Assembly: GCA_965153355.1 (NCBI GenBank) | Contig: OZ231126.1 | Location: 10,478,001 to 10,542,000 of the forward strand | Source of the DNA: Flaccisagitta enflata | Taxonomy: Eukaryota | Reading direction: 5' to 3' | Length of the DNA stretch: 64,000 nucleotides | Made by a program: the position numbers and the translations under genes | Shown here: positions 1-64,000 of the stretch, piece by piece | How the letters are laid out: each line of letters begins with the position of its first letter | Position numbering within the stretch: position 1 is the first letter of the stretch | Notes under the pieces: generated by a model | Database searches by the model: none | Told to the model about the DNA's origin: nothing | The model's input: the letters and a program-made list of their open reading frames with translations, nothing else

Positions 1-1185
1 TTCCCACGCAACTACACGAGTGTACACATCAATAGAAAAGTTAGTTCTTCACAGTTGTAGTATCAAAACATTCCCAAGGTAATGTATGTAAACAATACAT
101 TAGATACAAATGGCAAATATAACGATACGAAACCATGACGCTTCATTTTTGAAAATTCAAGATTCGTAATAAGCGACTTGAATATATGCGTACACGTATC
201 TCTATGAGAGGCGTTGGTCCGTCCGCAATGCTAGTTTAAAGCATCGTTACCAGTAATGGCGGCTGTCGCCGTGAGGAAAAAAGTCGTAAGCATTGGTCAC
301 TTTTCATTAAGCTTTTGTCTTTAGTTACTGCAAATCTTTTTTTTTTATTAGATCAAATCAAGCGCAATCGTATGTATTGAATGCACTGAAAATCAAGAGA
401 AAAATAGGACTGAGTCAAATGAGCTAGATGAGCTAAAATGCTCATAATCACTCAACCAGACAATCAACTATGCTTACTGACATGCTTTCGTGTACTTACA
501 TGCTCCCATCAAAACATTTATTTATCCCATTAAAAATCAGAAAAAAAAAGACTGAGTTAGATCTAAAATGCTTAAAAACACCCTCACAGAGGAGCATTTA
601 TGCTCACTGATATGCTTTTTCGTATCTGCTTTCTTAAACATGTATAAAAATATCTATTCATTTATCACATTTAAACTTTTTTAAAAAATGAGCTAAATGA
701 GCTAAATGAGCTAGAATCCTCCAAAACACCCTCACAGATGAGCAGCTATGCTCATAAACATGTTATCTTGTATTTGCATGCTCAAACAAACATAAATACA
801 CTTCTTTTTTGATCCTACTCAAAATCATAAAAAATCGAAAAAAATTCAATTTAAAATTTTCATAAATCTTTAAAAAGTCATAACGCGAAAAATATTTGTC
901 ATAAGAGCATTCTGCTTGGCACCAAATGAAAGAGAATTATTGAATTTACTTACCCTATCAATTTCATTGGAGGGCCCATTCGGTCGGTGGAGATTCCCAA
1001 CTTCCTCATAAGAAAATGAAAACCCTATTTCTCTCGAATATGTCAAAAAAGACTGACTTCGACTTTTTTCCCGACCATTACTAAGTTTGAACGCATGCAA
1101 GTCAATGGAAAGATATTCAGATTTACTACTCAAGGTCGCTCATGAATTGAATGAAGCAAATTTCGTTTCAGTTCCCATTTAGTTT

Positions 1186-1381
1186 TCATTTTTTCTTTCC
1201 GGTGGTTATGTTTTGAATCATGGAAATCATGGCCGCGTGTTGGCCCAGCTTATCTTCGAGTTCCGCGTTGAGCTTCTCTTTCTCAGCCAAGTTGGCCTCC
1301 TGTTTCTCAACCACAACGCGTAGGGAGGATAACTGATGCTTTTGATCCTTGTTGGCCCGCTCCAAAGCGTCCAGTTTTTTC
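1186..1381 (-). CDS. CIP2A: CIP2A last coding exon
   Basis: ttccacAG|G. Ends KLGQHAAMISMIQNITTGKKK*, resembling the CIP2A C-terminal HSHMIAMIHSLSGGK. Confidence 0.88.
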
Positions 1382-1589
1382 CTGTGGAAAAGCAACTTGT
1401 GTGTCATACATATCAGTGATATGATAACACTTATACATGGCCGCGTCTTTTATCTGAACCCATCTTAAGAGACACATTGTTAAGGTGTTTCCAGATGTGT
1501 CTTTTGTTTATAATTTAGATAACACGACACGTGTCTTAACTTTAGATGCAGATGTTTAGACTTTACATGGTTGAGGTGTCTTCAGATGA

Positions 1590-2241
1590 CACATAAACAG
1601 ACACACATAGACAGACACAGACAAACACAGACACAGACAAACACAGACAAACACAGACACAGACAAACACAGACACAGACAAACACAGACAAACACAAAC
1701 ACAGACACAGACAAACACAGCCACAGACAAACACAGCCACACAAACACACATATATACACACACACATATATACACACACACATATATACACACACACAC
1801 ACACCAAGCCCGACCGGGCAACGATTCGTCCGGGCTGTGTCTCTGCGTGTATTGAACATGTGACATAAATGGAGAGACAGACGGACAACCAGATAGATGA
1901 AACGACAAGAGTAGTAAAGGGGGTTCTCAAAACATGGTCGTCGATCATTTGATTCGGTATAGAATCTCATCGTGGCCAAAAACAGACGAGAAACGCGATT
2001 TTTGCACTTGCGTAAAAGACGGATGGACCGACGGATGGACCGACCAATGGATGGATGGACGGACCCTCTTGTAGAGATGCGTTCGCGATGGACGCATCTA
2101 AAAACACACACACAAAACACACACAAGACATGCACACACACACAGCACGCACACATACACAACACACACACATACACAACACGCACACATACACAAAACG
2201 CACACATACACAACACGCACACATACACAACACGCACACAC
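1590..2241. repeat. CA-rich micro/minisatellites flanking a HINE-like element (~1803-2103)
   Basis: (ACAGAC/ACAAAC/AC)n runs. The central element has a (GGAC)n tract and a terminal hairpin and is homologous to 17950-18240. Confidence 0.8.
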
Positions 2242-2347
2242 GCGAAAAAAAACTTAGACGGAAGGACGGACGGAGCAATTGACATTTGGAGCGACAACAT
2301 GCAGGGGTGAATATAATTGAGCGGCTTTTGATTTTATTCCCCCCCCT

Positions 2348-2960
2348 CACTATGCATCCTAGGAACCGCCAGGACGATTATTGGATTACTGTAAGTTTCT
2401 CTATCATTTTGTTTAGTTAAAAGGTGTAGGAATCAATATTCGATCATTAAAAAATATTTTATCCAACACTTTTTTAAAAAATCAAAAAATTAACAATTTT
2501 ATATCTTATTTTATATGCAGAATCAAAAAAGTAAGAAATATTTTTTAACATTTTTTTGAATTCCTGATGTAATTTCTTTTCATTTGATAGGTCGCATCGT
2601 ATATTTTCATGAAAAAATAAAATTTTCATTTTTTTCAGCTACCGTTACTAATCTTTAATGATAGCTAAGAAAATGAAAATTTTATTTTTTCATGAAAGTA
2701 TACAGTGCGACCTATCAAATGAAAGGAAATCACATCAGGAATTCAAAAATACTGTCAAAAAATATTTTTTACTTACCTAAATAATTTTGCGCTCAAAAAA
2801 AGGATGTAAAATTGTTAATTCTTAAATTTTTTCAAAAAGTGCCAGAAAAAATATTTTTTAATGATCGAATATTGATTCCTGCACCTTAAAACTGTACAAA
2901 ACAATAGAGAAACTTACAGAGGTCCAAAAATCGTCCTGGCGGTTCCTAGGATGCATAGTG
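2348..2960. mobile_element. Fold-back MITE, CAC...GTG termini, 4-bp TSD CCCT (Chapaev/CMC-like)
   Basis: CACTATGCATCCTAGGAACCGCCAGGACGATT at left, exact reverse complement at right. Almost wholly palindromic. CCCT on both flanks. Confidence 0.85.
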
Positions 2961-3276
2961 CCCTGCCTTTGATTTTCTTCCCCGCAACACATTACCTCGC
3001 GTTACAAAATTTATTATTTTCTTCCCCCCAAAGCAATAAAACAGTATGTTATAAGTTCAAATAATGTTAAAATGTGTTTTAGTAATCAGAGACTACCATT
3101 TGGGGCAACCAAAAGTGATAAATCTCCAAAAAATTTCTTTTTTCTTCTTTTTTAGCTTTTGGTTTTTCTCCTAACCTTTTGATTTTCTTCCCCCCCCCCC
3201 CGCCGGGAAGGGGGAATGCTCAACTTTATACACGCCTGACAACATGTAGAAGTCTGGTTCATCCAGCATAGAGTAC

Positions 3277-3506
3277 CTGTAAGAGTCGATGCTCTCTTCG
3301 AGTTTGGCCTTTTCCTTCTCAAGACTCTCGCATTCTTCTCCGAGTTTCGTCACTTTAGTTTCGGCGTTGGTGGCGGCGTCTTTCGCTGCACTGAGCTCGT
3401 CTTTCAGTTTTCGCGATGACGCGTCCAGGACGGCGATTTGTTCAGATTGATTGTCGTTTGTCTGGCGAAGAGATTCGTTGTGCTTCTTTTGCATGTCGTT
3501 CATTTC
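3277..3506 (-). CDS. CIP2A: CIP2A coding exon 6 (coiled coil)
   Basis: aaacAG|GAA ATG AAC...; KKHNESLRQTND resembles CIP2A KKLNESLKEQNE. Donor AG|GTACTC, phase 2. Confidence 0.85.
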
Positions 3507-3660
3507 CTGTTTAAGATGAGGAAGATGAGTTGAGAAAGACAGTAGAATAAATTTTTAACTAGAATCACAAAAGTTTCCCTCTGCTAGGCGTGTAGTTTTA
3601 TTCTTTTACTATATACTGACTTGTATGTTGATTCACAGATAGCGCTGATCGTAGCATTTC

Positions 3661-4054
3661 ACAAAGGGACAATAACAGGGAGACAAATGGACAATAACAG
3701 GGAGACAAATAGACAATAACAGGGAGACGAATGGACAATAACAGGGATACAAATGGACAATAACAGGGACACAAAGTGACAAAAACAGGGACACAAATGG
3801 ACAATAACAGGGATACAAATGGACGATAACAGGGATACAAATGGACAATAACAGGGACACAAAGGGACAATAACAGGGATACAAATGGACGATAACAGGG
3901 ATACAAATGGACAATAACAGGGACACAAAGGGACAATAACAGGGACACAAATGGTCAATAACAGGGACACAAAGGGAAAATAACAGGGACACAAAGGGAC
4001 AATAACAGGGACACAAAGGTACAATAACTGGGACACAAGGGACAATAACAGGGA
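3661..4054. repeat. ~22-bp minisatellite (GGACAATAACAGGGAYACAAAK)n
   Basis: About 18 directly visible tandem copies in a CIP2A intron. Confidence 0.95.
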
Positions 4055-4127
4055 CTTGCAAACGACATAACTTGCAAACACGTCAGATGCACTCATCAGT
4101 TATAACGAACGCGAAAGATTTCTATAC

Positions 4128-4282
4128 CGTCAAAGATTTGTTCTCTTGACGCAGCTTCTGATTGTTTTTCACCGATTCTTCCAATTTCTCAATCGTGACA
4201 GCATTTTCGGCCTGTAGAGTTTTGTACGATTCCGCCGTCGCCGTCAATTTAATCCTCTCTTTCTCCAAGTTGTTAACCAGTC
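4128..4282 (-). CDS. CIP2A: CIP2A coding exon 5 (coiled coil; not in the ORF track)
   Basis: Open frame GLVNNLEKERIKLTATAESYKTLQAENAVTIEKLEESVKNNQKLRQENKSLT, bounded by taAG and GTATAG. Phases match both neighbouring exons. Confidence 0.8.
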
Positions 4283-4347
4283 CTTATTTAAAATAATACA
4301 ATTATGAAAATAGAAATGATATCAAATTGAATAATGAATTCCTTGAT

Positions 4348-4978
4348 CACTACGACGCACTGAAAATTACCATAGAATTAGCTACCCAAGCCAGCTGAAT
4401 TACAATTTTCATAACAATTATGATGAAATTTTTTGTTCGGGTGTTACCAATTAACATGTGAATAGATATATTTTGCATCAAAAAACTTTGCTAAGTCAGT
4501 TCAAGTCTTGATTCATGTATTCTATGGTCGAAAAACTGGACAAAATGCAATGAAAATTCCACTTTGTTATTGTACCATGACCCACACAGAATTCCAAATT
4601 TGCATAGAAAACTTAAATCTCAACAAAATAAGAACATAGCGCGATCCCTAACTCAATTACTGAGCGCGCTATGTTCTTGTTTCATGGAAATTTTGATTTT
4701 CTATGCAAATTTGGAATTCTGTGTGAGTTCAAAATAAATCGATGTCATTAATTTCTTCACTTTTTCTCAACTTCATGGTCGAATTTCCTTCATTCCTTCA
4801 TTCCTTTTTTCCATTCTATCATTTGGCAAGAACAGATCATTTTTCAAACATAATTAAACATACTAAAGTTTGAAAAAAATAAAGCAAACACTGATAATAC
4901 AGAAATGCTAATGCGATTGATTTGTTTGTCCAACGGGTAAATATCTCTATCTTTAGTTTCAGTGCGTCCTACCGCTTT
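4348..4978. mobile_element. Degenerate palindromic MITE
   Basis: GACGCACTGAAA / TTTCAGTGCGTC near the ends and a central ~140-bp imperfect palindrome (about 4583-4725). No clear TSD. Confidence 0.45.
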
Positions 4979-5145
4979 CACTAAAATAAAATCATGAAAC
5001 ACACATTTTAGATAGAAACCCTAGAAACTGATACGTAGATGTTCATATATATGCACACAGGGGATAAATATGCAAATATTTTCTCGCAAATCATTTTCTG
5101 TAACTATCGGACTAGCACTAAAACGGCGTTTAGTAAAACGCGTAA

Positions 5146-6351
5146 GTCGGGGTGCAAACGAAGGCAAAATTTTGGTTTCAGACTCTTTCTATAATTACAT
5201 TAATGACCAAATAATCTTTAAAATTAAATTTATAGTTTTCTAATTTAGAATTATCTTATTAGTATGAGAAAACCTAGTATCATAAAGGTATTGCTTCGTT
5301 TTACTGATAAAGACAAGAAATCACTCAAAATAATAGATTCATTCACAATGGTAGAGCAATAATTATAAACCTGTAAAGGTCGGGGTGTAAACGAAGACAA
5401 AATTTGACTTTCAGTCACAATAAATTGTTACAAATAGTTATCCTAGTTAGTGACAAGTTTTGAATTGAAAAATTTTGCACTCCTGATTTTTTTAAGAATA
5501 TAAAAAAATTATCAAAATATAAAAAGTTTTTATCATATGTTTGTAAAAACCAAAGTTGTTCAATAAAACATAAAAATTTTGAGAGGAAAAGTTCAGAAAG
5601 TTGTTGGGTAAAATTATAATTCTGCTTCTAAATGAAAAATTTTGCATTTCCAAACATATGGCCCTCATCTTTTGAGTCTTTAAAAAAACGCCATGTTTTT
5701 GAAAATTACATTTTTTGAATCTCTATGCAAAGTTATAATTTTACCCAAGACATATCAGATTGTAAAGTAAGATTTTCCTTTAAAACTTCCTTTTTTTTGG
5801 ACGTTTATCCCTATAATTCACAGTTACTTTTGACACAAAAATGGTTTCTAATGCAAAAATAGTCTAAACACAAACTAATTATCATTTTTAATTGATAAAA
5901 TGTACAAATTTACAACATTTATTAAATGGTTAAAAAAACATCTTAACTGATCAAATTTTGTCTTCAATTGCACCCCGACAAAGGGAAAATTCTGAGAGTG
6001 AAAAAAATCGAACAATTTTGCATTTCTAAGAACATGGCCTTCATTCTATATATCTTTAGAATGAGGCGATGTTTTTGAAAATGCAAAATTTTACATTTTG
6101 AGAGTCTTAGAATTTTCCCTAAAACAAGTCAAGTTGCAAAATCAATTTTCTCTTAAAATTCCTACATTTTCCCCCCCTATTTACTTTCTCAGCATTCTTT
6201 TTCTTATCTACCAATATTTTTTTATGCAAAATAGAAATAATTACAATATAATGATTACATTCTTAGATGAAAAAAATTTAAATCAAAAAAATTTAAAATA
6301 TTGAAAAAATTGGTTTGACTCATAATATTTGGTCTTCGTTTGCACCATGAC
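5146..6351. mobile_element. AT-rich non-autonomous DNA transposon remnant with subterminal inverted motifs
   Basis: GTCGGGGTGYAAACGAAG.CAAAATTT at ~5146 and ~5379, inverted copies at ~5952-5979 and ~6328-6351. True ends not defined. Confidence 0.45.
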
Positions 6352-6876
6352 GTAAACAACAATCGCATCGATGGTTGCATGGTTGAATGGCAGGATCCAT
6401 GGAGGCACTACGTTTGCTTAGCCTTAACCTTTGGGAAGCTTTTTAGTTTGCGGACACGCAAGTCTATAAGAGCCTTTGTCCGTCCGTCCATCCGTTGGTC
6501 CGTCCGTGAGCGCGAGTCGAAAAGTATGAAATGCGCATTTCTGTCCCTTCACACCCGTCCGGAACTGGTATTGGCCGTGTATCCGGCCTTGTTCTTGGAG
6601 AATTCCCTTTGCATTAGAGATCTCGAATGATCATCACAAATTCAGACAATAACAGTACAGTGTACAAGGCCATAATACTGAAGATATGTATAACGCAAAG
6701 AATATTATTTTAGACTACTGGCGTGGAGAAAACAAATGACTGCAATATGCAAATGAAAATTCAATTCAACGTTGAAGGAATTAAAGATGTAAGGGAGGGG
6801 GGGGGACCTTTCTAGGTTTTAACGTCCACGTCAAAATAAATTCTAATTATGGACAGTGCTCAGCGCTCACTCGTAC

Positions 6877-7066
6877 CTTGAAGGCGCTCTGAGTCGAGTC
6901 GCGCTGTATTAAGCAAATCGCGCGATTTCTCTGCTTCTTTCTCCGATTGGTGCAGGAGAGCGCGCAGTCGCGACATCTCCACTTCCGATTCAGCTTTACG
7001 GCAACGATATTGAGCGATGAGGCGATCCGCCTGAGCCAACGCCAAAGCCTTCGCATCCAACAAATC
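6877..7066 (-). CDS. CIP2A: CIP2A coding exon 4 (start of coiled coil)
   Basis: DLLDAKALALAQADRLIAQYRC is near-identical to the conserved CIP2A signature. Acceptor ctcaAG, donor CAAG|GTACGA (alternative GTGAGC 6 nt further). Confidence 0.93.
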
Positions 7067-7137
7067 CTTGAGGAATATCAAGGGAACAGGGGGAGGAGAG
7101 AGTAAACATTAGGAAAGACGGCGGATGTATGGAGAGT

Positions 7138-7556
7138 TTGGGTGCTTCACATAGCAAAAGTTTGGAGTATACCTTCACCTCACTTAAATAGTACGGAGGA
7201 GCAAAAATCAAAAAGATGACATTTTTTTTTTAAATTCCTTCATCTTCCGTTTTTGTTTTGATGTAAAAGTTTCCACAGAAATCCCAGAAATCAGCAAATT
7301 CCTGTACATATAGTTTTGTAACTAAAACGATACGCATAAAGAGAAGAAACAAGTAATAGTTAATTCAAATATTGAAATCCTATTGATTTATCCCACTGCA
7401 ATATGCAAAAAAGGTCCTCAAAATAAAATTTCAAAAAAATGGAAGATGAATGATTTTTGAAAAAAGAAAAATAGTAAGGGTCCTAAAATTGGCCATTCTA
7501 TATTAGGTAAAGAGGGTGAAAAGAAATAACCAGCTTTTGCTATGTGAAGCACCCAA
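7138..7556. mobile_element. MITE with 9-bp TSD (Mutator/MULE-like)
   Basis: TIR TTGGGTGCTTCACATAGCAAAAG. TSD ATGGAGAGT at 7129-7137 and 7557-7565. Confidence 0.9.
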
Positions 7557-7868
7557 ATGGAGAGTAAACGGAGGATAACTGACGACTGAAATGCTATCTA
7601 AAGCTAGTAGATAAAGCGCGTTTGGATTAGTAATGAGGTTGACAATGTTATTGAAAACGTGACCGACGAAATGAATGACTAGAATTCGAGTGGATTTGAT
7701 TATGCAAGTTAAGCTATGGATGGCATCAATAGATGGCTATTAGCTGAACGAATTGTTACCAAGAGTTAAAGATGATTTATACATAAAAGGAAGAATAGAC
7801 AACAGGGACGAAGTTTGAATAATGCTCGAAAACATACAACATTGTGTTCTAAAAAAACAATAGCTAAC

Positions 7869-8488
7869 CTGTAAATGATTTTCCTTCATGGAGAGCGACT
7901 TGAACTTGTGCTCATAAACGGAGAGGATTTCCGACGTCCTCAAATCTTTCACGACATCTCCGGCATCGTCGGTCGAACTCAGCTTGGAGAGCAGACTGTC
8001 CACTTTCATTTCCGACGCGGGCGGAACCGCCGCCGCTTTGGAATTATTACCAGAGCTCGAATAACTTCGTCCATACGTCGCGAAGACATTTTCCTTGTTT
8101 TCATCCACGTGTAAAGAAGACGCGTGACGTTTGGAAGGAAAACCACTCGAGGAAGATGACGACGATGATCCTCCGTCAAAACCGTCTTCGCGTTTGCTTC
8201 TGGGGTGCCGCGGATGACTATCTTGAAGATGTGATTCTTTCTCCGCGTTGAGCGAAGCGAGTTTCAAAGCGAAGGCGTCGAATCCAAACTCGGGTTTGCC
8301 CTCCGTCGAGACGGCGCGAGACGAGGAAGAGGAGGAGGAGGAAGAGGCGACGATGGACTCGTTGAGTAAGAAAACGCTGGCGGAAACGAGGGATGCATCA
8401 GGAGAGGTTAATCCAAACGCGATAATGGCCAACGATCGATGGTCCACTAGGATGCTCGTGAGACGAGTAGCCGCGTCTTCTTCGATGC
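7869..8488 (-). CDS. CIP2A: CIP2A coding exon 3
   Basis: Acceptor ttctaacAG|GC, donor CAG|GTTAGC. Motifs IAFGLTS and DLRTSEILSVYEHKFKSLSMKENHLQ match CIP2A. Confidence 0.88.
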
Positions 8489-9269
8489 CTGTTAGAAAGG
8501 AGGATGTGATGGGAGATTTTTTTTGTAACAACTTCTCGCGCATTTGTTAGATGCGTCCTCGCCTCTCCATAATAGGCTCTGTCCGTTGGTCGGGTAACGC
8601 ATTCATTAAAAACATCAAAGTCATTCATTTTTTTAAGAGAAAAATGGTCCTGATCCAATGAAAGTAGCATACATCTATTAATTCATTCAATAAATCATTT
8701 ATTCATTCATAAGTGATATTCATTCATAAAAACATTCATTCATAAAAACATTCATTCAAAGGGGACGCATTGTTGGCCTTCTTGGCCTTGTTAATTGAGA
8801 TTTTGATCATTAGCTTTATTTTTTCCGCAAAAAAAAAAACACAAAAAAGAAACACACAATGGGGCAAAGGGAGAGAAACAAAAACAACCAATCAGGCAGC
8901 GTACAAACAAGCTACATACAAAGACATATACATAGATACATTCTCTCATTAATAGGTAAAACAAAACATTTCATAAAACATGACGCGCAAGCGCGAACCA
9001 TCAGACTAATACAGAAATCAACCACACCTAAACAAACAAACATTTAAAATTATCTATACAGAAACAATTGGCGAATAAACAAGCAAATGGCTAAAAAGAA
9101 GCAATACTCTATACTTGGCGTAAGTCAACATAGCAAAAAAAACACAAACAAAAAAAAGCACAAATGAATGTCGGTAATGAGTTGTTGAATATCTAATCCA
9201 AGATAACATATCATTCTGGTGAATGTAAATGTAATTCGCACAACAGGCACTTACAAATCAGCTGCTTAC

Positions 9270-10965
9270 CTTTGATTTTATGCGCCATAGTCAGAAATTT
9301 CAAGGCTTGGATGACGACAGCAAACGAGGCATCCTGCCAGGAAGCCGGTTCTGACCGTACACCGACGACATCGCCGCCGCTGTAACGATGCCGCAAAAGC
9401 GTCTCGACGGTGACAACAGGGACGTCGATGTCCAGAGCCGATTTGAAGCTGCGAACGGCGTCGCGGAAGTGAATGACGGAGGCCAACAGTCGATACACCG
9501 ACGCGGCGAGGATGAGAAGGCTCTCCACGGGCGCTTCCGCTTTGGACGACGCCGCCGATGATGTCGCCGTAGTGGCTGCGGCGCCGGCGTTGGAGGCGTG
9601 TGCGGAGATGGAGGGCGAAAGCGACGACTGCGTGCTGACGCCATCTAACGGCCGTTGCTCGCTCAATAAGCCGAGTACGCGTCCACAAGCGGGGATCACT
9701 TTCTCCGTGAACAGAGTCGCCGTCGAAGTGGAGCTGGAATTGATGGCTCGCATTCGTTCCAGGACTTGAACGGCGGCGACGGCGGTGGTCAAGGAAGAAC
9801 GCGTCATTAATTTCGGTCCCGCTTCCAAAATGGAGACGAGCGTCGAGAAAAATGGCGGCGTGATAGAGGCCCCGGAATCGACAGACGATCGACGTCGACG
9901 TTGACGCGCCGTAAGCCGCCGCCGCCAACGTCGATTTCAGCTCGTCAAATTCGCACAAAAGACAAATTAGTTGTAAGAATTTAGTCAAGATGCTGAAGCC
10001 CACTTCCTTCAGCGCTTTTCGACGCGAATGCACGTGGACGAGCAAATCGAAAAATCCGCGACAAAACGCGTCGCGATGATCGTACGACAGAAAGCAGTTG
10101 GCGTAGGCCGGGACGCGCAGCAGAGTGTGTAGCAAGTCCACGCCATAGGACTGCGCGAATAAAGACGATGATGATGATGAACTGTCTGAGGAGGAGGAAC
10201 CCGACGAAGATGATGATGAAGAAGACGCCTTCTGCATGCAGTTGAGGACGAGTTGGAATGTTTGGCGGATGTTGGATTGACTGAAGAGCTTCTCCGCCAG
10301 TCTGGCTTCGTTGTTGTTATTGTTGCTTCCGACGTCGGAAGAGGGCGTCAAAGTCGAGCCTCCACCGTTGACGCTCAAATAGAGATTGGCAAAGACGGAC
10401 TTGGCGCATATCACCACCGCGGTATCGTCCTTTCGGGATAAACAGGCGATGAGTCGCTTATAAAAGGCTTTTATGTTGATGTGATTGCGAAGTAAGGATT
10501 GAACGAATGGATTGTTTTTGGACAGATTGACCAGCAGAGCGAGAGAAGGAAGAAGAAGCGCGTCTGTCGGCGTTGATGCCGAAGGGGATGTGTCGCCGCC
10601 GCTGCCGCCGTCATTCAGCAGCACCGTCACGAGCAATCCGACGAGGAATTCCAGATGCCGATGCGATTCGTCGCGCGTGTCGAGACCGAAGGTGATGCGC
10701 TGAAGGAGCGTCACGCAACGGATCGTCGACTCGTCCTTGGAAAGCGGCGTCCCAGCCGCGTCGTGCCGCTGCAGGAACGTCGAGAGTGAAGCGAGAAAGT
10801 CAAAGTGGGTCCTCAAGGCGACGCGCAGTTCGTCGTCGCGGACGAGTAATTCCAGAAACTGCAACAGACGCGTCGCGAGGGAGGCTCGAACGCGGACGTC
10901 CGACGCGAAGAGGGACGAGATGTTGGACAGACATTCCACGCCGAGCATAGATCGAGGGTCCAGCA
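9270..10965 (-). CDS. CIP2A: CIP2A coding exon 2 (ARM-repeat region); contains an apparent +1 frameshift near 9889
   Basis: Acceptor tttttatcAG|TG. CIP2A-like motifs ECLS, LLQRITF, LALLVNL..N.FVQ, KAFYKRLI, EKLFSQSNIRQTFQL, YGVDLL. The 3' part reads in the 9211..9828 frame up to donor AAAG|GTAAGC. Confidence 0.85.
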
Positions 10966-11576
10966 CTGATAAAAAGTGAAATAAATAGAGAGCGTATTAA
11001 TTTTTGATTAGGAAATCTAGAAATGAAAAGAACAAGGCCGGATACACGGCAATACAGTCGCGGACGGTTGGGCAGGAGCAGTGATGCTAAAACCGATCGC
11101 AATTCAAAAATATTTCGGACGGACGGACGGACCGACGGACCGACCGACACGGCAAGGTGTAGAGTCGCGTGTCCGCGACTAAAAACGAGGGTCAAGCAGG
11201 ATTTTATCAAGTGACGCGCGGTCACAATATAGTTGCGGACGGGTGGGCAGGGGCATCCAACCCCCAGCCTCACCCCAACCACACCCCCAACACACTCACA
11301 CACACAAAAAAAAACCAACTGCAGCATCCTAAATACGCGTTTTTCGCGTTTTCAACTCGAGCGTGATAACTCGAGTGTGACGGACCGACGAACCAACGGA
11401 CCGAAGGACCGACGGACATACAAAGCCAAAGTGTCCGCAACTAAAACCGAGAAGCTAGAAGAAAGACAAACTTGAAGAAGAAAAGACATGAGGATAGAGA
11501 AACATGGCGAGAGAAAGACGAAAGTAAGGGAGGAAAGGCAGAGGAGACAAAGCAAAATGTTTGGCGGTCCAGTCAC

Positions 11577-11727
11577 CTTTGAATACAGCTCCAGATGAAT
11601 CCCGGGAAACGACACCATTGACAGCGTCCAAATTTCGTTGTAACTTGGTCAAATTTGCCTCAGAGGGTTGACTCCGAAATTCCTGAGTCGCAACGACTAC
11701 GTCCCGAACCGACGCCGAAATCTCCAT
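11577..11727 (-). CDS. CIP2A: CIP2A coding exon 1 (MEISASVRDVVVATQEFRSQPSEANLTKLQRNL...)
   Basis: Resembles the CIP2A N-terminus (SEANxTxLxRxL). ATG at 11727 just after acceptor ttctcatgcAG, which implies an upstream non-coding exon. Donor AAAG|GTGACT, phase 1. Confidence 0.85.
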
Positions 11728-11762
11728 TGCCTGCATGAGAAAAGAAGAAACTCATAAGGAGC

Positions 11763-12250
11763 TTTTTTAGATGCGTCCTCGCATCTCTATAATAGGCTGT
11801 GTCCCTCGGTTGGTCTGTCGGTTGGTAACGCATTCATTAAAAACATCAAAATCATGCATTTTTTCAACAGAAAAGTAGTTCTGACCCATTCATAAATGAC
11901 ATTCAGTCATAAAAAACATTCATTCATAAAAAACATTCAGTCATAAAAAAAATTCATTCATAAAAAACATTCATTCATAAAAAACATTCATTCATAAAAA
12001 ACATTCATTCATAAAAAACATTCATTCATAAAAAACATTCATTCATAAAAAACATTCATTCATAAAAAACATTCATTCATAAAAAACATTCATTCATAAA
12101 AAAACATCTATTCATAAAAAACATTCATTCATAAAAAACATTCATTTGTAAAAATCATTCATTCATAAAAAACATTCATTCATAAAAAACATTCATGCAT
12201 AAAAAACATTCATTCAAAGAGGACGCATCGTTGGCCTACTTGGCCTTGTT
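11763..12250 (+). mobile_element. DINE-1/HINE-like non-autonomous Helentron with expanded central 17-bp repeat (ATTCATTCATAAAAAAC)n
   Basis: 5' T-run and hairpin AGATGCGTCCTCGCATCT, GTCY-type microsatellite, central repeats, 3' GGCC..GGCC hairpin and TTGTT end. Relatives at 8547-8792 and 15545-15821. Confidence 0.7.
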
Positions 12251-12701
12251 ATATCAGATCAAAAGGTTTCCGACATGCCGCAAGAGGTGAGATAATGACA
12301 AACAGTATGCCGTATACAGTAATCGTATTCGTAACCGTCGTTTTCAATGGTCTGAGCGTGAGCGATATAGTATAGAAAACAAGATTTTCACGATAAAATA
12401 AAACCACTGATAGCAAGAAGAGGAGTTTTTTTTAAAAGAAAGTGATTTTTTTTCAATCTTTTCGATAAGATATAAATCGTTATCACAGTGAGAAAACAGA
12501 ACAGTTTTTTCTAGAACAGAGATAAGAAAACAATTTTTCTGCAAAACAGGAAGAGAACAGGCATTTTAATCAATAGGCGAAAACTGCAAATGCGATTAAA
12601 GAAATATAAGAAAACAACAATTAAAATTTTAAAAGGCAGGTACGACTGCAGTTTAGCCTAAACGACGTTGTCACGAACGCCAGCGAGTTATTACTTCAAA
12701 C

Positions 12702-14302
12702 CAGTGTCCCCAAATGATTTTTGGAGCTACTATCCAAGTTGATGGCTGTTACTATCCAGATAGTAGCTAAATTTTTAGTCGCGTGCTACGCGACTCTACA
12801 CCCCTGTCGGTCCGTCGGTCCGTCCGTCCGTCACACTTTACTTTTTTGGCGTTAATGGGGTTTTTGGCCTTACTGCTCCTGCCAAAATGCTCCGTTGACC
12901 TCAATTATGGCCCCTGCCCACCTGCACGCGACTGGGGTAGCCGTGTATCCGGCCTTGTTTCCTTTACTATCTAGTTTACTATCTAAACATAAAGATTAAA
13001 CTACAAGTTACCGCCAATATAGCTGCAACCGCTTTTAATGCTTTGTTTTGCTCAGTCCTTTGAAATGCACTTAAATATAGCTTAATTGAATGTTTGTTAA
13101 TTATTTCTATGTCTGTATGACAAATTAACAGCTTGGGAGCTTTTGACCTGATGTGCTCTGATCCTCCACATTTGTTGGCTAAATGCACCACTTTATAACC
13201 AAAAAAACTCCCTATAACAAAAGTAACTCCTTATAGAAATTCATACTTATCAAGTCATTCAAAACATGGATCTTGGCTCATACAATTTTTTATAGTGAGA
13301 TATAGGGGAGAGAAACAAAGAGGAGGATAATTAAATCTTTCCTGTGTATTTTCCATATGGTATGCAATGGGTCCAGGTTTTGTATTATATCATCAGCTGA
13401 AAATTGTACAGAGGCCGATTTCCCCCTGAGCAGCCAGGATATAATTTTTCAGCTAAAAATGGTTCTTGCTTGTATTCATCTCTATTTATGATTAATTCGA
13501 CCCAAAGCAAGAGTTCGATATTGTGAGATATACAGCTAGTGATTTATATGGGTCTAGCACATGGTACACCCTATAATCTGAGGTGAGATTAAAGCTCAGG
13601 GGTTGCTCGGGGTTTAACCTTGAGTTAACCTCATGCAACCCGAGGTGGGGGTTTGCTCAGGGTTGCTCTGGGTTTGCTTGGAGTTGCTTAAAGTTGCTCA
13701 GGGTTGCATTGTTAGAAATAATGACTACACTATGTAACAGTAGTGCTTCACTGCATGACAAACAATAACATCAACCCCAAGCAACCCCTAGCAACCCTGA
13801 ACAACCCGGAGCAAAACCTGAGCAATTCCAAGCAACCTTGGGGTTCAATCTCACTGTTTTACGTTACAGATTTCCTGGTGTGGTAACCTTGTCCAAATTT
13901 CATATCACCATTGTCATAATATTTATTTAAATAGACTTACGACAAAATGGAATTCTAATTATTTTCAAATTAAACATTCACTTTATTCTGTTATACATAC
14001 TGTAAGTTGATCAGAAATATGTTATACATAACTTTTACCAAAATTTAAGTTGAATAAATTCATGATAAGTGAAATTTTGAAATCTATCAATTTTATAAAA
14101 TTCTTATTGGTTTGACAATAATCTTTAAATCTTACTAAAAAAACTCGAAAATTTAAAAAAAACTGCTAGTATCCAGCACTATCTAAAAAAATTTCATTTA
14201 GTATCTAAATTAGTAGCTGGTATCCAGATTATTTTTTTACTATCTAAACTACCTCCGTTACTATCCAGATCTAGCTACTAACTATCCAACTTGGGGCCAC
14301 TG
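12702..14302. mobile_element. Non-autonomous hAT-like element with 8-bp TSD and nested repeats
   Basis: TIR CAGTGtCCCCAA / TTGGGGcCACTG. TSD CTTCAAAC at 12694-12701 and 14303-14310. Subterminal CTACTATCCA motifs. Nested HINE (~12772-12960) and palindromic repeat (~13568-13881). Confidence 0.88.
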
Positions 14303-14309
14303 CTTCAAA

Positions 14310-14545
14310 CTCAACCACCGTGACAGGTTCAGCCAATCAGAGCGGCCAAGTGATTTGTTCCAACCAATAGACGTGCTAGAAGGCTAGGCATAAATTATTC
14401 GAGAGCGGTAACCGTTGAGTGTTATATCACATTAAGTTATTATCTGACGTAGCCCTTATTACGGGCCTTAGTCCAGTGGCAGGTGATAGTGATAGAGCTG
14501 AGCAGTGCGGTAGGGAGGCCGGCCGCGGCGTGAACCATCAGAAGT
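14310..14545. promoter_or_regulatory. Candidate promoter (two CCAAT boxes, CRE-like TGACGT, GC-rich)
   Basis: AGCCAATCAG at ~14331, ACCAATAG at ~14363, TGACGT at ~14445. Non-repetitive island upstream of CIP2A. Confidence 0.4.
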
Positions 14546-14885
14546 TTGCCAGCTAGCTACAGCCTCTCCCCCCCCCCGTCTCTTTCTTTAATTCTTTCTT
14601 CCTTAGACCTTACTTTACTTTCTTTTCTTTTCTTCCGCTCTTTTGTTCTCCCAATCTTCATTTTAGATGCGTCCTCGCATCTCCGTCTCTTTATGTTTAT
14701 GACTATTAATTGTGTCCGCGGTTTGTCGGTCTGTCTTTCACTCACATTTTTAAATCGCAAAATCGAGGCTCTTTCATCAAAAAAGTAGTCCGACTTATTC
14801 ATTCATTCATTCATTCAATCATTCATTCATCCATTTATAAACAAAATTCATTCATAGAAATATTTATTCATAAAGAACGCATCTA

Positions 14886-15394
14886 CAGTCAGTCCCAATT
14901 CCGCATTCATCCATATGATCGTATGTCAACATGTTTCGGTAAACCAAAACTTTTTCCATCTGGGCATATTTCGATATATCGAAATATGACTTACAAAAGT
15001 TTGATTTTCTCAGTTGTGTCTTTTGTAAAATCCGAATGAATTCCATAGCCGTTTGTCTTGTTTTCAGTCTTCGATGATTTTTTACTGACTTTGCCTCTTA
15101 AATTTTAGGAGGAATTGACTTGTGAATGCTGCTCCAGTGCTCCACTCAATCATATCATTAGATCTTTTTTATCCTTCATTATTTCTAATCTCACTGATTA
15201 TTTAAGTATTGGGTAGTAAAAAGGATAAGAGCTTGACAATCGCTTTGCTACTTTCTTTTGAGTGGCCAAACGAAAAGGGAAAGAAGAGAGTCGTATTTCG
15301 ATATATCGAAATATGCCCAAATAAACTAAGTTGCTTTATCTCGTAATATGATGAGATATGGTCATATGGATGAATGCGGAATTGGGACTGACTG
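14886..15394. mobile_element. MITE with long TIRs (CAGTCAGTCCCAATTCCGCATTCATCCATATGA), flanked by TCTA
   Basis: Perfect ~33-bp inverted ends. TCTA at 14882-14885 and 15395-15398. Confidence 0.85.
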
Positions 15395-16348
15395 TCTATG
15401 GCCTACCCTTTTTTTATAAGAACGTTTTTTGGCCGAAGACTTCAAAAGAGACAGAGAAAGCTACTAATAAGATAACACCAAGGTTCTTAATTTTGAAGCA
15501 ATTTTGAGCCTTGATGTCGTATGAACTGGGTTCTTTTTAAGAAAAAACAAGGCCAAGTAGGCCAACGATGCGTCCTCTTTGAATAGATGTTTTTTAATTT
15601 AATGAATGCATGTTTTTATGAATGAATGTTTTGTTATGAATGAATGTCATTTGTGAATGGATAAATGATTTATTAAATGAATTACTGGGTAAGAACCACT
15701 TTTCTGATAAGGAAATGCTTGATTTTCATGTTTTTAATGAATGCGTTACCGACCGACCGACCAACAAACTGACCAACCGACGGACACAGCCTATTATAGA
15801 GATGTGAGGACGCATCTAAAAAGTGTACTTGGACTTGTGACACGGAGCAAGATCAGCCATGCAGGTCCCAGTCATATAGGTAAAAAAAAATCATAGAATT
15901 TAAACCAATCAACCTTTGGTTATCATTAAACATTGCGTATTGAGTACAAAGCAAAAAAGATCAATGCAAAATATTGATTTTTTAGCTGATTATTGCTAAA
16001 AAAAACTAATTGAATATTGAAATATGAACTATTGGGAGAAATTCATGAATTTCATTTGTAATGTGTCAAAATTCCATTAGATTTTGATACCATATTGTTG
16101 TCATATGTCATTAAAGTATCTATTTTCTATAAATTCATTTACTCATTATTCATAGAAGCATTCAAACATGCAAATTTACAGGTTTTTTTTTCATCCATAC
16201 AAAGTCAAGCTTTGATATTCATTTTATTTGTTCCAGAGCAATGAAATATCATTTGTGTCATTAATTTATATCAAATTCATTTATTTATTTGTACATTTAT
16301 TCATTCACTTGTTCATTTATTTATTCATTTATTTTTCAATTTGTCACC

Positions 16349-16784
16349 TACACTTTTTTTTTTATATAAGAGACAACTTTTTTTAAGTCAGCCTGGGTGT
16401 TCTTAAATTTTTGTCTGTTTTCAGCCTGAAATTCTCTTAAAGTGTTCTTAATTTGTTCGATGTTCATAAATGTCTAAATTGTATAAAAATACCCTATTTA
16501 GAGCAGTTGTATCTTAAATTTGATAATTGTTATATCTTTTTTAATATAATACCTGATTTCATAGGCAAACTAAGAAAATAAGTTATTTTTAAAGATAACC
16601 TATATTTCTGAAAAATTTGAATTATATTCATTTTTTAGATAAGAAACTTGAATAAAATTGTTTTCGAAAATGGCCGAAGCTGAATCTCAGCCTGAGCATT
16701 CTCTTAGTTTGTTCTTAAAATTTCGGCAAATCTCAGGCTCATGTCTCTTATAAACTGGTCTCTTATAAAAAAAAAAAAGAGTAT
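16349..16784. mobile_element. MITE with TACAC(T)nATAAGAGAC-type TIRs; related copy at ~15403-15827
   Basis: Inverted ends tacac(t)n-atataagagac / gtctcttat(a)n-gagta. Confidence 0.55.
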
Positions 16785-18238
16785 GAATTCATTTTTCAAT
16801 CGTATCTTTTGTCATGTCATAATTTTCTTTTTCTGGCCATAAAAACTGTATCAGATATCATTTGATTACATGTTCCTTTGTATTTGTCATCATATAATTC
16901 GTTCTTTCAATCATTTATTCATTCATTCATTCATTCATTCATTCATTCATACATTCATTCGTTCAGTCATTCGTTCATTCATGCATATTTACAGTCATGC
17001 ATTGATTTGTTCAACAGTTTTATAAAATTCATTCATCCAATTTCTTTCACTCATCTTATTGAGAGTATATACCTCCTTGTCCAAAATGTCCACAATTCAT
17101 CAATCGTTAAGTATGATAGTTTAGTCATTAACCCAAAAACCTCAGGTTTCAAGAGCATAAGAAACAAGGCCAGATAAACGGCAATACAGTACCGGACGGT
17201 TGGGCAGAGGCAGTAATGCAAAACCGCTCTTAATTCAGAAATGTGACGGACAGACCGACCTATGACCTACAGCAAGTTGTAGGGTCACGTGTCCGCAACT
17301 AAAAAAGATCGGATACATGGCTACCAAAGTCGTTTGGGGGTGGGCAGGGGCAGTGATAAAAAAACATCCCGGATACATGACGAGACAGTCGCGGACGGTT
17401 AGGCAGGGGCAATATTGCAAAAAACGCTCGAAATTCAAAAGTATTTGTAATGGAGTTACCGACCGACATGGCAAGGTGTTCAGTTGCATGTCCGCGACAA
17501 AAAACTGACCAAACATTCGAACTGGAGCGGTAATACGAAAAAAGCTGAAAATGCCGAAAAAGCAGTGTTACCAACCGACAGACTGATCAACCAACATAGA
17601 GGGTTATAGAGTACCTAGCACTCAACTTAAATCACTCAGCAGGCGTAAAATGCGCTAAGAAAATGATATCAGCTAAAATTTGTTGTTTGTTGGAATTTTC
17701 AAATAAATTTAAAACAAGGCCAGATCACGGATCACCAGATCCAGATCACCAGATCGAGTAGTGTGCGGATGGGCAGGGGCAATAAAAGAGAAGACACTTT
17801 TGGAATTTGGTATGGCGCAGTGAGCTAAAGGAGCTCAAAACGCCGAAAAAGTTTAAACGTAAAAGGGAACCCACCAACCGACATACCGATATACCGGGGC
17901 GTGATGCGGTTGTAAGCACGACGCACAGAATAAAGGAAGAAAAAGAAAGAAACAAGCCCGACCGGGCAAAGATGCGTCCGGACTGTGTCTCTGCATGTAT
18001 TGATCATGTGACATATACGGAGAGACAGATGGACGAACAGACGGGTGAAAAGACTGAGTAATAGAGGAGGCTCTCAAAATATGTTGGTTGATCATTTGTT
18101 TCAGTGTAGGATCTCACCGTGGCCAAAAACAGCCGAGAAACGCGGTTTTTGCACAGGCGTAACGGACCGACGGACGGACGGACCGACCGACGGACGGACG
18201 GACAAACCCTCTTATAGAGATGCGAGGACGCATCTAAA

Positions 18239-18345
<107 letters not shown>

Positions 18346-18439
18346 AGAAAAAAAGAAAAGTTGAAAGAAAAAAAAGAAACAAGTGATCCAAGGATTGCAT
18401 ATGGTCAGCGGTACCCGATGCCCTGCTTGGAGTGATCAA

Positions 18440-19061
18440 CACAGTCGCCCAGAGCTTGACGCCAGTTGACCTGAAATGATCGCCACCAACTTCAGTGGTT
18501 TCATGACCCTGATAGTGCATAGATTACATTTCTAGAAAAAATGAAATCTGTTGTGGGGCGCTTTTTAAGATATCTAAAAAAATAGTATCATTTTACTATA
18601 TTTTTTACCATAACTCTTTGTGATAGATTTTTTTGATAATTTTGACTGCATATTTGATCTCAGATGATATTTTCCGGTTCGTTTGATATGTCACACTATA
18701 TACTCTTGCAAAAGAAATAAAAACTTATTTTTTTGTCACATTGCTAAATAAAACAATGTTAAATAGCAAAATTTAACTTTTTATTTCTTTTGCAAAAGTA
18801 TTTAGTGTGACATATCAAACAAACCGGAAACTATCATCCGAGATCAAATCTGCAGTCAGAATTATCCAAAAAATTCATCACAAAGATTTATAGTAAAAAA
18901 TATAGTAATATAGCACTATTTCTTTAGATATCTTAAAAAGCGCCCCAAAACAGATTTCATTTTTTCTTGAAATGTAATCTATGGACCATCAGGGTCATGA
19001 AACCACTGAAGTTGGTGGCGGTCATTTCAGGTCAACTGGTGTCAAGCTCTGGGCGACTGTG
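18440..19061. mobile_element. Fold-back MITE, CAC...GTG termini, 4-bp TSD TCAA (Chapaev/CMC-like)
   Basis: CACAGTCGCCCAGAGCTTGAC.. / ..GTCAAGCTCTGGGCGACTGTG. Palindromic over its whole length. TCAA on both sides. Inserted in another short repeat. Confidence 0.9.
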
Positions 19062-20212
19062 TCAAGTGTTCGCCCAGGACATCGGTACTTTGGGGCCGCT
19101 GCCCAAAAAGGACATAGCTCAAGAAGAATAGAGAGTACGAAAGTCGCGCGCTTCATTCCACTGCACCTCGCTTTGTCCATCGGTCAGTTGGTCGATCGGT
19201 TGGTTGTTTTTTATTTATGTTTTTGCAATCTACGGCCTCGCTGCTCCCGCCTAAATGCTCTAGTGACCTCATAAACAGCCCTGCCCATCGGCACAAAACT
19301 TGGTTAGCCGTGTTTCGGGCCTTGTTTATCTGTGGGTACAGACAAAAAGAAATTTTAAGTCCTTTCATGCTTCCCATGCCTCCTCGCATTCATTCATTCA
19401 TTCATTCAGTCATTCATTCATTCATTCATTCATTCATTCATCCATTCATTCATTCATCAATTCATTGATTCAGTCATTCATTCATTTTTACATTCATTTA
19501 GTCATTCATTTATTCATACATCCAAATCTGTGTTGTACTCTCTTTTCCTTAGGGGTGGGAAATTCAATAAATTTTGTACATTTCTGCCTCTGCTAGATCA
19601 TGCAACTGGCCCTGCCCAATGTTCTTCTTTTGAAATGAGCCTGTATCCATCCCTGACAATGTCCCTAGTTACTCACATACGACTATGGTTGATCCCATTA
19701 TGTCCATTTTTGTGTGGCGATCTTGACTGATTAAAACAGAAATCCGCAGAAACAAGGCCGGATATACGGCCATCAGTTGCAGACGGGTGGGCAGGGGCGG
19801 AAATGCGCGTTTTCCCACTTTTCGACTCAATGGTTACGGACAGACAGACCGACAGACGGACGGACGGACTGACGGATGGACGGACGGACGGATAAAGCCT
19901 CTTATAGAGTTGCGTGTCCGCAACTAAAAAAGAAGAAAAAAGATGACACAATAAATTCATTGAGAATTAAGAATTTGCATAAAAAATGAGAAAATGAAAA
20001 AAACAAAAACATACCGGGCTAGCCATTTATCATAACAAGGCCGGTATATTTTTAGAAAAGCTAGTTTTTTCTTTATTTTTGCTATTCTTGATTCTCAAAA
20101 AAGAAAATGATATTGTCTAAAGCCTAATAAAGAGTGAGTACCTCACTCTGAAAATCCATTTATCAAATAAAAACAGCTCCCCACTGGTCAAATCTGAGCA
20201 ACAATGCTCTAT

Positions 20213-20729
20213 TTGGGTGCTTCACATAGCAAAAGTTGTTTATTTCTTTTCGCCCTCATTACCTAATATGGACTGGCCAATTTTAGAACCCTTACCATTT
20301 TTCTTTTATCAAAAATTGTTCATCTTCCGTTTTAAAGAAAATTGTTTTTGAGGGCCTAATTTACATAATATGCAGTGGGATAAAGCAATATGCTGATATT
20401 GTTTGAATTAGCTTTTACAAATTTCTATTTTTCAAAGAATTGCATTTCTGCCTTTTTATAAGCTTTTTTTATAGCTTATGTTCTGATATTTTAGTTTATT
20501 TTTACAAGCATTATGTTTTTCTAAAATAAATAATTGTCCTTTTTGTAACAATACTACACAGGATTTTGCTGAATTCTGGGAAATCTGTGAAACTTTAAGG
20601 CCAAAACAAAAACGGAAGATAAAGGAATTTTGAAAAAAGAAAAATGGTCATCTTCATGATTTTTGCTCCTCCACACTACCTAAGTAGGGTGAAGGGATAC
20701 TCCCAACTTTTGCTATGCGAAGCACTTAG
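20213..20729. mobile_element. Second copy (inverted) of the 9-bp-TSD MITE family
   Basis: Same TIR as 7138-7556. TSD ATGCTCTAT at 20204-20212 and 20730-20738. Confidence 0.88.
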
Positions 20730-22813
20730 ATGCTCTATGACACATATTTATACTAATCCTACTTAAAAATCCTCATTTGTTGCTTGTTTGATAGCAATTC
20801 TAAACAATATTACAATTATTGTATTAGTTATCAATTTCTGAAGGCCACTAGGACATTTTCACTCCAGAATTTTCTTATGAGCATACTATTACCCCAAAAG
20901 CTTCCAGATTTTTTTCGTTGTGAAAATAAGCCAAAGATTAGCTTTAAGTCCCATCGTTTTCATACCGGAAGCGTTGGTTTTGTCAAATTGTTTCAGCAGC
21001 TTCATTGAAAAAACAGGCCAGGGAACTCATTTTCCTTCGTTTAAGGACATTTTCTCAGTGATTTTCACCCTTAAAACGTCATCACTCGCATCTGTTACCT
21101 ATTTTTGACTGTCGACGTATGATATAGCATTCAAATGATATGTGACCACACTCATGATTTGATCATATGCGTGAAAAAAATCACAACAGCCCATAGACAG
21201 TAGACGTCGGGAAATTATCAAAAAGTAGTAAACAACCCTCAACCACCGGCTTAAAAGATGACCAGATGTGTTGTTATGATATAACAATCAAAAAAAGTCC
21301 ATAACTTTTTATATCCTGTCAACGGAAAAAATAATGCGTCAAGGACTAAAAGCCAGAATAGATTGACCAAGTAATTTTCAAGATTCTTAATAAAATCTAC
21401 TTTTATACATGGATTAGAAGAGAAAATCTGAGCTGAATACCCTATGCCATCTAGTTTTCGATGAAGAATCCAAATTTTACGTCAAAAAACTTTTTGACGA
21501 CAGTAAATAGCAAAAAACTGACATCAAAATGGCGCGCGTCACTTCTGGTTAGCGGAAAAATATTTTTTGAGACTAAGCAAGTAGGAGCGCATGCTTAAAA
21601 GTGGATCAGAATGTATTTTCAGTCGTGTGCTACGCGACTCTACACCCCGCTTTGTCCGTCTGTCCGTCTATCCGTCAGTTGGTCAGTCAGTTGGTCCTCT
21701 ATTTTTTCCGAATTTTTGAACTTTTTTAGTTTTCTGCTCCTGCCTAAATACCTCAGTGACCTTTTTTTATCAGTGCCCCTGCCCACTTGCACGCGACTGG
21801 GCAGCCGTGTATCCAGCCTTACTCAGTAAAACACATTTGGTTTGGCTAAAAACGCTTTAAATCATGTTTTTTTTTTTTTTGTCATCTCGCTTCTCTTCTT
21901 GTCGCAACTGGCGTCCAAATGTTTTCTGCAGACTGCAATGCTTTAACCAGAAAGAGGCTCTGTCCATCCTCAACTAAAAAATGCTGCGAAGCTCTGTCTA
22001 TTCAAAAAGTGACGCGGGGTCACAATATCGTTGGGGACGGTGGGCAGGGGCATCCAGCCCCCATTAGGCTGGTCACGAAATAGGGTCAAATTTCAAAAAA
22101 TGATATACTCTAGTTTTTTGCATAAATGTACCAAAAAGAAGGTTTTCCCACAAGTAGAGGTCTGAATTTGAAGATTAAACCATGGCGGCAAAACTATAGG
22201 CTTCCTATGGCAATAAAAAAATCCCCATAGCAACCCTATAGTTTTGCCGACAAGGTTTCTTGTTTGATTTCACACCCCAGCTTTTGAGAAATCCTTCTTT
22301 TATTGGACATTTGTGCAAAGGGCTCAAGTATATCAATATATGAAATTTGACCCAATTCCGGACCACCCTAGCCCCCATCCACACCCCATGCCCCCCCAAC
22401 AACACGCATACCAAAAAAAATCAAAACGCTCGTTTTTTGGGCAGCGGCCCCGAAGGGACCAATGACCTATGCTCTCCTCCTTCTTTTTCTCCTCCTTCTC
22501 CGTGCCCCCCTCTGGCTTCAAAGCCTAAATTCTAGCCTAGATGCTCAAATTCTAAACCCAGGGCTCAAATCCCAGCTCCAAGCCTCCAATCTCAGCCCCA
22601 AGGCTCCAACTCCTGCCCCAATCCTAACCTCAAAACTCCAATACAAGCTTCATGGCTCAAATCCAGCCTCATAGCTCAAATCCCAGCATTGGGAGTCTTG
22701 TATCTTAGCCTCAATATTAAAATCCTTACCCAGCATAGGTCATCGGCTCCTTTGGGGCCGCTGCCCCTCTCACCTCCATATCTTACATATACTAACTTAG
22801 GGGCATCGGGTAC

Positions 22814-23493
22814 TGGGGCAGGGTATACCTAGTCGATCCATGAGGGAGGAGGCTATTGCCATTAATATGACCATTATATCCACCATGTCACCAATTCATG
22901 ACTACTTACTAACCTTGTTCCTTGTCCTTGTTCCTTATCCTTGTTCTTTATCCTTGTCCTTGATCGAACTATCCCTCAAAGGAGACCGGGTTTCCTTGCC
23001 CACAAGGAGTGTTTTTAGTGTAACTACGCCAAGTTAGCCTCTAAGGCAATTCACATCTGAGTGAAAGAAGAGGAACCTATGTAATTTACTACAATACAGT
23101 TGTTGCCTTTATTTAGAGAATACACACTGAATACTCTGACAATTGATGATGATACTTGAGGCTAAGGAGTGGGAGGTCAACAAGTGACTGTGTCCCTGAA
23201 CTTGGTGGACCCAAGCTGAGTGGCTAAGTTTTCCTTTGGATAGATCAAAACTACTAAATACTATCAAGCCACTAAGAGATGAGACCAAGAAATGGATATT
23301 TAACTAGTTTATCATCAATAAAACCATAAAACGATATAGCTATGAAAACTAGACAACAAGACGAGTAAGGGTAACTAGATAACAAACTAATAAATGTATA
23401 ACACAAAAACGTATAAGCCGATGAATGCTCATCGGCAATATGCAAATGAGATTTTTGTATCACTCCTCCATGGACCACTTACGCTCTGCCACA
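22814..23493 (-). repeat. 3' LTR (680 bp)
   Basis: Direct repeat of 40290-40970. By eye ~4 substitutions and 1 indel. Minus-strand AATAAA at ~23108-23113. Confidence 0.97.
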
Positions 23494-24122
23494 TATACGT
23501 TGGCCTTCCGGAAATAAAGACGTCCTCGTCGCAAAAACAAGAAAAAAAAAACGAAAAAGGAAGCTAGCCAGCCGTAAACACAACCACAAGGGCAGTGGCG
23601 ACCAACAGAGAGAAAAAAGAAAAGTCAAAAGAACGCACCACAAGATAACAAGAAAGGGAAAAAAAAACTAGGAAGGGAAATGCCGTAATCGCGGCCACAG
23701 GGACCGAGGCGACAAAACCAAGAAGAAAAAAGAAAAAAAAAAAAAGATGAAAGCGAGGACGAAAAAAAAACCAAACGAGCAAACACTTATACAGCTAAGG
23801 CCATAGAGAGCGTAAAGATCAACAATAGACGCAAAAGCGAACGTAGACAGGAAAAAGAATAACAGTAACATGATTAACTTGAAAAAGATAACACCAAACT
23901 CGTAAAAATCCGCAAAAGAAGAGAACAATCAGAAAATGAGAAAACGTCATCAATTTTTATGTAAAGAGAAGGAAATAAACAATAGGGACAGTTGTAGCGG
24001 ACGGGTGGGCAGCGGCAGAAATCCACGTTATTGTCTAAACCTTTCAGCACGAAAATTACGGACCAGCGAACGGACAGAGCCTCAAATAGAGTCGCGTGTC
24101 CGCGACAAAAAATCAATGACAA

Positions 24123-25429
24123 TTACTGAGACAGAGAAAAGGAATCAAGATGATCGTAAAACCTGACGAGCGTAACGTCGCTACCACGGGCGTAGATGAT
24201 TGAAAGTCCAAATGGTTCAAAACAGAAGGTCGGAATAACGAAGTCGACAAATTCGCAAAAACGGAGTCTCCTCTCACCTACAAAGACGAAGTGCGTACCC
24301 GGGTCACCGTAGTTGACGAACGCGTGGAAGAGAACATCTGAGGAAGTCGCATGGTGGAGCATGTTCGCCCTTATTCGCGGAAAACGGCGCGGAATACGAA
24401 TGTCTCCGAACCTCCGGCCAGGGTCGTCCATGATGATGCTGACGCCGTAGGAGCGAAGACTCTCATCCGCGTAACCGGCATTCTCAGACAAGGGCTTCTG
24501 AGCAATGAGGACGTGTGGATAAGCCAAACGTGGCTCAAGCAGATCCGACGGCGAAGCGACCAGGAACTTCTCGGTGATTTGGCCAGAAGGGATGTGATGG
24601 CGCTCAACCACGAAAGAACAATCGCGGTCGATGAGGAGCAGAAGACAGGCGCCGACAACGTTGTAGTCGTAAACGAAGGAGATTTGCCGACAGGCGCTCT
24701 GCGCGTAGGAGATATTCGTTGGGGTGGGATGAAAGTCGCCATGGCGGTTCAACGAATAAGCCACCAGAGCGTCAAATTCGACTATGTAAGTCGCGAGATA
24801 ATTTTCCGATTTCTTCAATGGACGTCTCATGGCCGGAAAATAACGTGGGACGACGGAGTCGACATCTGAGCGGTCGACCCAGTTGTGGATGTCGAAATGA
24901 TGGCGCCCCTCATCAACCGGAGGACGCAGGAAGAGGAAGTCGCCGTGGAGCACGATTTGGCGATATTGCTCTATCTCCGTATCGACAACGACAATTGCGG
25001 GACCGCCAAATTTGAGAAGAGAAAAAATCTCAATCTTCTTTGAGGTTGCAACTGCCATAAGAGAGGCAGTCGTATCTACCGAGATGCAGTCCACCACCGC
25101 AGGGAATGACATCGTGACTTCGGACGCCGAATCGGCTGAGAAGATTTGCGCTTTGATGGCGCAGTACTCAATATGAGCCTCACAAACCTTTTTCACTAGC
25201 ACATTCTGCTCATAAATTGATGGAACTTTTAGTGAGCGAAAGTGGGTAGGATCAATGGCATAAAGCTGCTGAGCTCTTTTAGCCAAAACTCCCTATTGGT
25301 GACAGCTTGAAGGTGGATATATTTGGAGGTAACCATAAGATTTCTGACGTCATCTACTGAAAGGTAGGAAAGAATGACCTCTGAAATGTCCTGATTTGGA
25401 AACGGGATTTTGCTGATTTCAATGCCCAT
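24123..25429 (-). CDS. Cargo ORF (~435 aa): N-terminal F-box plus beta-rich (propeller-like) C-terminus, split by a 1-nt frameshift at ~25277-25280
   Basis: PNQDISEVILSYLSVDDVRNLMVTSKYI...NREFW fits the F-box consensus. One extra A in the A4 run joins it to the 387-aa ORF (FWLKRAQQLY...). Confidence 0.7.
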
Positions 25430-26032
25430 GATTTGATTAGTACTGAACCGAATTTGTCTGATTAAAACTTAAATTTGATTTGACCTGAATAACTTGGAGA
25501 AAATAAAGGCAACAACAACTGTTTGTAAATATCGTAAACTTGAAAAGAAGATAAACCTTGGTCGGTGCCGAAGCAAATACTTGATGACGTAATAACTGGC
25601 GCGATCGCAAAAGACTTGATACAATAACAAAGGAGAAAAAAAATGATGTTTTACGTGATCGGTGTAAACGTAAGTAAGGCGTAAAGATGATGGAGGTAGA
25701 ATGGTTTTACTTTGGATGGTAAAAACGTCGGCCCTGGGTATCGAAACCACAGGGACCATCCAAAGTAAGGTCGTTATGTAAAAGTCGTAATCTTAATATT
25801 TTAAACTATATAGACTTACCAGAAAATGAGGAAAAAAAAAATGTCAAACCCATTAAACTCAAGAAGAGAGGGAGAGACGAGTAAAAAAAAGAGGATGAAG
25901 GTAAAAGAAAGAAAATGATAATGACCTAAATGTCTAAGCCCCATCATTCCAAGGCGGAGAGGCAGAGACGAGAAAAAAAAGAGATGTTAATGTTAGCGTA
26001 ATTATCACAAATGACACAAAAAAAAACATGAT

Positions 26033-29000
26033 TTACTTTTTCTTCAAAAAGTCTTTGCGATTTTTTCCCTTTCTGTTATAGACAATGTCGGTCGTAGCTT
26101 CAAGAGCCTTCTTCCATGAGTCTGTGCCAAAGAACTGGGTGGAGAAGTGATGAAGAAGATGATACTTCATGACCAGATGCTTCCTAGCCTCTAAAGAGAG
26201 TGAAGATTCGCGCGGAGACGCCAACGTGCGCCTGCAGAAGTCCTCTTTGACAACAGATTGCGCGAGAGAGTTGAAGTCGGATTTCATTCCAATTTGTGCG
26301 GCAAGTTGCGCATGATCCACCATTTTCTTGGGTGAAAAAGTGCCGTTGGCTTTTCTTATCAAGACTACTGTGTGCTTACCCATATGGACGTAGAGATTGG
26401 CCTTTTCTACTGCTAAAAAGAAGCCATTAACCTCCTTTTTGCCAATTTGCAAATCGTTGATCTTAAGGAGAAAGATGTGGTTTTTCACGAAAAAGACAAA
26501 ATGAATGACGTCACGGGTTTCAAATGCGGAATTGTTCTCTAACTGGCCCATGACGACAATTTCGGATTTCTCGACGTGACGCTGCAAGATCTGTAATTCA
26601 TCAATTTTCGTGACAACCATAATGGAGTGGTTTTCGCCAAATTTATGTAAAACCGGAGAATTACTGCATTGAACATGAACCCACGGAGTGTGGTGGGCCG
26701 CAAGAGGGCGCTTCTCAATCGGCGCACGGGTCATGAGGCTGAGAAAATGCGCTAACTCAGGAATTTCGATGTCGAGGTAAGAGACGATTTGGCGATTGAC
26801 GCGATCATTGGTACAAAAAGGATTTTGTAATTTCCTTCTTTGGCTAAGGGTCGTTACTTGTTTGCTTACGTGGTCCGGCGAAAAGTCAGCACTGAAAAAC
26901 TCGTCTTTTACAAGCAGAGGGCTGTCGGACGGCAAAATTCCATATTCTCTGATGATGTTCAATTTGTCGTCGTCGGTTTTGAAAGCAAAAGAAGTCGCAA
27001 AGGAAAGAAAGGCCGAGATTAATTCATCACCAAGGGAAGTAGTGACCAGTAAGAAGTTAGGTTGCTTCTTTACGCGGCAGTGGAGGATCAAAAATTCAGG
27101 TTGAATTTTGTCAAGAATTTCGCAACGAAAGAAGGTAAGAAGAGGATCAGAATTAAAGGTTTCATTTCTGACAAAGGCCTGAAAGAGCAACTTCCAATCC
27201 CAATTCAAACTGGCAACCGAAATCGCGACTTTGCCGACTCTGGACTTCAACTTCAAATCTTGTATTTTCCCGATGGTTTGAGCCATGGCATCGTAGACAT
27301 TTGGCGAAGAAGAGTGGCAAGAGTATTGAACAAAAGCGTCACTACAAGCATCATGTAAATTCCTGGCATCAATCAAACGGGAATAGATATCCTCTTTAAG
27401 GGGTTCAAAAGGCTCAGTGGCGTCGTCCAAAACATAAGAGTCTGAGGGCCCCAAGATTTCCGGGATAACACTTTGGTCTTCGTCCGGACCAGACCTCACC
27501 TGTTTCTCAAGCGTTGCGTCGCCGCGCTCAAAACTGCGGCGCTTGAGCAATGGAGAGGACAATTGAATCGGTTGTTCCTCAACAACCTCCTTACTGCTGC
27601 AAACTTTAAGATTTTTACCATTAACGAAGGCGGGCTGAGAGTCGGTGTAAATGGCATTACTGGGGTTCAAATCAACCAGAATATCGTCATCGGCGTGGTT
27701 GTCATTGTTACCGCTGATAATGACGTTGATAGGCTGGCCATCAATGATTGGAACGTCGGTGACCTTTTGAAACTCGGTGACGGCGGCGACGGCGACGGCA
27801 ATGGCGGTAGACTGAACCAAATCACCGCCATTGTTTTCCACACTTTGGTTTTTCTCAGAACTGACGCTGGCCTGAGCGGTGACAGAATCGTTTTTAACCT
27901 CGGCGGAATTTATATTTCTATCCCTAACCGATTCCACAATCATACCGGCGTCGCCGTTTGAGACGTAGTCAGGCACCAAAGATTTGTGAAAAGGCAAGGA
28001 CAGGTCGGCAACAACAAATGCATTAATTAGATTTTCATGATCAATGGTGATTGGGTCTAGATCGAGACCAAGTACAGGGAAGACGCCATCGTCGCAAAAG
28101 TGAATGGGCTGTGCAAATTTCGCGATGTCCCATTGGGTCCCGTCGATCAACTTATACTTATCCCAACCGGTTGAGTAAATGATTTGACCAAAGAAAACAT
28201 AAAGGATCAATTTGGGATCCGCCGCTGCATAACGGCGCATCTTTCCCGACCAAGCAGAGAGTTTCTGGTCCCAACGCGCCATTCTCGTCTCAACGTCCTT
28301 TTCCCAGATAATGGGGGTTGTTGGTGCGTGTGTGCCGAAGACGAAGTCGAAGGCGTCCTTGGCCGACCATGTACTTTTCTCCTTTGAACTTTGGGAATCA
28401 GTAGATTGGAACTCCCTGTTTTTTCCTGTCCAGACACGCATGGTTTTGTGAATGGAGGTGACGTCAATAATGGGGATGACGGCGTCGTTTAAGTGATACT
28501 GCTTGTTTATTATCCCTAATTCCACAAAAAGCGCCGCGTCACCTAGAATTACTGTGTTTTTGTCCGACATCAAATCCATGAATTTACCATGGAGGAACTT
28601 CTTCCTTCCCGCCGTGGCGTGTTTTGGCGGGTTTATTGCACAGAAATCCGTCAAGATAACAACCGTACGTACCAAATACCGATTGACACTGTAGGAGATT
28701 TGGATTACACAAACTTGATTTGGCTTTCCTTTGATTTGTTTTTGTTCAGTGTCGAGGGAAATGAAGTTTGTGAATCCTCGTTTCTCGAGCTCGCGGGATC
28801 TGTCGAGAATTTTCTGCATCTCGCTTGCAAGTCCTGCATCATCGTCGACGAAACTGACGGTTTCCATGTCAATTGGGAGGCGCCGTACTGTACCGGCTTT
28901 TACCAGTCGGTCTTCCCTTTCCTTCAGTAATTGGGCCTCTTTTTGTTTTTCACGTGTTTTCTCCCACTTTGTTCTTTGCTTCTTCCCGACGTAGCCCAAG

Positions 29001-29056
29001 TCAAACTCATTCATGACGGGAGACGGAGAACGCGAACCGCGACCGCCGGTTGCCAT
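26033..29056 (-). CDS. Cargo ORF (1007 aa): DEDDy 3'-5' exonuclease domain (RNase D/WRN/EXD/MUT-7 class) plus probable second degenerate exonuclease fold
   Basis: ExoI FISLDTE followed by VCVIQIS; LMSDKNTVILG; IDV; ExoIII RWDQ....MRRYAAAD. The C-terminal ~180 aa echoes the same pattern without acidic catalytic residues. Intact and intronless. Confidence 0.75.
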   Translation of the reverse strand: MATGGRGSRSPSPVMNEFDLGYVGKKQRTKWEKTREKQKEAQLLKEREDRLVKAGTVRRLPIDMETVSFVDDDAGLASEMQKILDRSRELEKRGFTNFISLDTEQKQIKGKPNQVCVIQISYSVNRYLVRTVVILTDFCAINPPKHATAGRKKFLHGKFMDLMSDKNTVILGDAALFVELGIINKQYHLNDAVIPIIDVTSIHKTMRVWTGKNREFQSTDSQSSKEKSTWSAKDAFDFVFGTHAPTTPIIWEKDVETRMARWDQKLSAWSGKMRRYAAADPKLILYVFFGQIIYSTGWDKYKLIDGTQWDIAKFAQPIHFCDDGVFPVLGLDLDPITIDHENLINAFVVADLSLPFHKSLVPDYVSNGDAGMIVESVRDRNINSAEVKNDSVTAQASVSSEKNQSVENNGGDLVQSTAIAVAVAAVTEFQKVTDVPIIDGQPINVIISGNNDNHADDDILVDLNPSNAIYTDSQPAFVNGKNLKVCSSKEVVEEQPIQLSSPLLKRRSFERGDATLEKQVRSGPDEDQSVIPEILGPSDSYVLDDATEPFEPLKEDIYSRLIDARNLHDACSDAFVQYSCHSSSPNVYDAMAQTIGKIQDLKLKSRVGKVAISVASLNWDWKLLFQAFVRNETFNSDPLLTFFRCEILDKIQPEFLILHCRVKKQPNFLLVTTSLGDELISAFLSFATSFAFKTDDDKLNIIREYGILPSDSPLLVKDEFFSADFSPDHVSKQVTTLSQRRKLQNPFCTNDRVNRQIVSYLDIEIPELAHFLSLMTRAPIEKRPLAAHHTPWVHVQCSNSPVLHKFGENHSIMVVTKIDELQILQRHVEKSEIVVMGQLENNSAFETRDVIHFVFFVKNHIFLLKINDLQIGKKEVNGFFLAVEKANLYVHMGKHTVVLIRKANGTFSPKKMVDHAQLAAQIGMKSDFNSLAQSVVKEDFCRRTLASPRESSLSLEARKHLVMKYHLLHHFSTQFFGTDSWKKALEATTDIVYNRKGKNRKDFLKKK

Positions 29057-30067
29057 AGTGAGAGATGATGGTGAGAAGAAGAAAAAGAGGAAATGAAATG
29101 GGAAAGAGATAACGGTCTACGCCACAAACCCCAAGACGGAGAGACGCAGACAACAAAAAAAAGGAAAAAAAAGAAAGCGTAAATGTTAATTAGTAGGATG
29201 TGATGAAAGATAGGAGATGATGAGAAAAAAAAGGGTTTACCAAGGAAAATAAAAATGCGATGGGAGAAACTAGAACGATGTTGAACTTTAATAAGATGAA
29301 AAATGCCGAAGCCACTAATTCCAAGACGGAAAGACAACGGCCAGATAAATAAGAAAAAGAAAAAAGAGTTTTCGGAGAAAAACCTTTAATGGGATGAATA
29401 GATGATAGAAATGAATAAAAAAGTACGAAAAAATTGATGGGAAAAAGATGATGAGAGAAACGTAAGAGAAGGAGGGAAGATAGGCAGTTGGCGGTATTAG
29501 AATGAAAGTTATCACGTGACGACTATCACTAGTTGACTATCACAGGATGAGTATCACATAAAGACGTTAGGAAGTGATTTTTATTGGGTTTGACTTATTA
29601 CGGCCTTATATTATCGACGGTTCTAATCCTGGCAGTCAATTTCTGCTACCGTCCGTTTCACTCAAGTCCGGGCTTCACTGGTCGACATCCTACACTACGG
29701 ACTACTACTACTATGGATCGATGATGAAGAGAGAGAATGGAGTGATAATCCATTGTGTTTGATCGTGAATTTTGAATTTTATGATGTCGTTTTGTGTAAC
29801 TATTCACGATTAGTGGCGATTTTAAGAGGATTTGATTCGGTCCCTGACAGACGTGATTTTGTCGCGTGAAAGCGACCGAGAAAAATAAGTTAATCTGCGC
29901 GACTTACTTATCGGAATTTCTCATCTTTCAACCTGTGCAAAGGGAAACAACAAGACTCAGAATGAATTCAACTGCAGATTTGTTGCCGATAAAATTGATT
30001 TCCCTTTGGCCGATAAAAGTGAAAATATATAAAAACCAATACAAAGACAATGTGAGCATCGCGATTT

Positions 30068-31432
30068 CTATTTTGGCGTGCTCGCTTTAGGACAGAACAT
30101 GTCATCATCATCGTCAAACGAAGTTTCTTCTCGATCATCACTTTCCTCCTTTGGAACGTAGGGTGTTGCCACTTCTAGTGATTGGAACATGTCAGACTCG
30201 AAACCCGTTTCATCGGCGTCTGCTTGAGCTTGAATGGCGCAAGTGTTAATCTTTTTGCAAATGTTTACCATCGAAGTCGTGGGCGCCTTCCGTTTTGATG
30301 ATTTGCCTTTCTTTGGCTTTTGCTTCGCTGGCTTCTCAGCTGAGTCGGGCTCAGCCACTTTTCTCTTCCGGAAGTTGTACTGCGTTTCGCCACCATCGGA
30401 ACGAGGGGACAGATTCGGATCATCGGTAAGGATAACTGTGCTATGAATAGCGTGAGAAGCGCCCGGCTGTGCATTTTGAGCAAAATCGGCTAAAGTTTCA
30501 TTTTCATCAAAATTTGACTCAGGATATAAGGCTTCCTGGTTAGTTTGGACCAATAGATCAGGTCTAGGCATTTGAGTAAAAATGTGCGGGTTTGTACTAG
30601 TGATTGTCTGAGGCGAAATACGCAAATGACTGGTTGCTGAATTGTCCGGAGGGAATAAGAGTGATGAGTGGGGGGTTGGAGAAAGAGATGGTAACGAAAG
30701 AACAGGTCTGGATGCGGGTGGCGTTGCCAGGTGAGAGTGAGGAAGGACAGTAATATCTAGAGTTGTCTCAGAGGCAGGTGTTGGAGGTGGGGGATTCGGG
30801 CGGTCAGCGTCTGCCGGTTGAATGATTGGTGTTGTTGGAGGTGTCGGAGTTGTAGACGAGCGATCGTACGACAACAATGAACTGAGCAGAAAGGCTTTAG
30901 ATTTTGATCTAGTCATGATTTCATTGTTAGGGTCTACAGGTGTAACTGAGTCAGGTGCAGCAGATGCAGGGGCAGAAGAGCGTAGGATAGATTTGTGCGC
31001 TTTCTGAGGATGTAAAGGAGCAGAGCCCAGATTATTTGATGGATGCTGTACTGCGGGAGGAGCGAGAGGAGGAGCAGGAGGATGAAGAGGAGGAGCAGGA
31101 GGAGGAAGAGCCTTTGAAGGAGCGATAATCTGCTGAACAGTGTAGGGTTTAAGATGGTTGTGGTGTTTTGTACAAGAGGTGCCAAACTGGTCCTGACAGG
31201 TGTAGTTGACAGTGGCCTCATCGAGCCTTGGGATGACTTCTACCACTGTTGAGGGCCCGTCCCAATTGGGAGTGAGTTTGAGAGGGACATTGCGTGGCTG
31301 AAATTCCCATACATCGTCACCAGCCTTATAGGGGACGTATTTGGCTTGCTTGTCGTAGTTTGTTTTCTGCCTTTCCTGTTCTTTCTTCATTTGCTCCTGC
31401 ACCAGCAGAATAGCCTCGGTTTGCTTGCCACT
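30068..31432 (-). CDS. In-frame continuation of Pol after a TAG: integrase GPY/F module plus long Pro/Ser-rich, basic and acidic tail
   Basis: Same frame as pol. QERQKTNYD..YKAGDDVW..KLTPNWDGP..HHNHLKPY is the standard Gypsy integrase C-terminal module. Confidence 0.85.
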   Translation of the reverse strand, partial: SGKQTEAILLVQEQMKKEQERQKTNYDKQAKYVPYKAGDDVWEFQPRNVPLKLTPNWDGPSTVVEVIPRLDEATVNYTCQDQFGTSCTKHHNHLKPYTVQQIIAPSKALPPPAPPLHPPAPPLAPPAVQHPSNNLGSAPLHPQKAHKSILRSSAPASAAPDSVTPVDPNNEIMTRSKSKAFLLSSLLSYDRSSTTPTPPTTPIIQPADADRPNPPPPTPASETTLDITVLPHSHLATPPASRPVLSLPSLSPTPHSSLLFPPDNSATSHLRISPQTITSTNPHIFTQMPRPDLLVQTNQEALYPESNFDENETLADFAQNAQPGASHAIHSTVILTDDPNLSPRSDGGETQYNFRKRKVAEPDSAEKPAKQKPKKGKSSKRKAPTTSMVNICKKINTCAIQAQADADETGFESDMFQSLEVATPYVPKEESDDREETSFDDDDDMFCPKASTPK

Positions 31433-34400
31433 CTAGGAATTGACGTAGTCCCTCACCGAGAGTTTGGCTTCAGGAGATGGTAAAATGCCATCAATTGGAA
31501 GAGTGGGTTGGAAGCCATAGAGAACAAAGTAAGGAGTTTGACCGGTGGTGGCATGCACAGTTGTGTTGAAGGCATACTGTAGAAACTTAAGCAGGTCAGG
31601 CCATTCCTCCTTGGTCTCCAAGATGCGTTTTGTTAGTTCGCTGATGATTTGACGATTTTTGTTTTCCACCACCCCTTGAGATTGGGGGTGGTAGGGAGTG
31701 CTGGAAGACTTCTTAATTTTGAGATATTGGCAAAGGGCGTTGATGATGTCGTTTTGGAACTCTCCTCCGTTATCGCTACTGAATGACTCAGGTGGCCCAT
31801 GGCGCAGAGAGAAGTCCGTAAGGCAGTCAACAATGGCAGTGGCGGTTTTGGAGCGAGAGGGGTAGAGTTTGACCCATTTGGAGAATAAGTCCACAATTAC
31901 AATGACGTAACAGTAGCCTTTGCTAGAAATGGGCAGTTTAAGGACATCAGCCATCACGCGTTGGAAGGGTCTGGAGACCTTGATGGGAACCATGGGAGCC
32001 TTATTTGGAGGGTTAGGTTCACGAAGGCACTGGCACTGCATGCATTTTGATACGAACTTTTCAATATCACTCCAAAATGAAGGCCAGATGGCATAGTTTT
32101 TGACCATGCGAACCATCTTGTCTTTCGAAGGATGACCTACAAGTGGACCACCATGAAGGCTCTGAAGAACCTCTTGAACCATCGTGGGTGGGACAATTGC
32201 TTGGAGAATTGTGCCATGGAAATCATCTGTCTTTGCTGCGCGGTAGAGGACACCTTTTTTGAGACGGAGGTGAGGATAATGCTTAGCATACCAAGGATCA
32301 TTGATCGCGCCTTCGTCAGGTCTGAGACGCCTGTGTTTGAGTTTTTGTTCAATGACAGAGAGGATGGTGGGGTCGTTTCGTTGTTCCGCCACAAGTCTTT
32401 CTTCCTTTTCTTCCTCACAAAAGATTGAGACCAAAGGAGCTTCGGAGATGTCCAATGCTCCCAAGCAGTAAAGGTTATGATCATCAGATGCCATAGTAAG
32501 GTCAATGAACTCTTGTTCGTCCCAGTTTTGGTTCTCAAGTGCCATGGAGCAGAAGAAACTGGCAAAGTGTTCGTCTAGGCCATCAGGAATTTCAACATCT
32601 TCTTCATCTTCCATGGGGCGGCGGCTCATGGCATCAGCATCGGAGAGTTTGGCGCCTGGGACATAGACGAGTGTGTAATGGAAACTGGCCAGAAAGATCT
32701 TCCAACGGTTTCTTCTGCCATTTGGGTCATCAGTGTTTGGGTCAGGTTTCTTAATGGAGAGAAGAGGCTTATGGTCCACGATGGCTACAAAATGGGAACT
32801 AGCCAAGAAGTGGCGGTAGGTTTTCACCCAATTGTAGAGGGAAAAGAATTCGCGATCGAAGACCACCCAGGAGCTTTGACGGTCAGTAAGCTTTCTAGAA
32901 TCGAAGCAGATGACGCGTGTTAAGTCATCATGGATCTGTTGGAGGACACATCCAATGGCGATAAGGCTTGCATCAGTTTTGAGAATGAATTCCTTGGAGA
33001 AGTCTGGAACTGCAATGACAGAGTCAGAAGTGACCGAACCAACAAGCTTGTCAAAAGCTGATTGACATTCTGGAGACCAATGAAAAGGGACATCTTTCTT
33101 GGATAAGTCTGTAAGAGGAGCGGCGATATGAGAGTAAGACTTGATAAATTGGCGATAGAACGAAACAAGTCCGAGGAAACCTCTGGTTTCCGTAAGATTC
33201 TTAGGTACTGGCCAACTGAGTATTTTTGAGATGTTATGGGGGTCAGGCTTTAAACCGCTGGCAGAGAGGAGGAATCCAAGAACAACGACTTCCGTCTGAC
33301 AAAATTTTGATTTTTCAGGGTTTAATTTTAACCCAGCACTCTCTAGGGCAGAGAGGACCTCGTCGAGTAGATGGAGATGATCACGATACGTCTCCGACGC
33401 CATCAATATGTCGTCGAGGAAAGTAATCAGGAAGCGAGGGTCAAAGTTACGAAAAGTGATTTGCATCAAGGCATTCATGGAGGAAGTTGCGTTTATTTCC
33501 CCCTGCGGGCACCTGGCCATTTGCCAGTGCCGCGAGGGGGTACTAAACGCATAAAATTTCCTATCGCATTTAGCGATAGGTATCTGGTGGAAACCAGAAC
33601 TCAAATCGGCCTGAGAGAAGATGGAGCCTTTGACCCGGTGTAGACAATCTCCAATGTGGGGCATTGGGAAATGCACCCGCTCTGACATGGCATTGAGTCG
33701 TCTGAGGTCAACAACAAATCTCGAGAGCTCGCCATTTTTTTTCGGCACCATCAGCACTGGAAAATTGTAAGGGCTGTCGCTGGGCTCAACAATGCCGTCG
33801 CGGTGCATCTGGTCTACTTGGCGCTCGATGATCTCAGCAATCTGAGGCGTGGTGCGGTACTGAGGAACGTTGATGGGAGGACCAGGCTTGATGCGACAGA
33901 AATGTTTAAGCAGGGTGGCCTCACCCAGATCGCTTTTAGTCTTAGAGAAAGCTGTTTCGTGTTTCACTCTAAGAAGATGGTCCAATTTGGCGGGATCTTC
34001 TCCAGGAGGAATTTTGGCATCAGAAAGGTCCAATATCAATGGTCTAGTTGCATCATTAGGATCCGGAGCTTTAACAACACGTGGGATGGACCGTTTTCCT
34101 TTGGCGGCACAGAACTGTGAATCAGAGTATAGGCAGAATGAATCAGAAGGAAGCTCAGGTCGAACTGGAGAAGGAATTTTGTCAATCGCCTCAAAAACGC
34201 AAAATGCGCTGTCTAGTTGGTCGTTGCAAAATTCAAAGGTTGCCAATGGAGTTCTGGCTTGAATGACCGCCGGAGTGGGAAGGGTGTTGAAGACTTCACA
34301 ATGGGCAATGCCATGATTAACGGATGAGAGAGAATAGCCAACAAGGACGCCATCAGCTGGGCAGTGATCGAGGTAGGGCATAGAGAATATCGTAGAAGAG

Positions 34401-34975
34401 CCAGAATGCTGCAGATAGGCTAGATCAGCGTGAATATAGGCCTTTATAGGCATTCGCGACGTGGGAGGGATGACCACCGATTCGAAGGCTGTGAGATGAG
34501 GAGGATCAGGAGATTTCTCCCTCATGATGAAGGGAGTAGAGATGCCTTTAATGGTGAGATTATTTGACTCTAGGTTAATGATTGCTTTTCTGTTACAAAG
34601 AAAGTCCCAACCAATTACGAGTGGTCTTACAAGACCGCGCATAATTCTACAATTAACTAGAAAGTTTTGACCAGAGATCGAGAATGGCAGTTCAAGCAGT
34701 CCAAGGGTGACGACGTCGTTTCCATTGATAGAATGCCCGACGTCAGTTTGGGCTGAAAATCTACATTTCTGTAGGAAAGGACATTTCTGCACCTCCATTT
34801 CAGATATAAGGCAGGTGGAGCAGCCAGTGTCGACGAGAGCTGAGACGGTACGCTCACCGATGGAAACTTGTATTTCTGCAAAGATGTCTGGTTTGGGTTC
34901 CTGACTGAGTTGAGCCTTTGGTTGAGTTTCACCGACACACTCCCGACTCACGGAGGTGTCTGCATTTAAAAATCC
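31433..34975 (-). CDS. pol: Pol: aspartic protease, RT, RNase H, integrase (entered by -1 frameshift)
   Basis: ALVDTGCS; RFVVDLRRLN, DLSSGFHQI, FLDD; LKTDAS/DRE/DHKPL/ADAMSR; H-H-CxxC; MAD..SDNGGEF..VE. Frame stays open upstream of the GTG to the slippery site. Confidence 0.95.
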   Translation of the reverse strand, partial: GFLNADTSVSRECVGETQPKAQLSQEPKPDIFAEIQVSIGERTVSALVDTGCSTCLISEMEVQKCPFLQKCRFSAQTDVGHSINGNDVVTLGLLELPFSISGQNFLVNCRIMRGLVRPLVIGWDFLCNRKAIINLESNNLTIKGISTPFIMREKSPDPPHLTAFESVVIPPTSRMPIKAYIHADLAYLQHSGSSTIFSMPYLDHCPADGVLVGYSLSSVNHGIAHCEVFNTLPTPAVIQARTPLATFEFCNDQLDSAFCVFEAIDKIPSPVRPELPSDSFCLYSDSQFCAAKGKRSIPRVVKAPDPNDATRPLILDLSDAKIPPGEDPAKLDHLLRVKHETAFSKTKSDLGEATLLKHFCRIKPGPPINVPQYRTTPQIAEIIERQVDQMHRDGIVEPSDSPYNFPVLMVPKKNGELSRFVVDLRRLNAMSERVHFPMPHIGDCLHRVKGSIFSQADLSSGFHQIPIAKCDRKFYAFSTPSRHWQMARCPQGEINATSSMNALMQITFRNFDPRFLITFLDDILMASETYRDHLHLLDEVLSALESAGLKLNPEKSKFCQTEVVVLGFLLSASGLKPDPHNISKILSWPVPKNLTETRGFLGLVSFYRQFIKSYSHIAAPLTDLSKKDVPFHWSPECQSAFDKLVGSVTSDSVIAVPDFSKEFILKTDASLIAIGCVLQQIHDDLTRVICFDSRKLTDRQSSWVVFDREFFSLYNWVKTYRHFLASSHFVAIVDHKPLLSIKKPDPNTDDPNGRRNRWKIFLASFHYTLVYVPGAKLSDADAMSRRPMEDEEDVEIPDGLDEHFASFFCSMALENQNWDEQEFIDLTMASDDHNLYCLGALDISEAPLVSIFCEEEKEERLVAEQRNDPTILSVIEQKLKHRRLRPDEGAINDPWYAKHYPHLRLKKGVLYRAAKTDDFHGTILQAIVPPTMVQEVLQSLHGGPLVGHPSKDKMVRMVKNYAIWPSFWSDIEKFVSKCMQCQCLREPNPPNKAPMVPIKVSRPFQRVMADVLKLPISSKGYCYVIVIVDLFSKWVKLYPSRSKTATAIVDCLTDFSLRHGPPESFSSDNGGEFQNDIINALCQYLKIKKSSSTPYHPQSQGVVENKNRQIISELTKRILETKEEWPDLLKFLQYAFNTTVHATTGQTPYFVLYGFQPTLPIDGILPSPEAKLSVRDYVNS

Positions 34976-36528
34976 TCATGATGCGCGAAAATTGGTGGCT
35001 CATGTCTCTGGGCAAAGTGAGCAGAGTGGTTACCTTCGTTAGGCAGCTCAAAAGATACTGATTTAGGCGGGAGCATCGGTAAAGTCAAATCGTAATCAAC
35101 GTTGTTGTAGTAAGGGGGCCCATTAGGCTCAGGCATAGGGCCAAAACCATTGAAGTTTTGAGAGGGCCCGCGATTTGGCACTTGGCTTGAAGCTCCAAAG
35201 CCACGGGAGCTACTACCGGAGCGCGGCGGCGGCTGCTGTTGCTGCGGCGGCGGCTGCTGTTGCGGCGGCGGCGGCGGCTGCGCCTGATAAAAGTTCTGTT
35301 GCTGATTACGGAACTGATTTGGCTGATAAGGGCGTTCATTTTGATGATTCGAAGAGCTAAGGCCATCCTGACGATAATGCTGATTGCCTTGCTGATACGG
35401 TTGAGGATTAGGCCGATAGTGCTGATTGCCTTGAGAGTGTTGATTATTCTGATGATAAGGAGGCTGATAAGGTTGTCCACTATGCTGATAGGGGACAAAA
35501 TTTTGCTGATAGGGCTGTCCACTTTGCTGATAAGGACGATGTGGGCTGATTGGCTGACTGGGCTGATAAGAAGGGTTGGACTGATACTGCTGAGGATAGG
35601 ATTGACGCGGTGGATAGTTGCGATCGTAAGAGGGAGGCCGACAGTTGAAGTTTTGATTGTAATTATTTGGCGAGCGAAATGGCAACCCATGCGGAGAACG
35701 CTGGCCATACGCAGGCGTGTAATTGCCTCTACCACCAGGAGAGGGGGCACGAGAGCGGCGCTCGGTATCAGATTGGGTTGCCAAGTGCTCAATCAAGCTA
35801 TTGATCGATTTGTTTGTCTCCTTCTGCATGGCGAGAGACTCTTTGTGAGCAAGCGATAGTGCGCTAATCTGATCAGTGAGGTTATCAACCACTGGATTCT
35901 TAAAGGCAGCCAGAACGGGAGGAACAGCCAAAGCAGCAGAAAGAGGCAGTTTTGAATTCAACAAGCCAGTGTATGGTGAAGTGCCGTTGTTGCGGGAGAG
36001 AATGTCCTTAAACTTTTCCGCGCGTTCGCGGGCCATGGTGATGTCCGTAGATCTCACTGGCATTCCAGCATCAACATAATGTTGATAATTGGGAGGCAGT
36101 CCAGCAATAAATCGCTTGAACACTTCCCGATTGAACAAATCCTCATTTGCGACCACTTCAGGGTCGTATTGACGAGTCGCAGAAATGATTTTATTTTCAT
36201 AAATGGACAAAGGAGACTCGCCGTCCCATTTAATGTAGTCAAGCTTTGACTTAAATGTCTGTGCCTTGGAAGGGTCGCTAAACTTCTGTATGAATTCAGC
36301 CTTGAGAGCATCCCAGTCGTTGATGTTGTCGGAAGATTCATACAACGTTAAGGAGAAATCATCGAGCTTAGTAGGCAAAATTCTAATGTAGGCAGACTTT
36401 TTCTGAGCAGCGGTAGCGTCGGCAGCCAAATGTGCATCAACAGACCTCTCGTATCTCTTCAGGAAGATGGTTATATCTTGACCGCTCTCGTAGCAATAAG
36501 GCTTTATATCGACGAATTTATGCTCCAT
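34966..36528 (-). CDS. gag: Gag (520 aa): capsid-like N-half, coiled coil, Q/P/Y/N-rich tail without CCHC
   Basis: Position between PBS and pol. Retrotransposon Gag-like motifs (FLKRYE, WDALKAEFIQKF, RFIAGLP). Confidence 0.88.
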   Translation of the reverse strand: MEHKFVDIKPYCYESGQDITIFLKRYERSVDAHLAADATAAQKKSAYIRILPTKLDDFSLTLYESSDNINDWDALKAEFIQKFSDPSKAQTFKSKLDYIKWDGESPLSIYENKIISATRQYDPEVVANEDLFNREVFKRFIAGLPPNYQHYVDAGMPVRSTDITMARERAEKFKDILSRNNGTSPYTGLLNSKLPLSAALAVPPVLAAFKNPVVDNLTDQISALSLAHKESLAMQKETNKSINSLIEHLATQSDTERRSRAPSPGGRGNYTPAYGQRSPHGLPFRSPNNYNQNFNCRPPSYDRNYPPRQSYPQQYQSNPSYQPSQPISPHRPYQQSGQPYQQNFVPYQHSGQPYQPPYHQNNQHSQGNQHYRPNPQPYQQGNQHYRQDGLSSSNHQNERPYQPNQFRNQQQNFYQAQPPPPPQQQPPPQQQQPPPRSGSSSRGFGASSQVPNRGPSQNFNGFGPMPEPNGPPYYNNVDYDLTLPMLPPKSVSFELPNEGNHSAHFAQRHEPPIFAHHEDF

Positions 36529-37105
36529 GATTGACGTAGGAAGTAATTGATAGAGCAGAACAATTGCAGATAAGGCAGCGCCCAGGACTCAGCAAACGGG
36601 AGGAGGCATGGACTAAGTGCAACCAAGTGGCAGCGGTCCAGAGAGCCAAGAAAAAAAAGTAATAAAATTTCAATGTGGATCAAAGTTGGTCGGAATCTTT
36701 GGTCGGCAAGTGTGGCTCGCTTAAGTAAATCAACTAACGACGACGACGACAACGCAATTACGTAACGAGAAATAGACTTGAGGGGGGGAGGCACTAGTCG
36801 CCTAGGTGCGGCCAGATGGGCGCGGGCGACAAGTGGAATAAAAGAGAGAATTTAATAGGTGTAATCGATGGCAGACAAGAGAGATCACAAGATGCCTAGG
36901 TGCAGCCAGGTGGATGCGGGCAGCAAGTGAAATAAGATTCAAAGAGGAAGAAGGGGATGAACCGGACTACTCACTAGTACACAAAAAAAAATTAGAAAGA
37001 GTAAAAAGATGATTGAAAAGGAAAAAAAAACGATTTTGCAAAACCTAAGATTTATACCCAACTTTCAAAACGTAAAAGAGTGGAGAGGATAGAGAGAGAG
37101 AGAAA

Positions 37106-38690
37106 AACAAGGCCAACACCTATAAGTCGCGTGCAGGACAAAAATAACTGAACTGGCCTGACTCCTAATCATATCTTTTTATCGAGAATCAGACTTAAAC
37201 CAGACCCAAACCAGACCCAAACCAGACCCAAACCAGACTCAAACCAGACTCAAACCAGACTCAAACCAGACTCAAACCAGACTCAAACCAGACTCAAACC
37301 AGACTCAAACCAGACTCAAACCAGACTCAAACCAGACTCAAACCAGACTCAAACCAGACTCAAACCAGACTCAAACCAGACTCAAACCAGACTCAAACCA
37401 GACTCAAACCAGACTCAAACCAGACTCAAACCAGAATTAAACCAGACCGAAACCAGACCTAAACCAGACGTAAACCAGACCTAAACCAGACCTAAACCAG
37501 ACCTAAACCAGACCTAAACCCGACCTAAACCAGCAGACTTAAACCAGCAGACTTAAACCAGCAGACTTAAACCAGCAGACTTAAACCAGCAGACTTAAAC
37601 CAGCAGACTTAAACCAGCAGACCTAAACCAGCAGACTTAAACCAGCAGACTTAAACCAGAAAACTTAAACCAGCAGACTTAAACCAGCAGACTTAAACCA
37701 GCAGACTTAAACCAGCAGACTTAAACCAGCAGACTTAAACCAGCAGACCTAAACCAGCAGACTTAAACCAGCAGACTTAAACCAGCAGACTTAAACCAGC
37801 AGACTTAAACCAGCCGACTTAAACCAGCCAACTTAAACCAGCCAACTTAAACCAGCTGACTTAAACCAGCAGACTTAAACCAGCTGACTTAAACCAGCTG
37901 ACTTAAACCAGCAGACTTAAACCAGCTGACTTAAACCAGCTGACTTAAACCAGCTGACTTAAACCAGCTGACTTAAACCAGCTGACTTAAACCAGCTGAC
38001 TTAAACCAGCTGACTTAAACCAGCCAATTTAAACCAGTCACCTTAAATCAGCAGACTTAAACCAGCAGACTTAAACCAGCCAATTTAACCCAGCCGATTT
38101 AAACCAGCCAACACCTATAGACAACACAAAAATGCTAAGTGACCAAAATGACCAAAAATGACCAAAAATGACCGAAAATGACCGAAAATGACCGAAAATG
38201 ACCGAAAATCACCGAGAATGACCGAAAATGACCGAAAATGACCGAAAATGACTGAAAATGACCAAAAATGACCAAAAATGACCAAAAATGACCAAAAATG
38301 ACCGAAATGACCAAAAATGACCAAAAATGACCAAAAATGAACAAAAATGAACAAATATGACCAAAAATGACCAAAAATGACCAAAAATGACCAAAAATGA
38401 TCATAAATGATAAAAAATGACCAAAAATGATCAAAAATGACCAAAATGACCAAAATGACCAAAATGACTAAAATGACCAAAAATGACCAAAAATGACCAA
38501 AAATGATAAAAAACGACCAAAAACAACCAATAATTCTCAAAAACACCAAAAAAATGATTCAAAATAACTCCAGACGACCCAAACTGACAAAAAACGACGT
38601 AAAAAAGCAAAGTGTTACGGACGGACGGACCGACCGACGGACGGACGGACCGACGGAGCGGGTTGTAGAGTCGCGTGCACGCGACTAAAA
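37106..38690 (-). mobile_element. DINE-1/HINE-like element with large central tandem arrays, nested in the retrotransposon leader
   Basis: AACAAGGCC end, (GGAC)n tract, AGTCGCGTGCACGCGACT hairpin, insertion in an A/T run without TSD. Arrays of 11-, 14- and 10-mers. Confidence 0.75.
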
Positions 38691-38956
38691 ACGCGGATTT
38701 TTAGAGCAGAGACTGAAAGTTAGAGGACTAAGTGCGGCCAGGCGGCGCGCGGCCCTGCTAACCAAGAAGGAGTGATTTTGTATAAAAATAGAATTTTGTA
38801 AAATCATTTACCATCGTGTGTAAAATGGTAAGATAGTGTGTTCTTACGAGGCAACGAAAAATGATTGCTAAAATATGGAAGCTAATTGCTATTAATTAAT
38901 AATCCGCGAATTCTCGGAGCTTAGGCTCTTTTTGGTTACAAAATTTAACTTTGTAC

Positions 38957-39124
38957 TCAAAATTTAAGCACTCTGCGCGCTTTTGGTCCCTTTGGAGTGG
39001 AGGGGACTGGTTCTTTGGTGGCCAATTTAAAGACGGTAAGACGCGAATAATGTAGAATGTCCCTCAACGTGAATAGGATGGCCACAAGAACGACGAGAAT
39101 AAGCATGTTAATGATCAACTCCAT
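38957..39124 (-). CDS. Possible 55-aa single-pass membrane peptide in the leader
   Basis: MELIINMLILVVLVAILFTLRD...basic tail. ATG preceded by an acceptor-like catatttcAG at ~39156. Confidence 0.3.
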   Translation of the reverse strand: MELIINMLILVVLVAILFTLRDILHYSRLTVFKLATKEPVPSTPKGPKARRVLKF

Positions 39125-40277
39125 GATTAAATTCGAGTTTGGAATCAAGTATCAACTGAAATATGAAGGCACTCTTGAATTCGGCTGTTTTATCGGCGAT
39201 TATCGGCAACAACCAGGGATACGGAGGAATTAACAAATGAGTCCCTAGAGCTGACTTGGCGGTAATGAATTAAAGTTGCAACGGTACTAGATGAATTAAA
39301 TGTCGTAGCCAACGGGGCAAAAGAACGGAGCCTTCTTAATTTTTACCGCAAAAAAAAAAAAAAGGAATAGGAGACTTGGCAGTGGTGTTGTAATTAAATG
39401 AATCAAATTGCTGAGAATTTATCACACGTGTTCTAATTTTACCGACGATAAACGGAGCAGCACTCGGTAATTATCTAAGAAAAGAATCCCGTCCTCATTT
39501 TGCAGTCTGCACACCCCATGATGTGTTGCATGGGAAATCACTAGTCTTACAAAGTACAACAAGATAATTAGACTGGACGATGACGGTGGGCAGGCTCGCA
39601 GATAAAGACACCGGGGCGTTGTATTGTATGTATTTTGGACGTCCTTGTGAATGTGTGGCATCCCCCAGCAAGGCAAAGACTTCACCCATGCAGCAGAAGC
39701 GAATATGCGCGCATTTCGCCGTGCAACCCCCGCCAGGAATCCGGCCAATAAGGTAGGCACGACGACGATTACGAAAACGGACGACGAGACTGGCAACGTC
39801 CAATGCCAGATCTGCAAAATTTGAATGAGAAAAGTCTCCCCTGAGATCCGACTGTACAAGTACTCAGAGGTTCAGAATAAAGAACGATGGTGGCCATTCA
39901 CACATGGGCATGAACTTTTATCAACTTCTCCCCTGCCACAGGATTCCCGAAGAAGAGCTTAACCAAGATTACCGGGGAAACGGCGGAGATAACTGTCATT
40001 ACCTTGAGCTTTTTCCATTTATCGCGGGAAATGAAAATCGAAATTCTTGAGTGGGAAATCTCTTGGCTCCGACGATAGCTTAAACCGAAATAACGAAATG
40101 GTTCTTACCAAACCGCGTTGGCTGAAGATTGGAAACAAAAGCTCGCATAAAATAACTTAGGTTCAGTGGCATGAGTAAATTAACAGCATCGGTGGTGAAG
40201 AGAATCATTACAGGCTATGAAACCAGACACGCTTAGCGGCCCTCTGTTCGGGTGCTTGCACACTGAGTGCAATCCTG

Positions 40278-40287
40278 CGATGCACCA
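40278..40287 (-). promoter_or_regulatory. Primer-binding site TGGTGCATCG, complementary to the 3' end of tRNA-Gly(GCC)
   Basis: 2 nt from the 5' LTR. Complements ...CGATGCACCA-3', the invertebrate tRNA-Gly(GCC) 3' end as recalled. Confidence 0.85.
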
Positions 40288-40289
40288 AA

Positions 40290-40970
40290 TGGGGCAGGGT
40301 ATACCTAGTCGATCCATGAGGGAGGAGGCTATTGCCATTAATATGACCATTATATCCACCATGTCACCAATTCATGACTACTTACTAACCTTGTTCCTTG
40401 TCCTTGTTCCTTATCCTTGTTCTTTATCCTTGTCCTTGAACGAACTATCCCTCAAAGGAGACCGGGTATCCTTTGCCCACAAGGAGTGTTTTTAGTGTAA
40501 CTACGCCAAGTTAGCCTCTAAGGCAATTCACATCTGAGTGAAAGAAGAGGAACCTATGTAATTTACTACAATACAGTTGTTGCCTTTATTAAGAGAATAC
40601 ACACTGAATACTCTGACAATTGATGATGATACTTGAGGCTAAGGAGTGGGAGGTCAACAAGTGACTGTGTCCCTGAACTTGGTGGACCCAAGCTGAGTGG
40701 CTAAGTTTTCCTTTGGATAGATCAAAACTACTAAATACTATCAAGCCACTAAGAGATGAGACCAAGAAATGGATATTTAACTAGTTTATCATCAATAAAA
40801 CCATAAAACGATATAGCTATGAAAACTAGACAACAAGACGAGTAAGGGTAACTAGATAACAAACTAATAAATGTATAACACAAAAACGTATAAGCCGATG
40901 AATGCTCATCGGCAATATGCAAATGAGATTTTCGTATCACTCCTCCATGGACCACTTACGCTCTGCCACA
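40290..40970 (-). repeat. 5' LTR (681 bp)
   Basis: TG...CA ends; followed on the minus strand by TT and the PBS. Confidence 0.97.
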
Positions 40971-41155
40971 GTACCGCTGACCATCTTACGCTTTTGCGAC
41001 TATTCCACTTTTTGACACATGCATTACGGACTGACGGATGGACGGACCAATGGACAGACGGAGCTCTTATAGAGTTGCTGTGCGCAACTAGATAGCAGAT
41101 GAGGAATACAAAGACATATTCCTAGTTTCTTTTTACCTTTTCAAAAGAGATAGAG

Positions 41156-41391
41156 ACACCAGGTAATCTGTAACGTAAAACAGTGAGATATAACCTCGAG
41201 GGAGCTCGGAATCGCTCAGGTTTTGCTCGGGTTTTGTTCAGGGTTGCTCGGGGTTGCCTGGGGTTGCTCGCGCTCGGAGCTGCTCAGGCAACCCTAAGCA
41301 AACCCCAAGAACCCCAAGCAAACCCCGATCAAACCCTGAGCTGGAGGTTTAATCTCATCCCAGATTACGGGAGATTACAAGAGATAGCTAC
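41156..41391. repeat. Palindromic (GGGTTGCTC/GAGCAACCC) dispersed repeat; inverted relative at ~13568-13881
   Basis: Shared ends ACACCAGG.AATCTGTAACGTAAAACAGTGAGAT and internal inverted 9-10-mers. Confidence 0.7.
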
Positions 41392-42039
41392 TAGTTCTTA
41401 ATTTTTTTACAAGTATTTTTTTACTAGTATTTTTTACTAGTATTTTAAGGCTTGATGTTCTTATACAAATCAAGAGGGCCTGTTTTTAATGACGACCAAA
41501 AACGCGTTTCTTCCCGTTAAACGTGATTTTAGCATGAACACATAATCATGACTTTCAACCCTCCCACAAGGTAGTGAGCGAAGTGAGTGAGCGAGCCTAT
41601 GAATGGAGCAAGCTAGCAAGCGTAGTGAAGTAAAGCGCTGCAGAGCGAATGAGCGGAGTGAGCAATGCCAGCGAACGAACGTAGCGAGCGACCAAGTGGG
41701 CCGTTGTCTGTGACTAGAAACGCAGTATTGTGGATGAATTTACTGACAGGCACACCGATATTCATGAAATCACTAGGCTTACTAACCAACCAACCTCTTA
41801 CCCATTCCGTCATTTTTAGTCGCGTGCTATGCGACTCTACACCCTGCTTTGTCCGTTGGTCAGTTGGTTGGTTAGTCGCTCGGTTACACTATACTTTTTT
41901 ATGTTTTTTTACTCTTTGACCGTGCTGCTCCTGCCCAAATGCTCTGGTGACCTCAAATATGGCCCCTGCTCGCCCGCACACGTCTGGGGTAGCCGTGTAT
42001 CCGGCCTTGTTCCACAGAAAAGTCAAAACTAAAACAATC

Positions 42040-42432
42040 AGTCATCCAGGGTTCATGTCTGAATCGTTTTGAGTTGTGCTTGACACATTTTGTAGTTATG
42101 TTGGAGTAATAGTGATGGCCGTAAATTGAGATAATATTATCATAAACAGTATTTGGATCAGTGTCAGATAAAGCATGATGCCAGTCATGCATCATTAGCC
42201 CTTCCTTTCGTTTTTTGTGTCCTTCTGAAGTAAAGAAAGATATGATAGTGGCGGACCTCTGTTGTTTTTTTGGTGCTCTAGCCTTCAATACAGTGAAAAC
42301 TGGTTTATGGTCTGTATATCCGCAGCTTCCTGCTAACTCTGTATCAATTATACCACTTACTATGGTAATGGGATTATTCCGAGTAAATATATGATCAATT
42401 AGGGTTGCTGACTGATTTTTTATTCTGGTCAC
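42040..42432 (-). pseudogene. Fragment of CR1/L2-type LINE ORF2 (end of the APE endonuclease)
   Basis: TRI...SATLIDHIF, TDHKPVF and PWMT motifs. Truncated on both sides. Confidence 0.85.
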
Positions 42433-42565
42433 TCAACTACTTCATTAAATCACTCCAAGCAGGGCATCTGGTACCGCTGACCATGTGCGATCCTTGGATG
42501 ACTAGTTTTCTTTTAAATGACATGATTTTTTGTAAGTTTTTTTGACATTAAGAAAAAATGTTTGG

Positions 42566-45500
42566 ATTGTATCCAGTATCTGCGCCACCATCTTTAATGA
42601 ATTAGTTTAAGCCAGTAAAAGGTCATTCATTTCATTCTCTTTGATCTTACTGAAGCATAAAACAGGCCTAATTAACATGTCCGTGTCACCTAAAAGTTTT
42701 TTGTCACACCATTATATGAAATAAAAAAAGTCTTATCTAATAAGAGAGAATCAGGTATCCAGTATCCAGTATCCAGTATCCAGTATCTGCATCACCACAT
42801 ACACTCAAACAATGGACTCTAGTCTGAGCTTAGATACTGTAGACTAGCATTAAGGGTCAAGGGTCGCATGTTTAAAACAAAAAGACAACATTTTCTAGGC
42901 TTACAGAGAATCAAGTATCCAGTATCCAGTATCCAGTATCCAGTATCCAGTATCCAGTATCTGCGCCACCATCTTTAATGAATTAGTTTAAACCAGTAAA
43001 AGGTCATTCATTTCATTCTCTTTGATCTTACTGAAGCATAAAACAGGCCTAATTAACATGTCCGTGTCACCTAAAAGTCTTTTGTCACACCATTATATGA
43101 AATAAAAAAAGTCTTATCTAATAAGAGAGAATCAGGTATCCAGTATCCAGTATCCAGTATCCAGTATCTGCATCACCACATACACTCAAACAATGGACTC
43201 TAGTCTGAGCTTAGATACTGTAGACTAGCATTTAGGGTCAAGGGTCGCATGTTTAAAACAAAAAGACAACATTTTCTAGGCTTACAGAGAATCAAGTATC
43301 CAGTATCCAGTATCCAGTATCCAGTATCCAGTATCCAGTATCTGCGCCACCATCTTTGATGAATTAGTTTAAACCAGTAAAAGGTCATTCATTTCATTCT
43401 CTATGATCTTACTGAAGCATAAAACAGGCCTAATTAACATGTCCTTGTCACCTAAAAGTCTTTTGTCACACCATTATATGAAATAAAAAAAGTCTTATCT
43501 AATAAGAGAGAATCAGATATCACCACATACACTCAAACAATGGACTCTAGTCTGAGCTCAGATACTGTAGACTAGCATTGAGGGTCAAGGGTCGCATGTT
43601 TAAAACAAAAAGACAACATTTTCTAGGCTTACAGAGAATCAAGTATCCAGTATCCAGTATCCAGTATCCAGTATCCAGTATCTGCGCCACCATCTTTGAT
43701 GAATTAGTTTAAACCAGTAAAAAGTCATTCATTTCATTCTCTTTGATCTTACTGAAGCATAAAACAGGCCTAATTAACATGTCCGTGTCACCTAAAAGTC
43801 TTTTGTCACACCATTATATGAAATAAAAAAAGTCTTATCTAATAAGAGAGAATCAGGTATCCAGTATCCAGTATCCAGTATCTGCATCACCACATACACT
43901 CAAACAATGGACTCTAGTCTGAGCTTAGATACTGTAGACTAGCATTAAGGGTCAAGGGTCGCATGTTTAAAACAAAAAGACAACATTTTCTAGGCTTACA
44001 GAGAATCAAGTATCCAGTATCCAGTATCCAGTATCCAGTATCCAGTATCCAGTATCCAGTATCTGCGCCACCATCTTTGATGAATTAGTTTAAACCAGTA
44101 AAAGGTCATTCATTTCATTCTCTATGATCTTACTGAAGCATAAAACAGGCCTAATTAACATGTCCGTGTCACCTAAAAGTCTTTTGTCACACCATTATAT
44201 GAAATAAAAAAAGTCTTATCTAATAAGAGAGAATCAGGTATCCAGTATCCAGTATCCAGTATCCAGTATCCAGTATCTGCATCACCACGTACACTCAAAC
44301 ATTGGACTCTAGTCTGAGCTTAGATACTGTAGACTAGCATTGAGGGTCAAGGGTCGCATGTTTAAAACAAAAAGACAACATTTTCTAGGCTTACAGAGAA
44401 TCAAGTATCCAGTATCTAGTATTCAGTATCTGCGCCACCATCTTTGTTGAATTAGTTTAAACCAGTAAAAGGTCATTCATTTCATTCTCTTTGATCTTGC
44501 TGAAGCATAAAACAGGCCTAATCAACATGTCCATGTCACCTAAAAGTCTTTTGTCACACCATTATATGAAATAAAAAAAGTCTTATCTGATAAGAGAGAA
44601 TCAAGTATTTAGTATCCAGTATCCAGTATCCAGTATCTTCATCACCACATACACTCAAACAATGGACTCTAGTCTGAGCTTAGATACTGTAGACTAGCAT
44701 TAAGGGTCAACGGTCGCATGTTTAAAACAAAAAGACAACATTTTCTAGGCTTACAGAGAATCAAGTATCCAGTATCCAGTATCCAGTATCCAGTATCCAG
44801 TATCTGCGCCACCATCTTTGATGAATTAGTTTAAACCAGCAAAAGGTCATTCATTTCATTCTCTTTGATCTTACTGAAACAATAAACAGGCCTAATTAAC
44901 ATGTCCGTGTCACCTAAAAGTCTTTTGTCACACCATTATATGAAATAAAAAAAGTCTTATCTAATAAGAGAGAATCAGGTATCCAGTATCCAGTATCCAG
45001 TATCTGCATCACCACATACACTCAAACAATGGACTCTAGTCTGAGCTTAGATACTGTAGACTAGCATTAAGGGTCAAGGGTCGCATGTTTAAAACAAAAA
45101 GACAACATTTTCTAGGTTTACAGAGAATCAAGTATCCAGTATCCAGTATCCAGTATCCAGTATCTGCGCCACCATCTTTAATGAATTAGTTTAAGCCAGT
45201 AAAAGGTCATTCATTTCATTCTCTTTGATCTTACTGAAGCATAAAACAGGCCTAATTAACATGTCCTTGTCACCTAAAAGTCTTTTGTCACACCATTATA
45301 TGAAATAAAAAAAGTCTTATCTAATAAGAGAGAATCAGGTATCCAGTATCCAGTATCCAGTATCTGCATCACCACATACACTCAAACAATGGACTCTAGT
45401 CTGAGCTTAGATACTGTAGACTAGCATTGAGGGTCAAGGGTCGCATGTTTAAAAATAAAAGACAACATTTTCTAGGCTTACAGAGAATCAAGTATCCAGT

Positions 45501-48500
45501 ATCCAGTACCCAGTATCCAGTATCCAGTATCCAGTATCCAGTATCCAGTATCTGCGCCACCATCTTTGATGAATTAGTTTAAACCAGTAAAAGGTCATTT
45601 ATTTCATTCTCTATGATCTTACTGAAGCATAAAACAGGCCTAATTAACATGTCCTTGTCACCTAAAAGTCTTTTGTCACACCATTATATAAAATAAAAAA
45701 AGTCTTATCTAATAAGAGAGAATCAGGTATCCAGTATCCAGTATCCAGTATCCAGTATCTGCATCACCACATACACTCAAACAATGGACTCTAGTCTGAG
45801 CTTAGATACTGTAGACTAGCATTGAGGGTCAAGGGTCGCATGTTTAAAACAAAAAGACAACATTTTCTAGGCTTACAGAGAATCAAGTATCCAGTATCCA
45901 GTATCCAGTATCCAGTATCCAGTATCTGCGCCACCATCTTTGATGAATTAGTTTAAACCAGTAAAAGGTCATTCATTTCATTCTCTTTGATCTTACTGAA
46001 GCATAAAACAGGCCTAATCAACATGTCCGTGTCACCTAAAAGTCTTTTGTCACACCATTATATGAAATAAAAAAAGTCTTATCTGATAAGAGATAATCAA
46101 GTATCTAGTATCCAGTATCCAGTATCCAGTATCTTCTTCACCACATACATTCAAACAATGGACTCTAGTCTGAGCTTAGATACTGTAGACTAGCATTAAG
46201 GGTCAAGGGTCGCATGTTTAAAACAAAAAGACAACATTTTCTAGGCTTACAGAGAATCAAGTATCCAGTATCCAGTATCCAGTATCCAGTATCCAGTATC
46301 CAGTATCTGCGCCACCATCTTTGATGAATTAGTTTAAACCAGTAAAAGGTCATTCATTTCATTCTCTTTAATCTTACTGAAGCATAAAACAGGCCTAATT
46401 AACATGTCCGTGTCACCTAAAAGTCTTTTGTCACACCATTATATGAAATAAAAAAAGTCTTATCTAATAAGAGAGAATCAGGTATCCAGTATCCAGTATC
46501 CAGTATCCAGTATCTGCATCACCACATACACTCAAACAATGGACTCTAGTCTGAGCTTAGATACTGTAGACTAGCATTAAGGGTCAAGGGTCGCATGTTT
46601 AAAACAAAAAGACAACATTTTCTAGGCTTACAGAGAATCAAGTATCCAGTACCCAGTATCCAGTATCCAGTATGCAGTATCCAGTATCCAGAATCCAGTA
46701 TCCAGTATCCAGTATCTGTGCCACCATCTTTAATGAATTAGTTTAAGCCAGTAAAAGGTCATTCATTTCATTCTCTTTGATCTTACTGAAGCATAAAACA
46801 GGCCTAATTAACATGTCCGTGTCACCTAAAAGTTTTTTGTCACACCATTATATGAAATAATAAAAGTCTTATCTAATAAGAGAGAATCAGGTATCCGGTA
46901 TCCAGTATCCAGTATCCAGTATCTGCATCATAACATACACTCAAACAATGGACTCTAGTCTGAGCTTAGATACTGTAGACTAGCATTGAGGGTCAAGGGT
47001 AGCATGTTTAAAACAAAAAGACAACATTTTCTAAGCTTACAGAAAATCAAGTATCCAGTATCCAGTTCCCAGTATCCAGTATCCAGTATCCAGTATCTGC
47101 GCCACCATCGTTAATGAATTAGTTTAAACCAGTAAAAAGTCATTCATTTCATTCTCTTTGATCTTACAGAAGCATAAAACAGGCCTAATTAACATATCTG
47201 TGTCACCTAAAAGTCTTTTGTCACACCATTATATGAAATAAAAAAAGTCTTATCTAATAAGAGAGAATCAGGTATCCAGTATCCAGTATCCAGTATCCAG
47301 TATCTGCATCACCACATACACTCAAACAATGGACTCTAGTCTGAGCTTAGATACTGTAGACTAGCATTTAGGGTCAAGGGTCGAATGTTTAAAACAAAAA
47401 GACAACATTTTCTAAGCTTACAGAGAATCAAGTATCCAGTATCCAGTATCAAGTATCAAGTATCCAGTATCCAGTATCCAGTATCTGCGCCACCATCTTT
47501 GATGAATTAGTTTAAACCAGTAAAAGGTCATTCATTTCATTCTCTATGATCTTACTGAAGCATAAAACAGGCCTAATTAACATGTCCGTGTCACCTAAAA
47601 GTCTTTTGTCACACCATTATATGAAATAAAAAAAGTCTTATCTAATAAGAGAGAATCAGGTATCCAGTATCCAGTATCCAGTATCCAGTATCTGCATCAC
47701 CACGTACACTCAAACATTGGACTCTAGTCTGAGCTTAGATACTGTAGACTAGCATTGAGGGTCAAGGGTCGCATGTTTAAAACAAAAAGACAACATTTTC
47801 TAGGCTTACAGAGAATCAAGTATCCAGTATCCAGTATCTGCGCCACCAACTTTGATGAATTAGTTTAAACCAGTTAAAGGTCATTCATTTCATTCTCTTT
47901 GATCTTACTGAAGCATAAAACAGGCCTAATCAACATGTCCGTGTCACCTAAAAGTCTTTTGTCACACCATTATATGAAATAAAAAAAGTCTTATCTGATA
48001 AGAGAGAATCAAGTATCTAGTATCCAGTATCCAGTATCCAGTATCTGCATCACCACATACACTCAAACAATGGACTCTAGTCTGAGCTTAGATACTGTAG
48101 ACTAGCATTAAGGGTCAAGGGTCGCATGTTTAAAACAAAAAGACAACATTTTCTAGGCTTACAGAGAATCAAGTATCCAGTATCAGTATCCAGTATCCAG
48201 TATCAGTATCCAGTATCTGCCACCATCTTTGATGAATTAGTTTAAACCAGTAAAGGTCATTCATTTCATTCTCTTTAATCTTACTGAATCATAAAACAGG
48301 CCTAATTAACATGTCCATGTCACCTAAAAGTCTTTTGTCACACCATTATATGAAATAAAAAAAGTCTTATCTAATAAGAGAGAATCAGGTATCCAGTATC
48401 CAGTATCCAGTATCCAGTATCTGCATCACCACATACACTCAAACAATGGACTCTAGTCTGAGCTTAGATACTGTAGACTAGCATTAAGGGTCAAGGGTCG

Positions 48501-51500
48501 CATGTTTAAAACAAAAAGACAACATTTTCTAGGCTTACAGAGAATCAAGTATCCAGTATCCAGTATCCAGTATCCAGTATGCAGTATCCAGTATCCAGAA
48601 TCCAGTATCCAGTATCCAGTATCTGTTCCATCTTTAATGAATTAGTTTAAGCCAGTAAAGGTCATTCATTTCATTCTCTTTGATCTTACTGAAGCATAAA
48701 CAGGCCTAATTAACATGTCCGTGTCACCTAAAAGTTTTTTGTCACACCATTATATGAAATAATAAAAGTCTTATCTAATAAGAGATCAGGTATCCGGTAT
48801 CCAGTATCCAGTATCCAGTATCTGCATCACCACATACACTCAAACAATGGACTCTAGTCTGAGCTTAGATACTGTAGACTAGCATTAAGGGTCAAGGGTC
48901 GCATGTTTAAAACAAAAAGACAACATTTTCTAGCTTACAGAGAATCAAGTATCCAGTATCCAGTATCCCAGTATCCAGTATCTATCTATACCATCTTTAA
49001 TGAATTAGTTTAAAACAGTAAAAAGTCATTCATTTCATTCTCTTTGATCTTGAAGCATAAAACAGGCCTAATTAACATATTCGTGTCACCTAAAAGTCTT
49101 TTGTCACACCATTATATGAAATAAAAAAGTCTTATCTAATAAGAGAAATCAGTATCCAGCGATCTGTATCCAGTATCCAGTATCTGCATCACCACATACA
49201 CTCAAACAATGGACTCTAGTCTGAGCTTAGATACTGTAGACTAGCATTAAGGGTCAAGGGTCGCATGTTTAAAACAAAAAGACAACATTTTCTAGGCTTA
49301 CAGAGAATCAAGTATCCAGTATCCAGTATCCAGTATCCAGTATCCAGTATCCAGTATCCAGTATCTGCGCCACCATCTTTGATGAATTAGTTTAAACCAG
49401 TAAAAGGTCATTCATTTCATTCTCTATGATCTTACTGAAGCATAAAACAGGCCTAATTAACATGTCCGTGTCACCTAAAAGTCTTTTGTCACACCATTAT
49501 ATGAAATAAAAAAAGTCTTATCTAATAAGAGAGAATCAGGTATCCAGTATCCAGTATCCAGTATCCAGTATCTGCATCACCACATACACTCAAACAATGG
49601 ACTCTAGTCTGAGCTTAGATACTGTAGACTAGCATTAAGGGTCAAGGGTCGCATGTTTAAAACAAAAAGACAACATTTTTTAGGCTTACAGAGAATCAAG
49701 TATCCAGTATCCAGTATCCAGTATCTGCGCCACCATCTTTGATGAATTAGTTTAAACCAGTAAAAGGTCATTCATTTCATTCTCTTTGATCTTACTGAAG
49801 CATAAAACAGGCCTAATCAACATGTCCGTGTCACCTAAAAGTCTTTTGTCACACCATTATATGAAATAAAAAAAGTCTTATCTGATAAGAGAGAATCAAG
49901 TATCCAGTATCCAGTATCCAGTATCCAGTATCTGCATCACCACATACACTCAAACAATGGACTCTAGTCTGAGCTTAGATACTGTAGACTAGCATTAAGG
50001 GTCAAGGGTCGCATGTTTAAAACAAAAAGACAACATTTTCTAGGCTTACAGAGAATCAAGTATCCAGTATCCAGTATCCAGTATCCAGTATCCAGTATCT
50101 GCACCATCTTGATGAATTAGTTTAAACCAGCAAAAGGTCATTCATTTCATTCTCTTTGATCTTACTGAAGCATAAAACAGGCCTAATTAACATGTCCGTG
50201 TCACCTAAAAGTTTTTTGTCACACCATTATATGAAATAAAAAAAGTCTTATCTAATAAGAGAGAATCAGGTATCCAGTATCCAGTATCCAGTATCTGCAT
50301 CACCACATACACTCAAACAATGGACTCTAGTCTGAGCTTAGATACTGTAGACTAGCATTAAGGGTCAAGGGTCGCATGTTTAAAACAAAAAGACAACATT
50401 TTCTAGGCTTACAGAGAATCAAGTATCCAGTATCCAGTATCCAGTATCCAGTATCTGCGCCACCATCTTTAATGAATTAGTTTAAGCCAGTAAAAGGTCA
50501 TTCATTTCATTCTCTTTGATCTTACTGAAGCATAAAACAGGCCTAATTAACATGTCCGTGTCACCTAAAAGTCTTTTGTCACACCATTATATGAAATAAA
50601 AAAAGTCTTATCTAATAAGAGAGAATCAGGTATCCAGTATCCAGTATCCAGTATCTGCATCACCACATACACTCAAACAATGGACTCTAGTCTGAGCTTA
50701 GATACTGTAGACTAGCATTGAGGGTCAAGGGTCGCATGTTTAAAAATAAAAGACAACATTTTCTAGGCTTACAGAGAATCAAGTATCCAGTATCCAGTAC
50801 CCAGTATCCAGTATCCAGTATCCAGTATCCAGTATCCAGTATCTGCGCCACCATCTTTGATGAATTAGTTTAAACCAGTAAAAGGTCATTTATTTCATTC
50901 TCTATGATCTTACTGAAGCATAAAACAGGCCTAATTAACATGTCCTTGTCACCTAAAAGTCTTTTGTCACACCATTATATAAAATAAAAAAAGTCTTATC
51001 TAATAAGAGAGAATCAGGTATCCAGTATCCAGTATCCAGTATCCAGTATCTGCATCACCACATACACTCAAACAATGGACTCTAGTCTGAGCTTAGATAC
51101 TGTAGACTAGCATGGAGGGTCAAGGGTCGCATGTTTAAAACAAAAAGACAACATTTTCTAAGCTTACAGAGAATCAAGTATCCAGTATCCAGTATCAAGT
51201 ATCAAGTATCCAGTATCCAGTATCCAGTATCTGCGCCACCATCTTTGATGAATTAGTTTAAACCAGTAAAAGATCATTCATTTCATTCTCTATGATCTTA
51301 CTGAAGCATAAAACAGGCCTAATTAACATGTCCTTGTCACCTAAAAGTCTTTTGTCACACCATTATATGAAATAAAAAAAGTCTTATCTAATAAGAGAGA
51401 ATCAGGTATCCAGTATCCAGTATCCAGTATCCAGTATCTGCATCACCACGTACACTCAAACATTGGACTCTAGTCTGAGCTTAGATACTGTAGACTAGCA

Positions 51501-54500
51501 TTGAGGGTCAAGGGTCGCATGTTTAAAACAAAAAGACAACATTTTCTAGGCTTACAGAGAATCAAGTATCCAGTATCTAGTATTCAGTATCTGCGCCACC
51601 ATCTTTGTTGAATTAGTTTAAACCAGTAAAAGGTCATTCATTTCATTCTCTTTGATCTTGCTGAAGCATAAAACAGGCCTAATCAACATGTCCATGTCAC
51701 CTAAAAGTCTTTTGTCACACCATTATATGAAATAAAAAAAGTCTTATCTGATAAGAGAGAATCAAGTATCTAGTATCCAGTATCCAGTATCCAGTATCTG
51801 CATCACCACATACACTCAAACAATGGACTCTAGTCTGAGCTTAGATACTGTAGACTAGCATTAAGGGTCAAGGGTCGCATGTTTAAAACAAAAAGACAAC
51901 ATTTTCTAGGCTTACAGAGAATCAAGTATCCAGTATCCAGTATCCAGTATCCAGTATCCAGTATCTGCGCCACCATCTTTGATGAATTAGTTTAAACCAG
52001 TAAAAGGTCATTCATTTCATTCTCTATGATCTTACTGAAGCATAAAACAGGCCTAATTAACATGTCCGTGTCACCTAAAAGTCTTTTGTCACACCATTAT
52101 ATGAAATAAAAAAAGTCTTATCTAATAAGAGAGAATCAGGTATCCAGTATCCAGTATCCAGTATCTGCATCACCACATACACTCAAACAATGGACTCTAG
52201 TCTGAGCTTAGATACTGTAGACTAGCATTAAGGGTCAAGGGTCGCATGTTTAAAACAAAAAGACAACATTTTCTAGGCTTACAGAGAATCAAGTATCCAG
52301 TATCCAGTATCCAGTATCCAGTATCTGCGCCACCATCTTTAATGAATTAGTTTAAGCCAGTAAAAGGTCATTCATTTCATTCTCTTTGATCTTACTGAAG
52401 CATAAAACAGGCCTAATTAACATGTCTTTGTCACCTAAAAGTCTTTTGTCACACCATTATATGAAATAAAAAAAGTCTTATCTAATAAGAGAGAATCAGG
52501 TATCCAGTATCCAGTATCCAGTATCCAGTATCTGCATCACCACATACACTCAAACAATGGACTCTAGTCTGAGCTTAGATACTGTAGACTAGCATTAAGG
52601 GTCAAGGGTCGCATGTTTAAAAATAAAAGACAACATTTTCTAGGCTTACAGAGAATCAAGTATCCAGTATCCAGTACCCAGTATCCAGTATCCAGTATCC
52701 AGTATCCAGTATCCAGTATCTGCGCCACCATCTTTGATGAATTAGTTTAAACCAGTAAAAGGTCATTCATTTCATTCTCTATGATCTTACTGAAGCATAA
52801 AACAGGCCTAATTAACATGTCCGTGTCACCTAAAAGTCTTTTGTCACACCATTATATGAAATAAAAAAAGTCTTATCTAATAAGAGAGAATCAGGTATCC
52901 AGTATCCAGTATCCAGTATCCAGTATCTGCATCACCACATACACTCAAACAATGGACTCTAGTCTGAGCTTAGATACTGTAGACTAGCATGGAGGGTCAA
53001 GGGTCGCATGTTTAAAACAAAAAGACAACATTTTCTAGGCTTACAGAGAATCAAGTATCCAGTATCCAGTATCCAGTATCCAGTATCCAGTATCCAGTAT
53101 CTGCGCCACCATCTTTGATGAATTAGTTTAAACCAGTAAAAGGTCATTCATTTCATTCTCTTTGATCTTACTGAAGCATAAAACAGGCCTAATCAACATG
53201 TCCGTGTCACCTAAAAGTCTTTTGTCACACCATTATATGAAATAAAAAAAGTCTTATCTAATAAGAGAGAATCAGGTATCCAGTATCCAGTATCCAGTAT
53301 CCAGTATCTGCATCACCACATACACTCAAACAATGGACTCTAGTCTGAGCTTAGATACTGTAGACTAGCATTAAGGGTCAAGGGTCGCATGTTTAAAACA
53401 AAAAGACAACATTTTCTAGGCTTACAGAGAATCAAGTATCCAGTATCCAGTATCCAGTATCCAGTATCCAGTATCCAGTATCTGCGCCACCATCTTTGAT
53501 GAATTAGTTTAAACCAGTAAAAGGTCATTCATTTCATTCTCTTTGATCTTACTGAAGCATAAAACAGGCCTAATTAACATGTCCGTGTCACCTAAAAGTC
53601 TTTTGTCACACCATTATATGAAATAAAAAAAGTCTTATCTAATAAGAGAGAATCAGGTATCCAGTATCCAGTATCCAGTATCCAGTATCTGCATCACCAC
53701 ATACACTCAAACAATGGACTCTAGTCTGAGCTTAGATACTGTAGACTAGCATTAAGGGTCAAGGGTCGCATGTTTAAAACAAAAAGACAACATTTTCTAG
53801 GCTTACAGAGAATCAAGTATCCAGTATCCAGTATCCAGTATCCAGTATCCAGTATCTGCGCCACCATCTTTGATGAATTAGTTTAAACCAGTAAAAGGTC
53901 ATTCATTTCATTCTCTTTGATCTTACTGAAGCATAAAACAGGCCTAATCAACATGTCCGTGTCACCTAAAAGTCTTTTGTCACACCATTATATGAAATAA
54001 AAAAAGTCTTATCTGATAAGAGAGAATCAAGTATCTAGTATCCAGTATCCAGTATCCAGTATCTGCATCACCACATACACTCAAACAATGGACTCTAGTC
54101 TGAGCTTAGATACTGTAGACTAGCATTAAGGGTCAAGGGTCGCATGTTTAAAACAAAAAGACAACATTTTCTAGGCTTACAGAGAATCAAGTATCCAGTA
54201 TCCAGTATCCAGTATCCAGTATCCAGTATCCAGTATCTGCGCCACCATCTTTGATGAATTAGTTTAAACCAGTAAAAGGTCATTCATTTCATTCTCTTTA
54301 ATCTTACTGAAGCATAAAACAGGCCTAATTAACATGTCCGTGTCACCTAAAAGTCTTTTGTCACACCATTATATGAAATATAAAAAGTCTTATCTAATAA
54401 GAGAGAATCAGGTATCCAGTATCCAGTATCCAGTATCCAGTATCTGCATCACCACATACACTCAAACAATGGACTCTAGTCTGAGCTTAGATACTGTAGA

Positions 54501-57500
54501 CTAGCATTAAGGTTCAAGGGTCGCATGTTTAAAACAAAAAGACAACATTTTCTAGGCTTACAGAGAATCAAGTATCCAGTATCCAGTATCCAGTATCCAG
54601 TATCCAGTATCCAGTATCCAGTATCCAGTATCCAGTATCCAGTATCTGCGCCACCATCTTTAATGAATTAGTTTAAGCCAGTAAAAGGTCATTCATTTCA
54701 TTCTCTTTGATCTTACTGAAGCATAAAACAGGCCTAATTAACATGTCCGTGTCACCTAAAAGTTTTTTGTCACACCATTATATGAAATAAAAAAAGTCTT
54801 ATCTAATAAGAGAGAATCAGGTATCCAGTATCCAGTATCCAGTATCCAGTATCTGCATCACCACATACACTCAAACAATGGACTCTAGTCTGAGCTTAGA
54901 TACTGTAGACTAGCATTGAGGGTCAAGGGTAGCATGTTTAAAACAAAAAGACAACATTTTCTAAGCTTACAGAAAATCAAGTATCCAGTATCCAGTTTCC
55001 AGTATCCAGTATCCAGTATCCAGTATCTGCGCCACCATCGTTAATGAATTAGTTTAAACCAGTAAAAAGTCATTCATTTCATTCTCTTTGATCTTACAGA
55101 AGCATAAAACAGGCCTAATTAACATGTCCGTGTCACCTAAAAGTCTTTTGTCACACCATTATATGAAATAAAAAAAGTCTTATCTAATAAGAGAGAATCA
55201 GGTATCCAGTATCCAGTATCCAGTATCCAGTATCTGCATCACCACATACACTCAAACAATGGACTCTAGTCTGAGCTTAGATACTGTAGACTAGCATTTA
55301 GGGTCAAGGGTCGCATGTTTAAAACAAAAAGACAACATTTTCTAAGCTTACAGAGAATCAAGTATCCAGTATCCAGTATCCAGTATCCAGTATCCAGCAT
55401 AAAACAGGCCTATGTCCTTGTCACCTAAAAGTCTTTTGTTACACCATTATATGAAATAAAAAAAGTCTTATCTAATAAGAAAGAATCAGGTATCCAGTAT
55501 CCAGTATCCAGTATCCAGTATCTGCATCACCACATACACTCAAACAATGGACTTTAGTCTGAGCTCAGATACTGTAGACTAGCATTGAGGGTCAAGGGTC
55601 GCATGTTTAAATCAAAAAGACAACATTTTCTAGGCTTACAGAGAATCAAGTATCCAGTATCCAGTATCCAGTATCCAGTATCCAGTATCTGCGCCACCAT
55701 CTTTGATGAATTAGTTTAAACCAGTAAAAGGTCAATCATTTCATTCTCTTTGATCTTACTGAAGCATAAAACAGGCCTAATCAACATGTCCGTGTCACCT
55801 AAAAGTCTTTTGTCACACCATTATATGAAATAAAAAAAGTCTTATCTGATAAGAGAGAATCAAGTATCTAGTATCCAGTATCCAGTATCCAGTATCTGCA
55901 TCACCACATACACTTAAACAATGGACTCTAGTCTGAGCTTAGATACTGTAGACTAGCATTAAGGGTCAAGGGTCGCATGTTTAAAACAAAAAGACAACAT
56001 TTTCTAGGCTTACAGAGAATCAAGTATCCAGTATCCAGTATCCAGTATCTGCGCCACCATCTTTGATGAATTAGTTTAAACCAGTAAAAGGTCATTCATT
56101 TCATTCTCTTTGATCTTACTGAAGCATAAAACAGGCCTAATCAACATGTCCGTGTCACCTAAAAGTCTTTTGTCACACCATTATATGAAATAAAAAAAGT
56201 CTTATCTGATAAGAGAGAATCAAGTATCTAGTATCCAGCATCCAGTATCCAGTATCTGCATCACCACATACACTCAAACAATGGACTCTAGTCTGAGCTT
56301 AGATACTGTAGACTAGCATTAAGGGTCAAGGGTCGCATGTTTAAAACAAAAAGACAACATTTTCTAGGCTTACAGAGAATCAAGTATCCAGTATCCAGTA
56401 TCCAGTATCCAGTATCCAGTATCCAGTATCTGCGCCACCATCTTTGATGAATTAGTTTAAACCAGTAAAAGGTCATTCATTTCATTCTCTTTGATCTTAC
56501 TGAAGCAATAAATAGGCCTAATTAACATGTCCTTGTCACCTAAAAGTCTTTTGTCACACCATTATATGAAATAAAAAAAGTCTTATGTAATAAGAGAGAA
56601 TCAGGTATCCAGATCCAGTATCCAGCATCTGCCTCACCACATATACTCAAACAATGGACTCTAGTCTGAGCTTAGATACTGTAGATTAGCATTAAGGGTC
56701 AAGGGTCGCATGTTTAAAACAAAAAGACAACATTTTCTAGGCTTACAGAGAGACAAGTATCCAGTATCCAGTATCCAGTATCCAGTATCCAGTATCCAGT
56801 ATCCAGTATCCAGTATCCAGTATCTGCGCCACCATCTTTAATGAATAAGTTTAAGCCAGTAAAAGGTCATTCATTTCATTCTCTTTGATCTTACTGAAGC
56901 ATAAGACAGGCCTAATTAACATGTCCGTGTCACCTAAAAGTTTTTTGTCACACCATTATATGAAATAAAAAAAGTCTTATCTAATAAGAGAGAATCAGGT
57001 ATCCAGTATCCAGTATCCAGTATCTGCATCACCACATACACTCAAACAATGGACTCTAGTCTGAGCTTAGATACTGTAGACTAGCATTAAGGGTCAAGGG
57101 TCGCATGTTTAAAACAAAAAGACAACATTTTTTAAGCTTACAGAGAATCAAGTATCCAGTATCCAGTATCTAGTATCCAGTATCCAGTATCCAGTATGCA
57201 GTATCTGCGCCACCATCTTTAATGAGTTAGTTTAAACCAGTAAAAAGTCATTCATTTCATTCTCTTTGATCTTACTGAAGCATAAAACAGGCCTAATTAA
57301 CATTGCCTTGTCACCTAAAAGTCTTTTGTCACACCATTATATGAAATAAAAAAAGTCTTATCTAATAAGAGAGAATCAGGTATCCAGTATCCAGTATCCA
57401 GTATCCAGTATCTGCATCACCACATACACTCAAAAAATGGACTCTAGTCTGAGCTTAGATACTGTAGACTAGCATTGAGGGTCAAGGGTCGCATGTTTAA

Positions 57501-60500
57501 AACAAAAAGACAACATTTTCTAGGCTTACAGAGAATCAAGTATCCAGTATCCAGTATCCAGTATCCAGTATCTGCGCCACCATCTTTGATGAATTAGTTT
57601 AAACCAGTAAAAAGTCATTCATTTCATTCTCTTTGATCTTACTGAAGCATAAAACAGGCCTAATTAACATGTCCGTGTCACCTAAAAGTCTTTTGTCACA
57701 CCATTATATGAAATAAAAAAAGTCTTATCTAATAAGAGAGAATTAGGTATCCAGTATCCAGTATCCAGTATCCAGTATCTTCATCACCACATACATTCAA
57801 ACAATGGACTCTAGTCTGAGCTTAGATACTGTAGACTAGCATTTAGGGTCAAGGGTCGCATGTTTAAAACAAAAAGACAACATTTTCTAGGCTTACAGAG
57901 AATCAAGTATCCAGTATCCAGTATCCAGTATCCAGTATCCAGTATCCAGTATCTGCGCCACCATCTTTGATGAATTAGTTTAAACCAGTAAAAGGTCATT
58001 CATTTCATTCTCTATGATCTTACTGAAGCATAAAACAGGCCTAATTAACATGTCCGTGTCACCTAAAAGTCTTTTGTCACACCATTATATGAAATAAAAA
58101 AAGTCTTATTTGATAAGAGATAATCAAGTATCTAGTATCCAGTATCCAGAATCCAGTATCTGCATCACCACATACACTCAAACAATGGACTCTAGTCTGA
58201 GCTTAGATACTGTAGACTAGCATTAAGGGTCAAGGGTCGCATGTTTTTTCTAGGCTTACAGAGAATCAAGTATCCAGTATCCAGTATCCAGTATCTGCTC
58301 CAGCATCTTTGATGAATTAGTTTAAACCAGTAAAAGGTCATTCATTTCATTCTCTTTGATCTTACAGAAGCAATAAACAGGCCTAATTAACATGTCCGTG
58401 TCACCTAAAAGTCTTTTGTCACACCATTATATGAAATAAAAAAAGTCTTATGTAATAAGAGAAAATCAGGTATCCAGTATTCAGTATCCAGTATCTGCAT
58501 CACCACATACACTCAAACAATGGACTGTAGTCTGAGCTTAGATACTGTCGACTAGCATTAAGGGTCAGGGGTCGCATGTTTAAAACAAAAAGACAACATT
58601 TTCTAGGCTTACAGAGAATCAAGTATCCAGTATCCAGTATCCAGTATCTGCTCCAGCATCTTTGATGAATTAGTTTAAACCAGTAAAAGGTCATTCATTT
58701 CATTCTCTTTGATCTTACAGAAGCAATAAACAGGCCTAATTAACATGTCCGTGTCACCTAAAAGTCTTTTGTCACACCATTATATGAAATAAAAAAAGTC
58801 TTATCTAATAAGAGAGAATCAGGTATCCAGTATCCAGTATCCAGTATCTGCATCACCACATACACTCAAACAATGGACTCTAGTCTGAGCTTAGATACTG
58901 TAGACTAGCATTGAGGGTCAAGGGTCGCATGTTTAAAAATAAAAGACAACATTTTCTAGGCTTACAGAGAATCAAGTATCCAGTATCCAGTATCCAGTAT
59001 CCAGTATCCAGTATCCAGTATCCAGTATCCAGTATCTGCGCCACCATCTTTGATGAATTAGTTTAAACCAGTAAAAGGTCATTCATTTCATTCTCTATGA
59101 TCTTACTGAAGCATAAAACAGGCCTAATTAACATGTCCTTGTCACCTAAAAGTCTTTTGTCACAACATTATATGAAATAAAAAAAGTCTTATCTAATAAG
59201 AGAGAATCAGGTATCCAGTATCCAGTATCCAGTATCTGCATCACCACATACACTCAAACAATGGACTCTAGTCTGAGCTTAGATACTGTAGACTAGCATT
59301 GAGGGTCAAGGGTCGCATGTTTAAAACAAAAAGACAACATTTTCTAGGCTTACAGAGAATCAAGTATCCAGTATCCAGTATCCAGTATCCAGTATCCAGT
59401 ATCCAGTATCTGCGCCACCATCTTTGATGAATTAGTTTAAACCAGTAAAAGGTCATTCATTTCATTCTCTATGATCTTACTGAAGCATAAAACAGGCCTA
59501 ATTAACATGTCCGTGTCACCTAAAAGTCTTTTGTCACACCATTATATGAAATAAAAAAAGTCTTATCTGATAAGAGATAATCAAGTATCTAGTATCCAGT
59601 ATCCAGTATCCAGTATCTGCTTCACCACATACATTCAAACAATGGACTCTAGTCTGAGCTTAGATACTGTAGACTAGCATTGAGGGTCAAGGGTCGCATG
59701 TTTAAAACAAAAAGACAACATTTTCTAGGCTTACAGAGAATCAAGTATCCAGTATCCAGTATCCAGTATCCAGTATCCAGTATCCAGTATCTGCGCCACC
59801 ATCTTTGATGAATTAGTTTAAACCAGTAAAAGGTCATTCATTTCATTCTCTTTAATCTTACTGAAGCATAAAACAGGCCTAATTAACATGTCCGTGTCAC
59901 CTAAAAGTCTTTTGTCACACCATTATATGAAATAAAAAAAGTCTTATGTAATAAGAGAAAATCAGGTATCCAGTATCCAGTATCCAGTATCCAGTATCCA
60001 GTATCTGCATCACCACATACACTCAAACAATGGACTCTAGTCTGAGCTTAGATACTGTAGACTAGCATTAAGGGTCAAGGGTCGCATGTTTAAAACAAAA
60101 AGACAACATTTTCTAGGCTTACAGAGAATCAAGTATCCAGTATCCAGTATCCAGTATCCAGTATCCAGTATCCAGTATCCAGTATCCAGTATCCAGTATC
60201 TGCGCCACCATCTTTAATGAATTAGTTTAAGCCAGTAAAAGGTCATTCATTTCATTCTCTTTGATCTTACTGAAGCATAAAACAGGCCTAATTAACATGT
60301 CCGTGTCACCTAAAAGTTTTTTGTCACACCATTATATGAAATAAAAAAAGTCTTATCTAATAAGAGAGAATCAGGTATCCAGTATCCAGTATCCAGTATC
60401 CAGTATCTGCATCACCACATAAACTCAAACAATGGACTCTAGTCTGAGCTTAGATACTGTAGACTAGCATTAAGGGTCAAGGGTAGCATGTTTAAAACAA

Positions 60501-63500
60501 AAAGACAACATTTTCTAAGCTTACAGAAAATCAAGTATCCAGTATCCAGTTCCCAGTATCCAGTATCCAGTATCCAGTATCTGCGCCACCATCGTTAATG
60601 AATTAGTTTAAACCAGTAAAAAGTCATTCATTTCATTCTCTTTGATCTTACAGAAGCATAAAACAGGCCTAATTAACATGTCCGTGTCACCTAAAAGTCT
60701 TTTGTTACACCATTATATGAAATAAAAAAAGTCTTATCTAATAAGAAAGAATCAGGTATCCAGTATCCAGTATCCAGTATCCAGTATCTGCATCACCACA
60801 TACACTCAAACAATGGACTTTAGTCTGAGCTCAGATACTGTAGACTAGCATTGAGGGTCAAGGGTCGCATGTTTAAATCAAAAAGACAACATTTTCTAGG
60901 CTTACAGAGAATCAAGTATCCAGTATCCAGTATCCAGTATCCAGTATCCAGTATCTGCGCCACCATCTTTGATGAATTAGTTTAAACCAGTAAAAGGTCA
61001 TTCATTTCATTCTCTATGATCTTACTGAAGCATAAAACAGGCCTAATTAACATGTCCGTGTCACCTAAAAGTTTTTTGTCACACCATTATATGAAATAAA
61101 AAAAGTCTTATCTAATAAGAGAGAATCAGGTATCCAGTATCCAGTATCCAGTATCCAGTATCTGCATCACCACATACACTCAAACAATGGACTCTAGTCT
61201 GAGCTTAGATACTGTAGACTAGCATTAAGGGTCAAGGGTCGCATGTTTAAAACAAAAAGACAACATTTTCTAGGCTTACAGAGAATCAAGTATCCAGTAT
61301 CCAGTATCCAGTATCCAGTATCTGCGCCACCATCTTTAATGAATTAGTTTAAGCCAGTAAAAGGTCATTCATTTCATTCTCTTTGATCTTACTGAAGCAT
61401 AAAACAGGCCTAATTAACATGTCCGTGTCACCTAAAAGTTTTTTGTCACACCATTATATGAAATAAAAAAAGTCTTATCTAATAAGAGAGAATCAGGTAT
61501 CCAGTATCCAGTATCCAGTATCCAGTATCTGCATCACCACATACACTCAAACAATGGACTCTAGTCTGAGCTTAGATACTGTAGACTAGCATTAAGGGTC
61601 AAGGGTCGCATGTTTAAAACAAAAAGACAACATTTTCTAGGCTTACAGAGAATCAAGTATCCAGTATCCAGTATCCAGTATCCAGTATCCAGTATCCAGT
61701 ATCTGCGCCACCATCTTTGATGAATTAGTTTAAACCAGTAAAAGGTCATTCATTTCATTCTCTATGATCTTACTGAAGCATAAAACAGGCCTAATTAACA
61801 TGTCCGTGTCACCTAAAAGTCTTTTGTCACACCATTATATGAAATAAAAAAAGTCTTATCTAATAAGAGAGAATCAGGTATCCAGTATCCAGTATCCAGT
61901 ATCTGCATCACCACATACACTCAAACAATGGACTCTAGTCTGAGCTTAGATACTGTAGACTAGCATTAAGGGTCAAGGGTCGCATGTTTAAAACAAAAAG
62001 ACAACATTTTCTAGGCTTACAGAGAATCAAGTATCCAGTATCCAGTATCCAGTATCCAGTATCCAGTATCCAGTATCCAGTATCTGCGCCACCATCTTTA
62101 ATGAATTAGTTTAAGCCAGTAAAAGGTCATTCATTTCATTCTCTTTGATCTTACTGAAGCATAAAACAGGCCTAATTAACATGTCCGTGTCACCTAAAAG
62201 TTTTTTGTCACACCATTATATGAAATAAAAAAAGTCTTATCTAATAAGAGAGAATCAGGTATCCAGTATCCAGTATCCAGTATCTGCATCACCACATACA
62301 CTCAAACAATGGACTCTAGTCTGAGCTTAGATACTGTAGACTAGCATTAAGGGTCAAGGGTCGCATGTTTAAAACAAAAAGACAACATTTTCTAGGCTTA
62401 CAGAGAATCAAGTATCCAGTATCCAGTATCCAGTATCCAGTATCCAGTATCCAGTATCCAGTATCTGCGCCACCATCTTTAATGAATTAGTTTAAACCAG
62501 TAAAAGGTCATTCATTTCATTCTCTATGATCTTACTGAAGCATAAAACAGGCCTAATTAACATGTTTGTGTCACCTAAAAGTCTTTTGTCACATCATTAT
62601 ATGAAATAAAAAAAGTCGTATCTAATAAGAGAGAATCAGGTATCCAGTATCCAGTATCCAGTATCCAGTATCTGCATCACCACATACACTCAAACAATGG
62701 ACTCTAGTCTGAGCTTAGATACTGTAGACTAGCATTAAGGGTCAAGGGTCGCATGTTTAAAACAAAAAGACAACATTTTCTAGGCTTACAGAGAATCAAG
62801 TATCCAGTATCCAGTATCCAGTATCCAGTATCCAGTATCCAGTATCCAGTATCTGCGCCACCATCTTTAATGAATTAGTTTAAGCCAGTAAAAGGTCATT
62901 CATTTCATTCTCTTTGATCTTACTGAAGCATAAAACAGGCCTAATTAATATGTCCGTGTCACCTAAAAGTTTTTTGTCACACCATTATATGAAATAAAAA
63001 AAGTCTTATCTAATAAGAGAGAATCAGGTATCCAGTATCCAGTATCCAGTATCTGCATCACCACATACACTCAAACAATGGACTCTAGTCTGAGCTTAGA
63101 TACTGTAGACTAGCATTAAGGGTCAAGGGTCGCATGTTTAAAACAAAAAGACAACATTTTCTAGGCTTACAGAGTATCAAGTATCCTAGTATCCAGTATC
63201 CAGTATCCAGTATCCAGTATCCAGTATCTGCGCCACCATCTTTAATGAATTAGTTTAAACCAGTAAAAGGTCATTCATTTCATTCTCTATGATCTTACTG
63301 AAGCATAAAACAGGCCTAATTAACATGTTTGTGTCACCTAAAAGTCTTTTGTCACATCATTATATGAAATAAAAAAAGTCGTATCTAATAAGAGAGAATC
63401 AGGTATCCAGTATCCAGTATCCAGTATCCAGTATCTGCATCACCACATACACTGAAACAATGGACTCTAGTCTGAGCTTAGATACTGTAGACTAGCATTA

Positions 63501-64000
63501 AGGGTCAAGGGTCGCATGTTTAAAACAAAAAGACAACATTTTCTAGGCTTACAGAGAATCAAGTATCCAGTATCCAGTATCCAGTATCCAGTATCCAGTA
63601 TCCAGTATCTGCGCCACCATCTTTAATGAATTAGTTTAAGCCAGTGAAAGGTCATTCATTTCATTCTCTTTGATCTTACTGAAGCATAAAACAGGCCTAA
63701 TTAACATGTCCGTGTCACCTAAAAGTTTTTTGTCACACCATTATATGAAATAAAAAAAGTCTTATCTAATAAGAAAGAATCAGGTATCCAGTATCCAGTA
63801 TCTATCATCCAGTATCTGCATCACCACATACACTCAAACAATGGACTCTAGTCTGAGCTTAGATACTGTAGACTAGCATTAAGGGTCAAGGGTCGCATGT
63901 TTAAAACAAAAAGACAACATTTTCTAGGCTTACAGAGAATCAAGTATCCAGTATCCAGTATCCAGTATCCAGTATCTGCGCCACCATCTTTGATGAATTA
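42566..64000. repeat. Satellite DNA, ~370-bp monomer (about 58 copies, runs off the window) with two variable (GTATCCA)n tracts per monomer
   Basis: Directly visible head-to-tail repeats. Adjacent repeated ORFs at 52959/53340 and 59268/59649 are 381 bp apart. Length varies mostly in 7-bp steps. Confidence 0.98.

Follow-up and report, generated by a model that had tools for sequence, protein, structure and literature searches.

To our knowledge, accessory enzymes are rare in retrotransposons. DEDDy exonucleases encoded by a third open reading frame (ORF3) have been reported in the LTR retrotransposons Juno and Vesta and in the Athena/Terminon Penelope-like elements of bdelloid rotifers (Rodriguez, Kenefick & Arkhipova 2017, PMC5408684), and in the literature searched, DEDDy exonuclease ORFs of retroelements were described only from such bdelloid elements. 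Inactive versions of the same fold have been described as well. Both Egalitarian, in its exonuclease-homology domain (ExoHD; PDB entries of the 9rv and 9rw series; PMC13186709), and EXD1 (PDB entry 5fiq) have a DEDD fold that lacks the catalytic residues and is involved in RNA binding. According to the available parts of the Egalitarian study, the exonuclease-homology domain contributes to the RNA-binding pocket; it binds the ILS of the I-factor, i.e., an RNA signal of a retrotransposon (PMC13186709).

The 64-kb stretch of DNA analyzed here (the window) contains a complete, recently inserted Ty3/gypsy-type LTR retrotransposon of 18.2 kb, whose third gene, ORF3, encodes a DEDDy exonuclease domain together with a dead DEDD fold. 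Third ORFs of the DEDDy type were thus already known in retroelements, as far as the available text of the bdelloid report goes (PMC5408684); what is new is the different element lineage and the architecture of the protein. Set beside each other by published description, ORF3 and the bdelloid ORF3s have several properties in common: an RNase D-like DEDDy exonuclease encoded by an extra ORF downstream of pol, an intact ExoI, no coiled-coil or transmembrane features, and a function that is putative in both cases. The third acid of the bdelloid proteins is reported to be E (DEED), and the ExoII column of ORF3 likewise contains E179. In contrast, all Juno, Vesta, and TelKA families are reported to have a dUTPase between PR and RT, which is absent from the pol described here, and the LTRs of the bdelloid elements measure a reported 159-551 bp vs. 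681 bp in this element. Furthermore, the ORF3 protein has a helical domain and another DEDD fold, which is dead; the available parts of the report mention neither for the bdelloid proteins (PMC5408684). ORF3 represents the same solution in another lineage of elements, without dUTPase, with longer LTRs, and with DNA that is also present in marine metagenomes, and in a new architecture, in which a helical domain connects a live exonuclease to a dead one. This design bears on the use that retroelements make of exonucleases, i.e., in 3'-end processing, proofreading, or anti-silencing.

The host element

The genes of the element are all located on the minus strand, with gag followed by pol in the order PR-RT-RH-IN according to Pfam (Table 1). 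Together with the paired LTRs, their TG..CA ends, and the target-site duplication, this anatomy is that of the Ty3/gypsy type. The LTRs are 99.27% identical over 681 aligned bases (blastn of both flanks). The sequence of the putative tRNA primer-binding site is unique in the window, where none would be expected by chance; no tRNA genes were found in the window, so there is no match for it there. Gag showed a weak match to Retrotrans_gag (E 5.9e-4; 20.5 bits vs. a cut-off of 24.1), and pol matched RVT_1 (1.8e-25), RT_RNaseH_2 (1.7e-26), rve (2.9e-15), and Integrase_H2C2 (1.1e-13). Between PR and RT, where no dUTPase was found, there is a spacer of 283 aa without a Pfam match at E<=5.

In this copy, pol is interrupted by an in-frame stop codon. 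The 444-aa ORF that follows in the same frame, in which a Pfam scan revealed no match, is, judged from its sequence, the C-terminal continuation of the integrase with a proline-rich tail. Because of the in-frame stop, this particular copy of the element may be inactive. The last gene, ORF4, yielded no Pfam match and no PDB sequence match. Much of the length of the element consists of leader repeats and extra ORFs. Codon usage of ORF3 and pol correlates with r 0.77, a value that is confounded by amino-acid composition. The CIP2A-like neighbor of the element had no usable match in an Atlas search.

Table 1. Features of the retrotransposon and of ORF3, in positions of the window.
Feature	Position	Strand	Basis or remark
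Target-site duplication GTAC, 4 bp	22810-22813 and 40971-40974		flanks read directly
5' LTR	40290..40970	(-)	TG..CA ends; blastn of flanks
Putative tRNA primer-binding site	40270..40287	(-)	2 nt inside 5' LTR; coding strand TGG...
gag, 520 aa	34966..36528	(-)	weak Retrotrans_gag match
pol, 1172 aa	31433..34951	(-)	protease, RT, RNase H, integrase zinc and core domains
444-aa ORF	30068..31402	(-)	pol frame, after one in-frame TAG; frame arithmetic and translation across stop
ORF3, 1007 aa	26033..29056	(-)	intact open frame; third gene of element
N-terminal DEDDy 3'-5' exonuclease domain, aa 63-365	27962..28870	(-)	PF01612, fold matches
ExoI, D102-T-E104	28745..28753	(-)	codons of SLDTE; kept in 7/8 rows
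ExoII region, D173 and E179	28520..28540	(-)	D173 after strand beta4; E179 in first turn of next helix
ExoIII, Y276-AAA-D280	28217..28231	(-)	YAAAD codons
Acidic low-complexity linker, aa 366-559, pI 4.2	27380..27961	(-)	composition
All-helical domain, aa 560-785	26702..27379	(-)	AF2 model
C-terminal DEDD-fold pseudo-exonuclease, aa 786-993	26078..26701	(-)	AF2 model, fold matches
Basic C-terminal tail, aa 994-1007, pI 11.3	26036..26077	(-)	composition
ORF4, 387 aa	24123..25286	(-)	last gene before 3' LTR; no recognisable family
3' LTR	22814..23493	(-)	blastn partner of 5' LTR

Domains of the ORF3 protein

ORF3 is an accessory gene of the retrotransposon, and the reading frame of 1007 codons given for it in the original prediction is indeed present on the minus strand. 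Its product consists of an N-terminal exonuclease domain, an acidic linker, a helical domain, a C-terminal DEDD fold, and a basic tail; the protein is basic at both ends, with a pI of 10.5 for the N-terminal tail.

An N-terminal DEDD domain, with SLDTE of ExoI near 28750 and YAAAD of ExoIII near 28220, had been predicted from the sequence. Both motifs were found at the codons given in Table 1. PF01612 is the only Pfam family matched by the ORF3 protein. The N domain scored just under its gathering cut-off of 23.6 bits (23.0-23.4 bits; E 5.7e-5) and the whole protein also under it (19.4 bits), and in a scan of the N domains of the family, 5 of 12 rows were matched at E<=0.1, with a best E of 3e-9. 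Foldseek identified the EXO domain of Nibbler as the best match (7jw2_B; E 6.8e-8), and structure alignment (VIA) gave Z scores of 16.3 to Nibbler 7jw6 (207 aligned, rmsd 3.7), 15.5 to WRN 2e6l, and 15.2 to RNase D of T. brucei; these fold matches rest on a weak AF2 model of the domain, with a mean pLDDT of 55.7. With RNase D, Rrp6, and WRN (PF01612), the domain shares the fold, the DxE of ExoI, the Yx3D of ExoIII, and a 'C-V-x-Q-I-S' strand after ExoI. Unlike these proteins, ORF3 has no HRDC domain, scores below the Pfam cut-off, and contains, between ExoII and ExoIII, a long inserted segment (aa ~205-270) with a pLDDT below 50. A non-significant alignment (E 0.74) of relative P0001 with Rrp6 places DTE on DLE of Rrp6.

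In the model, D102 and E104 of ExoI are located in a strand (aa 97-106), and Y276 and D280 of ExoIII in a helix (271-294). Eight relatives extend over D102 and E104, and each of these residues is conserved in 7 of them; Y276 is conserved in all 6 rows and D280 in 5 of 6. ExoII, which could not be clearly identified by eye in the original prediction, still has no canonical form, but the alignment provides two candidates, E179 or D173. The former is part of the opening turn of helix 176-187 and is displaced by one residue from the D that most relatives carry; its alignment column has D in four rows and E in two, i.e., an acid in 6 of 9. The latter is a lineage-specific inserted residue, which is present in 3/3 rows carrying the inserted column. 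Since the close relative P0010 has a K at the ExoII position and relative P0032 has lost ExoI, ExoII, and the Asp of ExoIII, exonuclease activity may be dispensable in parts of the ORF3 family. In the protein described here, the N domain is probably still able to trim single-stranded RNA or DNA from the 3' end, because the metal-binding residues of ExoI and ExoIII are retained and an acid is present at or near ExoII.

The low-complexity linker and the helical region that had been noticed behind this domain were both recovered, the former as an acidic segment and the latter as a domain that is folded into 13 helices in the AF2 model, where most blocks of 10 residues have a mean pLDDT of 86-96.

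The C-terminal segment had been described as RNase D/MUT-7-like without catalytic acids on the basis of the strings IMVVTKIDELQILQRHVEKSEIVVMG, MVD, DFNSLAQSVVKEDFCRR, and LSLEARKHL, which are all present in the ORF3 translation, and the analysis led to the same description. Foldseek matched the segment to a DEDD exonuclease at E 5.8e-6, with the EXO domain of Nibbler as the best structural match. In structure alignments (VIA), Z scores of 19.1 to the Drosophila Nibbler EXO domain 7jw6 (196 aligned, rmsd 2.9), 18.1 to E. coli RNase D 1yt3, and 16.4 to Rrp6 3saf were obtained; the pLDDT of the AF2 model of the C half is 84.4. Hence, both segments of the protein that were examined for a DEDD fold match DEDD exonucleases and have the DnaQ/RNase H-like fold, the C-terminal one that of the RNase D branch. 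No acid is found at the catalytic positions, which are occupied by G837 and L839 (ExoI), V898 (ExoII), and H960...K964 (ExoIII), equivalences that are based on secondary-structure register and the family alignment and not on superposed coordinates. Within the family, the position of the ExoI Glu is hydrophobic in 11/11 rows, that of the ExoI Asp is D/E in 4 of 11, and the ExoII position is D in 3 of 14. A Pfam scan of 21 C-domain rows yielded a single match, that of P0001 to PF01612, which has the same E (3e-9) as in the scan of the N domains and which we take to be its N domain. Because the catalytic acids and a Pfam match are missing, the domain is filed as a pseudo-exonuclease and not as an enzyme. 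It is basic (pI 9.2) and contains the conserved residues W792, C797, H804, D914, H915, E938, C941, R943, T944, S947, P948, and H960; the Cys/His/Arg motif among them is its own, as compared with Egalitarian and EXD1. The dead module is also seen without the N domain in the predicted proteins P0005 and P0034. These may be incomplete predictions on contigs that are short; should they be real, they would point to an RNA-handling module that is mobile and can be reused.

The original prediction spoke of a probable dead second copy. The second DEDD fold does lack the catalytic acids. Its origin by internal duplication is no more than possible: comparison of the trimmed family profiles of the N and C domains with hhalign gave an E of 0.39, with one local alignment that pairs both ExoIII regions. 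The fold shared by the two models is compatible with duplication or separate capture. Complex prediction of the N domain with the C half, which was run without alignments, gave a score of 0.00 and no verdict.

Nibbler has a helical domain at its N-terminus, before the EXO domain. The resemblance to MUT-7/EXD3 that had been noted for ORF3 holds for structure, since the EXO domain of Nibbler (7jw2, 7jw6) is the best structural match of both ORF3 domains and the helical-then-EXO order resembles the C half of ORF3, but it does not extend to sequence: PDB sequence and profile searches revealed no similarity to Nibbler/MUT-7. Moreover, the EXO domain that follows the helical region of ORF3 is the inactive one, and ORF3 is borne by an element and is not a host gene.

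Relatives of ORF3 and sequence variation

A phmmer search of 1.84 billion representatives identified 33 relatives of ORF3 at E<=1e-3, 24 of them at <=1e-10 and 11 at <=1e-30. Open frames and motifs are retained in relatives at 22-72% identity, and because of these relatives and the motifs kept in them, the pattern in ORF3 is more than chance. The whole architecture is present in one relative, of 835 aa. All relatives with a visible source are from metagenome assemblies and are proteins without a name. Three of them, P0024, P0026, and P0028, were excluded from family alignment A2, as their non-matching parts look chimeric or frame-shifted. A word-indexed protein search with the whole ORF3 protein found nothing; with alignments A2 and A1, it found 5 and 3 proteins, respectively, all from ENA assemblies and none of them named. 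In a PDB sequence search, there was no match for the ORF3 protein or profile A1, and one chance match (E 0.33) for profile A2. JGI metagenome contigs, searched with the single protein and with a four-row alignment, yielded 51 and 199 pattern matches, respectively, with 0 confirmed relatives. Rotifera proteins were found as protein-language-model neighbors at 0.86-0.87, which is below the 0.9 mark and only a lead toward a kinship with the bdelloid ORFs. In a viral structure library, the matches were confined to exonuclease domains of the polymerase-A type and exonucleases of giant viruses, at E 1e-4 or weaker, and they are no closer than those in the PDB.

Nine variants in ORF3 were listed from a DNA run, six synonymous and three non-synonymous, a small sample compared with the 148 more across the 13.1-kb stretch. 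Among the variants listed, all three non-synonymous ones, as well as a 6-bp in-frame deletion, fall in the linker. DNA of the element also occurs in a marine metagenome run. No RNA run is listed as containing it. In the one poly-A RNA run from that study, ~6% of the run yielded 0 reads, which is no test of expression. Possible copies without the cassette of ORF3 and ORF4, i.e., the joint from 24112 to 29154 and two others, were not counted as evidence. Since the joints skipping these ORFs are located in purine-rich low-complexity DNA and the short side of the joint from 24112 to 29154 measures 22 nt, they may be assembly artefacts.

Possible roles of the ORF3 protein

On balance, we lean toward an accessory role of ORF3 as a 3'-5' exonuclease whose dead domain is a nucleic-acid-binding module. 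Regarding catalytic activity, RNA binding, and substrate, we infer the following from sequence and models. Module 1 (aa ~63-365) would belong to the RNase D/WRN/Nibbler branch of DEDDy 3'-5' exonucleases, and module 2 (aa ~560-1007) would consist of the helical domain followed by the basic, acid-less DEDD fold with its conserved Cys/His/Arg/Asp motif. The latter most likely serves in nucleic-acid binding or targeting, like the inactive folds of Egalitarian and EXD1. Within the element's ribonucleoprotein, module 2 would deliver the active nuclease to a defined substrate, the 3' ends of RNA or cDNA of the element itself.

Alternatively, both DEDD folds might be non-catalytic, and ORF3 might be an RNA-binding or transport adaptor for the RNA of the element, comparable to Egalitarian, EXD1, or Maelstrom. 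The non-canonical ExoII, with its K in P0010, the loss of all motifs in P0032, the two basic ends of the protein, and the Z scores to Egalitarian (15.1 for the N domain; 13.0 for the C domain) and EXD1 (13.0 and 13.7, respectively) are consistent with such a role. Yet, the conservation of D102, E104, Y276, and D280 described above is hard to explain without catalysis, and the bdelloid ORF3s, in the available parts of the report, have the DEED variant with the invariant residues intact (PMC5408684). We consider an adaptor without catalysis rather unlikely. An unlikely role, too, is counter-defence, with the protein as a mimic of Nibbler/MUT-7. Host piRNAs or siRNAs directed against the element, or their precursors, would be trimmed or destroyed by the active domain, while the dead domain would sequester them or dock on Argonaute/Piwi complexes as a decoy. 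The position of the Nibbler EXO domain at the top of the structural matches of both domains and the helical domain preceding the C-terminal fold point in this direction, but Nibbler, RNase D, Rrp6, and WRN differ by only 1-3 Z units, which shows no specific kinship to Nibbler, and the sequence searches contained no match to Nibbler/MUT-7. Mature piRNAs are, in addition, 2'-O-methylated and resist 3'-5' trimming. A mut-7-like silencing role was raised by the authors of the bdelloid report, who, in its available parts, also argue that a self-limiting element would not persist (PMC5408684). We regard it as quite unlikely that the element specifies a mimic of the small-RNA trimming machinery of its host, with a live exonuclease that destroys or over-trims silencing RNAs or their precursors and the basic, Cys/His-bearing dead fold as a decoy or docking module for these RNAs or for Argonaute/Piwi complexes; if it did, an animal transposon would encode a suppressor of RNA silencing.

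As a further alternative, the exonuclease might proofread in trans, removing 3' mismatches left by the RT of the element and thereby allowing faithful copying of an unusually long element of 18 kb. The nsp14 ExoN of coronaviruses is such a proofreading exonuclease, and PF01612 also covers the proofreading domain of family-A polymerases. The carriers of DEDDy ORFs include, besides the long element described here, giant Terminons of up to 40 kb, as far as the available text of their description goes (PMC6431247). However, Juno and Vesta of bdelloids have DEDDy ORFs and are not described as giant, and the leader repeats and extra ORFs account for much of the length in the present case; we consider proofreading very improbable. 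Similarly, we give little credence to ORF3 being a neutral passenger, i.e., a captured host gene that is decaying and has no role for the element. Such a fate would fit with contig joints in one DNA run that would remove ORF3 and ORF4, and with the bdelloid families, where, in the available parts of the report, copy number was not clearly linked to ORF3 and no departure from neutrality was seen within a genome (PMC5408684). On the other hand, the joints may be artefacts, all 1007 codons of ORF3 are open, and the motifs of both domains are kept in relatives down to 22-32% identity. Furthermore, the variants listed in the folded domains are synonymous in all five cases.

A retrotransposon ORF3 pairing an active-looking DEDDy domain with a DEDD fold that lacks the catalytic acids

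ORF3, the third gene of an LTR retrotransposon, encodes two DEDD-fold domains, both conserved in its family: a DEDDy domain in which catalytic residues are conserved, and a second one from which these are missing. The original prediction described an ORF with an active-looking N-terminal DEDDy domain followed by a probable dead second copy. The observation was confirmed: the ORF is open throughout, and the C-terminal strings that were quoted are all found in its translation. As far as predicted fold and aligned residues go, its interpretation is supported too.

In the N-terminal domain, the SLDTE and YAAAD motifs supply D102 and E104 of ExoI and Y276 and D280 of ExoIII, respectively. The only Pfam match of ORF3 is DNA_pol_A_exo1 (PF01612), whose cut-off of 23.6 bits is missed both by the whole protein (19.4 bits) and by the isolated domain (23.0-23.4 bits). 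The same profile matches five of the 12 rows of the N-domain family at E ≤ 0.1 (best 3e-9). An AlphaFold model computed from 12 aligned rows has a low overall pLDDT of 55.7, although most 10-residue block means lie between 71 and 92 in residues 11-140. With this weak model, Foldseek found Aedes Nibbler EXO (E 6.8e-8), and VIA matched Drosophila Nibbler EXO (Z 16.3, 207 residues aligned, rmsd 3.7), WRN (Z 15.5), Trypanosoma brucei RNase D (15.2) and Egalitarian (15.1). Both ExoI acids are present in seven of the eight relatives that cover them, and in the six rows covering ExoIII, Tyr is invariant and Asp is found in five. The ExoII column, represented by E179 in the first turn of helix 176-187, is mixed (D in 4/9 rows, E in 2/9, another residue in 3/9); D173, inserted nearby, is also carried by the three closest rows. 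One relative, P0032, lacks ExoI, ExoII and the Asp of ExoIII. Thus, with ExoI and ExoIII conserved and ExoII variable, the domain is active-looking, as had been predicted, with ExoII in question. For the bdelloid rotifer ORF3s, a change of DEDD to DEED is reported (PMC5408684), which agrees with the Glu at the ExoII place of ORF3.

The C-terminal half (aa 560-1007) gave a good model (21-row alignment, pLDDT 84.4), in which residues 8-217 are all-helical and residues 252-434 have strands and helices arranged as in RNase D-type exonuclease domains. Foldseek matched it to Nibbler EXO (E 5.8e-6), followed by Rrp6, RNase D, WRN, EXD2, EXD1 and Egalitarian, and VIA, run without Foldseek, to Drosophila Nibbler EXO (Z 19.1, 196 residues aligned, rmsd 2.9), Escherichia coli RNase D (Z 18.1), human RRP6 (16.4), WRN (14.3) and EXD1 (13.7). 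When the catalytic positions are assigned by secondary-structure register, the ExoI strand VVMGQLE has G837 and L839 in place of D and E, the ExoII helix GKHTVVLIRKAN has V898 in place of D, and the ExoIII helix KHLVMKY presents H960 and K964. Among 11 family rows, the ExoI Glu position is always hydrophobic and the ExoI Asp position is D or E in four; the ExoII position is D in 3/14 rows, and a Pfam search of the family's C domains yielded no match for any of them. Conserved instead are W792, C797, H804, D914, H915, E938, C941, R943, T944, S947, P948, H960 and W981. With pI 9.2, the C domain is basic and its tail, at pI 11.3, strongly so; the linker has an acidic pI of 4.2. Hence, the dead second copy is borne out in its DEDD fold and in the loss of the catalytic acids. 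It may or may not be a duplicate of the N-terminal domain: a profile-profile comparison of the two gave E 0.39, although its sole local alignment pairs the two ExoIII regions.

A word-indexed search with the ORF3 protein returned no relatives. With an exhaustive phmmer search of 1.84 billion representatives, 33 proteins emerged at E ≤ 1e-3, of which 24 reached ≤ 1e-10 and 11 ≤ 1e-30; the best-matching stretch lies in the N-terminal region in 11 and in the C-terminal half in 22. The 835-aa relative P0001 (32% identical, E 4e-94) is the only one that matches ORF3 in three stretches, and the alignments place its DEDD domain, low-complexity linker, helical domain and C-terminal domain in the same order. 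Of the remaining relatives, most are short and fragmentary. The N-terminal exonuclease is missing from P0005 (559 aa) and P0034 (464 aa), which comprise the helical and pseudo-exonuclease domains. They may be partial gene predictions on short contigs; otherwise, the dead module might also occur as an ORF of its own. All relatives for which a source is shown come from ENA assemblies, none of them named.

The retrotransposon and its copies

Both LTRs start with TG and end with CA, a 4-bp GTAC duplication lies on their outer flanks, and all internal genes are on the minus strand (see table). Together with the gene order, these features identify an 18.2-kb Ty3/gypsy-type retrotransposon, which is young and structurally complete; cargo is a fair word for ORF3. 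The 444-aa ORF behind the TAG carries on the C-terminal part of the integrase and has a long proline-rich tail at its end; in this copy, the integrase may be truncated, or the TAG may be read through. ORF4 matched nothing in Pfam or among PDB sequences and is a second cargo gene of no recognisable family. The 18-nt sequence next to the 5' LTR is a plausible primer-binding site.

Features of the element and of the rest of the window (positions within the window)
Feature	Position	Strand	Description
5' LTR	40290-40970		Direct repeat; 681 bp aligned with 3' LTR, 99.27% identity
Putative primer-binding site	2 nt inside 5' LTR		18 nt; coding strand reads TGG...
Leader minisatellites	37190-38552		Three adjoining arrays: 11-bp unit x31, 14-bp x42, 10-bp x42
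gag	34966-36528	minus	Retrotrans_gag match, weak
pol	31433-34951	minus	Protease, RVT_1 (1.8e-25), RNase H (1.7e-26), integrase zinc and core domains
444-aa ORF	Behind single in-frame TAG, 31433-31435	minus	In pol's frame; from frame and translation
ORF3	26033-29056	minus	1007 aa
ORF3 ExoI (D102, E104)	28745-28753	minus	In SLDTE
ORF3 ExoIII (Y276, D280)	28217-28231	minus	YAAAD
ORF4	24123-25286	minus	387 aa; between ORF3 and 3' LTR
3' LTR	22814-23493		Direct repeat
Short repeats	15744-15833, 18162-18271, 19852-19941, 38613-38702		(ACGG)n, then tail
CIP2A-like ORF	9278-10966	minus	562 aa
Satellite array	42526-64000		Unit ~381 bp

Contigs of a DNA run labelled as single-organism covered all 30 bins of the internal 13.1-kb stretch, with 452 pieces at ≥ 99% and 588 at 95-99% likeness, and a marine metagenome run covered 28 of the 30. 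This coverage, with pieces in both likeness classes, indicates a family with multiple copies that have diverged to some extent. In one DNA run, three contig joints (24112/29154, 23623/29079 and 23539/29176) link the region just upstream of the ORF3 ATG to that just downstream of ORF4, so that both cargo ORFs would go. The DNA there is purine-rich and of low complexity, and one side of 24112/29154 measures 22 nt; the joints are therefore perhaps assembly artefacts. An interspersed short repeat, (ACGG)n with a conserved ~45-bp tail ending in CTAAAAA, occurs four times, once in the leader of the element.

Precedents and proposed role

As a precedent, the DEDDy-type ORF3s of bdelloid rotifers come closest; they are described from the LTR retrotransposons Juno and Vesta (PMC5408684) and from Athena/Terminon elements (PMC5408684, PMC6431247; briefly mentioned in PMC6338049). 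No further retrotransposon with a DEDDy or other exonuclease ORF came up in a literature search that did not extend to most subscription journals. Unlike Juno and Vesta, the Flaccisagitta element has no dUTPase. Its LTRs exceed the range reported for the bdelloid elements in the accessible text (PMC5408684), its DNA is present in a marine metagenome run, and its ORF3 is set apart from the bdelloid ORF3s, as there described, by the tandem of a live and a dead domain with a helical domain. As a lead only, the protein-language-model neighbours of ORF3 lie in Nematoda (0.90) and Rotifera (0.86-0.87). An accessory DEDDy gene in a retroelement is of a known kind and the tandem version with a helical domain is new, its role being predicted from sequence and fold.

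The N-terminal domain would be a metal-dependent 3'-5' exonuclease acting on single-stranded RNA or DNA, and the helical and pseudo-exonuclease module would bind nucleic acid and supply the target of the enzyme. In solved examples, inactive exonuclease folds act as RNA binders: in Egalitarian, the exonuclease-homology domain helps to form the pocket in which localisation stem-loops sit, including one of the I-factor retrotransposon (PMC13186709). We consider it somewhat probable that ORF3 is an accessory nuclease that has its own binding module and processes the 3' ends of RNA or cDNA of the element itself. That ORF3 is an RNA adaptor inactive in both domains is unlikely, and that it is an anti-silencing mimic of Nibbler, to which both halves were matched, is quite unlikely. 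Proofreading in trans for so long an element is a very improbable function.

A neutral passenger is equally improbable. Relatives 22-72% identical to ORF3 have open frames and kept motifs, and among the nine single-base variants listed in ORF3 from the single-organism run, a small sample with 148 others across the 13.1-kb stretch lying outside the listing, six are synonymous and three non-synonymous. The linker holds all three of these, as well as an in-frame deletion of 6 bp.

Other features of the window

The CIP2A-like ORF matches the CIP2A N-terminal domain (E 2e-12), lies in a GC-rich island (0.47-0.50) within surroundings of 36% GC, and is probably an exon of a host gene. A satellite array of at least 55 copies, spaced 340-409 bp apart, takes up the final 21 kb of the window; many of the copies are 95-100% alike, and the base composition is very even (GC 0.36, GC skew -0.15).
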